This document shows positions 1 to 64,000 of a stretch of DNA of 64,000 bases, piece by piece. The first letter of the stretch is position 1. The number at the start of each line of letters is the position of its first letter. The notes beneath the pieces were generated by a model, which was not told where the DNA came from, did not search any database, and saw only the letters and a program-made list of their open reading frames with translations. The stretch is from Sandaracinaceae bacterium. Its GTDB lineage: Bacteria; Myxococcota_A; Polyangia; Polyangiales; Sandaracinaceae. A program made the position numbers and the translations under genes. The stretch spans positions 15,621 through 79,620 of the forward strand of contig JBILLJ010000019.1 in the NCBI GenBank assembly GCA_044376125.1, read 5' to 3'.

Positions 1-35
1 CGAGCCGCGAGGGCATCGAGCGCGGGGCGCTCGCG

Positions 36-719
36 ATGCGCGAAGACGCTCTGACGCGCTGTCTCGGCATCGCGCCCGCGTCGGCGCGCGGCCTCTTCGA
101 GAACGGCGCGTTCCTCATGCCCCAGTGGCTCGACGCGGTCCGCGAAGAGCCCGACTTCTTGCGCCTGCGCGTGCTCGACGAGCAGCTCGCGCGGAACATG
201 GCGGTCGACGTGCCGATCGTGTCGAACCTCCTTCGCGCGGAGTACTTCCTCCTCGTGGTGCAGCAGGGGGAGAACCGCCGCGACGCGCCCGTCGACGTCT
301 ATCTCTGGGACCTCCGCGAGAACCGGCAGCTGCTCCGCACGCGCATCCAGGCGCGCGGCGTGCTCATCCCGGTGCGCATCGATCGCATGCTGCCCGGCGT
401 GCAGGTGCAGGCCGCACCGGGCGTGCCCGCGATGACCTCGGGCGGCGCGCACGACTGCTCGATCGCCGCGCAGATCAAGGCGATCACGGGCGACAGCGTC
501 GTCGAGGTCGGCACCGACACGATCGAGACGCTGACGGGCGCGCGCGAGGCCGCCGCCGCGGAGGCCGCCGCAGCCGAAGGCGCGACCCCGAGCGAAGGCG
601 CGACGGCACCGAGCGAAGGCACGACCGCACCGAGCGAAGGCGCGACCGCACCGAGCGAAGGCGGGCCCACGGAAGCCGAGGGCACGACCGCGCCGAGCGA
701 GGGCAGCGCGCAGCCGTAG
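36..719 (+). CDS. hypothetical protein, possibly 5'-truncated by the window edge; C-terminal TAPSEG(A/T) heptapeptide repeats
   Basis: Balanced composition in ORF-track frame. The frame stays open back to nt 3, so the true start may be upstream of the window. Six in-frame 21-bp repeats at 588-713. Confidence 0.6.
   Translation: MREDALTRCLGIAPASARGLFENGAFLMPQWLDAVREEPDFLRLRVLDEQLARNMAVDVPIVSNLLRAEYFLLVVQQGENRRDAPVDVYLWDLRENRQLLRTRIQARGVLIPVRIDRMLPGVQVQAAPGVPAMTSGGAHDCSIAAQIKAITGDSVVEVGTDTIETLTGAREAAAAEAAAAEGATPSEGATAPSEGTTAPSEGATAPSEGGPTEAEGTTAPSEGSAQP
588..713 (+). repeat. in-frame 21-bp coding tandem repeat (about 6 units, ccgagcgaaggcRcgacSgca)
   Basis: Direct reading of consecutive 21-nt units encoding (T)APSEG(A/T). 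Confidence 0.8.
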
Positions 720-796
720 CTCGAGTGGGTGAGCGCGACGGGACGAATCGATCCCGAGCTTTGCTTCCCGCGCGCGGCGGCGCACGATGCGCCGCG

Positions 797-1561
797 ATGA
801 GACAGAACCCGCTCGCCCTGGTCGCCACCATCGTCAGCCTCGCGATGTCGGGCATCTGCTGCGTCGCCGGCATGGCCTTCGTGCTCTTCACGACCGTGAT
901 GCGCGGGACCAGCACGCCCGAGCCGATCTACGCGGAGGCGCCGGTGTACGCGCCGCCCCCGACGTACGTGCCACCGGTGCGCCCGGCCCCGAGCGGCGTG
1001 ACGGGCGACGTGGCCACGGGCTCGCTCGCCATCGCGGACAACGCGACGCGCGGTCCGGTCGGCGCACCGATCACGATCCACGTGGTGAGTGACTTCCAGT
1101 GCCCGTTCTGCTCGCGCGTCGAGCCGACGCTCGCGCAGCTCGACGCTGCCAACGCCGGCCAGATCCGCTGGGTCTGGCACGACTACCCGCTGCCCTTCCA
1201 CCAGAACGCGATGCCCGCCGCGGAGGCTGCACGCGAGGTGCGTCGGCAGCTCGGTGACGAGGCCTTCTGGCGCTTCCACGACGCGCTCTTCGAGAACAAC
1301 CGCTCGCTCGACGCGTCGAGCATCGAGCAGCTCGCGAGCGCGACGCCAGGCCTGGACATGGCGGCGTACCGGACCGCGATGCAGTCGCACCAGCACGAGG
1401 CGGCGGTTCGCGCCGACATGGCGGCCGTCGACGCGGCGGTGTCGTCGGGCTCGGTCGGTACGCCCTGCTTCCTCATCAACGGCCAGTGGCTCCGTGGCGC
1501 GCAGCCCCTCGCGCGCTTCCAGGAAGCGGTCGACGGCGCACGCGCGCGGCCGTCGATGTGA
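797..1561 (+). CDS. DsbA-like thioredoxin-fold thiol:disulfide oxidoreductase with N-terminal membrane anchor
   Basis: Internal ATG at 797 in ORF 125..1561. TM helix LALVATIVSLAMSGICCVAGMAFVLF. CPFC redox motif (SDFQCPFCSR). C-terminal GTPCFLINGQ typical of the DsbA family. Confidence 0.85.
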   Translation: MRQNPLALVATIVSLAMSGICCVAGMAFVLFTTVMRGTSTPEPIYAEAPVYAPPPTYVPPVRPAPSGVTGDVATGSLAIADNATRGPVGAPITIHVVSDFQCPFCSRVEPTLAQLDAANAGQIRWVWHDYPLPFHQNAMPAAEAAREVRRQLGDEAFWRFHDALFENNRSLDASSIEQLASATPGLDMAAYRTAMQSHQHEAAVRADMAAVDAAVSSGSVGTPCFLINGQWLRGAQPLARFQEAVDGARARPSM

Positions 1562-1647
1562 GACGCGACGGGACGCTCGCGAAGAAATTTCGCGACGCGA
1601 CGCAACGCACGTCGTGACGAGCCGACAACGGGCCCATCGGAGGTCCC

Positions 1648-3117
1648 ATGTCGCAGAGTCATTCGGAACGCGCGTCTCTTCTTCCCCCTCACCAGACGGA
1701 GCTCTCTCGCTACGTGCCCGTGCGTGCGCTCGGGACGGGCGGCATGGCCGAGACCTTCGTCGCGCGCTCGATCGACCCCGCGCGCCCAGAGCTCGTCTGC
1801 CTCAAGCGGCTGCGACCCGCGCTCGCCGCCGATCCCGCGCAGCGCGCGCACTTCGCCGACGAGGCGCGTGTTCTCTCGCGGCTGTGCCACCCGAACGTGC
1901 TCTGTGTGCTCGATGCAGGGACCGACCTCGAGGGTCCGTTCCTCGTCACCGAGCTCGTCGACGGCCTGGACCTGCGCCGCCTCCTCGTCTGGCTCTCCGA
2001 CCTGGGTGAGCCGATGCCCGAGCCCATCGCGCTCCGCATCGCGCACGACGTCGCCGAGGCCCTCGCGCACGCGCACGGTCACGGCGTCGTGCACCGCGAC
2101 GTCACGCCCGCGAACGTGCTGCTCGGTCGAGAGGGCCGCGTGGTGCTGATCGACTTCGGCATCGCCCGCAGCGACGCGCAGACGCAGCGCACGCGCACGG
2201 GGCTCGTGAAGGGCAAGGCCGCGTACATGGCGCCCGAGCAGGCGCTGGGCAGCAAGCTCGACGCACGCACCGATCTCTTCGCGCTCGGCGTGATGCTCTT
2301 CGAGATGCTCGCCGGGCACCGACCGCACGACGGCACGAGCGACGTCGAGACCGTCACCAACGCGCTCCGCGGCAAGCGACGCGCGCTCGGGCGCCCGCTC
2401 CAGACGAGCGGCCTCGATGCGCTCATCGACTCGATGCTCGACCCGCGCGCCTCGCACCGCCCCGACGATGCGACGCAGGTGGTGCGTGCCCTCGGTGGTG
2501 CGCCGCTCGCGAGCGTCGCAGAGCTCGCAGCCTGGGTCCGCACCGCGTGCGACACGCCCGGCCGCACCACGGCGCCGCGCGAGAGCGGCACGCGCAAGAG
2601 CGCGCGCGCCAAGCACCCCGAGACGCTCACGGTGCCCGAGCACGCCATCCACACCTCGGAGGTCCCGGGTTCGGCCATCGACGCGATCGAAGCGGGCGCG
2701 GAGCTGCCGGTCGTGCGCGGCTGGCGCGCCGAGACCGATCCACCGACGTCGCTCGACACCACGCGCGACCCGCTCAGCCAGAGGCACGACGAATACGCCT
2801 GGCAGCCCGAGCAGGTGCCGGCCGGCGACGACACCGTCGTCATGCCGCGCTTCGAGGATCGAGGCGAAGACGACGCGCCACGCACGGAGCTGTCCCCGGC
2901 GCTCGATCTCCCGCGAGGCGAGGCGCGATCGATGCTCGGCGAGCGCGGTCGCGAGACCTTGCCCGTCCTGGCGCCGCGTCCGGCACCCGCACCGCCGGCG
3001 CCGCGGCCACGACGCGTGGCGATGATGCTGCGCACCGCCGCGACGCTCGCGGGAGGGCTGCTCGCAGGCGCGGTGACCGGCGGCGCGGTCGCGCTGCTCC
3101 TGCGCTGTGTGTCGTGA
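1648..3117 (+). CDS. Hanks-type Ser/Thr protein kinase with C-terminal TM segment
   Basis: Glycine loop GTGGMAETF, VCLK lysine, HRDVTPANVLL catalytic loop, DFG, YMAPE. Hydrophobic C-terminus LAGGLLAGAVTGGAVALLL. Confidence 0.9.
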   Translation: MSQSHSERASLLPPHQTELSRYVPVRALGTGGMAETFVARSIDPARPELVCLKRLRPALAADPAQRAHFADEARVLSRLCHPNVLCVLDAGTDLEGPFLVTELVDGLDLRRLLVWLSDLGEPMPEPIALRIAHDVAEALAHAHGHGVVHRDVTPANVLLGREGRVVLIDFGIARSDAQTQRTRTGLVKGKAAYMAPEQALGSKLDARTDLFALGVMLFEMLAGHRPHDGTSDVETVTNALRGKRRALGRPLQTSGLDALIDSMLDPRASHRPDDATQVVRALGGAPLASVAELAAWVRTACDTPGRTTAPRESGTRKSARAKHPETLTVPEHAIHTSEVPGSAIDAIEAGAELPVVRGWRAETDPPTSLDTTRDPLSQRHDEYAWQPEQVPAGDDTVVMPRFEDRGEDDAPRTELSPALDLPRGEARSMLGERGRETLPVLAPRPAPAPPAPRPRRVAMMLRTAATLAGGLLAGAVTGGAVALLLRCVS

Positions 3118-3180
3118 GTCGGACCGAGAGACCATCCGCTCGAGACACGTCCGAACGGACGCGCGGCGCGCGCAGGGCCC

Positions 3181-3217
3181 TCAGAGCGTGCGTCACTTGC
3201 ATTGACGCACGCTCTGA
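3181..3217. repeat. REP-like perfect palindrome (15-bp arms tcagagcgtgcgtca / tgacgcacgctctga, 7-nt loop)
   Basis: Arms are exact reverse complements. Lies between convergent genes. The reverse complement matches the 17107-17143 copy at 32/37 positions. Confidence 0.85.
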
Positions 3218-3293
3218 CGTTTCTTGCCGGAGGGTCTGGCCGCAGCCCCTCCCTCTCGCCGAGTGAATCGGCGAGAGCCTCCCTCCCGCCGAT

Positions 3294-3342
3294 TCGAGCA
3301 CGTCCCACTCGCATCGATCCATCCAAGTGACACGTGCTCTCA
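3294..3342. repeat. degenerate copy of the same palindrome family (tccaag + tgacacgtgctctca), overlapping the oxygenase stop codon
   Basis: Loop plus right arm resembles gtccaag+tgacgcacgctctga of the 17107 copy. An 8-bp stem gagcacgt/acgtgctc is retained. Confidence 0.45.
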
Positions 3343-4722
3343 GGCGGGAAGCCAGAGCCCGTGGAAGGTCATCGGAACCCACTCGGGAAAGCGGAGCGTC
3401 GCGATCGGCTCGTCTTCGAAGCGCGCGGTGTCGAGCACGCGCACGTGGCTGCGATCGTCGGCGGGATCGTGGACGAGCGCGAGCGCCCAGCCATCGCCTT
3501 CGGGCGCGTCGGGGCTGCGAGGCACGAACACGATCTCGGATCCGGCGAGCCCGTCGGCCAGCGGATGAAGGCGCGCGCGACCGCTCCGCGTGTCGAAGCG
3601 GACGAGGTGTCGATGGCCCTCGTGCTCCTCGGTGAGGAAGACGTTCGTGAACGGCGCGTCGGCGCGACCCTCGAAGCGAGGATCGACGCGAGGGAACTCG
3701 CAGCGGCCGTCCCAGAGCGGCTCGACGTCGAGGCGGCGACGCTGCGGATCGATCCGTGCGCGCACGAGCACGCCGGTGGAGCGTGGGCCCGTCTTGCGGA
3801 GCCCTTCGAAGGTCTCGAAGTCCGGGTGTCGGACGAAGAGCGTCTCGATCGCGTCGCCGTCGTCGCGCGCGCCCGCGAAGTGCCACTGGAAGAACGGGTC
3901 CACGGGGAAGCGCGTGACCTCGCTCGGACGATCGAGCGGGACGACGATCACCTCGACGCCCGCCTCGGGGTGGTAGGTGACGAGGCGCGAGAAGTCGCCG
4001 AGGCCGAGCAGCGCACGCACGAGATCGATGCGCACGGGAGACACGAGGAAGAGCGCGCGCGTCGGCGTGACCGCGAAGTCGTGGAGCATCACCGGGTGCG
4101 GCAGGGGCACGCTGCCGAGCTCGCGCGTGGCCGGTGAGCCGCGGTCGGCGAGCTCGTAGAGGTGGATGGTGGTCGTCGGTCCGTACTCGAGACCGAAGCC
4201 GATGGTCGCGGCGCGATCGAGCACGCGGTGCGGGTGGGCCGAGAACGCGTCGCCGATCACCCCGAGGTGCGTCTCGCCGATCGTCTCGAGGGTGCGCGGA
4301 TCGATCGCCGTCGGCGGGCCCGACTCGACGAGCGCGAAGAGTCGATCGCGAAAGGTCATGAGCGCGGTGTTGCCGGTGTTCTTTCGACCGTGGCCGCGCT
4401 TGGTGAGCGTGCGGAGGCTGTTCCAGAGCCGTCGCGGATAGAACGCGCGCGCACCGAAGAGCGGGCGGCCAGCGTGGCGCTCCTCGAGCAGGCCACGGCT
4501 CTGGACGAGGCGCACGGCCCCCTCGGCCCGCGGCGCGCCGGAGGGGCCCGTGATGCGGACCGCCGAGAGCGCGCCGTCTGCCTCGAAGGAGTGTCCGACG
4601 GGCCGGCCGAACAGCTCGTAGAGGCCGGGGCCCGTGCGCACGAGGGTGCCGCGGAGGCCATCGGGGATCGTCCCGGTGACCTCGAGCGCGCTGAACGGGA
4701 GCTCGCGCGCGATGGACTTCAT
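3340..4722 (-). CDS. carotenoid cleavage oxygenase (RPE65/CCD) family protein
   Basis: Start trimmed to MKSIARELPF (cat at 4720-4722). Family-typical blocks: GTLVRTGPG, HSFEADGALS, NTALMTFRDRLFALVESGPP, HDFAVT, FHGLW C-terminus. Confidence 0.9.
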   Translation of the reverse strand: MKSIARELPFSALEVTGTIPDGLRGTLVRTGPGLYELFGRPVGHSFEADGALSAVRITGPSGAPRAEGAVRLVQSRGLLEERHAGRPLFGARAFYPRRLWNSLRTLTKRGHGRKNTGNTALMTFRDRLFALVESGPPTAIDPRTLETIGETHLGVIGDAFSAHPHRVLDRAATIGFGLEYGPTTTIHLYELADRGSPATRELGSVPLPHPVMLHDFAVTPTRALFLVSPVRIDLVRALLGLGDFSRLVTYHPEAGVEVIVVPLDRPSEVTRFPVDPFFQWHFAGARDDGDAIETLFVRHPDFETFEGLRKTGPRSTGVLVRARIDPQRRRLDVEPLWDGRCEFPRVDPRFEGRADAPFTNVFLTEEHEGHRHLVRFDTRSGRARLHPLADGLAGSEIVFVPRSPDAPEGDGWALALVHDPADDRSHVRVLDTARFEDEPIATLRFPEWVPMTFHGLWLPA

Positions 4723-4871
4723 GTCGCCGCGCAATCGAGGGGCCCGAGGTGTGGGGGAGCGTGTCTCGGGGGAGCGTTCGGGCGTGGTCCGCATCGGGGA
4801 CGAGGATAGTGGGGCGAGCGCGGCGCGATCGACTTGTTCCGACGTGGGCCCTAAGCTGCCGCGCTTTCTGC

Positions 4872-5918
4872 ATGGACCCCGGTGCGAAGACCCCTGCCGC
4901 GCGCGAGCGCGAGGCGCCTGCGAGCACGACGCCGAGCGCGAGCGACCCGAGCGCGGACGTGGCCGCGACCGAGGCCGCCGCGGGCGCGACGCGCGAGCCG
5001 CGGCGACCGAGCCTGTGGTGGCTCGTGCTCGCGATCGGTGTGGTGGAGATCCTCGGGCAGCTCGTGATCGAGGCGCGCGTCGCACCTCGGAGCGAATGGC
5101 AGCAGGCGCTCGGTGCGGTGCGCGCCGAGTGGCAGGAGCACGACGCGCTCGTCGTCGCGCCGCGCTGGGCCGATCCACTCCTGCGCGAGGCCGCGGGCGA
5201 TCTGATCGATCGCGAGATGGCGGGCCACAGCGATCTCGCCGCCTATGGGCGGCTCTGGGTCGTCTCGATCCGCGGCCACCGCTCGAGCGAAGCGCCCCCG
5301 GAGCCTCCCGAGCTCTCGCGCGACTTCGGTCGTGTGCACGTCGAGCGCTGGACGCTGCCAGCGCCGCGCGTGCTCTACGACTTCGTCGAGCACGTGGGCG
5401 AGGCGAACGTCACGCGCCGTGAGCGAGGCCAGGACCTGCCGTGTCGGACGATCACCTCGATGGGTCAGACCATGGGCGGCCTCGCGAACGGGCCGATCGA
5501 GACGGCGCCGCGACACCTCTGTGATCCGGGTCGGCCGTGGCTCTGGGTCGGCGCGACGACGACGATGGACCTCGAGCTGCGCGGGCGGCACTGCATCTCG
5601 CAGCACGCGCAGGGCAGCGAGCCGATCTCGACGAGCTACGACGACGTGCCGCTCGGCGAGACGGTCGTGCTGCACGGCGGCATCTGGTGGGAGCGCGAGC
5701 GCTGGCGCAACGGCGGAGACGTCGAGGTCGTGGTCCGACTCGACGGTGAGGAGATCGGCCGCATGACGCACCACGACGGCGACGGGTGGAAGCGCATGGA
5801 GGCTGCCATCCCCGAGGCGCGCCGCGGCGGTCGTGGTCGCGTCTCGGTCGACGTGTCCGCCGAGAACCCCGAGTTCCGCGCGTTCTGCTGGGCGGGCTCG
5901 ACCAGGAGCGGCTCGTGA
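4872..5918 (+). CDS. hypothetical membrane-anchored protein
   Basis: ATG at 4872 in ORF 4749..5918. One TM helix (LWWLVLAIGVVEILGQLVI), then a globular part. The stop overlaps the next gene's start (GTGA). Confidence 0.7.
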   Translation: MDPGAKTPAAREREAPASTTPSASDPSADVAATEAAAGATREPRRPSLWWLVLAIGVVEILGQLVIEARVAPRSEWQQALGAVRAEWQEHDALVVAPRWADPLLREAAGDLIDREMAGHSDLAAYGRLWVVSIRGHRSSEAPPEPPELSRDFGRVHVERWTLPAPRVLYDFVEHVGEANVTRRERGQDLPCRTITSMGQTMGGLANGPIETAPRHLCDPGRPWLWVGATTTMDLELRGRHCISQHAQGSEPISTSYDDVPLGETVVLHGGIWWERERWRNGGDVEVVVRLDGEEIGRMTHHDGDGWKRMEAAIPEARRGGRGRVSVDVSAENPEFRAFCWAGSTRSGS

Positions 5919-7867
5919 GCGCCGACGACGAGACGCAGCCCGCCAAGCGGCCGGAGCGTCGGCCGCGACCGCGCGCGGAGGACACCGCGGGCCACGTGGC
6001 GCTCGAGCCGCGCACCGGCCCCGAGCGCGCGAGCGATCCGCTGCTCGGCGCCGCGAGCGAGGACCCGGCGCACCTGCCGCTCCACTCCTCGATGCCTCCT
6101 CCGCTCACGCCCGTCGCGCCGAAGGAGCCTGCGCTCGCGCACGGACGTGAGCCGACGCGCTGGGACCACCTCGTCGGTCTGCTCCTCGTGGTCGGCTACG
6201 TGGCCGCGCTGCTCGCGACCTCGAGCGGCCTCGGGATGAACCGCGACGAGGGCTTCTACGTGGACGCGGCCGAGTCGTACGCGCGGTGGTGGGACGGCCT
6301 GCTGACCGGCGTGCCGGACGCGCTCGATCGCGCGACCATCGATCGCGCGTGGGAGACCAACCACGAGCATCCGTCGCTGCCCAAGAGCCTGTTCGCGTTC
6401 TCGTGGCTCGCGCAGCAGCGCTGGCACCTCTTCCCCGAAGAGTCGATGGCCTTCCGGTTCCCCGGGATGGTCCTGTCCTCGCTCGCGCTGTGGGTGCTCT
6501 ATCTGTTCGGCGTCCGCCTCTACGGCCGCCGCGCGGGCCTCTTCGCCGCGCTCGCGTACGCCCTCGTGCCGGGTGTCTTCTACCACTCACACCTCGACTG
6601 CTTCGACACGCCGATCGTGTCGATGCTGGTGCTCGTCACCTACTGCTACCACCGCTCGCTGACCAAGCCGGTGTGGGCCATCTGGACGGGCATCGCGTAC
6701 GGCTTCTGCCTCGAGACCAAGCACAACGCGTGGATCCTCCCGCTCGTGTTCCTCGTCCACTTCGTGTTCGTGTGGGGCTGCGAGCGGCATCGGCGCAAGC
6801 ACGCGACCGCCGCGGAGGCCGCACGTGCGCGCGTCTCACTCGTGCCCTGGTGGCTGCTCGCCATGGCGCTCCTGGGCCCACCCCTCTTCGTCGCGATGTG
6901 GCCGTGGCTCTGGCACGACACGATCCCGCGCATCGGCGAGTACGTCGGCTTCCACGTCAACCACATCCACTACAACATCGCGTACCTGGGCTACACGTAC
7001 TTCTCGCCGCCCAGCCCCACGTCGTACGCGTGGGTGACGACGCTCTTCACGGTGCCGCTCGTGACGCTCGTCCTGGGCGCGGCGGGCATCACGATCCGCA
7101 GCCGGACGCTGATCCCGGCCTTCGCGCTCGAGCGCCTCTGGCGACACGGACGCCTCGAGCCGGACGCGGTGCGCTCGGACGTGCTCGTGTTCGGCAGCTT
7201 CTTCACGCCGATGTTCGTGATGATGATGCCGTCCACGCCGATCTTCGGTGGCACCAAGCACTTCCTCATGGCGTACGCGATGCTCGCGCTCTTCGCGGGC
7301 GCGGCGTTCGCGCAGATGACGCGGGTGATCGAGGCGGACGCGCTTCGCTGGCTCGCCCGGCTCGGCACCGTGCGGGTCGGTGATGCGATCACGAGCGCCC
7401 GCGTGAAGACGGGCGTGCTCGTGGCGACGTTCGCCGCAGCGCTGGCGAGCCCGTTGGTCTCCACGGTGCACAGCCATCCCTTCGGCCTCTCGTACTACAC
7501 GTGGGCTGCAGGGGGCGTGCCGGGCGCGGCGGACCTCGGCATGAACCGCCAGTTCTGGGGCTTCACGACAGGGAGCCTCGTGCCGTGGCTCAACGAGCAC
7601 CTGCCCGAGCGCGGCAGCGTGTGGATCTGCGACACGACGGGCACTGCGTTCCACATGCTGCAGCGCGATGGCCTCCTTCGCGACGACGTGCGCGTGGCGT
7701 GGGATCTCTCGAACGCCGACTACGCGATCGTGCATCACGAGGATCACTTCAACATCGTCGACTTCCAGATCTGGGAGGCGTACGGCCGCGTCGATCCCGT
7801 CTTCGTGCTGACCTACGACGGAGTGCCGATCGTCTCCGTGTACGAGAATCCCCGCCGACGTCACTGA
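5915..7867 (+). CDS. GT-C fold glycosyltransferase (family 39 / ArnT-PMT-like)
   Basis: Multiple TM helices. Early loop motif NRDEGFYVDAAESY typical of PMT_2/ArnT-type enzymes. The GTG at 5915 overlaps the upstream stop; the start is uncertain. Confidence 0.8.
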   Translation: MSADDETQPAKRPERRPRPRAEDTAGHVALEPRTGPERASDPLLGAASEDPAHLPLHSSMPPPLTPVAPKEPALAHGREPTRWDHLVGLLLVVGYVAALLATSSGLGMNRDEGFYVDAAESYARWWDGLLTGVPDALDRATIDRAWETNHEHPSLPKSLFAFSWLAQQRWHLFPEESMAFRFPGMVLSSLALWVLYLFGVRLYGRRAGLFAALAYALVPGVFYHSHLDCFDTPIVSMLVLVTYCYHRSLTKPVWAIWTGIAYGFCLETKHNAWILPLVFLVHFVFVWGCERHRRKHATAAEAARARVSLVPWWLLAMALLGPPLFVAMWPWLWHDTIPRIGEYVGFHVNHIHYNIAYLGYTYFSPPSPTSYAWVTTLFTVPLVTLVLGAAGITIRSRTLIPAFALERLWRHGRLEPDAVRSDVLVFGSFFTPMFVMMMPSTPIFGGTKHFLMAYAMLALFAGAAFAQMTRVIEADALRWLARLGTVRVGDAITSARVKTGVLVATFAAALASPLVSTVHSHPFGLSYYTWAAGGVPGAADLGMNRQFWGFTTGSLVPWLNEHLPERGSVWICDTTGTAFHMLQRDGLLRDDVRVAWDLSNADYAIVHHEDHFNIVDFQIWEAYGRVDPVFVLTYDGVPIVSVYENPRRRH

Positions 7868-7947
7868 GCGAGCGCCACGCGCGCGTGCCGTCACGCACGT
7901 CACGGTGTTCGAGGAGCCGACGCGCTCGATGAGGGTCGAACGTGCGG

Positions 7948-8013
7948 CGTGTCGCGTGTCGCGTGTCGCGTGTCGCGTGTCGCGTGTCGCGTGTCGCGTG
8001 TCGCGTGTCGCGT
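7948..8013. repeat. perfect heptanucleotide tandem repeat (cgtgtcg) x9 plus 3 nt
   Basis: Counted unit by unit. The array ends on the first base of the minus-strand kinase stop codon (8013-8015). Confidence 0.95.
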
Positions 8014-8999
8014 CAGGCCGCGCGGACGTCGGGGCGGGTGCGCACGCTCTCCTCGGGCGAGGTGCCGAGGCGCAGCACGGAGAGCAGCGTGCGGTCGACG
8101 GTGCGACGATCGGTGACGAGCGGCGAGAGCGCGCGGCTGATGGCGCGCATGGAGTGGAAGCGATCCTCGGGGTCACGGGCGAGCGAGCGCGCGATGACCT
8201 CGTCGAAGGCGAAGCTGAGGTCGTTGCGGACGAGCCCGGCGCGCGGGGCGTCCTCGCGGATGATGCGTCGCAGGAGGTTGGCGACGTTCGAGCCCGTGAA
8301 CGGCAGGCGGCCGGTGACGGCCTCGAACATCACGATGCCGAGACCGAACACGTCTGCGCGGGCGTCGACGTCGGGATTGCCGGAGGCCTGCTCCGGAGAG
8401 CAGTAGCTGGGCGTGCCGAAGACGCGGCCCATCTCGCGTTCGCGCTCGTCCTTGGGGGCGCGGGCGCTGGCGCAGACGCCGAAGTCGAGGAGACGAACAC
8501 GGAGCGAGCCGTCGGGCGCGCGGTCCATGAAGACGTGCTCGGGCTTGACGTCGCGGTGGACGTAGCCGTGCTGGTGCGCGGCGTGGAGGACGGTGGCGAC
8601 GCGCATCGCGATGGCGCCGACGACCTCGGGCGCCAGGACGCCGACGCGGCGCAGGACGCGCTGCAGGCACTCGCCGTGGATGCGCTCGAGGACGAGGTAG
8701 GGAGAGCCGTCGGCGCCCGGGTATCCGGAGAGGATCCCTTCGTCGAGCACCTGCACGATGGCGGGGTGGTGCACGGTGCGGGCGACCTCGCCCTCGCGGC
8801 GCAGGCGGCGCACGAGGTCCGGGTTGTCGACGAAGGTGGGGCGCAGGACCTTGACGACGACGTTCTCGCCGTCGGCGAGGCGGATGGCCTCGAACGCGAC
8901 GGCGGTGCCTCCGATGCCGAGCACCTCACCGACGCGGTAGCGTCCATCGAGGATTCGTCCGCGGATCTCTGCGCGTTCGTGCGGGACGTTGAGCTGCAT
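8013..8999 (-). CDS. Hanks-type Ser/Thr protein kinase (kinase domain only)
   Basis: Start trimmed to MQLNVPH (cat 8997-8999). GIGGTAVAF, VVKVL, HRDVKPEHVF, DFG, SPEQ motifs. Confidence 0.9.
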   Translation of the reverse strand: MQLNVPHERAEIRGRILDGRYRVGEVLGIGGTAVAFEAIRLADGENVVVKVLRPTFVDNPDLVRRLRREGEVARTVHHPAIVQVLDEGILSGYPGADGSPYLVLERIHGECLQRVLRRVGVLAPEVVGAIAMRVATVLHAAHQHGYVHRDVKPEHVFMDRAPDGSLRVRLLDFGVCASARAPKDEREREMGRVFGTPSYCSPEQASGNPDVDARADVFGLGIVMFEAVTGRLPFTGSNVANLLRRIIREDAPRAGLVRNDLSFAFDEVIARSLARDPEDRFHSMRAISRALSPLVTDRRTVDRTLLSVLRLGTSPEESVRTRPDVRAA

Positions 9000-9334
9000 C
9001 GGGGCCTCGGCCGTGTCGCGTGGGGGGCGTGTCCCGTGGGGGACGGGCCGACCGTCGGGCAGGCCGCGATCGCGGTCAAAAAAACGTCGCCCGCCAGGGG
9101 TCAGAGCATTCGTCGGGGCCTCGTGACGCGAGGGTGCGGGCGCCTTCTCCCCACGCGGCTCCCCTCGCCCCACGGAGGCTCCTCAGCGGGATCGACCGCC
9201 GACGCGCGATGGACCGCCCCCGACACGCAGCTGCGAGGACGGAACACGTCCACCCCGCTCGGCGCGCTGGCCTGCGGGGACATCTCGCCCTTCGCGTGTC
9301 GCGAGGGCATGGGGAGCTCGAGACCCGGCGAGGG

Positions 9335-10279
9335 CTACCTCACTTCCATCACTTCCATCGGCACGGGGATGCGGGGCGGAAAGGTCCCTGCGGGGAACGG
9401 ACAGAGCGCGCCGGTCTCGCGGTAGCGCGCCGAGGCGAGCTCGTAGGCCTCCATGACGCGATCGTAGGCGTCGCGGAACGCCTGCACCTCGTCGTCGGTC
9501 CCGTGCGCCCACGGCTGCGGGGACTTCTCCTCGTCGGGCGTGCGACGCGCGAGGCGGTTCGGGTCCTCCGTCGTGTGCTTGGACGGTTCGGGCAAGCGCT
9601 TCGCGCCGCGCGCGCGTCGCTCGAGCGCGACGTCGCGCTCCACGTCCTTCATGCGCTGCGCGAGCGCTTGGCGCTGCGCGCGCAGCTCGCGCTCGGACAT
9701 CTCAGCCCGATGCGGCAGCACGCTCAGCGGCACCGACGCGGTCCGCGTGAACTCGCCGCGCTCCTCACGACGCGCGCCGGCCTCGCGCCAGCTCGCCTCG
9801 TCGAACCAGTGCGCCTCGACCGAGCTGCGGCCCTCGACGATCGCCCCGTACGAGCACAGCCCCGGCCACTCGATCGCTCGCTCCACCAACCCGTGATGCA
9901 CCGACTGCTGGTGCACGTACTGCTCGATGCCCACCGCCGCCTCCACCGACAGGATCGCCTCGTCGCGGTAGCGCCCCTTGAAGAACGCGCCGTCGCGCTC
10001 GCGGTGGACGTTGAGCGTGCGAGCGATGCGGCTCTTGAGGAGCTGCATGAAGAGATCGAGCCGACAGCCGCGCACGCCGAGCAAGAGGTGCGCGTGCGTG
10101 GATAGGAAGCAGAACGCGTGGATGCGCACGCCGTACTTGGTCGCGGCCTCCTCGAGCGCGCAGGCGATCACGAACGAGGTGTACGCGTCGGGCCGCATGA
10201 GGAACGCGTCACCGACACACTTGAACGAGACGTGGATGAGGTCTTGCCCCGGAGGCAGATAGCGACGACGACGGGCCAT
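9335..10279 (-). CDS. HUH/Y1 transposase-fold protein (IS200/IS605 TnpA-like, COG1943 / REP-associated tyrosine transposase-like) with a long C-terminal extension
   Basis: Start trimmed to MARRRRYL (cat 10277-10279). HUH motif STHAHLLL. Tyr motif EQYVHQQSVHHGLVERAIEWPGLCSY, analogous to the canonical YIHxNPVxAGLV..WPWSS. Colinear paralog at 25155-26081. Confidence 0.8.
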   Translation of the reverse strand: MARRRRYLPPGQDLIHVSFKCVGDAFLMRPDAYTSFVIACALEEAATKYGVRIHAFCFLSTHAHLLLGVRGCRLDLFMQLLKSRIARTLNVHRERDGAFFKGRYRDEAILSVEAAVGIEQYVHQQSVHHGLVERAIEWPGLCSYGAIVEGRSSVEAHWFDEASWREAGARREERGEFTRTASVPLSVLPHRAEMSERELRAQRQALAQRMKDVERDVALERRARGAKRLPEPSKHTTEDPNRLARRTPDEEKSPQPWAHGTDDEVQAFRDAYDRVMEAYELASARYRETGALCPFPAGTFPPRIPVPMEVMEVR

Positions 10280-10402
10280 GGTGGACGCGTTGTCGGGCGG
10301 GCTGCCCGCGCGTTGCGTCCTCGCCACGAAAAAGAACGGGGTCAGAGCACGCCCTGGCGGCGACCGCGCGTTTCGGGCGAGGCTCGCGCTCGGAGAGCAC
10401 GG

Positions 10403-10882
10403 ATGAAGATCCTCCTGATGCGTCACGGCGACGCCGTCCGTCACGACGGCCTCGACGAAGCCCGCCACCTCAGCCGGACCGGTCGGCACGACGTCCTCGC
10501 CGTCGCCCGCGCCCTCGTACCCAAGCTCCATGGGCTCCGCATCGCGCACGTGTTGTCGAGCCACCTCGTTCGGGCCGTGCAGACCGCGGAGATCGTGTGC
10601 CACGAGCTCACCCGCGCCGGCGTCGAGGTCGACCCCATGGTCCACGCTGACCCGCGCTTCGAGCCCGATGGCTCCCCGCGCCATGCCGCACAGCGCCTCG
10701 AGCAGCTCGCGACCGAGCACGCCCCGGCGGCCATCCTCTGCGTGTGCCACGAGCCCATCGTGCGAGGGCTCGCGACACACCTCGCCCCCCGTTCTGGCGG
10801 TGCGCCCTTCGCGACCAGCGCCATCTCCCTCGTCGACGGCGGCCTCGTCGCCTGGACGCTCGACCCCCGAACGCTGCTCTGA
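10403..10882 (+). CDS. sixA: phosphohistidine phosphatase SixA (histidine phosphatase superfamily)
   Basis: MKILLMRHGDA catalytic RHG motif. About 159 aa. Colinear with E. coli SixA blocks (VLSSHLVRAVQTAE, CVCHEP, FATSAI). Confidence 0.8.
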   Translation: MKILLMRHGDAVRHDGLDEARHLSRTGRHDVLAVARALVPKLHGLRIAHVLSSHLVRAVQTAEIVCHELTRAGVEVDPMVHADPRFEPDGSPRHAAQRLEQLATEHAPAAILCVCHEPIVRGLATHLAPRSGGAPFATSAISLVDGGLVAWTLDPRTLL

Positions 10883-10886
10883 CCCC

Positions 10887-12977
10887 ATGCAGAACCCCGA
10901 CGTTCGAGCGCTTCTCGCGCGCGGCGACCACGTGGAGGCCGCGCGCTTGCTGCGCGAAGCCGGCGCCCTCCGCGAGGCGGCCGACGTCCTCGCCCAGATC
11001 TGGCGGCACGCCGAGGCCGTCGAGCTCGCCCTCGCCTCCGAACGACCGGAAGACGCCTACAAGCACGCGGTCGCCTCCAACGACGTGCGCCTCGTCGAGC
11101 GCACCATCGACAGCCTCGCGAGCAAGCCCGACGCGGCACGTCGCGCCGCCGACCTCGCCGAGGTCCGCGGTCGCATCGCCGACGCCGCGTCGCTGCGTCG
11201 CGCCGCCGGCGAGCTCCCGGAAGCCGCCGCGCTCTACGAGAAGGCCGGCGAGCTCGGCCTGGCCGCGCGCATCTACGAGCGCACGAACGATCTCCGCCGG
11301 GCCGGCATGCTCTACGAGCGCCGCCTCGCCGAGGCCCCCGACGACGCCGCGAGCGCCCTCGCGCTCGGCCGCATCCTCCTCGGCTTCGGCCGAGGGGAGC
11401 ACGCCGTCCGCGCGCTCCAGCGCGCCGTCAAGAACCCCGACGTCGAGCGCGACGCGCTGCCGTGGCTCCTGCGCGCGCTCGTCTCCCTCGGTCTGTTCGA
11501 CGCCGCCAGCGAGGTCCTCGATCGCCTCCGCGTCCACGCACCCGAGCTCCCGATCGATCCGCGCGCCGCCGCGAGTGAGCTCGCCGCCGAGGAGGCCGCG
11601 CCCCGCACGGAGACGAGCGAGCTCCTGCTCGGTCGCTACCGCGTGCTCCGCGCCCTCGGCGCCGGTGGCTCCGGTCGCGTCCTCGCGGCGGAGGATGTCT
11701 TCGCCGCACGCGAGGTCGCGGTGAAGGTGCTCAGCACCGCCGGCGGCGTCCAGGGACGCGACGCGCTCAACCGCTTCGCACGTGAAGCCCAGATCGCCGC
11801 CGCCATCGAGCACCCGAACGTGGTGCGCGTCTTCGAGTACGTGCCCGACGGCCCTCTGCTCGTCATGGAGCTCATGCCTGCGGGCACCCTCGAGGATCGA
11901 CTCTCCAAGGCCGACGAGGCCGTCGCCCTCTCACCGCTCGTCGCACAGCACGTGGCGCGCTCGATCCTCCGCGCGCTCGAGACCGTGCACCGCCGCGGCG
12001 TGATCCACCGCGACCTCAAGCCCGCGAACGTCTTCTTCGGTGCCGCGGGCGAAGTGAAGGTCGGCGACTTCGGCGTCGCCCACCTCGTCGACGCACAAGC
12101 CACGCTCACCGGCGCGATGATGGGCACCCTCGCCTTCATGGCGCCCGAGCAGATCACGGGCGATGGCCAGCCCGACGCGACCACGGATCTCTACGCGCTC
12201 GGCGTGATCCTCTACCGAATGCTCGTCGGCGCGCTGCCCTTTCCGGGGCCGGACTTCGTCGCGCAGCACCTCGGCGAGCCCGTGCCCTCGGCGAGCACGC
12301 ATGCGCCGTGGCTCGAGCCCGCGTTCGATCGCGCCCTCGAGCAGCTCCTGGCCAAGGAGAAGGAGGCGCGTCCTCGGTCCGCCACCGACGCGCTCTACCT
12401 CCTCGACTCGCTGCCCTTCGCCGCCGCCGAAGAGGCCTACCTCCGCGCGCTCGAGCGCGGCGCCCTCGAGGCTCGTCCCTCGACGCCACCCACGAGCCGC
12501 ACGTCGCGCACGAGCACGCGCCCACCGGGCGCCGCCGACGCGTCTCGCTACGTTCCACGCGAGGTCGTGATGCGCGCGGGCCTCGAGGCCCGTCTCTCTG
12601 ACGACACACTCCTGGGCCGACGCGTGCTGATCGTGCCGGCGGACGCAGCCTCGCTCGCGCACCACACCGCCCTCGCGAAGGCTGTGTCGCCGTTCCTGCA
12701 AGGGGTGCTCGCCATCGATCGCGAGGTCGGCGAGATCGTCCTCGAGGCACCGACCGGCGACACGCCGCGCGCAGCACCGCTCGAGCTGGCGCGCATGGCC
12801 GACGTCACCGAGGCGCTCGACGTGCTCGAGCAACACGGTCTGCACCACGGCGCGATCACGCTCGAGAGCATCGTCCTCGGCGAGGCACGCACGGTCTTGC
12901 TCCTTCCGCCCGCACGCGGCGAGGGTTCGATCGACGACGATCGACGCGCCGTCGCGCGCCTGTTCGGCGGCCGCTGA
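10887..12977 (+). CDS. Ser/Thr protein kinase with N-terminal TPR-like helical repeats and a C-terminal extension
   Basis: ATG at 10887, 5 nt after the sixA stop. Repeated A/L/R-rich helical pairs, then GAGGSGRVL, VAVKVL, HRDLKPANVFF, DFG, MAPEQ. Confidence 0.9.
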   Translation: MQNPDVRALLARGDHVEAARLLREAGALREAADVLAQIWRHAEAVELALASERPEDAYKHAVASNDVRLVERTIDSLASKPDAARRAADLAEVRGRIADAASLRRAAGELPEAAALYEKAGELGLAARIYERTNDLRRAGMLYERRLAEAPDDAASALALGRILLGFGRGEHAVRALQRAVKNPDVERDALPWLLRALVSLGLFDAASEVLDRLRVHAPELPIDPRAAASELAAEEAAPRTETSELLLGRYRVLRALGAGGSGRVLAAEDVFAAREVAVKVLSTAGGVQGRDALNRFAREAQIAAAIEHPNVVRVFEYVPDGPLLVMELMPAGTLEDRLSKADEAVALSPLVAQHVARSILRALETVHRRGVIHRDLKPANVFFGAAGEVKVGDFGVAHLVDAQATLTGAMMGTLAFMAPEQITGDGQPDATTDLYALGVILYRMLVGALPFPGPDFVAQHLGEPVPSASTHAPWLEPAFDRALEQLLAKEKEARPRSATDALYLLDSLPFAAAEEAYLRALERGALEARPSTPPTSRTSRTSTRPPGAADASRYVPREVVMRAGLEARLSDDTLLGRRVLIVPADAASLAHHTALAKAVSPFLQGVLAIDREVGEIVLEAPTGDTPRAAPLELARMADVTEALDVLEQHGLHHGAITLESIVLGEARTVLLLPPARGEGSIDDDRRAVARLFGGR

Positions 12978-13064
12978 GCGACTGCGCCACGATCACCCGA
13001 TCTCCGCCGGGGCCCGAAACAGAATCGCCTCGACGCGGATGATCCACCGTCTCGGCGATTCCGT

Positions 13065-13880
13065 TCAGGGGCGCGTGTCGGGGCAGGGCCCGTACATCGG
13101 CAGCTCGTAGAAGGCGCTGCCGGCGATCGACGGGGCGATGTGCGCGTGCCCCAGCTCCACGGTCGTCGCGTCGAACGTGATCGTCACCATCGCGCCGCCT
13201 GCGCCCGCGCGAAGGCCGCGCAGCGCGCCCCCACGCGGCCAGCAGTCGCCCACGTCGAAGGCGATCGTGTCGTTGTCGATCGACAGCTCGCGCAGACCCG
13301 CCGTCGCGCTCAGTGCCTCCACGTCGAGCATGCCCCGCACGCTCGACCGCGCGGACGAGAGCGTGACCTCGAGCGGCGCGCCGTCGGGGGTCGCGATGGT
13401 GTACTCGTTCGACACCAGATCCATCGACGCGCGATACGCGCCGCAGTCGTGGGTGCGAAGGACCATCGAGCCCACCGCGTCGAGGCCGTTGATGCGCGCG
13501 CGGGGCAGCTCGAACGAGAAGACGAGCTCTTCTCCCTCGCGGCTCACGGCGATCTCGGTCGCGAGGCTCGCGATGGTGTCGAAGCCGAAGTCGCAGCTCG
13601 CGCCCGTCGTCACGTCCACGCCGCTGCCACGCTGGAGCACCTCCGCGCAGCTGCCGAGGTTGCCTTCGATCGTCGCCGCGATCGCCAGCGCGTTCGCTTC
13701 CGGGCTCGCGCTGCAGTCGACCGCGTCGGTGAGCACGCGATCGGCGAAGCGCAGGGCCTGGTACTCGATCGTCATCCCGAGCGACGCCTGCCGCGCGAGG
13801 CGCTCGTCGCCGATCGGCTCCGCACAGGAGGAAGCGAGCAGCACCGAGACGACGCAGAGGAGCACACGGGCGTGACGCAT
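13065..13880 (-). CDS. hypothetical lipoprotein
   Basis: Signal peptide with lipobox LLASSC. Balanced composition. No recognisable family. Confidence 0.75.
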   Translation of the reverse strand: MRHARVLLCVVSVLLASSCAEPIGDERLARQASLGMTIEYQALRFADRVLTDAVDCSASPEANALAIAATIEGNLGSCAEVLQRGSGVDVTTGASCDFGFDTIASLATEIAVSREGEELVFSFELPRARINGLDAVGSMVLRTHDCGAYRASMDLVSNEYTIATPDGAPLEVTLSSARSSVRGMLDVEALSATAGLRELSIDNDTIAFDVGDCWPRGGALRGLRAGAGGAMVTITFDATTVELGHAHIAPSIAGSAFYELPMYGPCPDTRP

Positions 13881-14004
13881 GGAGCAGCGAGGTACGCGCC
13901 GGTCTCACGCGCTCAATCACACGCGTGAGCGAGCGCGCATCGATTGCGTGCGCACGCACGCAACACGAATCGGTGATCCTCGCGTTCCGCGGTACCCTCA
14001 CGCG

Positions 14005-14717
14005 ATGCTCCGCCGCACGCTCCTTCGTCGCGCGCTGGCAACCTCCGCGCTCACGCTCGCCCCTGCGGGTCTCGCGCACGCGCTCTGCGCGTCGAGGCAG
14101 CACGTCTTCGCGCTGCACGGGGCGATCACGGCGACGCGTCCGTGCACGGCGGGCCTCGTGCTCGTGAGCCAGGACGCGCCGAGCCGCGTGGCAGCGCGGG
14201 ACGTCGCCGCCGTGCGCCTGGTGGGTCCAGGGCAGACTCCGTACTCGTTCACGATCGAGGAGCTCACCCCCGACGTGCTCGCGCTACGTCCCGCCACGAC
14301 GCTCGCCCGGGCCGCTACGAGCTCCGAGGCATCTCCAGCGACCCGATGCCGCTCGAGCTCGTCGAGGCACCCATCGCCGCGCCTCCGCCACCCGCCGTCG
14401 TCGCGATCCGCCGCAGCCGCAGCACGGCGCACGGAGGCGTGCGGGGCATCGACAGCTCGGCGCTGACGCTCGAGCTGCGCAGCGGCGCGCCGACGGGCGC
14501 GATCGCGATCGCGGAGTGGACCCAGGGAGGCGAGACCGCGAGGACGTGGGGCGTGATCGGATCCACTGCGCCGCGGCCGACCGCGATCCTCGCCTCCTCG
14601 GGGCACTGCGCCGGGCACGGTCGTTTCCCACCCGAGGGCGCTCGCCTCACGATCCGCGTGCTGGATCTCTACGCGCAGCTCTCGCCGCCCTCGCGCGTGC
14701 TGCGCGCACCGCGCTGA
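14005..14717 (+). pseudogene. secreted hypothetical protein interrupted by an apparent 1-nt frameshift near 14305-14312
   Basis: Protein-like sequence runs in frame 1 from MLRRTLLRRALATSALTLAPAGLAHA to ..LRPATTLA. It then continues in frame 0 (PGRYELRGISSDPMPLELVEAP...). Adding one base in gcccgggcc joins the two. Confidence 0.5.
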
Positions 14718-14752
14718 CGCGCCACGCGGCTCGAGCGACGGGGCGTCAGCGC
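14711..14752. terminator. 10-bp perfect inverted repeat (gcgctgacgc / gcgtcagcgc) spanning both stop codons of convergent genes; candidate bidirectional terminator
   Basis: Arms are exact reverse complements with a 22-nt loop and no U-tract. Confidence 0.35.
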
Positions 14753-15585
14753 GTGACGCGACCGATCACGATCGGCGTGACGACGTAGCCCTCGCTCGCG
14801 GTGCCGAACCAGCCATAGCTCGTGCCGCGGCCCTGCTCGTCCGTGAGGAACACGAGCGTCCCGAGGCCGAAGCCACCGTCCTCGTCGTTCGCACGCGTGT
14901 CGTCCTGGTGGGCGAGTGAGGTCGCGTCGGCGACGCGCACCGCGTAGGCGCCTCGCATGCTCGGCACCGGCAGCGGGCGATCCATGACGAAGCCGACGTG
15001 CCCCGTGTTGCGGCTCGGGAAGCCGCGCGGCCTGCGCCACGCGAAGAGATCGCCCGGGCGCGCGTCCGCCAACCGCTCGAGGCGCTGCCAGCCCCGCGCG
15101 GCACGCTCGGTCGGCGCGCTCTCGATCGCGCGCACGAAGTCACGTGCGACGGGACGGGGCCGCGTGATCCGCCGCATCGCGACGGGCGCCGCGCGGCGCA
15201 GCACCCACGCCGCCATGCCCGAACAGTCCCAGTGATAGACGCCGTCCTGCTCGCGCACGCGGGTCGCGTGCTGGTAGCTCGTCTCCCGCATCGTGCGCTG
15301 CACGTCCGCCAGCACCTCGAGCACGCGCCGACCTCCGGGCGACTCCGCTGGAGGCGCGGGGTGCGTCGGGCGCACGGCCGGCGGCAGCGGCCAGACGGGC
15401 GACGGGATGATCGGCCACGGCACACCCTCGTAGGTCCCGACCTCGAAGAGAGGGCGCCCTTGCGCACGCACGACGGCGGCGAGGCCTCCCTCGAGCGGCA
15501 GCCAGGGCGCGAGCATCGCGGCGAGCGCCGCGAGCACACCGAAGGACGCGATCACACGTGCGCGGGTCACGACCACCAGAGACAC
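14746..15585 (-). CDS. secreted NlpC/P60-like (papain-fold Cys-His) hydrolase family protein
   Basis: N-terminal hydrophobic segment. YHWDCSGMAAWVL followed by PGDLFAW...GHVGFVM matches the Cys...His arrangement of NlpC/P60/CHAP-type enzymes. Confidence 0.6.
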   Translation of the reverse strand: MSLVVVTRARVIASFGVLAALAAMLAPWLPLEGGLAAVVRAQGRPLFEVGTYEGVPWPIIPSPVWPLPPAVRPTHPAPPAESPGGRRVLEVLADVQRTMRETSYQHATRVREQDGVYHWDCSGMAAWVLRRAAPVAMRRITRPRPVARDFVRAIESAPTERAARGWQRLERLADARPGDLFAWRRPRGFPSRNTGHVGFVMDRPLPVPSMRGAYAVRVADATSLAHQDDTRANDEDGGFGLGTLVFLTDEQGRGTSYGWFGTASEGYVVTPIVIGRVTR

Positions 15586-15671
15586 GAGGATAAGGCACGG
15601 GTTCCGCGGACGCCGCCGGCGCCACGAAATCTCCTCATCGTGCCGCGATGAGAACGTGGGAGGGGTGCGCT

Positions 15672-16583
15672 TCAGGGCTTCCCGAGGCTCGCGGTCGCGG
15701 CACCGATCTGCGAGGGCACGGTCGCGAGGATGGCGTCGATGACGACGCGCACGGTCCTCGGCAGGAGGCGATCGGCCGCGAAGAGGAGGTGGAGCGTGTT
15801 CTCGCCGAGCGTCCAGTCCGGGAGAATCCGAACGAGCCCCGCGCGTGGCTCGCAGAGGATCGCCGGGACCTCGGCGATCCCCAGACCGCTGCGCGCAGCG
15901 TGGGTGATCGTCGTGTAGTCGTTGCTCGAGAGGCTCGGCCGTGTGCGGACGTGAACGGGGTCACCACCGCGAGCGGGAAAGAGGTCGAGCCCCTCGATGC
16001 GCCGACGCGGGCCGAATCCGAGGATGCGGTGCGCGACGAGATCCTCCGGCAGGACCGGCGCGCCCGCCGCAGCGACGTAGTCGCGGGACGCCACCAAGAC
16101 GTGCGGGTACGTCCCGAGACGGCGTGCGACGAGCCGGTCCTCGGCGACCGCGCCCGCGCGCACGAAGAGGTCGATGTCGTCGGCGTAGGGATCGAGCAGG
16201 CGCTCCGTCTCCACGAGCACCACGTGTACCTCGGGGTGCGCACGACGGATGTGCGCGAGGGCGCCGACGAGGAGACGGCCGAGGCTCGGCGCAGTGCTCA
16301 CGCGCACGGTGCCGGAAACGCGGGTGCCCTTCGAGGCCACGAGATCACCCGCGGCGGCGATGGCGTCGAGCCCGCGCGTGCAGCGTTCGTGAAAAGCGCG
16401 CCCGAGCTCCGTGACCCGCAGCGAGCGAGTGGTGCGCTCGAGGAGCCGAACGCCCAGCTCGGTCTCGAGCTCCGTGAGCCGGCGGCTGATGGTCGCGGAG
16501 GAGACGCCGAGGCGGTCCGCGGCCTTCTGGAGGGTGCCGAGGTTGACCACCGTCACGAAGGCTTCGGCCCCGAGCAGGTTCAC
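15672..16583 (-). CDS. LysR-family transcriptional regulator
   Basis: wHTH FVTVVNLGTLQKAADRLGVSSATISRRLTELETELGVRLLERTTR plus a LysR substrate-binding domain. GTG start at 16583 is inferred. Confidence 0.85.
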   Translation of the reverse strand: MNLLGAEAFVTVVNLGTLQKAADRLGVSSATISRRLTELETELGVRLLERTTRSLRVTELGRAFHERCTRGLDAIAAAGDLVASKGTRVSGTVRVSTAPSLGRLLVGALAHIRRAHPEVHVVLVETERLLDPYADDIDLFVRAGAVAEDRLVARRLGTYPHVLVASRDYVAAAGAPVLPEDLVAHRILGFGPRRRIEGLDLFPARGGDPVHVRTRPSLSSNDYTTITHAARSGLGIAEVPAILCEPRAGLVRILPDWTLGENTLHLLFAADRLLPRTVRVVIDAILATVPSQIGAATASLGKP

Positions 16584-16591
16584 TTCTCGAT

Positions 16592-16609
16592 TCTTGCACG
16601 GGTGCAAGA
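16592..16609. promoter_or_regulatory. perfect 8-2-8 palindrome tcttgcac-gg-gtgcaaga in the LysR/divergent-gene intergenic region (candidate operator)
   Basis: Arms are exact reverse complements. Sits 9 nt upstream of the inferred LysR start, in a 120-bp divergent intergenic region. Confidence 0.5.
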
Positions 16610-16705
16610 GTCGAATCCACGCAGCGCGATGGTCCCTCTCGCAACGACCGCGCACCCTGCTCGCAGGCGACGACACCTCGTCTCGTCATCCGATCGGGAG
16701 CAGTG

Positions 16706-17095
16706 ATGAACGACAACTCTGGCATCGAGCACGTGGTCTTCTCCTACTTCGGCGCCTTCGGCCGCGGCGACGTCGAGGCCATCCTCATGCACTACGCCGA
16801 CGACGCGGTCTTCATGCCCGCGAACCTCCCGACGGTGGTGGGCAAGGATCGGCTGCGCGTCGCGTACGAGCGGACGCTCGAGCGTGTGCGGATCCTGCCC
16901 GGCGGCCAGTCGATCGCCGAGGACGTGATCACCCTCGGCGAGCTCGCCTGGGTCCGTACCGACAGCCGCGCCACCGCGGCCGATCCGCACACCGGGACGC
17001 AGACCGAAGGTCATTTCCGAGAGGTCTTCCTCCTGCGCCGGGTCTCCGGCGAGTGGAAGATCTGGCGCTACATGTTCAACACCCTGGTGGAGTAG
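16706..17095 (+). CDS. SnoaL-like / NTF2-fold (DUF4440-type) protein
   Basis: About 130 aa. VVFSYFGAFGRGDVEAILMHYADDAVFMP and C-terminal EWKIWRYMFN are typical of the NTF2-like fold. Confidence 0.75.
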   Translation: MNDNSGIEHVVFSYFGAFGRGDVEAILMHYADDAVFMPANLPTVVGKDRLRVAYERTLERVRILPGGQSIAEDVITLGELAWVRTDSRATAADPHTGTQTEGHFREVFLLRRVSGEWKIWRYMFNTLVE

Positions 17096-17106
17096 TGGGC
17101 AGAACG

Positions 17107-17143
17107 TCAGAGCATGAGTCAGTCCAAGTGACGCACGCTCTGA
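17107..17143. repeat. REP-like palindrome, second copy (tcagagcatgagtca-gtccaag-tgacgcacgctctga), opposite orientation to 3181-3217
   Basis: 13/15 stem pairs. Right arm identical to the 3203-3217 arm. Lies between convergent genes. Confidence 0.8.
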
Positions 17144-17167
17144 GACGCTCGGGGCGACGACGTCTCC

Positions 17168-17434
17168 TCACCGACTCGCCAGACGCGCCTCGAGCCGCGC
17201 CAGGACCGCCTCGGGCGGCTCGGCTGCGCTCGCGCGGATCGCCCGCACCGCCCGACCGAACTCGCCGCCGAAGCGCTCGCAGTGCGAGCAGCCCCGCACG
17301 TGCGCCTCGACCTTGTCGCGCGTGGTCCGATCGAGACCACCGGCGAGGTACTCCGTGAGGCCGGCGAGCACCTGACCACAGCGTAGCCCGGCGACCTCGC
17401 GCTCCCCCGGCAACGTCTTCGGATCGGAGCTCAT
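17168..17434 (-). CDS. zinc-binding anti-sigma factor (ZAS, zf-HC2) domain protein
   Basis: HVRGCSHC = HxxxCxxC motif. Start overlaps the sigma stop (ATGA). 88 aa with no TM segment. Confidence 0.75.
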   Translation of the reverse strand: MSSDPKTLPGEREVAGLRCGQVLAGLTEYLAGGLDRTTRDKVEAHVRGCSHCERFGGEFGRAVRAIRASAAEPPEAVLARLEARLASR

Positions 17435-18033
17435 GCCTCACCTCCCATGGCCCTCATCGCCGCCATGAAGCGGAGCCGTGCGCGGTGGAGGCGGCTCTTG
17501 AGCGCAGCTTCTCCGAGACCGAGCAGGGCGGCGGCCTCGTCGATCGAGAGCCCCTCCGCATCGACCCACGCGAGCACCTCGCGATCGTCGTCGGAGAGCG
17601 TGTCGAGCGCGCGCTCGATCTCCTCGCGATCCTCGAGCGCGCGCGACCAGCTGCCCACGCACCCGAAGCCGGCGTTCGCACCGAGGCTCTCGACGTCCTC
17701 GCTCACGTCCGCGGGGCTCGGCTCACCGATCCGCCGGCGCACGCGTCGCCGCAGCGCGTTGCGCGCGAGCGCGTACAGCCACGCGCGCGCGGAGCCCTCG
17801 CCGCGGAAGGTGCCTGCGTGCTCGAGCACCGCCACGAAGGTGTCCTGCAGGGCGTCCTCGGCCGTGGCCTCGTCGCCCGTCATGCGGCGCATGTACCGGA
17901 AGAGGCTCGCCCAGTGCCGACGCACGAGCGTGCTCAGGGACACGCGATCGCCGGACGCGACGCTCGCGAGGAGCATCGCGTCACTGGGCTCGGTCGAGGC
18001 ATCGGCGCGGGGTTCGTCCACGGGCGGGTTCAC
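17431..18033 (-). CDS. ECF-type RNA polymerase sigma-70 family factor
   Basis: Region 2 (DALQDTFVAVL, AWLYALARN) and region 4 (LSDDDREVLAWVDAEGLSIDEAAALLGLGEAALKSRLHRAR). Confidence 0.9.
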   Translation of the reverse strand: MNPPVDEPRADASTEPSDAMLLASVASGDRVSLSTLVRRHWASLFRYMRRMTGDEATAEDALQDTFVAVLEHAGTFRGEGSARAWLYALARNALRRRVRRRIGEPSPADVSEDVESLGANAGFGCVGSWSRALEDREEIERALDTLSDDDREVLAWVDAEGLSIDEAAALLGLGEAALKSRLHRARLRFMAAMRAMGGEA

Positions 18034-18054
18034 GCAGGGTAACGCGCGACGCGA

Positions 18055-18270
18055 TCAGGCGTGCTTCGTCTCGACGGGGCAGCTCGAGATGCCGAAGAGG
18101 GTGTAGAGCGGGCAGCTGCCGATCAGGCCGGTCGCGAGCGGCACGATGCCGACGAGGCCCCAGAGCGTCGCGGGCCCGACGAAGACCATGGCGAGCAGCG
18201 CGACGCCGAGGGCGACGCGAAGACCACGGTCGAGGTTGCTCTCGTTGTGCGGAAGGATCTTGGCGAGCAT
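18055..18270 (-). CDS. DUF2892 (YgaP-like) small membrane protein
   Basis: 71 aa. NLDRGLRVALGVALL...GSCPLYTLFGISSC pattern. AGGAGG SD 7 nt upstream of the ATG. Confidence 0.7.
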   Translation of the reverse strand: MLAKILPHNESNLDRGLRVALGVALLAMVFVGPATLWGLVGIVPLATGLIGSCPLYTLFGISSCPVETKHA

Positions 18271-18378
18271 GACGGGCCTCCTGGGCAGAGCGGCCGGGGT
18301 GGCCGCGTCGTTCTGCCCTGGAGAGCCACGCGCTCGCGCGTTCGATTCAGCCTGCGCGCGACGCGTGTGAGAAAGCCC

Positions 18379-18828
18379 TCACCGATCGCGCAGCGCGACG
18401 TGCACGAAGCCCGACGCGACGACGGCATCGACCGTCTCGATCACCTCGTCGTAGCGGATTCCGTCGTCCGGGATCACGGCGACCTCCGTGTCGTCTCGCT
18501 CCGCGACGCGGCGCTGCGCGAGCGTGTCACGCAGCGTGGTGAGGCCCTCGTCGCGCGGCAGCTCGATGCGATCGCCGACGCTCGAGGCGAGCACGAGGCG
18601 GTCGGCGGAGACGAAGAGCGAGAGCGAGGGTGTGTCGGGAGCCGCGCTCGCCGTGGGATCCGCGGCGCCGGACAGCGGCGTCTGGACGGCCGCGAGCCGG
18701 TTCCACACGGCAGTGACGAGCAGGAACATCACGCAGCAGAGCAGGAGATCGATGAAGGGAACGAGCGGAACGTCGTGATCGACGGGGCGCTTCGCGCCGT
18801 GTCCGCCGGAGACCTGGATGGACGCCAT
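18379..18828 (-). CDS. ExbD/TolR-family biopolymer transport protein
   Basis: Start trimmed to MASIQVSGG (cat 18826-18828). VPLVPFIDLLLCCVMFLLV TM segment plus periplasmic domain. No exbB/tonB adjacent. Confidence 0.8.
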   Translation of the reverse strand: MASIQVSGGHGAKRPVDHDVPLVPFIDLLLCCVMFLLVTAVWNRLAAVQTPLSGAADPTASAAPDTPSLSLFVSADRLVLASSVGDRIELPRDEGLTTLRDTLAQRRVAERDDTEVAVIPDDGIRYDEVIETVDAVVASGFVHVALRDR

Positions 18829-18887
18829 GAGAACCTCCCCGCGCTTCGACACGCGCCTTCGAGGCGAGTTCCGCGAAGCAGGCCTCG

Positions 18888-20087
18888 TCACTCGCGCGGG
18901 ATCGCGAACGCACCGACGAACGTGGGCGAGCCGGTGGTCGGCGTCGCGCCGAGGCGCGTGAGGGTGCCGTCGTCCTCGATGCGGAAGCGGACGATCACGT
19001 CGTCGTCCTGCGCGCCCGCGAGGAGGTAGCGACCGAGCGGATCGATCGCGAAGCTGCGAGGACGCCGCGCCTCGAGGAGCACGTGGCCTCGGGCCTCGAC
19101 GCGATGATCGGTGCCGATGGCGAAGACCGCGATGGAGTCGTGCCCGCGGTTCGACACGTAGACGAAGCGCTCGCCGGGGCCGAGCGCGATCTCGGCGACC
19201 GAGTTGCGAGAGGCGAAGCCTGCGGGCAGCGTCGAGACCGCGCCGAGCGACTCGAGCGTGCCGCTCGCCTCGTCGAAGGCGAGCGCCTCGAGGCTCGAGT
19301 CGAGCTCGTTCGCGAGGTAGACGTGCGTGCCGCTCGCGGTGACCGCGAGGTGCCGTGGTCCCGCGCCCTCGCCGGTGTCGTGCGCGCTCGCGCCCGAGAG
19401 CGTGCCGCTCGTCGCGTCGAAGGCGAGCACCGCGACGCGATCGGCGCCGAGGCACGGCACGAGCGCCCAGCGATGGGAAGGAGTCGTGAGGATCTGGTGC
19501 GCGTTGGCGCCTGGGATCTCCTCGTCGAGCGCGTCGCCGAGGGCGCCGTCGACGCCGAGCGGAAACGACGCGACGCTGCCCGCACCGTAGTTGGCGACGA
19601 GCGCGTGGGCACCGCCGGCGTCGATCGACACGTGTGTCGGCCCCGCACCGCGCGAGCTCCGGCGCGCGCCCGACTCGCGCGCTGCGCCGGTGCCCGGTGC
19701 GATCGCGAGACCGACCACCTGCGCGTCGCCTTCGAGCACGGCCGCGCCGCGCATGCCCGAGGCGTCGAGCGCGACGAACGAGGTGCTGCCGGGGATCGCG
19801 GTGCGCGACAGCTCCGTGAGCGCACCGGTGGCGTCGTCGAGCGCGAAGACCACGAGCTGCTCGTCGTCCTGACCGACGTACACGCGCGTGATGCGCGACG
19901 CGCCCGGAGCATCGGTCGGCTCGCTCACGTCCTGCACCCGCTCCGCGTCTCGGGCCTGCGCGACGTCACCCGTGGCAGGAGCATCGCTCGTCTCGTTCGC
20001 ATCGAAGGCGCCTCGGCTCGCACAACACACCGCGGCCGCGCCGACGCTCAGCGACACTCCGGCGACGACGAGCGCGCGACGCACCAT
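18888..20087 (-). CDS. lactonase, 7-bladed beta-propeller (6-phosphogluconolactonase-like) family, secreted
   Basis: Repeating blades with GPRHLAVTASGTHVYLANELDSSL, RFVYVSNRGHDSIAVF, RSFAIDPLGRYLLAGAQDDD. Confidence 0.75.
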   Translation of the reverse strand: MVRRALVVAGVSLSVGAAAVCCASRGAFDANETSDAPATGDVAQARDAERVQDVSEPTDAPGASRITRVYVGQDDEQLVVFALDDATGALTELSRTAIPGSTSFVALDASGMRGAAVLEGDAQVVGLAIAPGTGAARESGARRSSRGAGPTHVSIDAGGAHALVANYGAGSVASFPLGVDGALGDALDEEIPGANAHQILTTPSHRWALVPCLGADRVAVLAFDATSGTLSGASAHDTGEGAGPRHLAVTASGTHVYLANELDSSLEALAFDEASGTLESLGAVSTLPAGFASRNSVAEIALGPGERFVYVSNRGHDSIAVFAIGTDHRVEARGHVLLEARRPRSFAIDPLGRYLLAGAQDDDVIVRFRIEDDGTLTRLGATPTTGSPTFVGAFAIPRE

Positions 20088-20173
20088 GACCGGAGGGTAG
20101 CAAGCGCGCGTCGACGACGCGGCGAGAGGGCGTGGACGTGCTCTTGGCCGGGACTCGATCTAGACCCGCCACG

Positions 20174-21637
20174 ATGTCGATCGATCTCCTGCCTGGCCAC
20201 GCGAAGCTCCCGCTCCCGGGTCAGCGCATCTTCTGCAACCGCACGCTGAACCTCCGCTCGATCCAGGCGATCGGCTTCGACATGGACTACACGCTGGTCC
20301 ACTACCACCAGGATCGGTGGGAGGGGCGCGCGTACCAGCACTGCAAGGAGCGGCTGCTCGCCAAGGGCTTCCCCGTCGCGTCGCTCGAGTTCGATCCGGA
20401 GCTCGGGATGCTCGGCCTGATCCTCGACACCGAGCTCGGCAACATCGTGAAGGCCAACCGCTTCGGCTACGTGAAGCGCGCGTGTCACGGGAGCCGGATG
20501 ATGGACTTCGAAGCCATGCGGAAGGCCTACGAGAACACCGTCGTGGATCTCGGCGACAAGCGCTGGGTGTTCGTGAACACGCTCTTCGGCCTCTCGGAGA
20601 GCTGCATGTACATGCAGCTCGTCGACCTCTTCGATCAGAAGAAGCTCGAGGGCGTGATGAGCTACACGAAGGTCTACGACCTCGTGCGCCAGAACCTCGA
20701 CGCGGCGCACATGGAGGGCGCGCTCAAGGCCGAGATCATGGCGGACCCGGACCGCTTCGTGGACCTCGATCCGGATCTCGCCCCCGCGCTCGAAGACCTC
20801 AAGCACGCGGGCAAGAAGCTCGTGGTGATCACGAACTCGGAGTGGTTCTACACGAAGGCGATGATGTCCTACGCGTTCGACCGCTACCTCGGCGGACGCG
20901 GCTGGCGCTCGCTGTTCGATCTGGTGATCGTCGCGGCGCGCAAGCCCGCGTTCTTCTCCGAGCGCATGCCGGCGTTCGAGGTGATCGACGAAGACGGACG
21001 CCTCGTGCCGGCGCCCGGCCGCCTCGAGCAGGGCAAGAGCTACCTCGGCGCCAACGCGCGCCTGGTCGAGCAGAGCCTCGGCATCCCGGGCGACGACATC
21101 CTCTACGTGGGGGATCACATCTTCGCGGACGTGAACGTCAGCAAGAGCCTCTACCGGTGGCGCACGGGCCTCATCGTGCGCGAGCTCGAGCGAGAGCTCG
21201 ACGCGCTCGAGTCCTTCAAGCCGACGCAGGCCGAGCTCAGCAAGCTCATGGCCGAGAAGGAAGAGATGGAGCATCGCTACTCGCTCCTGCGCCTGCTCGC
21301 GCAGCGTGTGGAGCAGGGCTACGGCGAGCGCCCCGAAGGCATCGAGGTCACCAAGGTCCGCGCCGAGATGCGCGAGCTGCGGAGTCACCTCGTCTCGCTC
21401 GACGACCGCATCGCGCCGCTCGCGAAGGCGGCCGGAGAGCTCAACAACCCGCGCTGGGGCCTGCTCCTGCGGACGGGCAACGACAAGAGCCACCTCGCGC
21501 GACAGATCGAGAAGCACGCGGACGTGTACACGTCTCGCGTGTCGAACCTCCTGCACTCGACGCCGTTCGTCTACCTGCGCTCACCACGCGGATCGCTGCC
21601 GCACGACTTCGGTCCGACGGGCGGCGTCAACGACTGA
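20174..21637 (+). CDS. HAD-superfamily subfamily IG 5'-nucleotidase
   Basis: IFCNRTLNL...GFDMDYTLVHY (DxDxT motif), ITNS, YVGDHIFADV. Eukaryote-like cN-II architecture. Confidence 0.85.
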   Translation: MSIDLLPGHAKLPLPGQRIFCNRTLNLRSIQAIGFDMDYTLVHYHQDRWEGRAYQHCKERLLAKGFPVASLEFDPELGMLGLILDTELGNIVKANRFGYVKRACHGSRMMDFEAMRKAYENTVVDLGDKRWVFVNTLFGLSESCMYMQLVDLFDQKKLEGVMSYTKVYDLVRQNLDAAHMEGALKAEIMADPDRFVDLDPDLAPALEDLKHAGKKLVVITNSEWFYTKAMMSYAFDRYLGGRGWRSLFDLVIVAARKPAFFSERMPAFEVIDEDGRLVPAPGRLEQGKSYLGANARLVEQSLGIPGDDILYVGDHIFADVNVSKSLYRWRTGLIVRELERELDALESFKPTQAELSKLMAEKEEMEHRYSLLRLLAQRVEQGYGERPEGIEVTKVRAEMRELRSHLVSLDDRIAPLAKAAGELNNPRWGLLLRTGNDKSHLARQIEKHADVYTSRVSNLLHSTPFVYLRSPRGSLPHDFGPTGGVND

Positions 21638-21701
21638 GCGGTCGGCCGGAGCCCGCACGACCTCGATCCCGAGACGCGAACGCTCCGGGTGCGTGGGCGG
21701 G

Positions 21702-22385
21702 TCAGTCGAGACGGATCGCGAGGCCCAGCGTCATCACGAAGCCGCCTGCGAGCTCGGCACCCGACGCTCGCCCCTCCACGCTCACGTCCGCGGGACGGAC
21801 GCGGAGCTCACCGCGCGCGTCGAGCAGGATCGCGATGCGCGGGTCGACCGAGACGCGCGCACCCACGCCCAGCTGCGCGAGCACGCGCGGGCTGAGTCCC
21901 GTCGACTCGAGCACGAGCGCGGTGGCGGCGCGTCCGAGCAGCTGGAACGCGACGGAGTCGGAAGGGCCGAAGTCGCGCCAGGCCTCGAGGCCGAGGTGGA
22001 GCTCGGAGGGCGCGCGCGTTCCGAGCTCACCGAAGTAGCCGGCCACGAGACCGCCGCCCCAGCCATCGCGCGCCTGCAGGCCGAAGCGCGCGGTCATGCC
22101 GCCGAGCGGCATCCCGAACGCGCCGGACATCGTGAGCTCGCCGCGCAGCGTGAGGTCCGGGACGAGCCCGGGGTCGGTGCTCGTAGCAGCGGGCTCTGTC
22201 ACGAGCACCACCGGTGCGGGCTCGGCGAGCACCGTCTCGGTGCTCGTGGTGGTCACGCGTCCGGTGACGGTCACCTCGGCCGTCGTGGTCGACGAGCGCT
22301 CGATGACGGTCTGCGCGGTCGCGCTCGAGGCCACGAGACTGAAGAGGAACGGGACCGCGAGGGCGGGGACGAGGTGCGTCTGCAT
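21702..22385 (-). CDS. putative outer-membrane beta-barrel protein
   Basis: Start trimmed to MQTHLVPALAVPFLFSLVASSATAQ (signal peptide). Thr-rich linker, then alternating hydrophobic strands. No canonical terminal Phe. Confidence 0.55.
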   Translation of the reverse strand: MQTHLVPALAVPFLFSLVASSATAQTVIERSSTTTAEVTVTGRVTTTSTETVLAEPAPVVLVTEPAATSTDPGLVPDLTLRGELTMSGAFGMPLGGMTARFGLQARDGWGGGLVAGYFGELGTRAPSELHLGLEAWRDFGPSDSVAFQLLGRAATALVLESTGLSPRVLAQLGVGARVSVDPRIAILLDARGELRVRPADVSVEGRASGAELAGGFVMTLGLAIRLD

Positions 22386-22474
22386 CGGCTGGGAAGACGC
22401 GCACGTGTGCGCTCGATTCACGCGCTGCGAGCGCGTGCGAGTGGCCAACTGGCGGGAGGCAGCGCGCCGTGCGC

Positions 22475-23338
22475 TCAGGGATCGTAGGCGCAGCGCAGTC
22501 CGAGATCGGCGCGCTCGCTGCGCTCGTCGAGCCAGGTGCGCGCAGTGACGCGCATCGAGACGGCGGGGTGGAGGTAGCTGCCGCCGCGCACGACGAGGCG
22601 CGCGTCCCGGTCGGTGGGGCGGGCGGAGTTGCCGAGATCGAGGGGGCGCGGGCGGGAGGCGGTCCACTCCCAGACGTTGCCGGCCATGTCGGCCAGACCG
22701 TACGGGCTCCGTCCTCCGAGGACACCGACCGGGGCCAGGCCACGGTAGCCGTCGCTCGCATCGGCGCGGAGCACGGGCCGACCGTGGTTGGCGAGGGCGC
22801 CGTCGTAGGCGTTGCCCCACGGGAAGCGACGAGCGTCGTCCGCGCCGCGCGCGGCCTTCTCCCACTCGTGCTCCGAGGGGAGCCGGCCGCCGCGGAACCC
22901 GCAGTAGCGAGCGGCGTCGATGGCATCGACGCCCACGATGGGGAACGACGGTGCTCCGAGCTCGACGTCGGCGTCGTCGACGCGAGACGGTCGGCAGAGC
23001 CCGACGGAGACGCACTGGGCGTAGAGCGCGCGGCTCACCTCGGTGCGGTCCAGGCCGAAGCGTCGGAGATAGACGCGGGCGCCCGGCCGCTCGTGTGAGA
23101 AGCGCTCGGGGATGCACTCGTCGGCGAAGGCGAGCTCGTTCTCGTCCTGGCAGAGCTGGACGGCGTAGTCGATGTCGCGCGCATCGGCGCCGAAGACGAA
23201 CGCGCCTTCGGGGATCCACACGATCGAAGGCTCGGCGAGCTGGACCTGCGCCCGGACGTCGCTCCGTGTGCCGGTCGCGGCGAGCAGGGTGGAGGCGCCG
23301 AGGAGCGCTCCTGCGAGCACGCGGCGTCGGCGCGCCAT
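22475..23338 (-). CDS. formylglycine-generating enzyme (SUMF1/FGE-sulfatase) domain protein, secreted
   Basis: RGGRLPSEHEWEKAARG, GNVWEWT, RGGSY motifs. Signal-like N-terminus from MARRRRVLAGALLGAS. Confidence 0.85.
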   Translation of the reverse strand: MARRRRVLAGALLGASTLLAATGTRSDVRAQVQLAEPSIVWIPEGAFVFGADARDIDYAVQLCQDENELAFADECIPERFSHERPGARVYLRRFGLDRTEVSRALYAQCVSVGLCRPSRVDDADVELGAPSFPIVGVDAIDAARYCGFRGGRLPSEHEWEKAARGADDARRFPWGNAYDGALANHGRPVLRADASDGYRGLAPVGVLGGRSPYGLADMAGNVWEWTASRPRPLDLGNSARPTDRDARLVVRGGSYLHPAVSMRVTARTWLDERSERADLGLRCAYDP

Positions 23339-23410
23339 CTGCCGGGCCTCGGTTCGAGCGTCGGTCGTTCCGCCGTCGAACGCATGCTTTCGCGGAGGCG
23401 CCATGGCGTC

Positions 23411-24235
23411 CTAGGGGGACGCGGCCGCGCTCGGAGCAGTCGTGGTGGCCTCGAGCCGGCGTGCTCGGAGCAGGCCCACCACGCCGACACCGATCACCGC
23501 GAGCGACACGAGCTGCGAGGTGGAGACGAGCCCTCCGAGGAAGACGCCGCGCACGCCATCTCCTCGGAAGGCCTCGACGACGGCGCGGAGCACGCCGTAG
23601 ACGATCGCGTACGTGGAGATGCGGCGACCGCTGCCCGGCGCACCGAGCCACCTCGCCTCGAGGGGGGTCGCTGCGAAGACCAGCGCCACTGCGAGCAGGC
23701 CGAACGCCTCGTAGAGCTGGACGGGATGGCGAGGCACCGACGGATTCGCCATCGGAGACATCGGGTCGGTCGCGGTGACCGACCACGGGCCATGCCACTC
23801 GGCGCCGAAGCAGCATCCTCCGAGGAGGCATCCGACGCGACCGAGGGCATGACCGACGGCGATCGCGGGGACCGAGAGGTCGATCATCTTCCACCACGGT
23901 ACCCGCAGCCAGCGCGCGGCGTAGTAGGTGCCGAGGCCGGCGCCGGGCACGGCGCCGTAGAAGACCAGGCCGGGACCGTGCGAGAGCGCGACCTCGACGT
24001 CGAAGCCCGAGCGTACGAGCTCGACCAGGTAGAAGAGGAGCGCGGCTCCGAGGAAGGCGGGGACAGTCGCGTAGCCGATCGTCGCGATGACGGCGCCCCA
24101 GTCCTCCTTGGCGTGGTGTGCGGCGCGCGCGGAGAGGAAGCCCGTCGCGAGCACACCGAGGGAGACCATGAGCCCATAGCCGCCGATGGGACGCGAGACG
24201 CCGAAGACCTGGAGATCGTAGACGATCGGGAGCAT
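23411..24235 (-). CDS. lgt: prolipoprotein diacylglyceryl transferase
   Basis: GYGLMVSLG, GRVGCLLGGCCFG, HPVQLYEA signature blocks. Confidence 0.9.
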   Translation of the reverse strand: MLPIVYDLQVFGVSRPIGGYGLMVSLGVLATGFLSARAAHHAKEDWGAVIATIGYATVPAFLGAALLFYLVELVRSGFDVEVALSHGPGLVFYGAVPGAGLGTYYAARWLRVPWWKMIDLSVPAIAVGHALGRVGCLLGGCCFGAEWHGPWSVTATDPMSPMANPSVPRHPVQLYEAFGLLAVALVFAATPLEARWLGAPGSGRRISTYAIVYGVLRAVVEAFRGDGVRGVFLGGLVSTSQLVSLAVIGVGVVGLLRARRLEATTTAPSAAASP

Positions 24236-24886
24236 TCACTGGCTCGCACGGCGGCGACGACGCCGGTCGGCGGGAGGGTCCTCCGCGTCGACTGCGCTCG
24301 GCCCTGCCGCAGGCGCGTCGCTCTGCCCGTCCTCGGAGGACGTGTCGGAGGGCTCGGAGGACGCTGGCTGTCGTGGCACCGCACCCGCGCCCGCGGGCCC
24401 GGGCGGCAGCGGCGGCGGTGGAAGCGGCGTCTCGTCGCCCTGACGCTCCATGGGAGGCGGCGGTGTGCTCGGAGGAGGTGTCGGCGCGGCGACCGCTGCA
24501 TCGGGCGGATCGAAGAGGTCCTCGAACGGGTTCGAGTTCGGGCCACCGTCGCGATCCCAAGGGACGCCCTGATGCGTCGAGTCGGGCGGAGTGAGGAACG
24601 CACCCGTGCACATCGTGTTGCACAGGCCGCACGTGAGGGCGACGAGCATCGCCGGGATGAACGCGAGGATGTTGATGACGAGGCCCGCAGTCGCGAGCCC
24701 CTCGTTCTCCCCCATGCCCTGCTTCGCGCGGGACATCGCGACACCTCCGAGGATGACCCCGGCGATGGCGAGGATGGGCGAGAGGAAGGACAGCATCGTC
24801 CCGAGGAACGGAACGAAGACGAAGATCACCCCTGCGATCATGAGGAGGAACGAGAAGATCCCGAGGATGATGGAGCCCAGGCCCAT
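24236..24886 (-). CDS. DUF4190-like membrane protein with Pro-rich acidic C-terminal tail
   Basis: Start trimmed to MGLGSIILGIFSFLLMIAG. Three to four TM helices, then a PPPSTPPPP.. tail. The stop abuts the lgt start. Confidence 0.65.
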   Translation of the reverse strand: MGLGSIILGIFSFLLMIAGVIFVFVPFLGTMLSFLSPILAIAGVILGGVAMSRAKQGMGENEGLATAGLVINILAFIPAMLVALTCGLCNTMCTGAFLTPPDSTHQGVPWDRDGGPNSNPFEDLFDPPDAAVAAPTPPPSTPPPPMERQGDETPLPPPPLPPGPAGAGAVPRQPASSEPSDTSSEDGQSDAPAAGPSAVDAEDPPADRRRRRRASQ

Positions 24887-25154
24887 GCGTGCCGCGGCAA
24901 CTGTCCGGGACGAAGCGCGCGGGGTCAACCGCGGCGCACCGAACACGCTCGCAGGCCCATCGTTCGGGCCGACGTCACAGCCGACGTACCGACCTCCACG
25001 TGATCGCGCTGGGGGCGTCGACACGAGCGCCGACGCAACCTGCCGAGGGGTGGCGTCCGCCAGGGGTGGCGACCGCCAGCCCGCCAGGCGAGGGCCGAAT
25101 TCCCTTCGTTTCGCACCGTCGAGGGCCGGTGCGATCCCTGCTCGAGCGTCAGGC

Positions 25155-26081
25155 ATGGCCAACAACATCGCCTGGTACCCACCCGACATCGTCTACTACG
25201 AGATCGTCATCAAGTGCGCGGGCGATCAGATGCTCATGCGCCCGGACGAGAAGACGACGTGGATCATCGCGGACGTCCTCGGCCACGTGGTGCGCAAGCA
25301 CGACATCCCGCTGTACGCGGTCGCCTGCGTGTCGACGCACGGACACCTCATCGTCGGCAGCCGTCCGGAGCTGCGTCTGGACAAGGTGCAGCAGGACCTC
25401 AAATCACAGCTCGCGAAGCGCCTCAACGTCGAGCGCGACCGGATCGGTGTCTTCTTCCAGCGCAAGAAGCCCATCCCGATCCTCTCCACCGAGGCCTTCT
25501 TCGACCGGCTCCGGTACACGCACGCCCAGCCCGTGCATCACGGCATGGTCGAGCGCGTCGAAGACTGGCCCGGGCTCTCGAGCTTTCGTGCGGTCGTCGA
25601 GGGCAAGCCCTCGATCGAGGCGAGCTGGTTCGACGAGCGCTCGTGGCGCGACGCAGGTGCCGACCCGACGCAGAAGGCGGCGTTCCTGCACGTCGCGACG
25701 GTGCCGATCACGCCGCCGCCCGAGTGGGACGGCCTCACCGACGAGCAGCTCCGATTCCAGCGCGCGGCACACGAAGAGTCCGTGCGCGACCGCGAGCGCG
25801 AGCAGGCCGCCGCCCGCGGCACGAGTGCTCCCCCGCCACCGGAGCCGAGCCACTATCGACAGGTCGATCCGTTCTCGCGTCCCGTCGGTCCGATCCAGCG
25901 TCGACCGGCACCGATCGCGCACGGATCCGCAGACGAGGTGGCCGAATACCGACGGCGGTATCGCATCGTCGTTGCGGCACACCGCGAGGCCTCGGCGCAG
26001 TATCGGGCGACCGGCAAGCTCTGTCCGTTCCCGCTGGGCACCTTCCCGCCACGCATCGAAGTCCCGTTCGAGACGGCGTAG
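25155..26081 (+). CDS. HUH/Y1 transposase-fold protein (COG1943 / RAYT-like), paralog of 9335-10279
   Basis: ATG at 25155. STHGHLIVG (HUH). LRYTHAQPVHHGMVERVEDWPGLSSF (Tyr motif). Shares the C-terminal YRxTGxLCPFPxGTFPPRIxVP with the paralog. Confidence 0.8.
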   Translation: MANNIAWYPPDIVYYEIVIKCAGDQMLMRPDEKTTWIIADVLGHVVRKHDIPLYAVACVSTHGHLIVGSRPELRLDKVQQDLKSQLAKRLNVERDRIGVFFQRKKPIPILSTEAFFDRLRYTHAQPVHHGMVERVEDWPGLSSFRAVVEGKPSIEASWFDERSWRDAGADPTQKAAFLHVATVPITPPPEWDGLTDEQLRFQRAAHEESVRDREREQAAARGTSAPPPPEPSHYRQVDPFSRPVGPIQRRPAPIAHGSADEVAEYRRRYRIVVAAHREASAQYRATGKLCPFPLGTFPPRIEVPFETA

Positions 26082-26163
26082 GACGCGCTCGGACCTCGGC
26101 TCCTCGCCTCGCGGCCCTGCGTGTGGCCCTCGAGGGGCTTGCTGCTATCGTCGGCGCCCTTCG

Positions 26164-27135
26164 ATGAACGCCGCCCCCGCATCCACGCGCAAGAAACGCG
26201 CTCCGAAGATCACCGACGTGCGCGCGGGGCGCGTCGCGATCGTCGGCCGACCCAACGTCGGCAAGTCGACGCTGCTCAACGCGCTCGTCGGACAGCGCCT
26301 CGCGATCACGACCCCCAAGCCCGGCACCACGAGGACGGTGCTCCTCGGTGTCCACGACGGCACCGACGACGAGGGACGTCGCACGCAGATCGCCTTCCTC
26401 GACACGCCTGGTCTGGAGTCGCCGCGATCCGTGCTCGGGCGCGTCCTCGTAGAAGAGGCACAAGGTGCGCTCGAGAGCATCGACGCCATCGTCCTCATGG
26501 TCGACGCCGCGGACGTCGCGCGGGCGGGCGATCTCGCGCCGGCCGATCAGCGCGTCCTCTCGCTCCTCGATCCGTTCGCCAAGCCCGTCGTGCTGGTGCT
26601 CAACAAGGTCGATCGCGTGAAGGACAAGGCGAAGCTGCTCCCCGCGCTCGAGAAGCTCGAGAAGAAGAAGCGGTTCGCCGCGCTCGTGCCGCTGAGCGCG
26701 ACCCGTGGCAGTGGGCTGGGCGGGCTGGTCTCGGAGCTCCGCGGTCACCTCGGCACCGCGCTCCTCTACGACGACGACAGCGTGACGGACCGCCCCGAGC
26801 GCTTCTTCGTCTCCGAGCTCGTGCGAGAGGCCATCCTCGGAGCAACGCGCGAGGAAGTGCCGTACGGCACGGCCGTGCTCGTCGACGAGTGGGTCGAGGA
26901 AGGCAACCTCGTCCGTGTCGGTGTGACGATCGTCGTCGAGAAGGACTCGCACAAGGGCATCCTGATCGGCGCACGCGGCACGAAGCTCAAGGAGATCGGC
27001 GAGTCCGCCCGTCTCGCGATCGAGAGCTTCCTCGAGCGGAAGGTCTTTCTCCGAACCTTCGTCAAGGTCGTCCCTGGATGGACCAAGGACGCCGCCAAGG
27101 TGCGACGCCTCGTCCACGAAGGCGTCCTGCCCTGA
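26164..27135 (+). CDS. era: GTPase Era
   Basis: GRPNVGKST (G1), DTPG (G3), NKVD (G4), C-terminal KH domain (VEKDSHKGILIGARGTKLKEIG). Confidence 0.95.
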   Translation: MNAAPASTRKKRAPKITDVRAGRVAIVGRPNVGKSTLLNALVGQRLAITTPKPGTTRTVLLGVHDGTDDEGRRTQIAFLDTPGLESPRSVLGRVLVEEAQGALESIDAIVLMVDAADVARAGDLAPADQRVLSLLDPFAKPVVLVLNKVDRVKDKAKLLPALEKLEKKKRFAALVPLSATRGSGLGGLVSELRGHLGTALLYDDDSVTDRPERFFVSELVREAILGATREEVPYGTAVLVDEWVEEGNLVRVGVTIVVEKDSHKGILIGARGTKLKEIGESARLAIESFLERKVFLRTFVKVVPGWTKDAAKVRRLVHEGVLP

Positions 27136-27136
27136 C

Positions 27137-27181
27137 CTCCGAGGAGCCGGTCTCCGAGGAGCCCGTCTCCGAGGAGCCCCT
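27137..27181. repeat. 15-bp tandem repeat x3 (ctccgaggagccSgt) starting 2 nt after the era stop
   Basis: Three consecutive units read directly; units differ at 1-2 positions. Confidence 0.85.
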
Positions 27182-27254
27182 CACCACTCCGTGGCGCGCT
27201 CGGTCGGCTCACGGCGGGTCTCGACAGTCTCCGAGCACCACCGAAAGCCGCACG

Positions 27255-28718
27255 ATGGCCCGCAAGAAGCCCCCCGCGAACGAGAGCCCCGAGGACACCA
27301 CGCCGGAGATCCGCACCGCGTCGGCCGACCTCTCGCGCCGCCGTCGCCGCGGCGAGTCCCTGCCGGCGGGTGCGATCGGCGCCCGTCCGGTCGTCGCGAT
27401 CATCGGCCGTCCGAACATCGGCAAGAGCACCCTGTTCAACCGACTCGCCGGTGCCCGCCTGGCCATCGTCGAGGACGTCCCGGGCGTCACCCGCGACCGC
27501 CACTACGCCGACACGTTCCTCCGAGGACGTGACCTCGTGCTCGTCGACACCGGCGGCTTCGACCCCGACAGCGACGATCCGATGAAGGAGGGCATCGCAC
27601 GGCACGTGAAGGCAGCGCTCTCCGAGGCCGACGTCGTCGTCTGCGTCCTCGATGCGACGACACCTCCGACGCCCGCGGACCGCGCCGCCGTCCAGCTCCT
27701 GCGCAAGGCCGACAAGAAGGTGGTCTTCGTCGCCAACAAGGCCGACTCCAAGGCGCAGGCCCTCGAGGCCTCGGAGCTCTACGCGCTCGGCATGGAGACG
27801 CTCATCCCGATCTCCGCGCTCCACGGCAACAACCTCGTGGACCTCGAAGAGGCGATCGTCGCCGCGCTGCCGCCCCCCAACGAGGGCAGCGAGCCTGTCT
27901 GGGGCGAGGACGCCCGCCGCGTCGCGATCGTGGGTCGCCCCAACGCGGGGAAGAGCTCGCTCACCAATCGCCTCCTCGGAGAAGACCGACAGCTCGTGGA
28001 CTCGCGCCCGGGCACCACCGTCGATGCGATCGACTCCCTTCTCGTTCGCAAGACCCGCGACGGCGAGCGCCAGTACGTCCTCATCGACACGGCTGGCGTG
28101 CGCCGCAAGCGCGGCATCGAGGAGGCCGTCGAGTCGATCGCGGTCATGAAGGCCATCCGCTCCATCGAGCGCAGCGACTGCACCGTCCTGCTCGTGGATG
28201 CCAAGGAGGGCATCGCAGAGCAAGACGCGCGCTTGGCCGGTCTCGTCGTCGACCGCGGCCGCGCGCTCGTCGTCGGCCTCAACAAGAGCGACCTCTTCAC
28301 GACGGAGAAAGAGCGTCAGCGCGCCCTCACCCTCGCGCGCGAGACCCTCGCCTTCGCACCGTGGGCGCCGATCATCCTGCTCTCGGCCAAGACCGGCCGC
28401 GCCTCCGGCAAGATCCTCGAGGCCGCGGACCAGGCCATCGCTTCGCACCGGGCCCGCGTCACCACCTCGGAGCTGAACCGCTTCTTCGAGGAGGTCCTCG
28501 ACCGCCACCCGCCCCCGACCTTCCGGAGCAAGCCGGTCCGCTTGTACTACGTGACGCAGGCGGAGACGAAGCCGCCGCGCTTCGTCGTCGTCACGAACGA
28601 GCCGGAAGGCATCCACTTCTCCTACCAGCGCTACGTCGTGAACGCCCTCCGCGAGCGCTTCGGTTTCGAGGGCACTCCGATCCGCGTCACGTACCGCGCG
28701 AAGTCCAAGCGCGAGTGA
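27255..28718 (+). CDS. der: ribosome-associated GTPase Der (EngA), tandem GTPase domains
   Basis: Two G domains (GRPNIGKST/DTGG/NKAD and GRPNAGKSS/DTAG/NKSD) plus a KH-like C-terminal domain. Confidence 0.95.
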   Translation: MARKKPPANESPEDTTPEIRTASADLSRRRRRGESLPAGAIGARPVVAIIGRPNIGKSTLFNRLAGARLAIVEDVPGVTRDRHYADTFLRGRDLVLVDTGGFDPDSDDPMKEGIARHVKAALSEADVVVCVLDATTPPTPADRAAVQLLRKADKKVVFVANKADSKAQALEASELYALGMETLIPISALHGNNLVDLEEAIVAALPPPNEGSEPVWGEDARRVAIVGRPNAGKSSLTNRLLGEDRQLVDSRPGTTVDAIDSLLVRKTRDGERQYVLIDTAGVRRKRGIEEAVESIAVMKAIRSIERSDCTVLLVDAKEGIAEQDARLAGLVVDRGRALVVGLNKSDLFTTEKERQRALTLARETLAFAPWAPIILLSAKTGRASGKILEAADQAIASHRARVTTSELNRFFEEVLDRHPPPTFRSKPVRLYYVTQAETKPPRFVVVTNEPEGIHFSYQRYVVNALRERFGFEGTPIRVTYRAKSKRE

Positions 28719-28812
28719 CGCGCTCGCCGCCGCGTCAGGCCCGGTACGAGGTCATGGCGGCGGCGCGCCCGAGACGCTATCGTCCCGCCCCGCCACCCCC
28801 CCGGAGGCTGCT

Positions 28813-29226
28813 TTGTTCGCTCGCTCGCTGGCCCGAGTGACCGCTCACTCACTCTTTCGTTCGACCCACGCGCTCCGCTGCGCTGCGCTCTTCGGGAGCC
28901 TGCTCGGCCTCGCGCTCGTCGCACCCGGATGCTCGAACGGCGTCGGCTCGAACTGCGAGATCTCGCAGGACTGCGCCTCGGGCCTGACCTGCTGCACCGC
29001 CAGCTGCGCGAACCCCGCGCGTGGCACCTGCCAGGCGAGCTGCGACGGCGTGGTCTGCGTCGACGCCGGCACGTCCGAGGTGGATGCAGGCACGTCCGAG
29101 GTGGATGCCTTCGCGTCGACGGAGACGGACGCGTTCACCCCGAGCGAGCCCGACGCGTCCAGCACGCGCGATGCGTTCACCCCGAGCGAGCCCGACGCGG
29201 CGTCGGACGTCGACGGAGGGACCTGA
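28813..29226 (+). CDS. small Cys-rich lipoprotein with Asp/Ala-rich tail
   Basis: TTG start. Lipobox LVAPGC. Nine Cys in about 60 aa (SNCEISQDCASGLTCCTASCANPARGTCQASCDGVVC). The stop is 3 nt before the kinase GTG. Confidence 0.6.
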   Translation: MFARSLARVTAHSLFRSTHALRCAALFGSLLGLALVAPGCSNGVGSNCEISQDCASGLTCCTASCANPARGTCQASCDGVVCVDAGTSEVDAGTSEVDAFASTETDAFTPSEPDASSTRDAFTPSEPDAASDVDGGT

Positions 29227-29229
29227 ACC

Positions 29230-31203
29230 GTGCGCAAGCCCCCGGTCGATCCGCTGATCGGCCGCACGATCGGCGGCCGCTATCGCTTGATCCAGCGGCT
29301 GGGATCGGGGGGGATGTCGAGCGTCTACCTCGCGCGACACGTGCTCATCGATCGCCTCATGGCGATCAAGACCCTGAGGCGTGACCTCGCCACCGACCCG
29401 GTGCAGCGCGACCGCTTCATCCGAGAGGCACGCGCCGTCAATCGCATCAACCACGAGAACATCGTGGAGATCTCGGACTTCCGCGAGACGGAGGACGGCC
29501 TCCTCTACCTCGTCATGGAGTACGTGCCGGGCGAATCGCTGCTCAAGGCGATGGGCGAGGGCCCGTTCCCCCCGCTGCGCGCGCTCGACATCGCAGAGCA
29601 GGCCGCGAGCGCGCTCGCACGCGCGCACCAGATGGGCGTCATCCACCGCGACCTCAAGCCCGAGAACCTCCTCCTCGTGCAGCGCCCCGACCGCCCGGAC
29701 TTCGTGAAGCTGCTCGACTTCGGCATCGCGAAGCTGATGGACCAGCCCTCGCTGACGGGCAGCCAGCAGATCTTCGGCACGCCGGGCTACATCGCGCCCG
29801 AGTACATCCAGAGCGCGAACATCGACGGCCGGAGCGACCTCTACTCGCTCGGCGTCATCCTCTACGAGATGGTCACCGGCGCGCTGCCGTTCGACTACGA
29901 GTACCCCGGCGACCTCCTCATCAAGCACGTCACCGAGCCGCCCGTGCGCCCCTCGCTGCGGCGGCCCGGCCTGCCGGCGCCCATCGAGGAGCTCGTCCTG
30001 CGCTGCCTCGAGAAGTCTCCCGAGAAGCGCTTTCGCGACGCGTTCCACTTCCTCGAAGAGCTCCGCGCCTGCCGCGAGCGCCTCGGGTCGGAGCTCGAAT
30101 GGGGTGCCCTGTCCGGCCCGAAGGTCTCCGCGCGCTCGGAGGTCGGCCCTCCCGGCAGCGGTGGCAAGCGCGCCGTGTCCTCGATGCCCACGCCCTCCGA
30201 GGACGCCAAGGGCGCGCTGCCCTCGATCCCCATCGCGCTCCCCCCCGCCGAGCTGATCACACCGCTCCGCGCGGACGCCGCCGAGGGCCGCCTCTCGATC
30301 CCGATCGAGGTGGACGCGCCCACCCCGAGCGAGGCCGCGAGCGCGGCACGCGTCACCACGCCCTCGGCACGACCGAGCGGCTCGAGCTCGCGCACGTCCA
30401 TCGAGTCGCCCGTGCCCGGCCAGAGCGGTCGGCCCATCACCGCCGACTACAACCGCCGCTCGATCCCCGTCGCGCCCGGCGACGACCTCTCCATCGACGT
30501 CGACATCGCTGACCCCGAGAGCATGCGGCCTCCGCCGATCACCGCCGGGCCGGACACCTCGAGCCCCAGCACGAGCGGCGAGCACGGCCTGGCCGGCACG
30601 CGGCGCTGGCGCGAGCGCTTCGAGAGCCTGCGCGCGTGCCTCGACGAGCTCGTCGAGATCCAGGTGCCGCCCGCAGAGATCGATCACGCGATGGCCTTCG
30701 CCGCGCGCGCGCTCGAGGAGCTGGAAGAGGCCGCGAACGCAGCCCGGCGCGAGCAGCGTGCGCTCGAGGGCGTGTCGGAGAAGGCGCGTGACTTCCGCGC
30801 GACGATCGGGCGCACGCTCGACGAGCTCGCCGCCCAGCTCTCGCACGAGAAGGGCGAGCTCGATCGGCTCACGGCGCAGCGCGTGAGGCTCGACGAGCGT
30901 CGCGCGCAGCTCCGCGGCCAAGGGCGCGAGACCGAGGCCGACGGAGTGCTCTGGGAGCTCGCCGCCGTGGACCAGGCCGTCGGTGAGAAGGCCGCCGTGC
31001 ACGAGGTCCTCGCAGGACAGGTGGCCGAGCTCCAGCAGCAGCTCGATCGCGAGAACGAGCAGCTCGAGCAGGAGATCGGTGTGCTCTCCCAGTCGCTCGA
31101 TCGCGAGATGGCTCGCCTCTGGCCCATGGCCGGCGCGCTGCGAGAGCCACTCGATCGCGTCGAGCAGTACGTGCGCGACACCTGGCAGGCCACGGGTCGC
31201 TGA
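29230..31203 (+). CDS. Hanks-type Ser/Thr protein kinase with long C-terminal coiled-coil region
   Basis: [39 protein letters not shown]-terminal heptad-like E/L/R-rich region. Confidence 0.9.
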
Positions 31204-31251
31204 GCGGGGAGGCCACGGGTCGCTGAGCGGCAGGCCACGGGTCGCCGAGCG
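31184..31251. repeat. about 23-bp tandem repeat x3 that duplicates the kinase 3' end, including its stop codon
   Basis: Units: ggcaggccacgggtcgctgagcg / gggaggccacgggtcgctgagcg / gcaggccacgggtcgccgagcg. The stop tga at 31201-31203 lies in unit 1. Confidence 0.85.
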
Positions 31252-31345
31252 CACCTGCTCCGCGTTCGTGCGGCGGCGCGACCTGCGAGAAGGGACTGGC
31301 CACGCGTCGTGCGGCCGCGGGCACGCGACGCTATCCTCGGGCCGT

Positions 31346-32086
31346 ATGCGCACGCTCCTCCTCGCCATGGTGCTCGTGCTCGGCTGCCTCGGTTGCAGTG
31401 GCAGTGACGACGCCGCAGGCGGCGAGCCCACGACCGCGGCCACCGACCTCGCGAGCGCAGGTGAGATCGTCGATCCGCCCTTCGCGGTCCGCGGCGAGGC
31501 CGAGGGTCTCGTGCTCACGTGGTTCGATGCGCAGGGCACGCACGTCGCGGAGCGCCGCACCGACGTCCCCGAGAGCGCGCGCGCCGAGGTGCGCGTCGAC
31601 TCTCTCACGCTCGCTCCCGAGGATCGCGACGCCGAGCACGTGCTCGTCGCCGATCTGCGCAGCGCCGGCGAAGGCGGCCGATACGTCGTGCGGCGCGTGA
31701 CGCGCGAGGCCTTCGAGGCGCGCGTGCGTGCGGCGCGCGAGGCCGTGGTGGCCAACGTCGCGAGCGGCGAGATCATCGTCTTCGGCGCGTCGTGGTGCGG
31801 TGCGTGTCGCCAGGCCGAGGGCTACCTGCGAGAGCGTGGCGTCGCGTTCGAAGAGCGCGACATCGAGGCCGATCCGGGCGCGCGTCAGGACATGATCCGC
31901 CGCGCACGCGCTGCGGGCATCACGCCCAACGGCATCCCCGTCATCGACATCCGAGGTCGCGTGCTCCAGGGCTTCGATGCGCAGGCGATCGATCGCGCGC
32001 TCGCCGAGACCGGAGGCGCGGGCGGCGCGCCGGGAAGCGCGCCTTCGCCCGGTGCCGGCGCGCCCTCGGGTGGCGTGACGATCTGA
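31346..32086 (+). CDS. lipoprotein with C-terminal glutaredoxin-like (thioredoxin-fold) domain
   Basis: Lipobox VLGCLGC. IIVFGASWCGACRQAEGYL..GIPVIDIRG matches the Grx CxxC and cis-Pro layout. Confidence 0.75.
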   Translation: MRTLLLAMVLVLGCLGCSGSDDAAGGEPTTAATDLASAGEIVDPPFAVRGEAEGLVLTWFDAQGTHVAERRTDVPESARAEVRVDSLTLAPEDRDAEHVLVADLRSAGEGGRYVVRRVTREAFEARVRAAREAVVANVASGEIIVFGASWCGACRQAEGYLRERGVAFEERDIEADPGARQDMIRRARAAGITPNGIPVIDIRGRVLQGFDAQAIDRALAETGGAGGAPGSAPSPGAGAPSGGVTI

Positions 32087-32290
32087 TCGATCGAGCGCGT
32101 CTCGATCGACGCGCGACGCGGATCGAACGACCGCCTCGATCGACGCGGCGATCGACCCGCCGCCTCGACGATCGAGCGTGTGTGCGGCGGGCGAAGCAAA
32201 CGCACGCGCGGGTCAAGAATCCGCGAGGGCGCCGGATCGTCGCTGAAAACTGGAGCGGTCCTCGGAAGGGCGGGAGGATTCCGCACGTCG

Positions 32291-34693
32291 ATGACGGTCA
32301 TCCCGCTCCATCCGCATCTGCGCCGGGCCACTGGTGCTGAACGACGCTTCCAGTCCGCCGACCTCGTGCGCCCGGTCGCCGATGCGCGCGCGCTCGAAGA
32401 GGCTCCCTCGCCCACCGCGCGCACCTCGCGCGTCGTGGCCGAGTGGCTCGAGACGCTCTTCGGCGGCACGCCCGAGCTGCTCGCGCGAGGCACCCGCCTC
32501 GAGGGCCTCGGCGCGCGCGTCGAGGTCGCCAACGATCGCGGGGCCGAGTGCGCCGACCTGCCGTCGCCGCGCGACGTGCTCGGCGCGCTCGTCGCGATGG
32601 CCGAGGGCGCGCGCAAGAAGGTGCTCGTGCCCTTCGCCGGCGTGCCCCTCGAGATGGCCCTCTTGCGCCGCGGCGCGAGCGTGCTCGTGAGCCTCTACCA
32701 CACCGAGGCCGCGCCCGACGTGCTCGTGCTCGACCGCCGCGTGCCGCTCGATCAGGCGATCGAGTCGAGCTGCGCGGTGCTCGCGGCGCTCGAGCCCGAT
32801 CAGCACCAGCGGCTGCTCCAGCGCGCCACGGAGCTCGACATCGTCGAGGAGCGCGACACGGGGCTGTCGGCGACGCGCCAGCGCGGGGGTGTGCTCGAGG
32901 ATCCGGGCGAGCGCGAGACGCTCGCGTTCGGCTTCGAGGCCGCGATCTTTCCTTCGCAGGAGCTGCCGCGCGACGGCGTCTCGCACGCCGACGTGCACGC
33001 GATGCTCTTCGGTGGCCAGCTCTGGGCCTGGGTGCGCGGACGACGCGTGACGCTCGTGCGCAGCGGCCCGGTGCTCCTCGCCGTGCAGCGCATGGTGAGC
33101 GCGGTCGGCGCGCTCGTGACCGCGTGGGAAGAAGACCGCGCGCTCCACGTGCGCCTTCGCTCCGGCTCCTTCCTCGTCGGCGTGCGCCGCGACCGCAAGG
33201 ACGCCAGAGAGATCGCGCTGACCCTCGGCTGCGAGGACGACGGCGCGATCACGATCCCCGCGCTGGCCATCGAGGACGCGTGCATGCCCGTCTTGCGTGT
33301 GGCCGCCGAGGTGCTGCGCGCGCTCGTCACGGTCGATCGCACGCAGGGACGCAACCTCCGCATCGCCGCGCTCCGCGAGGAGGTGCGCCGCCTGCGCCGC
33401 ACGGTGCGCGCGCGCACCAAGGCCGTCGGCTTCACGAACGACGACCCGGAGCGACGACGCAGCATGAGCCTCGCGCTCGACAGCGAGCCGCCGCGTGCGC
33501 GCAACGACGAGCGCGCCCCCGGCACACTGCGCTTCGCGTCTCGCTGGAACGTCGTGATCGACGGTCTGGACGCGACGACGACCTTCTTCTGTGGCGATCG
33601 CCTCGTGCTCTCGAACGAGCGTCGTGTGCTCGCGCTGCACCGCGACGACGGTCAGTGCCTGTGGCAGCACGAAGGCGCCGCGCAGTCGGCGTTCCTCGCG
33701 GACAGCTCGGTCGTGCGCCTCGGCGCCGATGGCCTCGTCGAGGTCCGCGAGATCGCGACCGGTGAGCTCATGCATCGCATGCGCCTCGCGCCGCGCGTCG
33801 GTGGTGCGCCGACGGGTGTCTTCGTCGGTGGCGGAGGCATCCCGCCCATCGGGCTCGTCGCCGAAGGCCGCGACCGGCTCGCGGCGATCGATCTGCGCAC
33901 GGGCGAGCTGCGCTTCCGCTACACCGCGCGCTCGCCGGGGACGTTCCGCCTGCGTCGTGCAGGCCGCCTCGTGATCGCGGTGAACGGCGACGGCAACGTC
34001 GACGCGATCGACGTCGTGAGCGGCGAGGTCGTCTGGCGCTGCACGGCGCCGGCGAAGTTCTGCCTCACGCCGACGACGCACGGCGCGATGGCGATCGCCG
34101 TCGCCGGAGAGCCCGGCCGCGGTGACGCGACGCTCTACGGCATCGATCTCCTGAGCGGTGAGCTGGTCTACAAGCAGCCGCTCGGTGGGCCCGTCGCCAC
34201 GGCCCCGCAGATGCTCGACCGACAGCTCGTCGTCGCCCTCACCGGCGCGCGGCGCGGCGTGCTGGCCTCGCACGAGCCCGAGACCGGCGAGATCCGCTGG
34301 GCGATCCCGGATCCCGGCGTCGGCACGGGCGGCGGCGTCGTCTCGACCGATCGCGCGATCTTCGTGAACGCCTCGAGCGGCAAGCTCGTCGCGCTCGATC
34401 CGCAGACGGGCGATGCGCTCTACACGCGCGTGCTCTCGAACCCCGTCTCCGACGACGTGCCGCGCAAGCTCACGCCGCTCGTGCGTGGCGGTGCGCTCTT
34501 CGTTCCTTCGGCCGCCGTGCACGTGCTGCGTCCCGCCGACGGCTCGGCGATCGGCGCCGCGCCGCCGTGCGATCTCGTGCCGGACTCGCTCCACGTGGAC
34601 GAGCGCGGCTGGATGTACGTCGCGGAAGAGAGCGGTCACCTCCTGGCGCTGGCGCCGGTGCAGGCCCTGCGCCTCGTGCTCGGCCGCAGCTGA
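32291..34693 (+). CDS. large protein: unknown N-terminal half plus C-terminal PQQ-like (BamB/YfgL-type) beta-propeller repeats
   Basis: ATG at 32291. Repeated 'G..W' blade motifs (DGQCLWQH, SGEVVWRC, TGEIRWAI, GDALYTR) in the C-terminal roughly 400 aa. Confidence 0.8.
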   Translation: MTVIPLHPHLRRATGAERRFQSADLVRPVADARALEEAPSPTARTSRVVAEWLETLFGGTPELLARGTRLEGLGARVEVANDRGAECADLPSPRDVLGALVAMAEGARKKVLVPFAGVPLEMALLRRGASVLVSLYHTEAAPDVLVLDRRVPLDQAIESSCAVLAALEPDQHQRLLQRATELDIVEERDTGLSATRQRGGVLEDPGERETLAFGFEAAIFPSQELPRDGVSHADVHAMLFGGQLWAWVRGRRVTLVRSGPVLLAVQRMVSAVGALVTAWEEDRALHVRLRSGSFLVGVRRDRKDAREIALTLGCEDDGAITIPALAIEDACMPVLRVAAEVLRALVTVDRTQGRNLRIAALREEVRRLRRTVRARTKAVGFTNDDPERRRSMSLALDSEPPRARNDERAPGTLRFASRWNVVIDGLDATTTFFCGDRLVLSNERRVLALHRDDGQCLWQHEGAAQSAFLADSSVVRLGADGLVEVREIATGELMHRMRLAPRVGGAPTGVFVGGGGIPPIGLVAEGRDRLAAIDLRTGELRFRYTARSPGTFRLRRAGRLVIAVNGDGNVDAIDVVSGEVVWRCTAPAKFCLTPTTHGAMAIAVAGEPGRGDATLYGIDLLSGELVYKQPLGGPVATAPQMLDRQLVVALTGARRGVLASHEPETGEIRWAIPDPGVGTGGGVVSTDRAIFVNASSGKLVALDPQTGDALYTRVLSNPVSDDVPRKLTPLVRGGALFVPSAAVHVLRPADGSAIGAAPPCDLVPDSLHVDERGWMYVAEESGHLLALAPVQALRLVLGRS

Positions 34694-34763
34694 CGCGCGC
34701 CGTTCGCTCACGCCGCGGGCTGCGCTTGATTTCGCGGTCGCTCCGGTGGCTCACTCGGACCTC

Positions 34764-35617
34764 GTGGCTCGCCGCCTGAAGCTGGTCGTGTACGCCGTCG
34801 CGCTGAGCGCGTGCACGCCGCTGCGTCCGCTCGACCCCGTGGGCGATGCAGGCCGCGGAGCGATGGACGCTGCGCGCAGCGACGCTGGCTCGTTCGACGC
34901 TGGCTCGTTCGACGCTGGCTCGATCGACGCTGGCTCGATCGACGGAGGTCCCCTCGATTCGGGCAACCCCCCGACGCACCGCGCCCGGACGCGCCCGGCC
35001 TCGACGCGTTCTCCCCCGATGCCTTCGCGCGCGACGCCTTCGTCCCCGATGCGCGGACGGCCGACGCCTTCAGCCCCGACGCGTTCGTGAGCCCGACGCC
35101 CCTTCGTCCGAGCAACGCTGGCGACGTCGTCGTGAGCGAGATGATGCCCGTGCCTGCAGGCGGTGACTCCGACGAGTGGATCGAGCTCTACAACCCCTCG
35201 GCGCTCCAGGCCTTCGATCTCGAGGGCTGCGATCTGCAGGGTCGCTTCAGCTCGATCCGCATCCGCTCCCGCCTCGTCGTCATGCCGCGCTCGTACGTGA
35301 CGCTCGGCGCCGCGGGCGCACCCTTCCCCGTCGACTACCCCTGGGGCGCGGGCGGCGCTGGCACCTTCCGCCTCGACAACGACGCTGATCGCGTGGCGAT
35401 CTCCTGCGCCGGGCGTCTCATCGACGAGGTGGACTACGACCCATCGTTCCCTGTGATCGACCGCCGCAGCGTCATGGTCGAGTCGGCCGTGCTCGGCGGC
35501 GCGGACCCGGCGTCGGGCAACGATCTCGCGGCGAACTGGTGCAGCGCACCGTCGACGACCTCGATCGACGGGCGCGACTTCGGCACGCCTGGCGACATCA
35601 ACGTCTGCCCACCGTGA
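34764..35617 (+). pseudogene. lipoprotein with lamin-tail domain (LTD), interrupted by a 1-nt frameshift in a C6 run (34967-34972)
   Basis: Frame 0 gives VARRLKLVVYAVALSAC (lipobox) plus DAGSFDAGS.. linker up to ..LDSGNPP. Frame 2 continues PPDAPRPDAPGLDAF.. into an LTD (SDEWIELYNPS, RLDNDADRV). C7 instead of C6 gives one ORF. Confidence 0.55.
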
Positions 35618-35620
35618 GTC

Positions 35621-35878
35621 TCAACCCTCGATCGCGGCGCGCCGCTCGGCCTCGACGCGACGCTCCGCGATGACTGCCACGAGCACGGCCTGCACCGCGC
35701 GCGCGTCGAGCCCCACGAGGTGACCGAGCTCGTCGACGAGATCCGGCATGCCCGCGCGCAGCAGCGTCGGGTGCGTGATCGGACAGTCCAGCGAGCCGTC
35801 GTGCACGCGCTTGAGCACGCGCTCGAGCTTCTCCGTCGGCACGTGCGTGAGGCCGCCGCCCATCGTGCGCTTCTTCAC
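35621..35878 (-). CDS. small hypothetical protein (about 85 aa)
   Basis: The GTG at 35878 overlaps the upstream lipoprotein stop (GTGA). Protein-like composition (LERVLKRVHDGSLDCPITHPTLLRAGMPDLVDELGHLVG). Confidence 0.5.
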   Translation of the reverse strand: MKKRTMGGGLTHVPTEKLERVLKRVHDGSLDCPITHPTLLRAGMPDLVDELGHLVGLDARAVQAVLVAVIAERRVEAERRAAIEG

Positions 35879-36654
35879 TGCTGGGCCCCCGTCGCGTCGC
35901 TCGATCCCGCCGCGCTCGTGCTCGCCGCACCGCTCGTGCTCGCGCCCTGCTCGGTCGGGTGCGAGTAGACGCGCACGAGCTCCTCGCCGCGGTCTTCGCA
36001 GAAGTCTCGCCACTCCTGCCAGGCCGGCCCTTCGCTCACGCCGGCGAGCTCGTCGAAGGCCGCGACGCAGAAGCGGTAGCCCTCGAGCGAGCGGCGCACG
36101 AGCGGCATGAGCGCGTCGTCGAGCGCGCGCGTGTAGACCGCGAGCAGCTCCGCATCGCCCGACACCGAGGGGGGAATCGGCGCGCCACGCGCCTCGGCCG
36201 CGGTCTGCTCGTGGAGGTAGCCGAGCACGCCCGCCGCGACGCCGCGATCCCACGGCGGCGCGCCCTCGAGGCCGCTCGCGTGTCCCTCGGCGCGCTGCGC
36301 TGCCGCGAGGCGCTGCGCGAGCCACGGCGAGAACGCGCTCTCGTACCAGCCCGTCAGCGCCGCCTCTTCGGTCGCCGCCGGGGGCTGGGGCGGGCGCACC
36401 GCGACGGCCTGCTCGACCTCGAGCCAGATCTCCTGCGTCGGCGACGCGAGCCGATCGCGCGCGATCGCCGGCTGCGGCACCGGCACGGGCGTCGTCGTGT
36501 AGAGCGTGTGCGGTGCCTCGGCCTCGCCGCCGCTCGTCTCCGCGGTCGAGGTGCCCGCGGAGCCCGATCCTTCGTCGTTCCGAGGGCTGCTCCCACCGCA
36601 GCCGATGACGAGCAGGGACAGAGAGGTGAGGAGAACCGAGAGGGCGTTGCGCAT
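35875..36654 (-). CDS. hypothetical lipoprotein
   Basis: Start trimmed to MRNALSVLLTSLSLLVIGC (lipobox). The remainder is helical and Trp/Glu-rich. No family recognised. Confidence 0.7.
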   Translation of the reverse strand: MRNALSVLLTSLSLLVIGCGGSSPRNDEGSGSAGTSTAETSGGEAEAPHTLYTTTPVPVPQPAIARDRLASPTQEIWLEVEQAVAVRPPQPPAATEEAALTGWYESAFSPWLAQRLAAAQRAEGHASGLEGAPPWDRGVAAGVLGYLHEQTAAEARGAPIPPSVSGDAELLAVYTRALDDALMPLVRRSLEGYRFCVAAFDELAGVSEGPAWQEWRDFCEDRGEELVRVYSHPTEQGASTSGAASTSAAGSSDATGAQQ

Positions 36655-36770
36655 GGCGGCGCGAGGGTAGCTCATGCCGCGCAGACAATGCGCGCGGCGC
36701 CGGGTTCCGCCCACGAGCCCGAGGCGCGCGGGGGTTGGCCTCGGAGGCCCGTGCCTGCAAGAGTCCGCGC

Positions 36771-37256
36771 GTGATCGATCGGCGCCCCACACCTGGCCTC
36801 GCGAGGATCTCCCTCCTGTCGCTCCTCTCGCTCGGGGCCCTGCTCGTGCTCTCGGCGTGCGAGGACCGCGTGCGCAACGAGGCGATGCTCTTCCTCACGC
36901 GCTACGACGCGCTCGATCTCGACGCACCGCTCGAGGAGCGCCGCGAAGCCGTGTCCAACCTGCGTGGGCTCGTCTTGACGAACGAAGACGTGATCTCCGC
37001 GCGCGATGCGTGCGCCGAGGCGTACGAGGCCGAGATCCTGGCCGAGGACCAGCACGCGGCGGCGACCGCTCAGCTGCTCGAGGCCTCGGCCGGTGGTGCC
37101 GAGCGCGTGCCCACCGAGGCCGCCGCGCGCATCGAGGCCGCGATCCAGTCGTCGCAGGAGGCGATCGAGCGCACCCGCGAGCTCTTCCCGCGATGCGAGC
37201 GCGAGGCCCGCGCGCTGCGCCTGCGCTTCTCGGCGCCCCGCCCCTCCGAGCGATGA
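36771..37256 (+). CDS. hypothetical lipoprotein
   Basis: GTG at 36771 gives VIDRRPTPGLARISLLSLLSLGALLVLSAC (lipobox). Helical remainder. The start is uncertain (ORF opens at 36735). Confidence 0.6.
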   Translation: MIDRRPTPGLARISLLSLLSLGALLVLSACEDRVRNEAMLFLTRYDALDLDAPLEERREAVSNLRGLVLTNEDVISARDACAEAYEAEILAEDQHAAATAQLLEASAGGAERVPTEAAARIEAAIQSSQEAIERTRELFPRCEREARALRLRFSAPRPSER

Positions 37257-37269
37257 GCGCGCGTCACCG

Positions 37270-38232
37270 ATGAGCGCGGAGGGCCGCGCCTCGGCGTCGA
37301 GCCACGACGGCGGTCGCACGCTCGCGGCCCTCGCGATCGGCGCGCTCGCGATCGGCTTCGCGGCTCCGTTCTTCCGCGCCGCCGAGCCGATCGATCCGCT
37401 GCTCGCCTCCGCCGTGAGGCTCGCGCTCGCCGCCGTGCTCCTCTCGCCGTCGCTGCCGCGCGCGCGCGCGAGCGGCAAGCTCTCGGCGCGTACGCTCCGC
37501 TGGGCCGCGATCGCGGGCGTGCTCTACGCGATCCACTTCGGCACGTGGGTGGCTTCGCTCGGGATGACGAGCGTCGCGGCCTCGGTGACGCTCGTCACCG
37601 CGACACCGCTCCTGCTCGCGGTGATCGGCTGGCTCGCGGGCCGCGACGCGCCCACGACGCGGCTCTGGCTCGGCCTCGCGCTCGCGGGCGTGGGCACGCT
37701 GCTCATCGGCGGTGCGGACGCGAGCGGCCCGCGAGAGGGCGCGCTCACCGGCGACGTGCTGGCCCTCGTCGGTGCCGTCGCGATGGCGGGCATCCTCCTC
37801 CTCGTGCGCCGCGAGAAGGCGCTCCTCGAGGCCGTGTCGTTCTCGTCGGTCGCGGCGCTCTCGGGCGCGCTCGTGCTCGCGCTCGTGCTCGTGCTGCGCG
37901 GCGCGGTCACGAGCGACTGGCCTGCCGCGCCGAGCGCGACGTCGCTCGCGTGGGTCGCGGCGACCGCCGTGATCTCGCAGCTGGTCGGTCACACCGCCCT
38001 CACGTGGGCGCTCTCGCACGCGAGCCCCACGATGGTCGCGCTCGCGACGACGACCGAGCCCGTGATCGCCGCGCTCGTGACCTTCGTGTGGATGGGCGAG
38101 CTGCCCGCCTCGCTCGTGATCGCGGGCTCCGTCGTCACGCTCGCCGGCGTCGTGCTCGGCATGAGCGGATCGCAGCACACCGACGTGCCCGCTGAATCGC
38201 CTACCAAACAGGGCGATCCCGAGCCTCTCTGA
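37270..38232 (+). CDS. EamA/DMT-superfamily transporter
   Basis: About 10 TM helices in two EamA-like halves. ATG at 37270. Confidence 0.85.
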   Translation: MSAEGRASASSHDGGRTLAALAIGALAIGFAAPFFRAAEPIDPLLASAVRLALAAVLLSPSLPRARASGKLSARTLRWAAIAGVLYAIHFGTWVASLGMTSVAASVTLVTATPLLLAVIGWLAGRDAPTTRLWLGLALAGVGTLLIGGADASGPREGALTGDVLALVGAVAMAGILLLVRREKALLEAVSFSSVAALSGALVLALVLVLRGAVTSDWPAAPSATSLAWVAATAVISQLVGHTALTWALSHASPTMVALATTTEPVIAALVTFVWMGELPASLVIAGSVVTLAGVVLGMSGSQHTDVPAESPTKQGDPEPL

Positions 38233-38238
38233 GCGCCG

Positions 38239-38823
38239 TCACTCGCTCGGGCCCGTGTCCCAGAGCTCCGCGAGCGCGATCTCGTGCGCGTCGAAGGGCT
38301 CGGCGCGCATCGCCTCGGCGTCGGCCCACACACCGATCTCCACCCAGCGGCCACGCTCGTTGCGGCTCGCGATCACGGTGCGTGCATCGACGTCCACGAT
38401 CCACATCCAGCGCACGCCCGCCTCGGCGTAGAGCGGCCGCTTCACGCGCTGATCGTGACGTCGCGTCGAGGGCGAGAGGATCTCGCAGACCCAGTCCGGG
38501 ACCACCGTGATGGAGCCCTCGCTCGGCAGCGTCGGCATGCGGGCCCGTTGCCAGCCTGCGAGGTCGGGCACGATCTCCTCGACGTCGTACGCGGGCATCG
38601 AGATTCCGGGCTCGGTCAGGATCCACCAGCCACCCGGCCCGCCGGCGCGTCCGCGCTGGAACGGACCGTTGAGCTCCGCGCCGAGCACGCCACCCGCTGC
38701 CTGATGTCGGGCGCGCGGGCGTGGCATCGCATAGAGCACGCCCCGGATCAGCTCGCCGACGACGTTGGACGGCAGGGCCTCGAGGTCAGCCCAGGACGCT
38801 CGGCGCTGCGCCGGATCAGCCAT
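38239..38823 (-). CDS. Uma2-family (DUF820) endonuclease-fold protein
   Basis: VPDWVCEILSPSTRRHDQRVKRPLYAEAGVRWMWIVD matches the PD-(D/E)xK Uma2 signature. Confidence 0.8.
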   Translation of the reverse strand: MADPAQRRASWADLEALPSNVVGELIRGVLYAMPRPRARHQAAGGVLGAELNGPFQRGRAGGPGGWWILTEPGISMPAYDVEEIVPDLAGWQRARMPTLPSEGSITVVPDWVCEILSPSTRRHDQRVKRPLYAEAGVRWMWIVDVDARTVIASRNERGRWVEIGVWADAEAMRAEPFDAHEIALAELWDTGPSE

Positions 38824-38962
38824 CGCCCGAGGATGACACAACGGAGCGCGCGAAGGTCGCGAGCCGCTGCCCTCACGGGCTCGGCGACGCTCGCGCACAT
38901 CGCGCAGCCCGTGCCGTTCGTCGATCGTGCGGCCGCGGCGCACGCAACGTCCTCGTGAATCG

Positions 38963-40978
38963 TCAGCCTCGACCGAGGCTCGCGGCGATGGCGCGCGCGC
39001 CGCGGTGTGCGATCGCTTCGATCGTGACCATCGGGTTCACGCCGCTCGGCGTCGGGAAGCAGCTCGCGTCGAGCACGTAGAGGCCGGGCACGCCGTGCAC
39101 CTGGTTCGTCTCGTCGCACACCGAGCGCTTGGGATCGCTGCCCATCGCGGCCGTGCCGCTCGGGTGGAACGAGCCGTACGTCGTCTGGTTCGCGCCGTAG
39201 CCGTGCGAGTCCACGCGCGACAGGAACCCTGCGAGGGGCTCGCCTCCGCCGGGGCGCCACACGATCGGGCGCGACGTGGCGGTGCGGATCTCGGCCGCGC
39301 CCGCGAACGCGAGCGCGCGCGCCGCGTGCTCGATGCCTCGGCGCACGTGCCGCACGTCGGCCGCCTCGAGCGCGTAGTGGTACGTGGTGGGCGCCCAGCG
39401 CGAGGTGCGCACGTGCCCGCGCGATCGATCGCGCAGGAGCACCGCGAGCGGCACCCAGTGGCGCGCACGCCGCAGCGTCTCCTTGAAGTCGTAGGCGCCG
39501 CCCCAGCCGCCGAGCACCGCGATCTCGGCCGGATGCACCGACGCCGACTCGATGCGCACGCCGTAGCCGCGGCCGTCGAGGTCCGCGAGATCGCGGCCGA
39601 TGCGCGCCTGCATCACGCCGCCCCACGGCTCGGCGTCCTCGTCGGGGAAGTAGCCCCACACACCCGTCACCGGGTGCAGGCGCAGGTTCTGTCCGAGCGC
39701 GGGCGAGCGCACGCCGCTCTGCGCGAGCAGCACTGGCGTGTACGGCGCACCGCACGCGACCACCACCGCCTTCGCGAACACCGTGAGCGGCACCTGCTTG
39801 CCCTCGTGGCTGACCTGCCCGCGCACCGCGACCGCGCGGCCATTCTCGAGGATCACGCGCTCCACGTCGCACTCGGCCACGAGGCGCGCGCCGCACACCG
39901 TCGCGTCCTCGAGCCACGTGCGCATCGTCGACTGCTTGGCGCCGAGGCGACAGCCGAAGTTGCAGTAGCCGCACGAGAGGTCCTCCGCACAGCCGCGCAC
40001 GTTGCGCGGCAAGACGCCCACGTCCCAGCCCAGGCCGCCCTCCGCGCCGCACGCCTCGATCACACGGTCGCGCTTGCCCGGCCGCGACGCGCGCGAGGTC
40101 ACGCCGATGCGCTCGGAGACCGCGTCGAGCGAGCTCGCGAAGTCGCGGCCCGAGAACACGTTGCGAAAGCCCGCCTCGCGATCCCACTCCGCGCGCACCG
40201 CGTCCGGCGTGCGGAGCGACGTCGCGTAGTTCACGACCGTGCCGCCTCCGACGCAGCGCCCGCTCAGCACGCTCACCCCGAGATCGAGCGTCGCGCGCAC
40301 GTCGTAGAGATCGCGATCGGCCTCGTCCTGGTAGTGCGTGAAGTCGCGCTCGCTCTTGTACGGGCCGCGCTCGAGCACCACCACGTCGAGGCCCGCCTTC
40401 GCGAGCACGCCCGCCGCCACACCGCCGCCCGCGCCCGAGCCGACGATCACGACGTCACACGTCCACGTCGCCGGCTTGCTCACGCGCAAGGGGTGCAGGC
40501 GCCGCGGCGTCTCGGGCGGCGCACCGAGCGGGCCCGGGTAGCCCATCGCCTCCCACACCGGCGAGGCCTTCACGCGCCCCTGCGCGTCGCGCAGCGGATG
40601 CGCCACGAGCACACCCACGAGCGTGCGGATCAAGCGCGCGTGCTGGCGTGCGATCGCGCGATCGGAGCCGAGCATCTCGAGCAGCGTGCGCTCGAGCTCG
40701 AGGTCCGAGAGAGACGTGAGCGCGACGGCTCGGCCGAGGAGCACGAGCCCACCCGCGCGCGAGCCCGAGAGCCGAAGCATCGCCTTGAGCGCGAGCCGAT
40801 CGGCGTCGCTCGCGAGCCGCGCGACGAGCGCGTCCAGGCGCGGGCCCATGTCGAGGTCGCGCGGACCGAGCGCCGCGAGCGCGTCGCCGCCCGGCATGGG
40901 CGCGAACATCACCTCCGCCAGGCGCAGGAAGATCCGCTTCTCTTCGGCGTCGAGGCCGATGCCGCTCGCGCTGCTCAC
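38963..40978 (-). CDS. GMC-family FAD-dependent oxidoreductase (long-chain alcohol oxidase-like architecture)
   Basis: DVVIVGSGAGGGVAAGVLA Rossmann motif, GGGTVVNY, C-terminal GMC block HPSGTAAMG...VLDASCFPT. Start ambiguous: GTG at 40978 (AAGGAG 3 nt upstream) or GTG at 41056 inside the 16-bp repeat array. Confidence 0.85.
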   Translation of the reverse strand: MSSASGIGLDAEEKRIFLRLAEVMFAPMPGGDALAALGPRDLDMGPRLDALVARLASDADRLALKAMLRLSGSRAGGLVLLGRAVALTSLSDLELERTLLEMLGSDRAIARQHARLIRTLVGVLVAHPLRDAQGRVKASPVWEAMGYPGPLGAPPETPRRLHPLRVSKPATWTCDVVIVGSGAGGGVAAGVLAKAGLDVVVLERGPYKSERDFTHYQDEADRDLYDVRATLDLGVSVLSGRCVGGGTVVNYATSLRTPDAVRAEWDREAGFRNVFSGRDFASSLDAVSERIGVTSRASRPGKRDRVIEACGAEGGLGWDVGVLPRNVRGCAEDLSCGYCNFGCRLGAKQSTMRTWLEDATVCGARLVAECDVERVILENGRAVAVRGQVSHEGKQVPLTVFAKAVVVACGAPYTPVLLAQSGVRSPALGQNLRLHPVTGVWGYFPDEDAEPWGGVMQARIGRDLADLDGRGYGVRIESASVHPAEIAVLGGWGGAYDFKETLRRARHWVPLAVLLRDRSRGHVRTSRWAPTTYHYALEAADVRHVRRGIEHAARALAFAGAAEIRTATSRPIVWRPGGGEPLAGFLSRVDSHGYGANQTTYGSFHPSGTAAMGSDPKRSVCDETNQVHGVPGLYVLDASCFPTPSGVNPMVTIEAIAHRGARAIAASLGRG

Positions 40979-41006
40979 GTGCTCCTTCGTCTCGCCATCG
41001 CTCGAG

Positions 41007-41132
41007 TCGCGGATCGCCCTCTCACGGATCGCCCTGTCACGGATCGCCCGTGTCACGGATCGCCCGTGTCACGGATCGCCCGTGTCATGGATCGCCCGTG
41101 TCATGGATCGCCCGTGTCATGGATCGATGGTG
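41007..41132. repeat. 8-unit tandem array of a 15/16-bp unit (tcRYggatcgccc[t/g]Ng)
   Basis: Units counted at 41007, 41022, 41037, 41053, 41069, 41085, 41101 and 41117. The last unit contains the acylase C-terminus and stop (acc atc gat cca tga on the minus strand). Confidence 0.9.
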
Positions 41133-43747
41133 AAGGTCTCGGCGGCTCCGTCCTCGACCTCGCGCCGCTCGAAGCGGAGGCGACGGTAGCGGTGCTCGAC
41201 CCAGTCCTCGTGGAGGTTCTCGTAGAACGGATCGCCCGGCACACCGGAGACGCCGCGCGGCATCTGGAAGTAGGCCTCGGGTGTTCCGTCGTCGCGGAAG
41301 CGCGCGACCATGCGGTACACGGCGCCACCACCGACGTCGATGCGCTCGTACGGCGTCTCGCCGTCGAAGAAGCGCGAGCTCGCCACGTTCACGGTGCCGT
41401 CGCCGCCGTCGGTCGGGAGCCAGTCGTCGTCGAACGCCGGTCCGTACACCGAGCGGAAGCGGGCGCCGTGGAAGTCGGCCCAGGTGTAGCGCGACGTCTC
41501 CGTGCCGCCGAAGCGCGCCATGAGCCAGTGCGCGGTCTCCTCGAGCGCGCCCGCCGTCGTCTCCGAGCGCGTGCCGTCCCAGAACACGTCGCTCTGGGGG
41601 ATCGCGTCGCGCACGCAGAGCGACGTGAGCTTGAGCAGGTACATCGGCTCCGCTTCGAGGATCGGATCGAAGAGCGCGGAGAAGTCGTCGGCCAGGAGGT
41701 GCCGCGTGAGGAAGTAGACGTACGCGTGGAAGATCACGGCCTCGGGCGAGGTGCGCTCCATGCGGTGATCCCAGCCGCGCAGCGCCTCGACGAGCGCGTC
41801 GAGGTCCGGTCTGTCGCGGTAGCTCACGAGCGCCGCGTCCGTCGCGCGGCCGTCCCACACCGAGAGCAGCCCCGGCAGCACGTCGTCCGCGAGGAGCGAT
41901 CGCGTGTCGTCCTGCAACACCTGCATCTCCTCGAGGGTCACGTCGCCGCGCGCCGTGAGCCGCTCGAGCTCGGCCTCGATGCGCGCCGCGCGCGTGCCCG
42001 GATCGAAGAACATGCCGAAGTAGAACGGACCGTTCGTGTAGTCGCCGTCGTCGTTGAAGCCGTAGGGCTCGTTGTTCGCGGTCACGAGCCAGCCGCGCGT
42101 GCCTCCGCGGCTGTGGGGAAGCTGCATCGGCGTGAGCACGTCACCCGACCAGAACGACCGCGGGTCGTCGCCGTCGAGGATCGTCCACGGCGTGCGCTCC
42201 GCCGTGATCGGCCCGCTGCGCACCGGCACTGCGGGCGGCGAGCGATAGAGGATCCCCGTCGCGTCGGCGGCCACGAAGTTGAACGTGCCGATCTCCATGA
42301 AGCGCATCGCCGCTTCGTACTCGTCGAGATCGGTCGCGAGGTCGTAGCCCGCGAAGCCCTGCGCCTCGCGCGTCGGCGCGAAGCCGATCCAGTCGAAGAG
42401 AATGCGCTGACCGACACGCGTGATCGGAAGGGGCGCGAGATCGCTCGGGAGGATCACGCCGTGGCCCGGCACCGTCTCGATCTCCACCTCCACGGGCGCG
42501 CCACCGCGCACCAGGATCGTCTCGGTGCGCGTGACGATCGGCACGTCCTCGCCAGCGAGCGAGACCGAGTCCGCGTCGCCGCTCACGGCCCACATGTCCA
42601 TCACGTCGGGGTACGTCGTGGTGGCGGTCCACGCGACGTGGCGGTTGTGCCCGAGCTGGATGGCTGGGCTTCCGAGGAAGCTCCAGCCGATCACGTCGAG
42701 GCCGTCTTCCGCGCGTGCGCTGTGCATGTGGTGGAGCCAGAAGATGTTCGGGCTCGAGAAGCCCTGGTGCGGATCGCCCGCGATCATCGGGCGTCCGTCG
42801 ACGGTGTGGCGCCCGTCCACCGCCCAGTTGTTGCTCGCGCCGCGCGAGCCCCCGAGGCCGGGCACGTCCGCGAAGCGCGCGAAGAAGTCGCGCATGCGCT
42901 CGGCGGCGTCGGGCGGCAGCTCGCGCGGCGCGCGACGCGCCTCGGAGAGATCGCTGGGCACCTGGGGCCGCTCGCGCGCGGTGAGCGCCATCGGCCGCTC
43001 CTCGGGCGGGATCGTGTGCGCGTCGCGCAGCGGCAGAAAGAGCGGCACCGCCGCATAGAGCTCCTCGAAGTACTGCGAGAGGATGCTCGTGAGGATGTCG
43101 TACTCGATCTGGCTCGCGTTGCCGAAGAGCAGCAGCTTGGCCACCGCGAGCGCTTGATCGACGGTCCAGTCCTCGGGCACGAAGTCGAGCTCGTCCGCGC
43201 GGAAGCCGGCGGGCCGCGGCACCTCGCCGCTGCGGATCTCGGCGAGGTAGCGGTTCACGCCCGCGGCCCACGCCTCGAGGAGCACGTACTGATCGGGCGC
43301 CTCGCGCGCGAGGCTCGACGCGTTCACCGCGCCCCAGTGGCCGATCTGGAGGATCCGCATGAGCGTGTCGTCGTCGACCGAGCCCTCGCCGAGCACCTCC
43401 GCGCGCGTGCCGAGCGCACGGCGGCGCATGAGCTCCATCTGCACGAGGCGGTCGTGCGCCTGCAGGTAGCCGGACGCGAAGAAGACGTCGCCCGAGCTCT
43501 CTCCGTAGAGGTGCGGCACGCCATCGGCGTCGCGGATCACCTCGACGGCCGCGGTCGGTCCCTCGAAGCGCGGGCGACACGTCGGAGGTGTCACCTCCGC
43601 CTCGCACGGATCGCCAGCGTCGCCCTCGAAGCCACCATCGCTCGCGCTCGGCGCATCGAGGCCCGCGTCGGGCGAAGGGCTCGGATCGGAGCAGCCAGCG
43701 AGCGAGGCGAGCGCGAGCACGGCGAACGAACGCGCAGATCGAGACAT
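41117..43747 (-). CDS. penicillin/AHL acylase family (Ntn hydrolase) lipoprotein
   Basis: Start trimmed to MSRSARSFAVLALASLAGC (lipobox). GASNNWAV Ser-nucleophile site. YLQAHDRLVQMEL block. Confidence 0.9.
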   Translation of the reverse strand: MSRSARSFAVLALASLAGCSDPSPSPDAGLDAPSASDGGFEGDAGDPCEAEVTPPTCRPRFEGPTAAVEVIRDADGVPHLYGESSGDVFFASGYLQAHDRLVQMELMRRRALGTRAEVLGEGSVDDDTLMRILQIGHWGAVNASSLAREAPDQYVLLEAWAAGVNRYLAEIRSGEVPRPAGFRADELDFVPEDWTVDQALAVAKLLLFGNASQIEYDILTSILSQYFEELYAAVPLFLPLRDAHTIPPEERPMALTARERPQVPSDLSEARRAPRELPPDAAERMRDFFARFADVPGLGGSRGASNNWAVDGRHTVDGRPMIAGDPHQGFSSPNIFWLHHMHSARAEDGLDVIGWSFLGSPAIQLGHNRHVAWTATTTYPDVMDMWAVSGDADSVSLAGEDVPIVTRTETILVRGGAPVEVEIETVPGHGVILPSDLAPLPITRVGQRILFDWIGFAPTREAQGFAGYDLATDLDEYEAAMRFMEIGTFNFVAADATGILYRSPPAVPVRSGPITAERTPWTILDGDDPRSFWSGDVLTPMQLPHSRGGTRGWLVTANNEPYGFNDDGDYTNGPFYFGMFFDPGTRAARIEAELERLTARGDVTLEEMQVLQDDTRSLLADDVLPGLLSVWDGRATDAALVSYRDRPDLDALVEALRGWDHRMERTSPEAVIFHAYVYFLTRHLLADDFSALFDPILEAEPMYLLKLTSLCVRDAIPQSDVFWDGTRSETTAGALEETAHWLMARFGGTETSRYTWADFHGARFRSVYGPAFDDDWLPTDGGDGTVNVASSRFFDGETPYERIDVGGGAVYRMVARFRDDGTPEAYFQMPRGVSGVPGDPFYENLHEDWVEHRYRRLRFERREVEDGAAETFTIDP

Positions 43748-44052
43748 GGCGGACCTCCGAGGGGCGGGGGGCCGAGCGTCGCCAACAGCGAGGTGTCCGC
43801 GCAAGGCCGTGTGTGGGGGCAGCCCGTCACGACCAGGCACGGGCCGGGGATCGAGCTCCCGGTCCGCGGTCCTTGATAAGGTGTGCGGGCGATGGATCCG
43901 CATCGCGCGGGGCAGGCTCGACGTGGAGATCGCGAGCACGGCCCTGATCGAGGCGCGCGACACGGACGGGAACGGGCGTGCAGAGCTCGTGCTCGATGGG
44001 CTCCAGCGACGTCGCGTGAGCGTGCTGCGCACCCTCGCTCGCTGAGAGCTCC

Positions 44053-44229
44053 GGGCCCGCGTAAGGACAACCGGATCGGTTGCGGCCGCGTGGGGCGCGC
44101 TCGCGGCTTTCGTCCTCGGTCCTCACTGCGGCGTACCCTTGGTACGCCTCGCTCCGGGCCTGCGGGCGCGCCCGCGATCGCACTCCGTCGACGCGACCTC
44201 ACTCGGATCAGTTGTCCTTACGCGGGCCC
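44053..44229. repeat. 177-bp element bounded by 19-bp perfect inverted repeats (gggcccgcgtaaggacaac / gttgtccttacgcgggccc) with a central 8-bp hairpin
   Basis: Arms are exact reverse complements. Central ggcgtacc-ctt-ggtacgcc at 44130-44148. Lies in a 589-bp non-coding gap. Confidence 0.7.
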
Positions 44230-44336
44230 TCACGTCGTGCGAACGCGAGCGGCGCGACCTCGATTCGGCGCGACCTCGGCTCGGCGCGCCCCTCGATTCG
44301 GATCATCGGGCGCGAGGGAGGGCTCCGGGCACTCCC

Positions 44337-45107
44337 TCAGGACGCTGCGCGGCCGAAGCCCGCCTCGCGCTCGATGGTCTCGAGGGTGGCGTCGGTCACG
44401 CCGTAGCGTGCGAGCGGTCCGCGCAGATCGTCGGGGATCGGCGCGACGACCTCCACGCGGCGCTCGGGGTCTTGCCAGTGGGGGATCGAGAGGGCGAGCG
44501 CGTGCAGCGCGAGGCGATGGAGCGCGCCGTGCGCGCGCAGCGCCTTGTTCTCCTTGTTGTCGCCGTAGCTCGTGTCGCCGAGGATCGGGCAGTGCACGTG
44601 CCGCATGTGCCGCCGGATCTGGTGATAGCGCCCGGTCCTGGGCTCGCACACCACGAGGCCGTAGCGCGGCGAGCCCGTGCGCACGTCGTCCGCGATCGCG
44701 ACCGTGCGGTACGCGGTGACCGCCTCGAGGCGCTCTTCGCTGTCTTCGCTCCGGGGCACCGGGTGGTCGATCACGCCCTCGCGCGGATCGGGCGCACCGC
44801 GCACCCACGCGAGGTAGGTCTTCCTCGCCCGGCCCTCCATGAACGCGCGCGCGAGCGCGCTCGCCGCCTCCTCGTTCAGCGCGAACACGAGCGCCCCGCT
44901 CGTCGCGCGATCGAGCCGATGCGAGGGCCACACCCACGTGCCGAGCTGCCGGTTCAAGCGCCTGAGCACGTTGTCGTCCGAGCGATCGAGCCCCTTGTGC
45001 ACCGCAATGCCCGAGGGCTTGTCGACGACCGCCATGCCCTCGTCCTGGTAGAGGATGCGCAGTGTCTGCGTGGCGCTGGGGTCGTCGGTTCCGGACTCAC
45101 CGTTCAT
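44337..45107 (-). CDS. RluA-family pseudouridine synthase (TruC-like, no S4 domain)
   Basis: HRLDRATSGALVFA catalytic Asp motif. TGRYHQIRRH. Start trimmed to MNGESGT. Confidence 0.85.
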   Translation of the reverse strand: MNGESGTDDPSATQTLRILYQDEGMAVVDKPSGIAVHKGLDRSDDNVLRRLNRQLGTWVWPSHRLDRATSGALVFALNEEAASALARAFMEGRARKTYLAWVRGAPDPREGVIDHPVPRSEDSEERLEAVTAYRTVAIADDVRTGSPRYGLVVCEPRTGRYHQIRRHMRHVHCPILGDTSYGDNKENKALRAHGALHRLALHALALSIPHWQDPERRVEVVAPIPDDLRGPLARYGVTDATLETIEREAGFGRAAS

Positions 45108-45312
45108 GGGGTGCTCTCGAGCGACTCGGCGGAGACCCTGGACCACACGTCGGCCGCCCTCTCACGGCGCCTCTGCGCCCGCGTCGTTCGCGCGGGCCTC
45201 GGACGTTTTTTTCGGAGCCGTGTCGAACGGCGGGGGGCTCGGGGCTCGTGTCGTCGAAGCCCGCGCACGTCGCGTCGCTTTCATCCATCCTCGCACGACC
45301 GGAGAACGATCC

Positions 45313-45678
45313 ATGCAATACATCCTCCTCCTCAACGAGTCCCCCGCCGAGCTCGCGAAGCGGCAGAGCCCCGAGCACGCCCAGACCTACTGGGGTGGCT
45401 GGAACGCGTTCATCGGCGCCATGGCGCAGGCCGGCATCGTGGTGAAGGGCGACGGGCTGGAGGGCCCGGTGCTCGCCACGACGCTCCGCGTGCGCGACGG
45501 CAAGCGGGTCGTGCAGGACGGGCCATTCGCCGACACGAAGGAGGCCCTCGGAGGCTACTTCGTCATCGAGGTCCCCGATCTCGACGCGGCCCTCGCGTGG
45601 GCGGCCAAGGCGCCTTGCGTGCACGATGGCTCGGTCGAGGTTCGGCCGGTGCTCCCCATGCCACCCCCGCCGCGCTGA
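45313..45678 (+). CDS. YciI-family (DGPF domain) protein
   Basis: MQYILLL..., DGPFADTKEALGGYFVIEV motif. 121 aa. Confidence 0.85.
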   Translation: MQYILLLNESPAELAKRQSPEHAQTYWGGWNAFIGAMAQAGIVVKGDGLEGPVLATTLRVRDGKRVVQDGPFADTKEALGGYFVIEVPDLDAALAWAAKAPCVHDGSVEVRPVLPMPPPPR

Positions 45679-45743
45679 GCCCACCCACGCGCGCGACGCG
45701 AGCACACGCTCCGAGCTCGACGCGTGTGCTCGACGAGACGCGA

Positions 45744-47015
45744 ATGCCCGACTTCGAGCATCCCCCCGACGACGCGAGGCGCGCGGCCGAGCTGGCCGCG
45801 CGTGCCTCGTATGGCCGCCTGCTGGCGATGCTCGCCGCCCGGACGCGCGACATCGCGGCCGCCGAGGACGCGCTCGCGGAGGCCTTCGCGAGCGCGCTAC
45901 GCACCTGGCCCGAGCGCGGCGTGCCCGACAAGCCGGAGGCCTGGCTGCTGACCGCCGCGCGGCGAACGCTCTCGCACGATGCGCGGCATCGACGCGTGGT
46001 GGACGCAGCCTCGGAGGCGGTGCTCTTGCGCCTCGACGAGCGCGCCGAGCTGGACGAGCACGCCATGGACGAGCGCCTCTCGCTCCTCTTCGTCTGCGCG
46101 CACCCGGCGATCGATCCGAACGTGCGCACACCGCTCATGCTCCAGACGGTGCTCGGTCTCGAGGCCGGGCACATCGCGAGCGCCTTCCTCGTCGCGCCGT
46201 CGACGATGGGCCAGCGTCTCGTGCGGGCCAAGCACCGCATCAAGGAGACCGGCCTTCGCTACGAGGTCCCTTCCGGCGACGAGCTGCCGGCGCGCCTCGA
46301 GGACGTGCTCCGCGCGGTCTACGTCGCGTACGGCGTCGGGTGGGACGACCTCGCAGGTGGTCGTGGCCTCACGGAAGAGGCGATCTTCCTCGGTCGGATG
46401 CTGGTGCGTCTCATGCCCGACGAGCCGGAGGCCCGAGGCCTCCTCTCGCTCATGCTCTACTGCGAGTCCCGTCGCGCGGCCCGACGCGACGCGGCCGGAC
46501 GCTTCGTCCCGCTGGCGCAGCAGGACGTGCGCGCGTGGTCCGTGCCCTTGATCGTCGAGGCCGAACGACACCTCACCGACGCGGCTGGCCACGGCCGCTT
46601 CGGACGCTTTCAGTGCGAGGCAGCGATCCAGTCCGTGCATTCCCAGCGAGCGATCACCGGAACGCTTCAGCATGCGGCGCTGCGCACGCTCTACGACCTG
46701 ATGCTCGCGCACGCGCCTTCGGTCGGCGTCGCGGTGAGTCGGGCCGCCGCGCTCCTCGAGGCCGGCGACGTGGACGAGGCGACGCGGTCGCTCGCGGCGC
46801 TACCGGACGACGACGTCGTGGCGTACCAACCCTACTGGGTCACGCGCGCGCGCAGCGCCGAGATGCGGGGCGACACGGACGATCTGCGACGCTCGCTCGT
46901 GCGAGCCCTCGGCCTGACCGACGACCCCGCGGTGCGGCGCTACCTCGAGGACCAGCTCGCGCGAAGCCCCGGACAGCCACCGCAGCGTGATGGCCATCGA
47001 GCCAGAAGGACGTGA
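45744..47015 (+). CDS. ECF-like sigma-70 family factor with long C-terminal extension (YciI-associated type)
   Basis: PEAWLLTAARR (region 2), MLQTVLGLEAGHIASAFLVAPSTMGQRLVRAK (region 4 HTH), about 220-aa helical C-terminal domain. Confidence 0.8.
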   Translation: MPDFEHPPDDARRAAELAARASYGRLLAMLAARTRDIAAAEDALAEAFASALRTWPERGVPDKPEAWLLTAARRTLSHDARHRRVVDAASEAVLLRLDERAELDEHAMDERLSLLFVCAHPAIDPNVRTPLMLQTVLGLEAGHIASAFLVAPSTMGQRLVRAKHRIKETGLRYEVPSGDELPARLEDVLRAVYVAYGVGWDDLAGGRGLTEEAIFLGRMLVRLMPDEPEARGLLSLMLYCESRRAARRDAAGRFVPLAQQDVRAWSVPLIVEAERHLTDAAGHGRFGRFQCEAAIQSVHSQRAITGTLQHAALRTLYDLMLAHAPSVGVAVSRAAALLEAGDVDEATRSLAALPDDDVVAYQPYWVTRARSAEMRGDTDDLRRSLVRALGLTDDPAVRRYLEDQLARSPGQPPQRDGHRARRT

Positions 47016-47018
47016 AGC

Positions 47019-47642
47019 ATGCAGAAGGTCGGCATCCTCCAGATCCTCGGAATCGTCGCGTTCTTCGGCTTTGCGCTCGCCGTGCACCTCTGGACGTCGG
47101 GCCCCAGCGTCAGCGGCTCGTTGCGCATCGACGGGGTCGAGCTCGGCGCGGAGCGCTGCAGCGGCTTCGCGGGCGGCGTGCAGATCTACCTCGAGGGCGA
47201 GGGCTACCACTCGGTCACGGGGGCCAGGACGCCGTGGCCGAGCGGTCGCTTGCTCCGGCACGCCGGCCGCCCCGGATCGGTCGACGTCCGAAGGTATCGC
47301 TGGAGCGCGTTCAGGCGACCCGTAAGCTCGCTCCGATGTATGCCCGCCGCGCCCAACGACCGGCCCTGCGATGGATCCCTCTCGGTCTCGTGCGGTGCGT
47401 GCTGGCGCTCGCCCTCGTGGCCCACGTCTCCTGTGCACGACGAGAGTCGACAGCCGCGCCTGCGGTTCGCGAGACCTCCGGGTCGACGGCCGCCGCCACC
47501 ACGGAGGCGAGCCCCGTCGAGGTCCCCCTGCCTCTGTGGAGCTCGGAGCAGCTCGAGCTCGAGGAGCGTGTCGATCCGTCCGAGCCCTTGCCCGACGCTC
47601 CGACCCCGTCGGCGGATCCCGCGGCCGCCGCTCTCGCCGTGA
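47019..47642 (+). CDS. possible small membrane protein; only the first roughly 70-90 codons look coding
   Basis: ATG 4 nt after the sigma stop. TM helix ILQILGIVAFFGFALAVHLW. The 3' part overlaps the next gene and turns Arg/Pro-rich, so the true end is unknown. Confidence 0.3.
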   Translation: MQKVGILQILGIVAFFGFALAVHLWTSGPSVSGSLRIDGVELGAERCSGFAGGVQIYLEGEGYHSVTGARTPWPSGRLLRHAGRPGSVDVRRYRWSAFRRPVSSLRCMPAAPNDRPCDGSLSVSCGACWRSPSWPTSPVHDESRQPRLRFARPPGRRPPPPRRRAPSRSPCLCGARSSSSSRSVSIRPSPCPTLRPRRRIPRPPLSP

Positions 47643-48349
47643 TCGTGGAGCGCAGCGCAGGCTGCTACCAGCCCACTGCCATCGATCGACCCCTCCATCT
47701 CGCGCCCGCCGACTGTGAGTCGCTCTTCTCCCAGCTCGAAGCCGGCGGCGATGCGGCCTCTTCTGCGGTTGGAGAGTACCTGGCCCAGAACGCCGAGCGC
47801 CTCCAGCGTGACGTGGTCCTCAGACTCTCCTTCGTGCTCGCGGCGAATCCGCGGTCGGGTGTCGCGTTCCTCGTTCGGCGGCTCCACCAACTCGCGGCCC
47901 ACGACGAGGTCGCCGCGCGCAACGGCGTTCTGCTGAGGACCACTCCGAACGAGCTTCTGGTGCGCTCGCGCGTCGTCTCGATGTTCGAGCTGGCGACGGG
48001 GTACCCGGTCGAGTTCTACGCGGGCGAGACGACGCGAGACGAGGACGTCGCGCACGATCGCGTCGTGGCCGTTCGCGCCCTGCGCTTCTGGCATCGACAT
48101 GCGTCCGACCCTGCGAGCTGGCCGCGTCTCGGTGAGCAGCGGGTGCGCTCCTGGCTCGCCGCGGACGAGTCGCGGATGGTGAGCGCGGCACGGCTGGTCC
48201 GGGATCGCCCCGCGTACGGCCCGATGGTGCCTCTGGTGCGCGACACGCTGCGTCGGGTGGCGCTGCACAACCGGGAGGCCCAAGTGATCCTCGAGGATCT
48301 GGACCGGCTCGACGACGCGCGTGAGAGCTCCGACAGCGGCGACTTCTGA
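47336..48349 (+). CDS. hypothetical secreted/lipoprotein
   Basis: ATG at 47336. Signal-like WIPLGLVRCVLALALVAHVSC. Helical remainder. No family recognised. Confidence 0.65.
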   Translation: MYARRAQRPALRWIPLGLVRCVLALALVAHVSCARRESTAAPAVRETSGSTAAATTEASPVEVPLPLWSSEQLELEERVDPSEPLPDAPTPSADPAAAALAVIVERSAGCYQPTAIDRPLHLAPADCESLFSQLEAGGDAASSAVGEYLAQNAERLQRDVVLRLSFVLAANPRSGVAFLVRRLHQLAAHDEVAARNGVLLRTTPNELLVRSRVVSMFELATGYPVEFYAGETTRDEDVAHDRVVAVRALRFWHRHASDPASWPRLGEQRVRSWLAADESRMVSAARLVRDRPAYGPMVPLVRDTLRRVALHNREAQVILEDLDRLDDARESSDSGDF

Positions 48350-48505
48350 TCCTCGACGACGCATCTCCGTCGGTGGAACAGGGGAGTCTCACGTCCCCAT
48401 CCGAGTCCGGGGCACCGCGCGTGCACGCGATCGCCCCACCACCTCGAGGTGGTCTCGCGCCCGCGGGTCCGCGCGGAGGTGGCGCGTGTGGGGCATGCTC
48501 GCGCG

Positions 48506-49063
48506 ATGCGCGTTCCCCTCGAGCTGAAGAAGAGCTGGCGTCTGTTCAACCACGGGCCGGTCGCGCTCGTGTCGGCTGCCGCTGGTGGCGCCTCGAACGT
48601 GATGGCCGCTGCGTGGGTCACGCCGCTCGACTTCGATCCGCCCAAGCTCACCGTCGTGCTCGCGGCCGACACGTACACGCGCGAGCTCGCGGTGCGCTCG
48701 GGCGCGCTCGTGCTCCAGGTGCCCACGGTCTCGATGCTCTCGATCGTCGAGGGCGTCGGCACCACGAGCGGCCGCGACGTCGACAAGTGGTCGCGCTTCG
48801 CGATCGAGCGCGAGGACGAGCCCTCCGCGCCCGCGCCGCTCGTGCGCGGCTGCGTCGGGTGGATGGTCGCGCGCCTCCTCGAGGAGCCCCACCTCGCGTC
48901 CGCCTACGATCTCTTCGTCGTCGAGGGCACCGCCGCGTGGGCCGACGATCGCGTCTACCGAGACGGTCGCCTCCGCGACGACGTCCCACCCGAGCTGCGC
49001 ACGCTGCACCACGTCGCCGGCGGCACCTACGTCGTCGACGGCGAGGTCGTCCGAGCCCGCTGA
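48506..49063 (+). CDS. flavin reductase-like FMN-binding split-barrel protein
   Basis: NHGPVALVSA...NVMAAAWVTPLDFDPPKLTVVL is typical of Flavin_Reduct. Confidence 0.85.
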   Translation: MRVPLELKKSWRLFNHGPVALVSAAAGGASNVMAAAWVTPLDFDPPKLTVVLAADTYTRELAVRSGALVLQVPTVSMLSIVEGVGTTSGRDVDKWSRFAIEREDEPSAPAPLVRGCVGWMVARLLEEPHLASAYDLFVVEGTAAWADDRVYRDGRLRDDVPPELRTLHHVAGGTYVVDGEVVRAR

Positions 49064-49169
49064 GGACACGCTCCGTGCACACACCGAGCGGGCACCCTGT
49101 CGGAGAGTCCGCCTCACAGGATGCCCGCGAGACGCTCGCGGAACGCTCGCGATCCGGCCGCCGCACCGC

Positions 49170-50261
49170 TCAGCGGGGCTCGAGGCGGACCCAGGTCACG
49201 CTGTCGGACTCGGCCTCTCGGCTCGAGTCGAGCACGACGGTCACGGTGCCGCCGAGGCGCCGATCGCCGAAGAGCACCTCGAAGTACTCGCCGCTCGCGT
49301 CCACTTGATCGATGCGCATCTCCTCGCCGTTCACGACGAACAGCGCGCCGCGCGGGTTGCGGTTCGCGCTCGATCGGAAGCGCACGTAGACGCCGTAGGT
49401 CGAGGGGATCACGTCGGGGAACGTGAAGGTCGCGGTGCCACGCTCGCCGCTGCCTGCGCGGTAGAGCCCGTCGCAGTCGGTGCTCTCGTGCTCGGCGCCG
49501 CTGGCGGTGAACGCGTAGTCGCGGATCGCCACCCAGCGCGGGTGGCCCGGCGGACAAGGCACGACCCACGTCGCGCGGTTGGTGTAGGTGGCCTCGTGGA
49601 AGTGCAGCTGCCGGCGCACCGCCGTGGGATCGGGCGGCGGGTCCGAGGGCATGCACTCGCTCACGCGCGCCGAGAGCTCGAGCGACACGAGCGAGACGCG
49701 GAAGAAGCTGCGGTCGAGCGGACCGGGCCCGAGCTCGATCGTGTTGTCGCCGGCGATCGTCTGCCCCGTGACGTCGACCGTGACGACCGACTCGACGTTG
49801 TCCCACGCGAGCATCGCGGGGATGTCGAGCGGCGCACCACCGTTCACGCGGATCACGCCCTCCTCGCCCGGATGATCGGCATCGAAGATCGAGAAGCGCA
49901 GCGTGGCGGACGCGACGAGCGATGGATCCGGCAGGCCCGAGACGGTGAAGCGCAGCCGCTCGGCCGAGGTCGGCCCCACGTCGAGCTCGAGCGGCGCGCC
50001 CGCGTAGCTGCTCGATCGAAAGCTGCACGCCCTCGCTGGCGGGCTGGACGCGTCCGTGCCCGGATCGACGAAGGCATCCTCGCTCGCCCCCGCGTCCTCG
50101 CCCACACCCGCGTCGTCAGCCGCACCCGCGTCGCTCGCGCCGCTCGCGTCGAGCCCCGCCGCGTCCCGCACCACGCCCGCGTCGCTGCGATCGCCGATCA
50201 CCGTCGGCTCGCAACCGAAGACCACGATCGAGATCAGCGCCAGGACCCGCGACGCACGCAT
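49170..50261 (-). CDS. hypothetical lipoprotein with Asp/Ala/Gly linker
   Basis: Start trimmed to MRASRVLALISIVVFGC (lipobox). DAGVVRDAAGLDASGASDAGAADDAGVGEDAGASEDA linker, then a beta-rich domain. Confidence 0.7.
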   Translation of the reverse strand: MRASRVLALISIVVFGCEPTVIGDRSDAGVVRDAAGLDASGASDAGAADDAGVGEDAGASEDAFVDPGTDASSPPARACSFRSSSYAGAPLELDVGPTSAERLRFTVSGLPDPSLVASATLRFSIFDADHPGEEGVIRVNGGAPLDIPAMLAWDNVESVVTVDVTGQTIAGDNTIELGPGPLDRSFFRVSLVSLELSARVSECMPSDPPPDPTAVRRQLHFHEATYTNRATWVVPCPPGHPRWVAIRDYAFTASGAEHESTDCDGLYRAGSGERGTATFTFPDVIPSTYGVYVRFRSSANRNPRGALFVVNGEEMRIDQVDASGEYFEVLFGDRRLGGTVTVVLDSSREAESDSVTWVRLEPR

Positions 50262-50320
50262 GCCCACGAGCTTGCCAGAGATCGGAGCGTCGGGGGCGTC
50301 GCGACGCTCTCCGCGTCCGC

Positions 50321-51628
50321 TCAACGACCGCACGACGTGCAGGGATCGATGCGGAGCACGAGCGGCGCGTCGCCGCTCGGCGTGACGGCGAGGCCCACGC
50401 CGACACCGACGCCGATCGCCACGGCGCCGATGCCCGCCCAGAGCCACCACTCCTCGAGCAGCGAGTGCGGTGGTGGCGGCGGCGTGATGGGTGCTTCGTC
50501 GATCCACGCGAGCGCCTCGGCGAGCGGGGCGTCGTCGTCGGAGGCCCCGATCTCCGCGGCCGCGTCGAGCGTCAGCACGCTCGCGTCGTCGACGCGGCGC
50601 GGCGCATCGCACGCGCCGGGGCCGCATCGCACGATGACGCTGCGATCGAGCGCGCCGGTACCCACGTGCACGAGCCACACGCCGCGCGCCACGCCGCCAT
50701 CCGCGACGACCTGCGCGAGCGCCGCGGCCACGTCCTCGGGCGAGCCCTCGAGCACGGCACGATCGAGCGCCTGAGCATCGCGCGTGGGCGCGCTCGGTGC
50801 GAGGTCCACGATCATCGGGGCGCGCGAGCCCGGAGCGAGATCGACGAGGCGGGCGTACGGGCGGTGCCCGCGCGCCTCCACACGAAGCACGTGGAGCCCC
50901 GCGGGCAGCTCGAGCTCGCGCGGCAGCGCTCCGATCGGGCGATCGTCCACGAACACCTGCGCGGCCGCGTGCTCGCTCGCCGCCGTGCCGAGCACGCGCA
51001 CCTCGATGCGCGCGCGGCGCACCTCTTCGCGCATGAGCGCGATCGATCGCGCGACCAGCTCGGGGGGTGCCTCGCCTTCCTGGAGCGCGCGGTCGGGCGC
51101 GAGCGCGAGCGCGCGGCGCAGCGAGGCCTCCGCGAGCGCCTGGTCGCCTCGTTGGGCCGCGACGATCGCCGTGACCACCTCGACCTCCGCGAGCCACGCC
51201 GCGGCTCCGGGCACGTCGAGGAGATCGCGGGCGCGCCGCGAGGCCGCCGAGAGCGCGCGCAACGCTTCGGCCTCCTCGAGCGCGACCTGCGCACGACGCG
51301 CGACGCCGAGCGCGGCCTCGATCTCCTCGAGCTCGATGAGCCGGCGCTCCTCGATGCCCGCGCGATCCCAGTCGATCGCCTCGGGCACGACCACGCTCGC
51401 GCCCGAGCGACGCAGCGCGCGCGTCACGCGACGCGCCCAGAGCTCCGCGCGCCCCGGGAATTCGGGCGATCCTGCGACGCGCACGATCTGCTCGTCGGGT
51501 GCCTCGACGATCGCGGGCACGCGTTCGCCGTCGCTCGCCTCTTCCGCGGGCGGAGGCTCGTCCTGCGCCCACGCCGTCGCGGTCGGGACGAGCCCGATGA
51601 TCACGGCGAGGAGAAGCGAACGCGGCAT
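50321..51628 (-). CDS. secreted protein with PEGA-like domain and C-terminal TM anchor
   Basis: Signal peptide MPRSLLLAVIIGLVPTATAWA. VFVDDRPIGALPRELELPAGLHVLRVEARGHRPY (PEGA-like). TM helix WWLWAGIGAVAIGVGVGVGLAV. Confidence 0.7.
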   Translation of the reverse strand: MPRSLLLAVIIGLVPTATAWAQDEPPPAEEASDGERVPAIVEAPDEQIVRVAGSPEFPGRAELWARRVTRALRRSGASVVVPEAIDWDRAGIEERRLIELEEIEAALGVARRAQVALEEAEALRALSAASRRARDLLDVPGAAAWLAEVEVVTAIVAAQRGDQALAEASLRRALALAPDRALQEGEAPPELVARSIALMREEVRRARIEVRVLGTAASEHAAAQVFVDDRPIGALPRELELPAGLHVLRVEARGHRPYARLVDLAPGSRAPMIVDLAPSAPTRDAQALDRAVLEGSPEDVAAALAQVVADGGVARGVWLVHVGTGALDRSVIVRCGPGACDAPRRVDDASVLTLDAAAEIGASDDDAPLAEALAWIDEAPITPPPPPHSLLEEWWLWAGIGAVAIGVGVGVGLAVTPSGDAPLVLRIDPCTSCGR

Positions 51629-51695
51629 CCGCGGGCACGGTAGCCAAGCCCGCGCTGCGCACGCAACGTTCGTGGCCCCGCGCTCGAGCGCGCGA

Positions 51696-52535
51696 TCAGT
51701 CGCAGGTGAGCGTGTTCGCTCCCCACCGATGGTCGTCGGGCGTGCTCAGCCCGAACCCGAGCCGCGTCTCGAACGCGAACGGCGCCCCTCGGAACACGAC
51801 GAAGCCGTCGGAGGGCAGACAGTCCCCGGGGACGAAGCTCGCTTGGCCGCCGAGCTCGGCCGTACCGGCGGCGCCCGACCACGATCCCTGGAGCACGAGA
51901 GAGACACCCTCGTCGTGGAGCGGCGTGAAGGTCGTGAACGACACGCTGCCCGTGAAGGTCAGCGTCGTGGTGCCCTCGACGTCCGGGTACTGCACCGCGC
52001 CACCCACACCACGCGAGCTCATCGACGGCGGCTCGGTCGCACGAAGCGTGATGTGACCGTCGAACGCCGTGTCGCGGATCACCAGGTCACCGAGCGCGAT
52101 CACGAGCGCACCGTCGACGACCTCGAGGCCGACGGCCCCGCTCACGCGTCGTGCACTGATCCCGAGCCGGCAGAGGTCCAGCCGGACCGTGGCTCGACCG
52201 CCCTCCCACATCGTGCTTGCACAGGCCGGGTCTGCGACGAAGCGCGCGCTCGCGACACCCCGCTCGATCACCGCGCGCTGGTCGGCCGACGTCGGCGCAG
52301 ACAGCTGCGCGTGCTCGTCCAGAGCCCCGCCGAATCCCCAGTCGAGGCTCGCGATCAACGCGAGCGTGTCGACGAAACGATCGAGCGTCTCGTCCGCGAC
52401 CGGAACGTAGACGGGCGGCGAGGTGTCGATCCACGAGCCGTCCAGGGCTCCGCGCTCGGGATCGCCGCGATCGCAGCCGCCGAGCCAGCCCAGCACCAGG
52501 GCAGCGACGAAGCTCCTTCCACGCGATCTTCGCAT
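51696..52535 (-). CDS. hypothetical lipoprotein
   Basis: MRRSRGRSFVAALVLGWLGGC lipobox. Beta-rich remainder. Confidence 0.7.
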   Translation of the reverse strand: MRRSRGRSFVAALVLGWLGGCDRGDPERGALDGSWIDTSPPVYVPVADETLDRFVDTLALIASLDWGFGGALDEHAQLSAPTSADQRAVIERGVASARFVADPACASTMWEGGRATVRLDLCRLGISARRVSGAVGLEVVDGALVIALGDLVIRDTAFDGHITLRATEPPSMSSRGVGGAVQYPDVEGTTTLTFTGSVSFTTFTPLHDEGVSLVLQGSWSGAAGTAELGGQASFVPGDCLPSDGFVVFRGAPFAFETRLGFGLSTPDDHRWGANTLTCD

Positions 52536-52794
52536 AGGCTCCAAGGTACCTCGATCCGGCATCGTGAAGTCACTTCGCGGCCATCGCGACGAGCTTCCGG
52601 GCCGACCGATCGCGGCGCTGAAGACCACCGGCGCGACGCTCGCCGTCCACGCGATCGGCGGGTCCCCGACATCTACTTCGTCGGTCGAGAGGAGATCGGC
52701 CCAACGCGCGCTGCGCAACGTTCGTGGCCCCCTCGTCTCGTGGCGTACCCGTCGCGCGTCGCGCGTCGTGCTCGCGCACCCGTACAATCGCTCC

Positions 52795-54087
52795 GTGGAA
52801 CACCTACGAGCGAAGCTCGACGAGATCCGCCGCGCGAAGCGAGCCTGCTTCGGCTCCGAGAAGCACCGCTTCGAGCTCGAGCCTCCGCTCGACGAGAAGA
52901 CGGTCCTGGCCTTCGAGAAGCGCCGCAAGCTGACGCTCCCGGAGGACTTCCGACGGTTCTTGCTCACCGTCGGTGCGGCGGGGGCCGGACCGTTCTACGG
53001 CCTCTTGCCGATGAAGGATTGGCGGGTGGGCGTGCGCGGCAAGAAGCAGGGCGTCGTCACGCTCACGCTCGTCGATCAGGGCTGCAACAACTGGGGCCTC
53101 CTCGTGCTCGAAGGCCCCACGCGCGGCCGCGTCGTGTACCTGAGCGACCTCGGAGCGCTCTACTACCCCGACAATCCGAGCTTCGTGTCCTGGTACGAGC
53201 GATGGCTCGACGAGACGCTCTGGGGCTACGACTACGTCTGGTTCGGAACGGGGATGTCGGGTCGCGAGGCCGACTTCCTCCGCGCGACGAAGAGCCACGA
53301 CGCGGCAGTGCGAAACGAAGGAACGCTGGCGCTCGCCCGCCTCCCCAGCCCATCCGCCGAGGCACGCGCGGCCATGCTCGGCGCGCTCGGAGATGCCGAC
53401 GCGCAGGTCCGCGCGACCGCTGTCATCGTGTTGAACGCGCGCGACAGAGCGGCCCTCGCAGCGCGTCTGCCGGAGCTGCTCCGCGATCCGGATCGCCGCG
53501 TCGTCCTGGAGGCGCTGCGCTCGCTCCCGGACACGCCGCATCGAGCGCTCGCTGCGCCCCTCGTGGGATCGGACGACGCGGAGATCGTGAGGTCTGCGAT
53601 CCACTTCGGAGAGATCCCCGAGCGAGACCTCGCGCGTCAGCTCGACGGTCCCGCCTGGGAGAGCGCGACGACGGCGCTCCGCACGCGCGGCGATGGCTCG
53701 GCGACGCCGCAGCTCATCGCGATGATCGAGGACGAAGACGTCCAGCGCAGGCGCGCTGCGGTGGTGTGTCTGCGCATGCGCAAGGAGCCGTCGGCAGCGG
53801 CGGCGCTCCTGGCCCGGTTCGCGCGCGAGACCGATGCGCAGATGCGGATGCACCTCGTGGAGGCGATCGGCGCGTCGGGAGACCTCGAGGTCCTCCTCGG
53901 CTTCGCGCGACACGAGGACCCACGCGTGCGCTTCCGTGCCGCGTACGCGCTGCGCGAGCACCACGTCCCGCGCGCCATCGAGATGCTCCGCACGCTCACG
54001 AGCGACGAGACCAGGCCCGCCGGCGCGGCATGGACCATCGCGGAGCAGGCGCGGAAGTCGCTCGCTGCGCTGGGCGAGTCGTCGTGA
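52795..54087 (+). CDS. SMI1/KNR4 (SUKH-1) domain protein fused to HEAT-like repeats
   Basis: VLAFEKRRKLTLPEDFRRFLLTVGAAGAGPFYGL (SUKH signature). C-terminal repeats DAQVRATAV.., DPDRRVVLEAL.., DPRVRFRAAYAL... GTG start at 52795 is inferred. Confidence 0.75.
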   Translation: MEHLRAKLDEIRRAKRACFGSEKHRFELEPPLDEKTVLAFEKRRKLTLPEDFRRFLLTVGAAGAGPFYGLLPMKDWRVGVRGKKQGVVTLTLVDQGCNNWGLLVLEGPTRGRVVYLSDLGALYYPDNPSFVSWYERWLDETLWGYDYVWFGTGMSGREADFLRATKSHDAAVRNEGTLALARLPSPSAEARAAMLGALGDADAQVRATAVIVLNARDRAALAARLPELLRDPDRRVVLEALRSLPDTPHRALAAPLVGSDDAEIVRSAIHFGEIPERDLARQLDGPAWESATTALRTRGDGSATPQLIAMIEDEDVQRRRAAVVCLRMRKEPSAAAALLARFARETDAQMRMHLVEAIGASGDLEVLLGFARHEDPRVRFRAAYALREHHVPRAIEMLRTLTSDETRPAGAAWTIAEQARKSLAALGESS

Positions 54088-54248
54088 CGCGGGTTCGCGA
54101 CTGCGGGCCTCGCGCCCGCGCCGATCGCCGAGGCCATCGCGCTCCGCACGATCGAAGGCGAGACCAACCCACCCGAGCTCTGCGACACCCAGGCTCGTCG
54201 CCGGGTTGAGGTCTCGGCGCGGATCGACGACCGTGCCGGCGCGAACGA

Positions 54249-54929
54249 TCAGCGTGGCCGTTTCGCGGCCGCGCGTGCCCGCTTCGGTGCCTTCTCGCGC
54301 GACGGCGTCGCGGCGTTCGAGCGCGCCTTCGAGCGCTTCGCGGCGTTCTGGCTGGCCGTTCCCTCGTCCCTCGTGCCCGCTTTCGTCGCCTTCGGGCTCG
54401 GGGCGCCTCGCGGCTCGTACACGTAGGTCCGCCACACTCGCTCGACCCGACCGTACGCGGTGGGCTCGAAGCTCTCGACGACCTGGCAAGGCGGCTCGCC
54501 CTCGCCCTGCATCCAGGTGCAGTGCCCGCTGTCCTTTGCCTCTCGGACGAGCGCGAGGCCGCGGGCCTTCGCGATCGCAGCACCGACCCTTCCGTCGTGC
54601 ACCACGGGAGCGCCCCGTCGCTCACGCTCGAGCGCGAGCTGCTCCATCCGCTGCGCCAGCGAGTCCGCCGCGTAGAAGGAGACACCGAGCTCGTCGACCT
54701 CGATGACTTTGCCCTCCACGTCGACGAGCCAGCTGACGAAATCGAATCCCCCCACGATGGCGTAGGTCGTTCCGCCGCGCGTCACCTGCCTCGGTGAGCG
54801 GTTGAAGGTCACCGTCCGGCCGTCCCCGTACGGCTCGTCCTCCGTGACGAACGCCTGCGCCCGCGCCGAGAGCTTCCCCAAGAGCATCGGCGGGATGCCC
54901 TGGAAGAAGTGCTTCGACTTCGGGCGCAC
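54249..54929 (-). CDS. hypothetical protein, possibly SUKH-like, with Lys/Arg/Ala-rich basic tail
   Basis: Protein-like composition. YAIVGGFDFVSWLVDVEGKVIEVDELGVSFYAADSLAQRMEQL resembles the C-terminal half of SUKH folds (weak). Tail KATKAGT...KAPKRARAAAKRPR. Confidence 0.6.
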   Translation of the reverse strand: MRPKSKHFFQGIPPMLLGKLSARAQAFVTEDEPYGDGRTVTFNRSPRQVTRGGTTYAIVGGFDFVSWLVDVEGKVIEVDELGVSFYAADSLAQRMEQLALERERRGAPVVHDGRVGAAIAKARGLALVREAKDSGHCTWMQGEGEPPCQVVESFEPTAYGRVERVWRTYVYEPRGAPSPKATKAGTRDEGTASQNAAKRSKARSNAATPSREKAPKRARAAAKRPR

Positions 54930-55120
54930 GGCTCAGTTCCTCTCTGCGACGCAGCGCTGCTGCCGACTCCTACGCGACCTCGACGACCGTGATGGACGTG
55001 ACCCGCGCGCGCAAGCCCTGGAGACGTCCCGCGACTCGTTCCGTCGTCGAGGGTCAGCGTGTAGGCCTCGCGCAGCGCGGCGGAAGCGGGCCGATGATCG
55101 CGATGCGCGCTCACCCGCAG

Positions 55121-55690
55121 TCACGCGGTGCTGGCGCGACGCATGGCCTGGACCGTCTCGCGCTGGAAGCGGCGCTGGTAGGCGCGCGTGACGGGCGCGC
55201 CGAGCCGCGCGAGCAGCGCATGCGGGCGAGAGAAGGCCTGAACGTCGTAGCGAACGCTCTCGTCCTCGAGCGTCACGACGAAGCGCTCCTCGCCGCACTC
55301 GGCATGTCCCGGCAGGGTGCCGAAGCCGAAGCCGAACCGCGCCGGCTCGTCGATCACGTAGAGGATCCGACAGGGATGCACCGAGCAGAAGCCCATGTGC
55401 GAGACGACGGTGGCGAACTGGCCGCCGGGCTCGAGCTTCGTGGGCCTGCGCACGATCCGCGTGAACGAAGGCGGGTAGTTCTCGATCCGAGAGAGCGCTG
55501 CGCGCGCGCGGTCGAAGACGTCGCGGCCCCGACCGAGCTCGACGCCGTAGCGGTCGAGCACGAAGCCCGTCGGTGGGCGGCTCAGGTCCTCGCGCGTGCT
55601 GCCCTGCGGTGCGTAGGTCAGCTCCGCGCCCCGCAGCCCATCCAGGAAGGCGAGGATCCGATCGTCGCTCGGCGCCCGCAGGTAGAACAT
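55121..55690 (-). CDS. DUF1990 family protein
   Basis: Start trimmed to MFYLRAPSDDRILAFL. YAPQGSTRE...PTGFVLDRYGVELGRGRDVFDRARAAL pattern. Confidence 0.75.
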   Translation of the reverse strand: MFYLRAPSDDRILAFLDGLRGAELTYAPQGSTREDLSRPPTGFVLDRYGVELGRGRDVFDRARAALSRIENYPPSFTRIVRRPTKLEPGGQFATVVSHMGFCSVHPCRILYVIDEPARFGFGFGTLPGHAECGEERFVVTLEDESVRYDVQAFSRPHALLARLGAPVTRAYQRRFQRETVQAMRRASTA

Positions 55691-55756
55691 GCCGAATCGT
55701 AGACAGAAACGGGATCGCCTCGCACGAGCCACACGCGGTGAAGTAGCGTCGGGTCC

Positions 55757-56887
55757 ATGACGACGACGAGCCTCGAGCTGCGCTCCCTCCTCCACGACAG
55801 CGGCGAGATCGAGGTCTCGCTCACGCCCGTGCCCGTGCCGGTGCTCCAGGCGGACGAGCTCCTCGTGCGTGTCGAGGCCACGCCGATCAATCCGTCGGAC
55901 CTCGGCCTGCTCTTCGGCCCGGTCGATCCGCGCAACCTCGTCGCAGGCACGAACGAGCACGGGCCGACGCTGCGCGCGAGCGTGCCCAAGGCGATCCTCC
56001 CCGCGCTCGCCGCGCGCGTGGGTCAGTCGCTCACCGCAGGCAACGAGGGCGCGGGCACGGTGATCGACGCAGGCAGCGCCCCCGAGGCGCAGGCGCTCCT
56101 GGGCCGCACGGTCGCGCTCCTCGGCGGCGCGATGTACGCCGAGCGACGCGTGGCCCGCGTGCGCGACGTGCTGCCCCTGCCCGCAGGAACGCCCGCGCGC
56201 GACGGCGCCTCGTGCTTCGTGAACCCGCTCACCGCGCTCTCGATGATCGAGGTGCTCCGCCGCGAGAAGCACGGCGCGCTCGTGCACACCGCGGCGGCCT
56301 CGAACCTCGGCCAGATGCTCGTGAAGCTCTGCAAGGCCGAGGGCATCCCGCTCGTGAACGTCGTGCGGAGCCCCGCGCAGGTCGCGCTCCTCCGCGAGCT
56401 CGGGGCCGAGCACGTGCTCGACTCGAGCGCACCGAGCTTCCAGGCCGACCTGATCGCGGCGCTCCGGACCACGGGCGCGACGCTCGCCTTCGACGCGGTC
56501 GGCGGCGGCAAGCTCGCGGGCCACATCCTCTTCGCGATGGAGGCGGCGTGTCTGTCGAAGATGACGACGTACAGCCGCTACGGCTCCCCGACGCACAAGC
56601 AGGTCTACGTGTACGGCGCGCTCGACCTCGGCCCGACGGAGCTCCCGCGCGCCGTCGGCCTCGCGTGGAGCGTGAGCGGCTTCCTCCTCACGTACTTCCT
56701 CAAGACGCTCGCGCCCGAAGACGTCGCGCGCATGCGCACGCGCATCGCGACCGAGCTCACGACCACCTTCGCGAGCCACTACGCCGAGACCATCTCGCTG
56801 CGCGAGATGCTCGATCCCACCAAGGTCGCGACCTACACGAAGAAGGGCACCGGCGCGAAGGTCCTCGTCGACCCGAGCCGCCCCTGA
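55757..56887 (+). CDS. MDR-superfamily (quinone oxidoreductase/enoyl reductase-like) NAD(P)-dependent oxidoreductase
   Basis: LVRVEATPINPSD, GNEGAGTV, NPLTAL, AAASNLGQML (nucleotide-binding variant). Confidence 0.85.
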   Translation: MTTTSLELRSLLHDSGEIEVSLTPVPVPVLQADELLVRVEATPINPSDLGLLFGPVDPRNLVAGTNEHGPTLRASVPKAILPALAARVGQSLTAGNEGAGTVIDAGSAPEAQALLGRTVALLGGAMYAERRVARVRDVLPLPAGTPARDGASCFVNPLTALSMIEVLRREKHGALVHTAAASNLGQMLVKLCKAEGIPLVNVVRSPAQVALLRELGAEHVLDSSAPSFQADLIAALRTTGATLAFDAVGGGKLAGHILFAMEAACLSKMTTYSRYGSPTHKQVYVYGALDLGPTELPRAVGLAWSVSGFLLTYFLKTLAPEDVARMRTRIATELTTTFASHYAETISLREMLDPTKVATYTKKGTGAKVLVDPSRP

Positions 56888-56924
56888 GCGCCGCGCGACC
56901 GAGCGCACGCACCTTCTCCGGGGC

Positions 56925-57334
56925 TCAGCGCTTCGGGCGTCGGCCGCGGAACGTGGGGTCCCACGCGAAGCCGTCGTCGGCCATGACCTCGAACGACACG
57001 TGGTCACCGAGCTCGACGGGCTCGCCGCCGATCTCGTCACCGCTCTCGCGCGCGTAGGCATCGAGCGAGTCGATCGAGCGCCAGGCGAGGTACTCCCCTG
57101 CCGGCCCGCTCGCGCAGGTGATGATCCCCTGGTGTCGACCGTGGACGAAGCGCGGCCCCTTCTTCGCCGTGACGGCGCGGACACGGCGCGCCTGCGCGCT
57201 TCGGCGACGAACGTGACGAGCGAGCCGCGCTCGAGCCCCGCGACACGCTCGTCGCATCGATACACCACCCGCTGCGCGCGCACCTCGAGCGGCGACGCGG
57301 AGATCACCACCCCGTGAATCCGTTTGTCGGCCAT
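56925..57334 (-). pseudogene. unknown about 136-aa protein, third gene of the RHH cassette, with an apparent 1-nt frameshift around 57190-57215
   Basis: ATG at 57334 with AAGGAG 8 nt upstream gives MADKRIHGVVISASPLEVRAQRVVYRCDERVAGLERGSLVTFVAEA. Protein-like sequence resumes in another frame (AVTAKKGPRFVHGRHQGIITCASGPAGEYLAWRSID...FRGRRPKR). Confidence 0.4.
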
Positions 57335-57609
57335 CTCGCATACTCCTTCGCACCGCCAGTCTCCGTCGGCTCACCGATTCGGTCGAAACATGCCGCACCG
57401 AGGAACACCTCGTCCGCGACGCGGATGTGCGGGAACGAGCGCTCGAGCGGGCAGGGCAGCGACGCGATCAGCGCCGGGGCGGCGCGCAGGGTGATGTGCT
57501 GCCAGAGGAAGTCCGCCGCCGCCTCGTGCAACTCGATCTTCGCGTTCTCGGCCTCCCGGAGCCGCTCGTGGAGCTGCGCCGGAAGCGCCTCGGTGTCGCT
57601 CTCCATCAC
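57304..57609 (-). CDS. unknown 101-aa protein (second gene of the RHH cassette)
   Basis: The ATG overlaps the RHH gene stop (ATGA). Composition is protein-like for the first roughly 85 aa. No family recognised. Confidence 0.5.
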   Translation of the reverse strand: MMESDTEALPAQLHERLREAENAKIELHEAAADFLWQHITLRAAPALIASLPCPLERSFPHIRVADEVFLGAACFDRIGEPTETGGAKEYARWPTNGFTGW

Positions 57610-57890
57610 GCCGTCTCGGTGGCGCGACGCTGGTTGCGCTCGGCAGCCCGCGCGGCCCGAGCCAGGGCGTTCTTCACGCGGCGATCCGCGGCGGCGAGCT
57701 CCTGCTCCGTGAAGGCCCCGTGCTCGGCTTCCCAGTCCGCGATCGCCGCCAGGCCTGCTTCACCCCGGCGGCGCTCCGCCGCCGCCGGGTCGAGCCAGCT
57801 CGACGGGCTCGCGCCTTCACGCTTCTCGCTGGCCTCGGCGTGACGGGCCGTCTCGAGATCGAGCGCGACGGCGAGCTTCCGGACGGTCAT
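57606..57890 (-). CDS. ribbon-helix-helix (CopG/MetJ/Arc-like) antitoxin-like protein
   Basis: N-terminal beta-strand plus two helices pattern (RKLAVALDLETARHAE...ASPSSWLDPAAAERR), then an acidic helical tail (AIADWEAEHGAFTEQELAAADRRV). Confidence 0.6.
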   Translation of the reverse strand: MTVRKLAVALDLETARHAEASEKREGASPSSWLDPAAAERRRGEAGLAAIADWEAEHGAFTEQELAAADRRVKNALARAARAAERNQRRATETA

Positions 57891-57936
57891 GCGTCGACGG
57901 TACCACCGCGGTGCGAACGCGCCTCGTGACGCGCTG

Positions 57937-59316
57937 TCAGACGAGCATCGTGACGGGGGCCTCGAGGAGCTTCTTCAAGGCCGCGAGGAAGCGGGCGCCG
58001 ACGGCGCCGTCGACGACGCGGTGATCGCACGAGAGGGTCATGCGCATGCGCTTGCCGGCGACGATCGCCCCGTCCTTCACCACCGGCTCCTCGCGCACCG
58101 TGCCCACCGCGAGGATCGCGCCCTCGGGCGGGTTGATGACGGCCGCGAACTGCTCGATGCCGAACATGCCGAGGTTCGAGATCGAGAAGGTGCCGTTCTG
58201 CATCTCCTCGGGCTTGAGCTTCTTGTCCTTCGCGCGCTTGGCGAGCTCCTTGATCTCGGCAGAGATCGCGAGCACGCCCTTCTTGTCTGCGTCGCGCACG
58301 ACGGGCGTGAGGAGGCCATCGGGCACGGCCACCGCCACGGAGATGTCGACCACCTGGTGGAAGAGCACCTCGCTGCCGAGGAAGGACGCGTTGCACTCGG
58401 GCACGCGGCGGAGCGCGATCGCGCACGCCTTCACGAGGAGATCGTTCACCGAGATCTTCGCGTCGCTCTTGGCCTCTTCGAGCTGCGCGTTGATCGATGC
58501 GCGCGCGTCCAGGAGAGGCTGCGCGTCGACGTCGATGGTCAGGTAGAAGTGCGGAACCGTCTGCTTGGACTCGGTGAGCCGCCGCGCGATGGTCTTGCGC
58601 ATCTGCGAGACGGCCTGCTTCACGGGCTCACGCCGCTCGAAGCTCGCCGAGGTGCCACCGCTGAACGCGTACGTCGCGCTCGAGACCGGCGCGCTCGCCG
58701 CGGGCGCTGACGCCGCAGAGACTCCGCGCGGCGCACTGTCGAGGTCGCGCTTGATGATCCGACCGTGCGGCCCCGTGCCCGCGATGGTGCGCAGATCGAT
58801 GTCCTGCTCGCGCGCGAGCTTGCGAACGAGCGGCGACGCAAGCACCCGCCCCGTGCTCGTCACCGACGCGGAGCCACCCGCCGCACCCGGAGCAGGAGCC
58901 GAGGCACCATGCGTCGATCCCGAAGCGCCCCCCGAGCCACCGTGAGCAGATCCCGAAGCGCCCACCGAGCCACCGTGAGCAGATCCCGAAGCGCCCCCCT
59001 CCCGCCCCGCGGGAGGGGCCGGGGGAGGGGAAGCGAGACCTCCACCCACCTGCGCCAGCAACGCCGTGATGTCGTCGCCCTTGTTGCCGATGATCGCCAC
59101 GGGCTGATCCGGCTTCAGCGTCGAGCCCTCGGGCACGAGGATCTTGAGCAGCACGCCCTTGTCGAGCGCGCGCCACTCCATCGTGGCCTTGTCGGTCTCG
59201 ACCTCCGCGACGAGGTCGTCGATGGCGAGCGCGTCGCCTTCCTTCTTGGCCCACTTCGAGAGCGTGCCCTCTTCCATCGTCGGAGAGAGCTTGGGCAGCC
59301 CAACGATCTTCGCCAT
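57937..59316 (-). CDS. pdhC: dihydrolipoamide acetyltransferase (PDH E2)
   Basis: Lipoyl domain VETDKATME, E3/E1-binding domain ASPLVRKLAREQDIDL, catalytic DHRVVDGA. Confidence 0.95.
   Translation of the reverse strand: MAKIVGLPKLSPTMEEGTLSKWAKKEGDALAIDDLVAEVETDKATMEWRALDKGVLLKILVPEGSTLKPDQPVAIIGNKGDDITALLAQVGGGLASPPPAPPAGREGGASGSAHGGSVGASGSAHGGSGGASGSTHGASAPAPGAAGGSASVTSTGRVLASPLVRKLAREQDIDLRTIAGTGPHGRIIKRDLDSAPRGVSAASAPAASAPVSSATYAFSGGTSASFERREPVKQAVSQMRKTIARRLTESKQTVPHFYLTIDVDAQPLLDARASINAQLEEAKSDAKISVNDLLVKACAIALRRVPECNASFLGSEVLFHQVVDISVAVAVPDGLLTPVVRDADKKGVLAISAEIKELAKRAKDKKLKPEEMQNGTFSISNLGMFGIEQFAAVINPPEGAILAVGTVREEPVVKDGAIVAGKRMRMTLSCDHRVVDGAVGARFLAALKKLLEAPVTMLV
58916..58997 (-). 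repeat. 33-bp in-frame tandem repeat (about 2.5 units) expanding the E2 Gly/Ser/Ala linker
   Basis: Units at 58916-58948 and 58949-58981 differ at one base. They encode GGASGSAHGGS repeats. Confidence 0.85.
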
Positions 59317-59321
59317 GGTGC

Positions 59322-60308
59322 TCAGCTCCTGTAGAGGCTCTTCAGGATCGTCTGCTTGATGCGGTCCTTGCCGACGATGACGTCGGTCTCGAGGCCCGCC
59401 GCGTACGGCATCGGCACGTCGAGGTTCGTCGCGCGAAGCACGGGCGAGTCGAGGTGATCGAAGGCCTCGCGCTGCACGCGATCGACGATCTCCGCGCCCG
59501 GCCCGCCGTAGGGCCAGTGCTCGTGCACGACCACGCAGCGGTTGGTCTTCTTCACGCTCTCGAGGATCGTGCCGTGATCGAGCGGGCGCAGCGTGCGTGG
59601 GTCGATCACCTCGCACGAGATGCCGTCGGCCTCGAGCTCCTTGGCCACCTCGAGCACCGTGACGTAGGGCCGGCCCCACGTGACCACCGTGACGTCCGTG
59701 CCCTCGCGCGCGATGCGCGCCTTGCCGAACTCGATGACCTCGTCCTCGCTCGCGTCGGGGACCTGGCCCTTCTGGTTGTAGAGCGTCTCGCCCTCGAGGA
59801 AGACGACCGGGTTGTCGTCGCGGATCGCCATCTTGAGCAGGCCCTTGGCGTCCCGCGGCGTCGACGGATACACGACGTAGAGGCCCGGGAAGTTCGCGTA
59901 GACCGCGTCGACCGAGTGGCTGTGCTGGCTGCCGACCTGGCGCGCCGAGGCGTTGGGCCCGCGGAACACGATCGGGATCTTGAACTGCCCCGCGCTCATC
60001 TGGAGCATCTTGGCGGCGCTGTTGATGATCTGGTCGATCGCCACGAACGAGAAGTTCCACGTCATGAACTCGATGATCGGGCGCAGGCCCGTCATCGCCG
60101 CGCCGACGCCCACGCCCGCGAAGCCGCTCTCCGCGATGGGCGTGTCGATCACGCGCTCGGGGCCGAACTTCTCGATCAGGCCGCGCGTCACCTTGTAGGC
60201 GCCCTGGTAGTAGCCGACCTCTTCGCCCATCAGGAAGACGTTGGGGTCCCGGACCATCTCTTCGGCGATCGCCTCGTTCAGGGCGTCGCGGTACGTGATC
60301 TCACGCAT
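59322..60308 (-). CDS. pdhB: pyruvate dehydrogenase E1 beta subunit
   Basis: MREITYRDALNEAIAEEM, transketolase-like Pyr and C-terminal domains. The ATG overlaps the pdhA stop. Confidence 0.95.
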   Translation of the reverse strand: MREITYRDALNEAIAEEMVRDPNVFLMGEEVGYYQGAYKVTRGLIEKFGPERVIDTPIAESGFAGVGVGAAMTGLRPIIEFMTWNFSFVAIDQIINSAAKMLQMSAGQFKIPIVFRGPNASARQVGSQHSHSVDAVYANFPGLYVVYPSTPRDAKGLLKMAIRDDNPVVFLEGETLYNQKGQVPDASEDEVIEFGKARIAREGTDVTVVTWGRPYVTVLEVAKELEADGISCEVIDPRTLRPLDHGTILESVKKTNRCVVVHEHWPYGGPGAEIVDRVQREAFDHLDSPVLRATNLDVPMPYAAGLETDVIVGKDRIKQTILKSLYRS

Positions 60309-61324
60309 CACCGGCCTCCTTCGGCGCGGAAGGGCGCATGGGCGCCGTCGAAGCGCTGCGGGTAGGCGACCGAGGGCGCGAGCACCGTCGCGTTCACGAC
60401 CTCGTGCGTCGCAGGCGCCGACGCATCAGCGAACGCGACCGCGTCGGCGACCTCCGCCTCGATCTCCGCGTCGAGCTTCGCGAGCGCCTCCTCGCTCACG
60501 CCGCGCGCGGCCAGGCGCTCGCGCGCGATCTTCACCGGATCGCGCGTGCGCTTCATCTCCTCGACCTCCTCGGCCGTGCGGTACTTGCCCGGGTCCGACA
60601 TCGAGTGGCCGCGGAAGCGGTACGTGAGCACCTCGACGAGCGTCGGCCCTTCACCGCGGCGCGCGCGCGCGACCGCGGTCTTCATGCGCTCCTTCACGAC
60701 CTCGACGTCGTGACCCTCGAAGCGATCGGTCGGCATGCCGTAGCCGGCGCCCTTGAGCGTCACGTCCGACGTCGGGTTCGTGCGCTCCATCGGGCTGCCC
60801 ATGGAGTAGTGGTTGTTCTCGCAGACGAAGACGATCGGCAGCTTCCAGATCGCCGCGAGCGTGAGGCCCTCGTGGAAGCCTCCGATCGGCGTCGCGCCCT
60901 CTCCGAAGAAGCAGAGCACCACGTCCTCGGTCTTGAGGTACTTGCAGCGGAACGCCGCGCCCGCGCCGAGCGCGATGTGCCCGCCGACGATGCCGTGCCC
61001 ACCGAGGAAGCGGTGCTCGGCGTCGAACATGTGCATCGAGCCACCCAGGCCCCGCGAGATGCCGGTGTCCTTGCCGTACAGCTCCGCCATGATCGCCCGC
61101 GCGCTCGTGCCGCGGACGAGCGCGTGACCGTGATCGCGATACGTGGTGATCACGTAGTCGGTCTTGCGGATCGCGCCCTCGCTGCCGACGGCGACGGCCT
61201 CCTGGCCGATGTAGAGGTGGAGGAAACCGCCGATCTTGCCGCCCACGTAGGCGCGCGCGGCCTCTTCTTCCGCGCGGCGGATCAGCTGCATCTGGCGGTA
61301 CTGAGCGAGGAGCTCTTCGGACAA
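60308..61324 (-). CDS. pdhA: pyruvate dehydrogenase E1 alpha subunit
   Basis: GFLHLYIGQEA, TPP motif GGHGIVGGHIALGAG...GEGA...NN. TTG start at 61324 with GGAGG 7 nt upstream is inferred. Confidence 0.9.
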   Translation of the reverse strand: MSEELLAQYRQMQLIRRAEEEAARAYVGGKIGGFLHLYIGQEAVAVGSEGAIRKTDYVITTYRDHGHALVRGTSARAIMAELYGKDTGISRGLGGSMHMFDAEHRFLGGHGIVGGHIALGAGAAFRCKYLKTEDVVLCFFGEGATPIGGFHEGLTLAAIWKLPIVFVCENNHYSMGSPMERTNPTSDVTLKGAGYGMPTDRFEGHDVEVVKERMKTAVARARRGEGPTLVEVLTYRFRGHSMSDPGKYRTAEEVEEMKRTRDPVKIARERLAARGVSEEALAKLDAEIEAEVADAVAFADASAPATHEVVNATVLAPSVAYPQRFDGAHAPFRAEGGR

Positions 61325-61677
61325 GCACGACCTCCGTCGAAGGGGCCGGACCCTAACACGACGCTCGTGCTGGGCCGGGGGCGCATGCGTGGCGCATCCG
61401 AGCCTCGCGCGCACGACGCACCGCGTCGTTCACGCCTCGACGCGAGCATCGAGCCGGGGCCCGCGCGGCGAGGGGCCCCACGTCCATCACACCACCCCGT
61501 TGATCCGCGGGGCGGTCCCGGCCAAAGATGGAGCGTCGCCTGAATCTCTCGGGGGACCCCTCGTCCGAGGGCTCACGCCCTCGACGCTCGATCCGGACCG
61601 TTGCTCCGGTCGCGCGCGGGGATGTCCCAACGCACCGTCGCGCCCAGGGTGGCGCGCGGTCTCAGCCAGGAGCCTGC

Positions 61678-62607
61678 ATGAACAAGCTCGGTCTCGGCGT
61701 CATCGGCCTCGCGCTCGTGCTCGCCTCGTTCGCCTCCACCTCCACCGCGAGCGCCCAGTTCGTCCCGACGACCTGCGACATGAGCGACGCGAACGTCCAG
61801 TACGGCTCCATCACGCCGGGGGCGACCGTGCAGCTCGCGATGCACACGCCGTGGCGCGGGGACGCGAACTGGAGCGCGGAGATGAACCGCTTCGTGGGCA
61901 TGACCGCGGTCGTGACGAGCCTCGAGGGCGTCGACGGTGTCGGCTGCCCGGTGGTGCGCGTCAACGCCGACGGCGGTCAGTACTACTGGCGCATCCGCGA
62001 CATGCGCCTGCTCGGCGCCGCGATGCCGGCCGTGCCTCCGGGCGATCCGATCCCGCGCTACTGCGGGCTCACCGCGGCCACCGCGCAGTTCGGCGCGCTC
62101 CGCCCCGGCACCACGGTGGTGCTCGGCGCGCACACGTTCGCCGGCGCGGGCGACGACCTCAACTGGAACGCGGAGATGAACCGCTGGGTCGGCTCGCAGG
62201 CCGTGATCACGAGCCTCGATCAGGTCGATGGCTACGGCTGCCCCGTCGTGCGCGTGACCGCCGATGGCGGCCAGTACTACTGGCGCATCCGCGACATGCA
62301 GCTCGTGGGCGGCATGGGCATGGCGCCTCCGCCGCCGCCCGCGATGACGATCCCGACGTGGTGCGGCATGCCCTCGGGCGCGCCGCAGTACGGTCCGGTG
62401 CGCGTGGGCAGCTGGGTGGTCCTCGGCCAGCACACCGCCGACATCGGTGATCCGAACTGGGCGGGCGAGATGGGCCGCTGGGTCGGTCAGCAGACGACCG
62501 TCACTGGCTTCGCCGGCACCGACTCGCAGGGCTGCCCCACGGTGCGTGTCGCCGCCGACGGAGGCGCCTACGCCTGGCGCATCCGCAACATGACGTTCCT
62601 GCGCTGA
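61678..62607 (+). CDS. secreted protein built from three tandem roughly 95-aa repeats of an unassigned two-Cys domain
   Basis: Signal peptide MNKLGLGVIGLALVLASFASTSTASA. Three copies of C..QYG...G..V.L..H....D.NW..EM.R.VG....T.....D..GCP.VRV.ADGG.Y.WRIR.M. Confidence 0.75.
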   Translation: MNKLGLGVIGLALVLASFASTSTASAQFVPTTCDMSDANVQYGSITPGATVQLAMHTPWRGDANWSAEMNRFVGMTAVVTSLEGVDGVGCPVVRVNADGGQYYWRIRDMRLLGAAMPAVPPGDPIPRYCGLTAATAQFGALRPGTTVVLGAHTFAGAGDDLNWNAEMNRWVGSQAVITSLDQVDGYGCPVVRVTADGGQYYWRIRDMQLVGGMGMAPPPPPAMTIPTWCGMPSGAPQYGPVRVGSWVVLGQHTADIGDPNWAGEMGRWVGQQTTVTGFAGTDSQGCPTVRVAADGGAYAWRIRNMTFLR

Positions 62608-62615
62608 CTCGGCGC

Positions 62616-62641
62616 GAGGGGCCGTGCGAACGCGGCCCCTC
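62616..62641 (+). terminator. GC-rich hairpin (gaggggccg-N8-cggcccctc) 9 nt after the stop codon
   Basis: 9-bp perfect stem, 8-nt loop, no U-tract. Confidence 0.45.
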
Positions 62642-62742
62642 CCTGCAGAAGGGCCCGTTTCGTGGGGATTTCATCGCCGTCGTGATGGACAGCGGGCCCG
62701 TCCACGCGGGTGCGTGACGAAACGATGGCTTGAGCGACGGGC

Positions 62743-63750
62743 GTGTGTGCGCCATCGTCCGCGCCCGTGACGTCCCAAGCCGTGCTCGAGAGCCGTGATC
62801 TCGCGCTGGAGCTGCATCGAGCGTTCGCGGAGCTCGATCGCGGCCTGCCCTTCGGTCCAGGCCGAGGGCGTGCGCGCCGCGTGAGCGAGAAGCTCACGGA
62901 TCTGCGTGCGCGCCTGGGCGCGTGGCTCGACGCGACGCCGCCCGCGCTCAGCGAAGCGCAGCGCGCGGAGTGGCGCGAGGTCCGCGGCGAGCTCGAGGCC
63001 CTGCCCGAGACGGCGACCGACCGCCCGAGCCTCATCGCGCTCCGCACGCGCGTGCAGCCGAGCTACGAGGCGATCGTCCGCGAGCTCGCGGAAGAGCTCG
63101 TCTCGATCCCGTCGCTCCGCCCCACGAACTACGCGCGCAACGTGCTCCACCTCGCCTCGGCGGCGTCGGGGATCGTCGCGCTCGAGCTCGTGCCCTCGTG
63201 GCGCTGGGCCACCGGCATCGCGCTCGCCGTCGCGCTCACCGGCTGGACGCTCGAGATCACGCGCACGCGCAGCGAAGCGGTGAACCAGTTCTGCATGAAG
63301 CTCTTCGGCCGCACCGCGCACCCGCACGAGGCGCACCGCGTGAACTCGGCCACCTGGTACTCGACGGCGCTGGTCCTGCTCTCGCTCACGCAGTCGCTCC
63401 TTCCGTGCCTCGTCGCGCTCGCCGTGCTCGGCGTGGGCGATCCGGCCGCGGCCATCATCGGCCGCCGCTTCGGCCGCACCGAGATCGTCCACGGCCGCAC
63501 GCTCGAAGGCACGCTCGCGTTCGTGCTCGCCGGCGGCCTCGCGGCCTTCGGCTACGTCTCGCTGATGCACCCCGCGTCCTCGGCAGGCGGCTTCGCGTGG
63601 CCGCTCGTGATCGCCGCGTCGTTCGGCGGTGCGGTGACCGGCGCGGTCGCCGAGCTCGTGAGCCGCCGCATCGACGACAACCTCTCGATCCCCCTCGCGG
63701 CCTACGCGGGCGCGATGATCACGGCGTCGATCGCCGGCGTCTTCGCCTGA
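62743..63750 (+). CDS. CTP-dependent polyprenol/diacylglycerol kinase family (dolichol/phytol kinase-like, CTP_transf_1) membrane protein with a soluble helical N-terminal domain
   Basis: C-terminal TM bundle with GVGDPAAAIIGRRFGR..GRTLEGTLAF motif. The start is uncertain (GTG at 62743). Confidence 0.7.
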   Translation: MCAPSSAPVTSQAVLESRDLALELHRAFAELDRGLPFGPGRGRARRVSEKLTDLRARLGAWLDATPPALSEAQRAEWREVRGELEALPETATDRPSLIALRTRVQPSYEAIVRELAEELVSIPSLRPTNYARNVLHLASAASGIVALELVPSWRWATGIALAVALTGWTLEITRTRSEAVNQFCMKLFGRTAHPHEAHRVNSATWYSTALVLLSLTQSLLPCLVALAVLGVGDPAAAIIGRRFGRTEIVHGRTLEGTLAFVLAGGLAAFGYVSLMHPASSAGGFAWPLVIAASFGGAVTGAVAELVSRRIDDNLSIPLAAYAGAMITASIAGVFA

Positions 63751-63828
63751 CCTTGCGGCGCCTGAAACCTCCTGAAAACCAGGGGATCCGAGGCTCGCGT
63801 CGCGGGACGCGCTGCTAGCGTCGCGCCC

Positions 63829-64000
63829 ATGACCAGAGCTCGGGGACCTTCCTCCGCCACGGCCGGCGCGCGGGTGCGCGCGCTCGTCGCGGTCGGTGTG
63901 CCGCTCACCGTCGTGGCCGCTGGCTGCGGCTCCTCGCCGATGCCCGAGGACGCGGCGCTCACGGACGATGCGGCGCGCCTGCCGACCGACGATGCGTTCG
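63829..64000 (+). CDS. lipoprotein, 3'-truncated by the window edge
   Basis: My own translation: MTRARGPSSATAGARVRALVAVGVPLTVVAAGC (lipobox), then an acidic linker. Open to the end of the window. Confidence 0.5.
   Translation, partial: MTRARGPSSATAGARVRALVAVGVPLTVVAAGCGSSPMPEDAALTDDAARLPTDDAF

What the first reader, a model, noticed from the sequence alone, without database searches (positions are those of the whole stretch)
3118..3342. Hairpin-dense convergent intergenic region carrying a perfect 37-bp REP-like palindrome and a decayed second copy
Between the kinase stop (3117) and the oxygenase stop (3340) there are three structures:
- A perfect 15-bp-arm palindrome tcagagcgtgcgtca-cttgcat-tgacgcacgctctga (3181-3217).
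- A 9-bp-stem hairpin gaatcggcg/cgccgattc (3265-3295).
- A degenerate relative of the first element (tccaag+tgacacgtgctctca, 3322-3342) that runs into the oxygenase stop codon.
The reverse complement of the perfect element matches the element at 17107-17143 at 32/37 positions. It is therefore a dispersed repeat family rather than a one-off terminator.
Basis: seen in the sequence. Interest (0 to 1): 0.65.

Follow-up and report, generated by a model that had tools for sequence, protein, structure and literature searches.

The report
Stop-codon-seeking hairpin mobile element
The three hairpins between the kinase and oxygenase genes are one copy of a roughly 160-bp non-coding mobile DNA element that sits in hundreds of copies in freshwater Sandaracinaceae (myxobacteria), always inserts next to the triplet TGA (often a gene's stop codon), and is probably moved by a REP-type tyrosine transposase rather than being a home-grown terminator.

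Summary
The perfect 37-bp palindrome (3181-3217), the 9-bp hairpin (3265-3295) and the 'decayed copy' (3322-3342) are three parts of one element on the minus strand. They are its right hairpin, its middle hairpin and its left inverted-repeat end. The core is 156 bp (3184-3339), flanked by TGA on both sides.

- **Dispersed family:** one related MAG gave at least 95 right ends in 430 kb. In lake metagenomes that hold the window genome at about 10x, summed depth over exactly 3180-3343 is 700-5800.
- **Insertion here:** orthologous loci in sister species have a 24-33 nt spacer. The window element lies immediately after the oxygenase stop codon TGA.
- **Target:** flanks are C-TGA / TGA-G in a single orientation. 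Head-to-tail tandems share one TGA. About one third of copies use a gene's stop codon.
- **No parent:** no autonomous element was found. An ISKra4-family IS and a group II intron joined to the element are guests inserted into it.
- **Candidate transposase:** two divergent RAYT-like (HUH/Y1) genes lie in the window. One is flanked by a conserved 12-mer, GGGGTCAGAGCA, that shares TCAGAGCA with the hairpin foot.

Verdict: a new MITE/REPIN-like family. Mobility is well supported. Mobilisation by the RAYT-like gene is plausible but unproven.

The parts
3181..3342 (-). One full-length copy of the repeat family: a 156-bp core (3184-3339) plus the flanking TGA trinucleotides, which read TCA on the + strand at 3181-3183 and 3340-3342.
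   Evidence: It aligns end to end with the MAG consensus, 145/156 identical. nhmmer with the family profile gives E=7.7e-50 over 3180-3343. The depth step and the loose ends in lake metagenomes fall at 3179/3180 and 3342-3347. It is absent from the orthologous spacer in sister species.
3340..3342 (-). Left-flank TGA. This is the native stop codon of the RPE65-family carotenoid oxygenase gene (3340-5178, minus strand) and the target triplet of the insertion.
   Evidence: The alignment with L076, L077 and L078 shows the stop at the same codon, with the element starting at the next base. The left flank is TGA in 50 of 58 MAG copies.
3296..3339 (-). Left terminal hairpin (LH). It contains the left inverted repeat GAGCACGTGTCACTTGGATGGA.
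   Evidence: Folds. About 22 bp are 77% identical to the reverse complement of the right end. Differences between the window copy and the MAG consensus at positions 10, 15 and 31 keep pairing.
3265..3295 (-). Its 3' arm can pair instead with 3253-3262, giving the small palindrome CGCCGA-TTCAC-TCGGCG.
   Evidence: Folds. It is identical in the window copy and the MAG consensus. The small palindrome is where the ISKra4-family IS inserts in the MAG.
3229..3252 (-). Internal hairpin H3, GGAGGG-GCTGCGGCCAGA-CCCTCC.
   Evidence: Folds. It is invariant between the two lineages. The group II intron in the MAG copies joins the element at its 5' arm, just before GGGCTGCGGCC.
3181..3217 (-). Right terminal hairpin (RH): a perfect 15-bp-arm palindrome with the oriented loop ATGCAAG. 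Its outer arm ends in the right-flank TGA.
   Evidence: RH is perfect and near-identical in 78 of 83 MAG copies. The lineages differ by two compensated pairs: A8/T30 to G8/C30 and A11/T27 to C11/G27.
3181..3227 (+). On the opposite strand, RH followed by CGTTTCTTGC makes a terminator-like site 64 nt downstream of the kinase stop codon.
   Evidence: It is the only terminator-like hit in 2900-3600, against 0.2 expected. The tail is part of the family consensus (GGCAAGAAACG on the element strand). Function was not tested.
17098..17143 (+). 5'-truncated 'solo' copy: the right hairpin (17107-17143, a hybrid of MAG-type left arm and window-type right arm) plus about 9 nt of the upstream leader (GGCAGAACG). 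It lies between the SnoaL-like gene stop (17093-17095) and the anti-sigma gene stop (17168).
   Evidence: nhmmer E=1.2e-9 to profile positions 83-164. It is absent from the same spacer in three relatives, L091, L093 and L095. A metatranscriptome contig spans it.
9350..10279 (-). RAYT-like (HUH/Y1) tyrosine transposase gene, paralog 2. It is the candidate trans-acting mobiliser; this is inferred, not shown.
   Evidence: tblastn and BLASTP: 44% identical to paralog 1 and 41% to P0115. The family profile's best PDB hit is E. coli TnpArep 4ER8 (E=4e-4). HUH His62/His64 and Tyr121 are invariant. It is syntenic in L086-L089.
9097..9108 (+). GGGGTCAGAGCA motif, 242 nt downstream of paralog 2. It is followed by decayed arm-like sequence (TCAGAGCATTCGTCG ... 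TGACGC).
   Evidence: It is conserved in L086-L089.
10338..10349 (+). A second, identical GGGGTCAGAGCA motif, 59 nt upstream of the paralog 2 start codon.
   Evidence: It is conserved in L086-L089, where the following bases match the hairpin arm at 12/15.
10875..10886 (-). A third GGGGTCAGAGCA, inverted. It overlaps the stop codon of the neighbouring His_Phos_1 (SixA-like) gene.
25155..26081 (+). RAYT-like tyrosine transposase gene, paralog 1 (308 aa). No family motif was found in its flanks.
   Evidence: NCBIfam REP_Tyr_transpos E=8.4e-10 at 38.7 bits, below the cut-off of 80. Pfam Y1_Tnp E=5e-4, below the gathering score. No family hairpins or shared flank motif.

Best explanation
Window 3181-3342 (minus strand) is one full-length copy of a high-copy, non-coding, non-autonomous mobile element of freshwater Sandaracinaceae.

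**Anatomy.** The 156-bp core folds as single-stranded DNA or RNA into four consecutive hairpins, LH, H2, H3 and RH. Its ends are about 22-bp imperfect inverted repeats. The right end is doubled into a perfect 37-bp palindrome.

**Shown:**
- The element inserted into the oxygenase-kinase spacer exactly after the oxygenase stop codon.
- Across the family it lies between C-TGA and TGA-G in one fixed orientation relative to TGA.
- New copies can land on the TGA at the end of an existing copy, giving head-to-tail tandems that share one TGA.
- About a third of copies use a gene's TGA stop codon. This share matches the share of stop codons among non-disruptive CTGAG sites.

**Inferred.** The short asymmetric target, the fixed orientation and the hairpin ends fit strand-specific cleavage and joining by an HUH tyrosine transposase supplied in trans. 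The best candidate is the single-copy, syntenic RAYT/TIRYT-like gene at 9350-10279. Its conserved flanking 12-mer GGGGTCAGAGCA carries the same TCAGAGCA that forms the foot of the element's hairpin.

**Side effect, inferred.** Each copy brings a strong hairpin followed by a T-rich tract in the antisense direction. This may terminate or stabilise the converging transcript, here that of the kinase.

I put the chance that this is a mobile element and not a host-made terminator above 0.95. I put mobilisation by an HUH/RAYT-like enzyme at about 0.45-0.5. The confidence value given for this explanation is for the whole statement, including the inferred mobiliser.
For: **Dispersed family with defined ends**
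- Conservation spans -126 to +38 around the palindrome and stops sharply there.
- The core is 156 bp in 41 of 58 full copies.
- Lake metagenomes give flank depth of about 10 against 700-5800 over 3180-3343. About 90-130 contigs per run carry many different flanks.

**Insertion**
- Sister-species loci have 24-nt or 33-nt spacers and the same stop codon.
- The solo copy at 17107 is absent in three relatives.

**Target and orientation**
- The left flank is TGA in 50/58 copies and the right flank in 92/95. TCA occurs only twice on each side, and those counts include a false match. C precedes at 81% and G follows at 88%.
- No variation at the flanking triplets was reported at a 3% threshold in four unbiased metagenome runs.
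- Tandems spaced 159 bp share one TGA. One copy is nested at the inner TGA of another copy's hairpin.
- 18 of 55 MAG copies, plus the window copy, end an upstream ORF in frame. Unoccupied CTGAG sites split into 29 stop codons and 60 intergenic sites.

**Structure**
- Fold z-scores are -9.9 and -8.9.
- All 11 differences between the window copy and the MAG consensus lie in LH and RH. RH keeps a perfect palindrome through two double changes, and the central 80 nt are identical.

**HUH candidate**
- The family profile's best PDB hit is E. coli TnpArep, with invariant HUH histidines and catalytic tyrosine.
- The 8-mer TCAGAGCA occurs three times on the window + strand. Two of these flank paralog 2 within identical 12-mers, and the third is the element copy at 17107.
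- The 12-mers are conserved in an 80% ortholog locus and appear as a tandem GAGGTCAGAGCG in a 65% ortholog.
- The 12-mer fits the GGGGWSAS motif reported for repeats flanking TIR-associated tyrosine transposases (PMC3733652). Three of the 10 such sites in the window surround paralog 2.
- A sister clade of these genes is flanked by arrays of its own short motif, GGTCCGACACC.

**Terminator-like site:**
Against: - **No biochemical or genetic evidence for the mobiliser.**
- **Weak flank similarity:** the RAYT-like flanks share only a 9-mer, GTCAGAGCA, with the element. A profile of the whole element does not detect them. No intact family hairpin flanks either RAYT-like gene.
- **Motif orientation:** the two motifs nearest paralog 2 are direct, not inverted.
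- **DDE-like features:** inverted-repeat ends starting GAG with a 3-bp TGA on both sides also look like a classical DDE-type MITE with a TNA duplication.
- **Indistinguishable products:** a 3-bp duplication and insertion 3' of TGA by an element ending in TGA give identical sequences, so the empty site cannot separate them.
- **No strand bias:** neighbouring copies more than 200 nt apart are in the same orientation 6 times and opposite 4 times. This does not show the strict replication-strand bias of IS200/IS605 elements.
- **Ascertainment bias:** the MAG flank statistics are biased, because the scan pattern required the right-hand TGA. The orientation claim therefore rests mainly.
- **Copy number:** the estimate assumes that all laid contigs come from the window's population.
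Confidence: 0.5

Rival explanations
1. It is a classical MITE, a deletion derivative of a DDE-transposase insertion sequence. The most likely source is the IS5 family, IS1031/IS427-like, whose members duplicate a 3-bp TNA target. It would be mobilised by that transposase binding the about 22-bp terminal inverted repeats. The flanking TGAs would be a true target-site duplication of the centre of a CTNAG site.
For: - Imperfect 22-bp terminal inverted repeats beginning GAG.
- The same trinucleotide on both sides, within a palindromic-type context C-TNA-G.
- Small size, no ORF, internal-deletion variants that keep both ends, and tandem or nested copies.
- IS1031-group elements recognise three nucleotides as their insertion site (PMC2516522). 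That their ends start GAG and the target is TNA is my own recollection of the ISfinder tables, not a tool result.
Against: - Orientation is fixed relative to the asymmetric central base: TGA in almost every copy against a handful of TCA, with no minor TCA class at 3% in unbiased metagenome data. A symmetric cut-and-duplicate mechanism should give both.
- No IS with these ends was found in the window, in 430 kb of MAG loci or in plasmids.
- The only transposase joined to the element, ISKra4-family, is an insertion into it, with its own inverted repeats and duplication.
Confidence: 0.25
2. It is a derivative of a canonical IS200/IS605 element, a palindrome-associated transposable element. It would be moved by an ordinary multicopy TnpA (Y1) located elsewhere in the genome, not by the single-copy RAYT-like genes. 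Insertion would be 3' of CTGA on the lagging-strand template.
For: - A short (4-5 nt), strand-specific target.
- No distinguishable duplication.
- Hairpins at both ends.
- The right end finishes with the same tetranucleotide, CTGA, as the target.
Against: - No IS200/IS605 TnpA or TnpB was seen in the window or in the MAG loci. tblastn with recalled TnpA sequences found only the RAYT-like gene.
- The end hairpins are related to each other as inverted, not direct, repeats.
- The hairpins abut the cleavage sites without the usual linker.
- No local strand bias: 6 same against 4 opposite.
Confidence: 0.08
3. It is a host-evolved regulatory feature: a bidirectional terminator or mRNA-stabilising hairpin cluster for the convergent kinase and oxygenase genes, duplicated locally. 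This is the reading the first reader wanted to exclude.
For: - The location between convergent genes.
- The right hairpin plus a T-rich tail scores as terminator-like on the + strand.
- A transcript contig crosses the 17107 copy.
Against: - The whole 162-bp block is absent from the same spacer in sister species.
- It is present at over 90% identity at about a hundred or more unrelated loci.
- It has sharp common boundaries and a fixed target triplet.
- Only one direction has a T tract.
Confidence: 0.02
4. It is a retro-mobilised, SINE-like structured RNA. The element would be transcribed and its 3' hairpin recognised by a reverse transcriptase, for example that of the group II introns found in the same genomes. 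It would then be copied into nicked CTGA|G sites. This would explain the fixed orientation, the head-to-tail tandems and the 5'-truncated copies.
For: - 5'-truncated copies with an intact right hairpin: window 17098-17143, L018 and L085.
- Orientation-specific insertion.
- A group II intron reverse transcriptase is present in the MAG.
Against: - Truncated copies are few (3-4 in about 100) and no more common than internal deletions that keep both ends.
- The intron copies are inserted inside the element, like the IS guests.
- No Rfam family matches.
- No known bacterial system works this way.
Confidence: 0.04

Closest known systems
REPIN-RAYT systems (REP doublets mobilised by single-copy REP-associated tyrosine transposases; Bertels & Rainey 2011, PMC3116915; Bertels et al. 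2017, PMC5581495)
   Same: - Short, non-coding, hairpin-forming extragenic repeats at about 10^2 copies per genome.
- Lineage-specific sequence variants that keep their palindromes.
- Location mostly at gene 3' ends.
- Single-copy, syntenic and apparently vertically inherited HUH/Y1 genes in the same genome, whose best structural relative by sequence is E. coli TnpArep.
   Different: - The unit is 156 bp with four separate hairpins, not two inverted REPs folding into one long hairpin.
- There is no GTAG tag.
- The abundant 16-mers of the element are not found next to the RAYT-like genes. Only a 9-12-nt motif is shared.
- A fixed TGA target and head-to-tail tandems are not features I know of for REPINs (my own knowledge).
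- The RAYT-like proteins are about 310 aa, score below the NCBIfam and Pfam cut-offs, and come from Myxococcota.
TIRtrons / TIRYTs and their TIR repeat families (Di Nocera et al. 2013, PMC3733652)
   Same: - Tyrosine transposase genes flanked not by GTAG REPs but by other repeats.
- Several of those repeats share GGGGWSAS, and the window's GGGGTCAG fits it exactly.
- Moderately abundant dispersed families of those repeats are often found in dimers or clusters, and some are self-complementary.
   Different: - In that paper the dispersed repeats are the flanking TIRs themselves. Here the flanks share only the hairpin foot with the dispersed element.
- The two motifs nearest the gene are direct, not inverted.
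- That paper does not mention myxobacteria: 'Myxococc', 'Sorangium' and 'Deltaproteobacteria' each occur 0 times in it.
Bacterial MITEs derived from DDE insertion sequences (for example Correia/NEMIS, and IS5/IS1031-type MITEs with 3-bp TNA duplications)
   Same: - Size, terminal inverted repeats, no coding capacity and a short flanking repeat.
- Internal-deletion variants.
- Insertion at gene ends, with possible terminator or promoter effects.
   Different: - Fixed orientation relative to the asymmetric target.
- No parent IS with matching ends was found.
- The right end is duplicated into a perfect palindrome.
CGTC-tagged REPs (Di Nocera et al. 2013)
   Same: In the element, the tetranucleotide CGTC sits at the 5' foot of the right hairpin (AAACGTCAGAGC). 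That paper reports no dedicated transposase for CGTC repeats.
   Different: - CGTC families have 8-9-bp stems, 4-5-nt loops, an unpaired tag and a CCA tail.
- Here the stem is 15 bp, the loop is 7 nt, the TC of the tag is paired, and the hairpin is part of a larger unit.
IS200/IS605 elements and their palindrome-associated derivatives
   Same: - Strand-specific insertion 3' of a 4-5-nt target without a distinguishable duplication.
- Hairpin ends.
- HUH chemistry as the inferred mechanism.
   Different: - The end hairpins are inverted relative to each other and abut the junctions.
- No tnpA or tnpB partner was seen.
- No local strand bias.

Membership tests
REP / REPIN-RAYT system | A short (20-40 bp) imperfect palindrome present in high copy, mostly extragenic. 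| tested here: met
   The 37-bp right hairpin was found in at least 95 places in 430 kb of MAG loci and at 100-500 times flank depth in lake metagenomes. It occurs mostly as part of a 156-bp unit, not on its own.
REP / REPIN-RAYT system | The mobile unit is a doublet of two REPs in inverted orientation that folds into one long hairpin. | tested here: not met
   The predicted folds give four separate local hairpins. The two ends are inverted repeats of about 22 bp at 77% identity, but they are separated by about 80 nt that forms its own hairpins.
REP / REPIN-RAYT system | A conserved unpaired GTAG tetranucleotide at one end of the REP. | tested here: not met
   There is no GTAG at either hairpin foot. 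The foot reads AAACG|TCAGAGC.
REP / REPIN-RAYT system | A single-copy RAYT gene with the repeats, as abundant 16-mers, in its flanking extragenic space (PMC5581495). | tested here: inconclusive
   Two RAYT-like genes are present. Paralog 2 is flanked by GGGGTCAGAGCA three times, conserved in orthologs, and shares a 9-mer with the hairpin foot. No 16-mer of the element is there, and nhmmer with the element profile finds nothing.
REP / REPIN-RAYT system | The RAYT protein has the HUH motif, the catalytic Tyr and RAYT-specific similarity. | tested here: met
   His62, His64 and Tyr121 are invariant in 24 homologs. The best PDB hit is TnpArep 4ER8, E=4e-4. NCBIfam REP_Tyr_transpos gives E=8e-10, at 38.7 bits below the curated cut-off of 80.
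TIRtron / TIRYT-associated repeats | A tyrosine transposase gene flanked by terminal inverted repeats, many with a GGGGWSAS motif. | tested here: inconclusive
   GGGGTCAG fits the motif. Three of the 10 sites in the window surround paralog 2. The two sites nearest the gene are direct. The inverted partner at 10886 lies beyond the neighbouring gene.
DDE-type MITE (IS5/IS1031-like) | Terminal inverted repeats. | tested here: met
   GAGCACGTGGCACTCGGATGGA matches the reverse complement of the right end, GAGCATGAGTCACTTGGATTGA, at 17/22.
DDE-type MITE (IS5/IS1031-like) | A target-site duplication generated on insertion. | tested here: inconclusive
   TGA is on both sides, and the empty site has one TGA. 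The same product arises if an element ending in TGA inserts 3' of TGA. The near absence of TCA-flanked copies argues against a symmetric duplication.
DDE-type MITE (IS5/IS1031-like) | A parent IS with the same ends encoding the transposase. | tested here: not met
   None was found in the window, in 75 MAG loci or in PLSDB plasmids. A whole genome could not be searched.
IS200/IS605-derived element | Insertion 3' of a specific 4-5-nt target in one orientation, without duplication. | tested here: inconclusive
   The pattern is compatible: C-TGA|element...CTGA|G, tandems sharing one TGA, fixed orientation. Duplication cannot be excluded.
IS200/IS605-derived element | Orientation bias with the direction of replication. 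| tested here: inconclusive
   Only local pairs could be tested: 6 same against 4 opposite. A closed genome is needed.
Intrinsic terminator | A G+C-rich hairpin followed by a T tract, at the end of a transcription unit. | tested here: met
   Met on the window + strand only (3181-3227). It is a built-in part of the repeat consensus. Termination activity is not testable with these tools.
Known RNA family (Rfam 15) | A covariance-model match at or near the gathering score. | tested here: not met
   The best hit is Atu_L6 at 18 bits against a gathering score of 100, E=0.14.

The most novel reading that the evidence does not exclude
The most novel reading not excluded is a REPIN-like system outside the Gammaproteobacteria with an unusual rule.

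- A four-hairpin, 156-bp element would be moved by a divergent, domesticated RAYT/TIRYT-type HUH transposase.
- That enzyme would read the single-stranded motif CTGA|G, so the element homes in one orientation onto TGA stop codons.
- The insertion regenerates the stop and delivers a one-way terminator to the converging gene.
- Element ends and enzyme would co-evolve by lineage, through compensated changes confined to the terminal hairpins.

Because the candidate enzyme, its conserved flanking motif and hundreds of substrates are all identified, the long-debated RAYT mobilisation mechanism would become directly testable in a new phylum.
Probability: 0.35. Interest if true: 0.65.

Novelty: new member of a known kind. 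Interest (0 to 1): 0.48.

Why it matters
**Annotation.** A roughly 160-bp block that overlaps stop codons and breaks assemblies will be mis-read as terminators, small RNAs or 'decayed repeats' in Sandaracinaceae genomes.

**Mobile-DNA biology.**
- The family gives a clean natural data set of hundreds of near-identical copies, two lineage-specific subfamilies and several empty sites.
- It could help answer how short hairpin repeats are spread. Direct evidence that RAYT-type enzymes move REP-like elements is scarce.
- Its fixed orientation on an asymmetric 5-nt target is a strong mechanistic clue.
- It shows how target choice plus purifying selection puts an element on stop codons without any special preference for them.
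- In the MAG the element serves as a landing pad for ISKra4-family insertion sequences and a group II intron.

The case remains a new family within known kinds (MITE/REPIN), not a new principle.

Tried and rejected
1. **ISKra4-family transposase as the parent.** A transposase gene is joined to the right-end module in L019 (NCBIfam E=1.6e-55). Rejected: both junctions are visible (L024:5155 and L019). They show the IS's own inverted repeats (GGTGCAGCTGG...) and a duplicated CCGATTCACTCGG, so it inserted into the element. Variants C and E end in the same ...GCACC and are probably related guests.
2. **Variant B (L006, L015, L054).** This is a group II intron (RVT_1 + GIIM), also a guest.
3. **Long repeats among MAG loci.** A search for a multicopy parent found only tandem element copies. 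The bulk Pfam scan of all MAG ORFs was therefore dropped.
4. **Empty site from window-MAG synteny.** L035 and L009 are syntenic, but the intergenic DNA is too diverged to align. Closer relatives were used instead.
5. **Metagenome scan for the window-type arm.** It gave a single hit, L085. That collection evidently lacks the source lake samples. Copy number was obtained by laying Logan contigs instead.
6. **Other searches.**
   - Rfam gave nothing meaningful.
   - PLSDB plasmids in distant blastn mode gave no match.
   - phmmer of paralog 2 against PDB sequences gave no hit. The family profile did give one.
7. **nhmmer of the element profile against the RAYT-like flanks.** No hit. The RAYT link is therefore reported as suggestive only.
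8. **Hairpins next to the RAYT-like genes.** None of the family was found.
10. **Metatranscriptomes.** Only two low-depth contigs touch the element. This gives no usable evidence on termination.
11. **CRISPR-like reading of the 159-bp-spaced repeats.** Rejected, because the 'spacers' are the conserved body of the element.
Full report
**1. The observation**

The sequence is as described.
- Positions 3181-3217 are a perfect palindrome with 15-bp arms and a 7-nt loop. It is the only perfect inverted repeat of 15 bp or more in the 64-kb window. About 0.006 are expected from base composition.
- The 9-bp stem at 3265-3273 / 3287-3295 is present.
- The 21-mer at 3322-3342 is present. It matches 17123-17143 at 17/21 and ends in the stop codon of the minus-strand ORF 3340-5178.
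- The loop is conserved as well (ATGCAAG versus GTCCAAG), so the palindrome has a direction.

The neighbours are a Ser/Thr protein kinase (1648-3117, +) and an RPE65-family carotenoid oxygenase (3340-5178, -). The window has about 72% G+C. Its closest relatives are Sandaracinaceae, Myxococcota.

**2. What the three structures are**

Of these, 74 came from a single MAG, JBKDQC01, labelled 'Deltaproteobacteria bacterium'. That MAG is a syntenic relative of the window, with 78-89% nucleotide identity in genes.

I oriented the copies by their loop and stacked them. Conservation does not stop at the palindrome. It runs from 126 nt upstream to 1 nt downstream and then drops to background. The unit is:

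[C TGA] GAGCACGTGGCACTCGGATGGATCGATGCGGGTGCCACGGGCTC GAATCGGCGGGAGGGAGGCTCTCGCCGATTC ACTCGGCGAGAG GGAGGGGCTGCGGCCAGACCCTCC GGCAAGAAACG TCAGAGCATGAGTCA ATCCAAG TGACTCATGCTC [TGA G]

The core is 156 bp in 41 of 58 full copies. Window 3184-3339 on the minus strand is a full-length copy, 145/156 identical to the MAG consensus.

- The perfect palindrome is the right terminal hairpin (RH).
- The 9-bp hairpin is an internal hairpin (H2).
- The 'decayed relative' is the left end. About 22 bp of it are an imperfect inverted repeat of the right end, inside a 44-nt left hairpin (LH).

As a single strand the unit folds into four consecutive hairpins, with z-scores of -9.9 for the window copy and -8.9 for the consensus. 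No Rfam family matches.

**3. Is it dispersed in the window's own organism?**

About 20 lake-water or freshwater metagenome runs hold the window sequence. I laid their contigs on 2800-3700 and on 3130-3400.
- Unique flanks have a depth of about 5-11.
- Summed depth over 3180-3343 is 700-5800.
- About 90-130 contigs per run lie on the element.
- Contigs leave the window sequence with many different continuations exactly at 3179/3180 and 3342-3347.

The ratio is similar in samples where the genome's own depth differs about two-fold. This fits about 10^2, perhaps 100-300, copies per genome. I cannot prove that all copies belong to one population.

At a 3% threshold the only variable positions are 3300, 3304 and 3305. 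The lake copies therefore share the window-type hairpin arms.

**4. It is an insertion**

Orthologous oxygenase-kinase loci from two sister lineages have spacers of 24 nt and 33 nt. Their oxygenases are 89% and 82% identical in protein to the window's. In the alignment the oxygenase stop codon TGA is in the same place, and the window element begins at the very next base.

The second copy at 17107 is a 5'-truncated form, the hairpin plus about 9 nt of leader. It lies between the stop of a SnoaL-like gene and the stop of an anti-sigma factor gene. It is absent from the corresponding spacer in three relatives.

**5. Target and orientation**

In the MAG loci the flanks are as follows.

| Flank | TGA | TCA | Adjacent base |
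|---|---|---|---|
| Left | 50 of 58 | 2 | C before, 81% |
| Right | 92 of 95 | 2 | G after, 88% |

One listed right-flank TCA is a false match to the window copy's own left end, and both left-flank exceptions in the table (L003, L004) still have TGA on the right.

- Head-to-tail tandem copies are spaced 159 bp and share a single TGA (L062, L065, L041, L043 and others).
- One copy sits on the inner TGA of another copy's hairpin (L047).
- The scan pattern demanded the right-hand TGA, so these counts are biased. However, the unbiased metagenome data show no minor letter at the flanking triplets, even at 3%.
- The element is thus tied in one orientation to an asymmetric target, 5'-C TGA G-3'.

Stop codons:
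- 18 of 55 full MAG copies, plus the window copy, use the left TGA as the in-frame stop of an upstream gene.
- TGA is 86% of stop codons there.
- Among unoccupied CTGAG sites that would not disrupt a gene, 29 are stop codons and 60 are intergenic.
- Landing on stop codons therefore follows from target choice plus selection. It is not an extra preference.

**6. Search for the enzyme**

Several MAG copies have foreign DNA joined to the right-end module.
- One is an ISKra4-family insertion sequence. Both of its junctions are visible, with its own inverted repeats and a duplicated CCGATTCACTCGG, so it inserted into the element.
- Another is a group II intron.
- No autonomous element with the family's ends was found in the window, in the loci or in plasmids.

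The window does contain two divergent HUH/Y1 genes, at 25155-26081(+) and 9350-10279(-). They are 44% identical to each other.
- Homologs are few (44) and come from Sandaracinaceae-type assemblies.
- A profile of the family finds E. coli TnpArep (4ER8) as its best solved relative.
- The HUH histidines and the catalytic tyrosine are invariant.

Paralog 2 is syntenic in an 80%-identical ortholog locus. It is surrounded by three identical 12-mers, GGGGTCAGAGCA, at 9097(+), 10338(+) and 10886(-).
- The 8-mer TCAGAGCA occurs only three times on the window + strand. The third is the element copy at 17107.
- The 12-mers are conserved at the same places in the ortholog locus. There, one is followed by a 12/15 match to the hairpin arm.
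- A 65% ortholog carries GAGGTCAGAGCG in a tandem repeat at the equivalent downstream position.
- The motif fits GGGGWSAS, which Di Nocera et al. reported for the repeats flanking 'TIRYT' tyrosine transposases (PMC3733652). Three of the 10 such sites in the window are around paralog 2.
- A third clade of these genes in other genomes is flanked by arrays of a different short motif, GGTCCGACACC.

Against this, a profile of the whole element does not detect the flanks, and no intact hairpin lies beside either gene. I regard the link as suggestive.

**7. Mechanism**

Shown:
- It is a non-autonomous, multicopy element with defined ends.
- It inserted here after the divergence of sister lineages.
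- It follows the C-TGA / TGA-G rule in one orientation.
- The terminal hairpins differ between lineages through structure-preserving changes. Two are fully compensated pairs in RH. Others are G-C to U·G or U·G to U-A type changes in LH.
- The central 80 nt are identical between the window copy and the MAG consensus.

Inferred: strand-specific cleavage and joining by an HUH tyrosine transposase acting in trans, most likely the paralog 2 family.

The main rival is a DDE-type MITE of the IS5/IS1031 kind, with a TNA duplication.
- It explains the inverted-repeat ends and the 3-bp flanks.
- It does not explain the fixed orientation or the missing parent.
- Empty sites cannot separate the two models, because both predict the same junctions.
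- Local orientation of neighbouring copies is mixed, 6 same and 4 opposite. This is not what strict lagging-strand targeting would give.

**8. Possible effect on the host**

On the window + strand, RH followed by CGTTTCTTGC is the only terminator-like site in the region. It lies 64 nt after the kinase stop codon. The tail belongs to the repeat consensus, so every full copy carries a one-way terminator-like module. The expression data were too thin to test this.

**9. Comparison and verdict**

The element works like a MITE or REPIN and sits closest to the poorly characterised repeat families associated with RAYT/TIRYT genes.
- It fails two defining REPIN features: the doublet that folds into one hairpin, and the GTAG tag.
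- It lacks the parent IS needed for a classical MITE.
- I found no description of it. Two literature searches on REPIN/RAYT and MITE/REP terms together with Myxococc* or Sandaracinus returned no paper on such repeats in this group, and a third (RAYT plus Deltaproteobacteria) returned nothing.

It is a new family within a known kind.

Noticed in passing
L019:1-1714, L024:5155-5330, L060, L034, L005/L021, L009/L013/L059 (MAG JBKDQC01): ISKra4-family insertion sequences, at least two or three variants that all end in ...GCACC, are inserted inside copies of the element at or near the small palindrome CGCCGA-TTCAC-TCGGCG. The same site is used repeatedly, so the element acts as a landing pad for another IS.
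   Followed up: partly
L015:13-855 and the junctions in L006, L015 and L054: A group II intron (RVT_1 + GIIM, with domain V/VI-like sequence GAGCCGTAT...ACGGTTC) is inserted in three element copies at the same point, just before GGGCTGCGGCC and downstream of hairpin H2. This resembles introns that home next to stem-loops (my own recollection of class C group II introns, not a tool result).
   Followed up: partly
L082:2630-2820 and 4165-4205; L083; L084:2725-2775 and 4160-4225: A third clade of the RAYT-like genes (P0115, P0104) is flanked on both sides by arrays of a short motif, GGTCCGACACC. L082 has 7 copies and L084 has 4, in inverted arrangement. This suggests clade-specific flanking repeats for this transposase family.
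   Followed up: partly
window 10875-10886 and L086:1815-1826: The third GGGGTCAGAGCA copy overlaps the stop codon of the His_Phos_1 (SixA-like) gene and lies just before the start of the next kinase gene (...CTGCTCTGACCCCATG). It is conserved between species. Together with the copy at 9097 it forms an inverted pair enclosing the RAYT-like gene and the phosphatase gene.
   Followed up: no
L090:928-993: An exact 32-bp tandem repeat, CGCTCTGACCTCTCACTCAGTTGGGGCGGGAC x 2.1, lies about 230 nt downstream of a 65% ortholog of RAYT-like paralog 2. It contains both CTGAG and GGTCAGAGCG on the opposite strand.
   Followed up: no
L046 (JBBAVG010000158.1, Phycisphaerales MAG): A 1.6-kb contig binned to a Planctomycetota MAG starts inside a copy with the MAG-type hairpin. 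Its G+C is 65%, against about 71% for the Sandaracinaceae MAG loci. This may be mis-binning, a chimeric contig end or a real transfer.
   Followed up: partly
L085:522-566 (SXGT01192117.1): A minimal 41-bp form, AACG plus the hairpin with hybrid arms, sits directly after a TGA stop codon and is followed by G. Even the shortest derivative obeys the TGA...TGA-G rule.
   Followed up: no
window 17066-17175 (run X25): A 151-nt metatranscriptome contig (depth 2) spans the SnoaL-like gene end, the solo hairpin and the anti-sigma gene end. Some RNA, or contaminating DNA, therefore reads through this hairpin.
   Followed up: no
L001-L075, contig ends: Many MAG contigs begin or end about 100-140 nt from the palindrome, for example at 102-138, 103-139 and 104-140. 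The assembly breaks inside the element, so this repeat is a main cause of fragmentation of that MAG.
   Followed up: partly
window 26100-29230: By my crude codon-position G+C caller, this stretch holds only short ORFs with atypically high G+C at the second codon position (for example 27209-28531 on the minus strand). It stands out from the well-called genes around it and was not examined.
   Followed up: no

Follow-up and report, generated by a model that had tools for sequence, protein, structure and literature searches.

Diverged long-tailed Y1-HUH proteins of RAYT/TIRYT type in a Sandaracinaceae bacterium and their candidate gene-plus-hairpin unit

Introduction

RAYT and TIRYT proteins are textbook examples of transposases that have settled permanently in the genomes of bacteria. 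Among them, to our knowledge, only TnpA-REP of Escherichia coli has both a solved structure and biochemistry. The stretch of Sandaracinaceae DNA analysed here (64 kb, hereafter the window) carries two genes, A and B, about 15 kb apart, whose products join a core of this kind to an unusually long C-terminal tail. The original prediction regarded them as more like domesticated, vertically kept enzymes than an active insertion sequence (IS). This locus raises the question of whether the pair is immobile, still mobile, or on the way from one state to the other.

A paralogous pair with a RAYT-type core

Both predicted open reading frames are present (Table 1), and BLASTP aligned their products colinearly from residue 1 to about residue 310, with 137/311 identities (44%), 5 gaps and an E-value of 2e-84; this degree of divergence indicates an old duplication. 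All of the motifs quoted in the original prediction were recovered: the HUH motifs STHAHLLL in A and STHGHLIVG in B (H62 and H64), the catalytic-tyrosine blocks YVHQQSVHHGLVERAIEWPGLCSY and YTHAQPVHHGMVERVEDWPGLSSF (Y121), and in both proteins the VEG..S.EA.WFDE.SWR.AG block and the C-terminal AHG...FP.GTFPPRI.VP. The start of protein A, MARRRR, is also kept in its orthologs. A tblastn search of the window detected no third copy.

Standard models recognise the pair poorly. Pfam Y1_Tnp (PF01797) covers only residues ~35-125 of A and B, with 25.4 and 21.6 bits respectively against a gathering cut-off of 23, and distant family members mostly score 16-23 bits or give no match. The NCBIfam equivalog REP_Tyr_transpos (NF047646) gives 49.4 bits for A and 39.1 for B, below its cut-off of 80, and transpos_IS200 (NF033573) gives 12.2 and 14.8 bits for the pair, below a cut-off of 55. 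Nevertheless, all 66 family sequences compared keep H62, H64 and Y121. The profile built from these sequences matched 15 TIRYT sequences by hhalign over residues 1-153 (probability 99.4%, E 7.8e-22), and BLASTP of A retrieved TIRYTs at E 1e-12 to 1e-5 and E. coli RAYT at E 0.06. The AF2 model of whole protein A (pLDDT 91.6, pTM 0.90) has an uninterrupted core, for which the top Foldseek match was 4er8_A, E. coli TnpA-REP (TM 0.76, rmsd 2.0 A, 152 columns), with further matches to 2xm3, 2vjv and 2f4f; 4er8 was also the best match in a PDB profile search with the family (E 1.7e-5). From sequence profiles and predicted fold together, the N-terminal ~150 residues are assigned to a RAYT-type HUH/tyrosine nuclease core, and the claim of a diverged paralog pair with such a core is borne out.

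Table 1. Coordinates of the genes, motifs and flanking elements of copies A and B in the window
Feature	Position	Strand	Remarks
Gene A	9335..10279	(-)	314 aa; long-tailed Y1-HUH (RAYT/TIRYT-like) protein
HUH motif of A (H62-A-H64)	10088..10096	(-)	invariant family-wide
Catalytic tyrosine Y121 of A (YVHQQ)	9917..9919	(-)	invariant family-wide
C-terminal module of A, residues 150-314	9338..9832	(-)	two strands, short helices, two long helices (predicted)
Conserved 5' leader of A-type copies (GACGCAAC ... CCGACAA(G/C)G ... ATG)	10280..10319	(-)	alignment A4, 9 copies, different contexts
3' hairpin 1 (CCCTCGCG-ACA-CGCGAAGGG)	9288..9307	(-)	alignments A3, A10; 89.8% of cells paired
3' hairpin 2 (CCCCGCAGGC-N6-GCCG(A)GCGGGG)	9253..9279	(-)	10-bp stem, bulged A, hypervariable loop
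Conserved stretch past hairpin 2 (..ACGTGTTCCGTC)	9238..9252	(-)	A-type sequence conservation ends here
Terminal repeat GGGGTCAGAGCA (TGCTCTGACCCC on gene strand)	9097..9108	(+)	3' of gene A
Second GGGGTCAGAGCA	10338..10349	(+)	58 nt upstream of A ATG; direct relative to terminal copy; kept in ortholog L086
Third GGGGTCAGAGCA	10875..10886	(-)	inverted relative to the other two; overlaps SixA-like stop codon; kept in L086
Gene B	25155..26081	(+)	308 aa; paralog of A
HGH of B	25338-25346	(+)	HUH motif
Y121 of B	25515-25517	(+)	catalytic tyrosine
Conserved 5' leader of B	25047..25150	(+)	three CCGCCAG repeats, CGAATTCC, CCGG..TGC; alignment A6
B-era spacer	26082..26163	(+)	alignment A7; gene B 82 nt upstream of era

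Relation to described TnpA-Y1 proteins

TIRYT/TIRtron (Di Nocera et al., 2013, PMC3733652) corresponds to TnpA-Y1 subclass 2.1, that is, to Bertels group 1 (Quentin et al., 2018, PMC6006769). With this subclass the present family shares a homologous core of ~150 aa, an M-x-R-x-x-R..PG start, the (S/N)-H-x-H motif, NPV..LV..W..SS after the tyrosine, a low to moderate number of diverged copies per genome and, in A-type genes, flanking repeats that fit GGGGWSAS, one of them inverted. However, its members are longer (~305 aa versus a TIRYT median of 238) and carry a 3' double hairpin, whereas subclass 2.1 is described without REP-like structures. The class 2 signature Y-x-x-x-N-P is present in the family consensus (YALTNPV), but A (YVHQQS) and B (YTHAQP) carry Q for N, and Y-x-x-x-Q (YVHQQ/YTHAQ) is the signature of the Sandaracinaceae clade. 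The tails differ as well: that of TIRYTs resembles a DnaA_C/HTH fold, and the ~160-aa tail of the present family did not align with TIRYT tails in hhalign.

The E. coli RAYT TnpA-REP (4er8, subclass 2.2) is the best structural and PDB profile match of the core, and RAYTs likewise tie the gene to cognate hairpin-forming repeats and show short-range vertical inheritance. RAYTs are, however, only ~165 aa long, usually occur once per genome and have GTAG-tagged REPs in abundance on either side, whereas the present family has a large extra tail and several copies in related genomes and misses the equivalog cut-off. No GTAG REPs were found at the flanks; the repeats of A are GGGGTCAGAGCA. The TnpA of IS200/IS605 elements (IS608, ISDra2; subclass 1.1) resembles the present family in its HUH/Y1 chemistry, compact unit and hairpins near the ends, but comprises the core only (130-150 aa), occurs as near-identical copies, often with tnpB, and gives a weaker structural match to the present core (TM ~0.6, rmsd 8-10 A). 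Subclass 2.3 of Chromatiales and Alteromonadales, compared by its published description, also has long proteins (median 325 aa) whose C-terminal tail is in two parts, lacks a classical REP and occurs in several diverged copies (3.9 per genome, 75% identity); yet its length stems partly from two core insertions of 10 and 55 aa, its motif is YVDLNP (PMC6006769), and in the present family the core is uninterrupted and the taxonomic range another. Membership of subclass 2.3 or class 3 was rejected on motifs, insertions, lengths and taxa, judged by the published table (PMC6006769). The best explanation is that A and B belong to an unclassified branch of TnpA-Y1 (IS200/RAYT/TIRYT), sister to TIRYT/subclass 2.1.

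The C-terminal tail

In the AF2 model of A, the two long helices of the tail span residues 196-223 and 262-289, and FPxGT near its end is invariant in the family. Pfam returned zero matches to the tail, even when 25 tails were scanned at E<=10, and neither Bac_DnaA_C, HTH_23 nor HTH_28 was matched among them. A PDB sequence search gave no match to the tail, and Foldseek with a tail-only model gave none either (best E 0.82). The shared, unrecognised tail of the original prediction is thus a real conserved module, and Pfam offered no described domain of standard IS200-like transposases that would account for it. It is not, though, peculiar to this pair, since it defines a family of >1,200 clusters at 50% identity. 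Extended C-termini have already been documented in TnpA-Y1 proteins (PMC6006769); the present one of ~160 aa is family-specific and is predicted with high confidence only within the whole protein.

A multi-copy family bounded by a discrete unit

The family comprises 1,247 clusters at 50% identity (E<=1e-30), whose representatives are nearly all ~300-320 aa long and nearly all align end to end, tail included. Members occur in Myxococcota, Acidobacteriota/Thermoanaerobaculia, Holophagales and Bdellovibrionales MAGs. No family matches were obtained when sequenced plasmids were searched by tblastn, A and a distant member serving as queries, and Rfam, PADLOC, PHROGs and a BFVD fold search returned nothing relevant. 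In related MAGs the copies per genome number 5 to 8 or more, with intragenomic identities of 34-100%, mostly 65-90%, and 100%-identical protein pairs (95-98% in DNA) in two MAGs, so that a single-copy, domesticated state is not a general trait of the family. Some of the identical MAG pairs could be assembly or binning redundancy. A genome-wide abundance of near-identical copies, as expected of an ordinary active IS, is weakly apparent, and in related MAGs only.

Homology between copies of one genome is confined to a unit of 1.15-1.4 kb, composed of a short 5' leader, the gene, a 3' hairpin pair and a terminal short repeat. Although their surroundings are not syntenic, A-type copies have leader and 3' module in common. 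Judged by these alignments, the gene is multi-copy in related genomes and bounded by a discrete unit of ~1.2-1.4 kb. An analogous cassette is present in Thermoanaerobaculia, where gene-less 3' modules also occur in tandem; further gene-less modules were located at L009:11894-11963 and at L006:9213-9333 and 10512-10665. A large REP-like population of dispersed hairpin modules is not shown by a metagenome scan for the hairpin-2 pattern: of the 100 stretches returned, 80 loci were examined, and two were genuine (L153, L162), the other 78 being unrelated GC-rich hairpins, many terminator-like.

The two best copy pairs do not agree on the boundaries of the unit. In L002/L010 it runs from a degenerate upstream copy of the motif to the last terminal motif, whereas in L012/L013 homology stops just past hairpin 2 and unrelated sequence follows up to the terminal motif, a discrepancy counted against the cassette reading. 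As in IS200/IS605 elements, neither terminal inverted repeats nor target duplications were evident at the L012/L013 junctions. No pair of filled and empty sites was found, and the exact ends and target are therefore not proven.

Cis elements of the two copies

Copy A keeps the whole cassette, namely the 5' leader, the 3' double hairpin and three copies of GGGGTCAGAGCA, a 12-mer whose three occurrences in the window all lie <=600 bp from gene A. The embedded GGGGTCAG at 9097, 10338 (direct) and 10875-10886 (inverted) fits GGGGWSAS, the published TIRtron motif (PMC3733652; PMC6006769). In 9 of 11 aligned A-type copies, including that of the window, the repeat core ATGCTCTGACC stands at a fixed 226-229 nt past the stop codon; it is degenerate in the other two. 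The variable 130 nt that precede the terminal repeat were searched for a further conserved hairpin, which was discarded (folding z-scores ~0 in 10 copies), and folding of the entire 3' region of A gave a z of -0.37. The SixA-like gene as cargo within a pair of terminal repeats (10875-10886 with 9097-9108) was likewise abandoned, a SixA-like neighbour being present at no other A-type locus.

Copy B retains only the 5' leader, which is common to a second Sandaracinaceae clade (L011-L017) and to the ortholog of B. In alignment A7 the B-era spacer shows no double-hairpin module. What it keeps is GCTCGGACC (26087-26095) and, at 26120-26139, a short remnant, CGTGTG-GCCC-TCGA-GGGGC, which is deleted in a population variant; flanking repeats of the GGGGWSAS type are absent at B. 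The original prediction had seen no IS-like terminal structure copied between the two genes. This stands for A against B, but each copy has non-coding elements in common with its own relatives elsewhere, and A carries IS/TIRtron-like cis elements.

Inheritance, selection and the alternatives

Among metagenome contigs, an ortholog of A with 80% identity has the same order of SixA-like gene, A and kinase, and for B (ortholog 78% identical) B and era are colinear, with 81% nucleotide identity over the locus. The neighbours of the syntenic orthologs are 81-93% identical in nucleotides. The locus is fixed across many samples (11 contigs for A, 22 for B), and dN/dS values of 0.21 (A) and 0.19 (B), tails included, indicate purifying selection. 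When the neighbours of A and B were compared with 78 loci from GTDB genomes, only paralogous kinases matched and era/der gave none; the SixA-like gene, tested separately, had no match. Synteny is therefore absent at 65-72% identity and was found only with the closer metagenome orthologs. Since this lineage and its sister separated, both copies thus appear to have descended vertically, kept by purifying selection.

The most serious alternative is that both copies are fully domesticated: immobile, vertical ssDNA-processing host enzymes, whose function might be linked to era/der nearby or to kinase signalling, with flanking repeats that are relics or regulatory sites. The conserved loci, the fixation across samples, the low dN/dS, the old duplication and the loss of the 3' module at B, even its remnant being deleted in one variant, all agree with it. 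Against it, the next-closest MAGs (65-72% identity) are not syntenic and hold multiple copies whose contexts differ and whose units end discretely; gene-less 3' modules exist; and the syntenic ortholog of A has preserved hairpin 2 and each of the three 12-mers while the sequence between them has diverged, which suggests that these cis sites are still under selection. Full domestication is accordingly regarded as unlikely, and the domesticated, vertically kept state first proposed holds as far as short-range synteny and purifying selection reach, but not for a family that is multi-copy in related genomes or for a copy A that keeps its cis elements.

A second alternative concerns the hairpins alone, which may be a mere transcription terminator or an mRNA-stabilising 3' UTR travelling with the gene and not a recognition site of the enzyme. 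They sit just past the stop codon, and many unrelated bacteria have T-tailed, terminator-like hairpins of the hairpin-2 pattern; given this resemblance to common GC-rich terminators, hairpin 2 could simply be one. However, no T-run follows it, and a promoter and terminator scan around A reported nothing at the hairpins. In hairpin 2, 96.5% of cells are paired and three pairs show compensatory changes between clades; moreover, its stem sequence, bulged A and flanking CGTGT are kept across clades whose proteins are ~42% identical, whereas the loops vary freely. In addition, solo modules lie away from any gene end. A terminator function as the whole explanation therefore seems improbable.

Least probable of all, and held to be very unlikely, is an ordinary active IS200/IS605 element with merely a longer transposase: the HUH/Y1 core with Y-x-x-x-Q in the Sandaracinaceae clade, the compact unit of ~1.2-1.3 kb with subterminal hairpins and the 100%-identical protein pairs (95-98% DNA) in two MAGs would suit it, but intragenomic copies are mostly 65-90% identical versus ~99% in IS200 subclass 1.1 (PMC6006769), the transpos_IS200 scores fall far below cut-off, the core is nearer to TIRYT/RAYT than to IS200, tnpB is absent, most family members carry the class 2 Y-x-x-x-NP, and both window copies stayed in place across speciation-scale divergence.

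A proposed low-frequency gene-plus-hairpin cassette

The probable account, which we favour with some reservation, is that A and B are long-resident members of this TnpA-Y1 branch and belong to a gene-plus-hairpin cassette that moves at low frequency. Comparison of the aligned loci points to hairpin stems that co-vary with the protein clade and to 3' modules that also exist without a gene. By analogy with IS608 TnpA and TnpA-REP, the enzyme would bind its cognate bulged hairpin on single-stranded DNA. Cutting and rejoining would then take place a few nucleotides beyond the hairpin on its 3' side, by way of a 5'-phosphotyrosine at Y121; H62, H64 and Q125 would hold the metal, and the tail would probably contribute DNA contacts or oligomerisation. 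In this manner the cassette and its gene-less derivatives may have been moved or copied at low frequency. Copy A, with its cassette complete, is potentially cis-competent. Copy B has no 3' module and thus could act only in trans, or has been co-opted.

A broader proposal, advanced tentatively and with somewhat less confidence than the cassette itself, is that the family constitutes an unrecognised, widespread Y1-HUH subclass, which combines a ~160-aa module without detectable relative with a co-evolving cassette and its gene-less derivatives, and in which B represents domestication in progress. If this is true, B would be a copy stripped of its cis elements and parked before era while still under purifying selection.

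Implications

Current ideas on transposase domestication are not overturned by these findings. The branch nevertheless represents a large untapped set of ssDNA enzymes, mostly from uncultured soil and sediment lineages, which standard models barely detect, Pfam missing B and most of the distant members. It adds to the HUH core a new protein module, whose candidate roles are DNA recognition, oligomerisation or regulation. Because a candidate hairpin partner co-varies with each clade, sequence-specific cutting and joining of ssDNA becomes testable, and HUH-tag or ssDNA tools may potentially be derived from such pairs. Finally, an intact A and a stripped B side by side can be compared, as a natural experiment, to see how elements of this kind reach fixation.

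The gene pair and its protein family

The window has a G+C content of 71.7%, and its closest relatives are Sandaracinaceae MAGs (Myxococcota). Genes A and B are both real ORFs, and their products are 44% identical end to end (E 2e-84), confirming the full-length colinearity put forward in the original prediction, whose quoted motifs were all found in both proteins. Within these 64 kb, to which the count of copies in this organism refers, no third copy was detected by tblastn. The Pfam Y1_Tnp match spans residues ~35–125 only and lies just over the cut-off of 23 for A (25.4 bits) and just under it for B (21.6 bits). Scores against NCBIfam REP_Tyr_transpos (49 bits for A and 39 for B; cut-off 80) and the NCBIfam IS200 model (12–15 bits for both; cut-off 55) were below threshold. 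B represents a separate lineage, since it is only 40–47% identical to every other Sandaracinaceae copy; its nearest relatives show 78%, 69% and 55% identity.

A word-indexed search with A retrieved 40 relatives, all ~310 aa and derived from Sandaracinaceae or metagenomes only. In their alignment, including three distant members (24–29% identity), the C-terminal tail is conserved alongside the nuclease core. Run against 1.84 billion cluster representatives, the family profile gave 30,927 matches at E<=1e-3, 8,544 at 1e-10 and 1,247 at 1e-30, and nearly all of the best 150 were 300–320 aa long, aligned from residue 1 to ~306. Because the tail is conserved with the core and the matches are full-length, it is a hallmark of a large family and not a quirk of A and B. 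P30, H62, H64, Y121, W138, G140, E214, A282, F295, P296, G298 and T299 are invariant in 66 diverse members. The consensus after the catalytic Tyr, YALTNPV, is the class 2 (RAYT-type) signature, with Q replacing N in the Sandaracinaceae clade. Database names given to members include "REP element-mobilizing transposase RayT", "putative transposase", "transposase" and "hypothetical protein".

Predicted structure and relation to described classes

The model of A (AlphaFold2, 66-sequence alignment) reached pLDDT 91.6 and pTM 0.90. Its core (to ~residue 128) best matches E. coli TnpA-REP (4er8_A; TM 0.76, rmsd 2.0 Å, 152 columns), with looser matches to the TnpA of ISDra2, IS608 and IS200, and 4er8 was also the sole match in a profile search of PDB sequences (residues 45–138). 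The tail contains strands 153–159 and 178–184, short helices and long helices 196–223 and 262–289. Modelled alone it was less confident (pLDDT 79, pTM 0.46), suggesting that it packs against the core as an extension and is not a domain in its own right. The earlier description of the tail as unrecognised holds, and its novelty is family-wide: a Pfam scan of 25 tails at E<=10 gave no recurring family, the tail had no match among PDB sequences, and the tail-only model had no significant match among PDB structures (best E 0.82). The whole A model had no match in BFVD. One guess is that the tail would add DNA contacts or oligomerisation.

TnpA-Y1 proteins have been divided into 12 subclasses, several of which carry C-terminal extensions (Quentin et al., 2018; PMC6006769). 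TIRYTs, which correspond to subclass 2.1 (PMC3733652, PMC6006769), were defined as RAYT-like genes between inverted repeats, often with GGGGWSAS (Di Nocera et al., 2013; PMC3733652). Against a TIRYT profile of 15 sequences rebuilt from the supplementary alignment of PMC3733652, the family profile matched with a probability of 99.4% (E 7.8e-22) over residues 1–153 only; thus the cores align whereas the tails do not. With E down to 6e-13, the match of A to TIRYTs is much closer than that to E. coli RAYT (E 0.06). No published subclass agrees with the family in length, motifs, insertions and taxa, subclass 2.3 and class 3 being set apart by their description, and a full-text literature search found no paper describing such a ~300-aa branch. 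The family forms a Y1-HUH branch, TIRYT/RAYT-like, whose tail is novel and which has a cassette of its own.

Copy number and unit boundaries

A degenerate-pattern scan of GTDB species genomes gave 201 relatives. The 80 best, all from MAGs, were retained. At least eight copies occur in CAZCVE (Sandaracinaceae) and in DASUEN (Thermoanaerobaculia), and at least six on the 8.8 Mb chromosome OY970330.1 (Thermoanaerobaculaceae). Among the best 80 of 201 relatives, five belong to JAIBCE (Sandaracinaceae) and five to JAFLCL, which is listed under Deltaproteobacteria and carries copies that group with those of Sandaracinaceae. Within single genomes, identity between copies ranges from 34 to 100%. The nearest relative may reside in the same genome, as for loci L006/L007 (91%), L011/L018 (90%), L012/L013 and L002/L010 (both identical in protein), or in another genome (e.g., L002/L003, 84%). 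DNA likeness of same-genome pairs is limited to 1.15–1.4 kb, comprising the gene, 60–190 bp upstream and 90–290 bp downstream, and the flanks outside are unrelated; the right-hand boundary differs between the two best pairs. For the family at large, these multi-copy, discretely bounded units do not support the earlier reading of a domesticated enzyme. As every related genome is a MAG, part of the duplicates may stem from faulty assembly or binning. No pair of a filled and an empty site was found, and the family had zero matches among 72,556 plasmids.

Cassette anatomy

The A-type copies (window A and L001–L010, from three MAGs and differing contexts) share a leader from ~-47 (GACGCAAC .. CCGACAAGG .. 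ATG) and, ~30 nt past the stop, a 3' module of hairpin 1, a GAGACGTGT linker, hairpin 2 and a final ..CGTGTTCCGTC. The 10-bp stem of hairpin 2 has one bulged A, and its 6-nt loop differs in nearly every copy. Past the module follow ~130 unconserved nt without significant folding, and then ATGCTCTGACC at a constant 226–229 nt past the stop in 9/11 aligned copies, window A included; it is degenerate in L004 and L005. In the second Sandaracinaceae clade (L011–L018) the cassette has an unchanged layout and different sequences, with GCCCGCCGAC-N6-GTCG(A)GCGGGC as hairpin 2 and GGTCTGACC as the terminal motif; the leader, unlike the A-type one, carries CTGGCGG/CCGCCAG repeats and CGAATTCC.

When 17 modules were aligned jointly, pairing held in 93.6% of cells, a value reached by 0/500 shuffles; shifted registers gave 33–47%, and in hairpin 2 alone 96.5% were paired. 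Two-sided changes occur at pairs 40-66 (CG/GC), 48-57 (GC/AU) and 43-63. The 3' hairpin co-varies by clade, pairs 40-66 and 48-57 distinguishing the two protein clades. Thermoanaerobaculia copies possess an analogous 3' module. Its core resembles GG(A/T)GTGTGCCC, it includes a small hairpin, and CCTGGCACCTTTT terminates it ~200 nt past the stop; some of these loci bear a second module in tandem. Modules without a gene are present at L009:11894-11963, L006:9213-9333 and L006:10512-10665.

Hairpin 2 is similar to common GC-rich terminator hairpins. The motif CCCCGC-GGC-N6-GCCGAGCGGGG, which includes the same bulged A and frequently precedes a T-run, is an apparent intrinsic terminator in many unrelated bacteria (metagenome loci L100–L179). 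Separately, L012 and L013 (both 9024-9170, one MAG) are 97.7% identical until just past hairpin 2, then wholly unrelated for ~135–145 nt; each nevertheless terminates in GAGGTCTGACCT at near-equal distance. The segment between hairpin 2 and this motif acts like a fixed-length spacer that can be exchanged.

The two copies in the window

Coordinates of genes A and B, their cassette parts and other repeats in the window
Feature	Position	Strand	Remark
Gene A	9335-10279	minus	314 aa
Leader of A	10280-10319
Hairpin 1 of A	9288-9307
Hairpin 2 of A	9253-9279
Terminal repeat of A, GGGGTCAGAGCA	9097-9108		one side of gene A
GGGGTCAGAGCA	10338-10349		other side of gene A, equal orientation
GGGGTCAGAGCA	10875-10886		inverted; overlaps stop codon of SixA-like gene
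Gene B	25155-26081	plus	308 aa
Leader of B	25047-25150		clade-2-like
SixA-like histidine phosphatase gene	10403-10882
Ser/Thr kinase paralogs	8013-8999, 10889-12977, ~29600-29900, ~2050-2320
CGTGTCG heptamers	7941-8017		~11 in tandem, ending at stop codon of the Ser/Thr kinase gene after A
Palindromes	3181-3217, 17105-17143		intergenic, self-complementary, ~37 nt, 90% alike
Tandem 16-nt units	41016-41142		~8 units (GTCACGGATCGCCCGT-like), array centre 91–96% identical
39-nt inverted repeat (GGGCCCGCGTAAGGACAACCGGATC...)	44053-44091, 44191-44229		arms 79% complementary, with 99 nt between them; perhaps a structured element or small MITE
Direct repeats	61856-62605		three of ~162 nt, 294-nt spacing, 64–77% identity; probably a repeated protein domain

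The cassette of copy A is complete. The 12-mer GGGGTCAGAGCA, which matches the TIRtron motif GGGGWSAS, occurs three times in the window, confined to gene A. Across loci, its 9-mer core GGTCAGAGC is clustered near A-type genes, with a few copies 0.5–8 kb off on the same A-type loci, single copies in six unrelated loci and none in second-clade loci. The exact A protein was found on 11 metagenome contigs, flanked each time by the SixA-like gene on one side and a 328-aa kinase on the other. Its 80% ortholog (P0003, locus L086) has the same context, with neighbours at 83–93% nucleotide identity; all three 12-mers and hairpin 2 are retained, hairpin 1 and the remaining 3' region have diverged, and ~80 nt are inserted past the stop.

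Gene A sits between two Ser/Thr kinase paralogs and the SixA-like gene. GTCAGAGC, the core of the arms in the two palindromes (TCAGAGCGTGCGTCA - loop - TGACGCACGCTCTGA), is also present in the A-type terminal repeat, of which the palindromes could be REP/REPIN-like relatives.

Copy B has lost its 3' module: it is without the double hairpin, and all that the 82-nt B-era spacer holds is GCTCGGACC and the short remnant of a CGTGTG hairpin. The remnant appears dispensable, because in L098 (JGI 3300035663), a population variant with identical B protein, a ~30-nt deletion at 4627-4678 removes it. The exact B protein occurs on 22 contigs, each time upstream of era-der, and its 78% ortholog is colinear over leader, gene, spacer and era at 81% nucleotide identity.

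Residency and proposed mode of action

Nei-Gojobori dN/dS came to 0.21 over the whole of A, with 0.10 in the core and 0.36 in the tail. The whole of B gave 0.19, with 0.19 in the core and 0.20 in the tail, compared with 0.017 for the neighbouring kinase. Syntenic orthologs together with these values indicate that A and B have been kept as proteins and immobile since the ortholog split. The vertical inheritance that the original prediction proposed stands at short range for both window copies, which are under purifying selection, whereas the multi-copy units elsewhere and the whole cassette of A speak against full domestication.

IS608 TnpA and TnpA-REP are HUH Y1 enzymes recognising single-stranded DNA hairpins and cutting nearby. 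By analogy, the present enzyme would recognise hairpin 2 on single-stranded DNA and cut a few nucleotides 3' of it, because L012/L013 homology stops directly past ..CTCGTGTTGG and A-type conservation stops past ..CGTGTTCCGTC. The system appears to stand between an IS and a domesticated RAYT, with low copy number, slow turnover and gene-less derivative modules, and the window holds one intact (A) and one stripped (B) resident copy.
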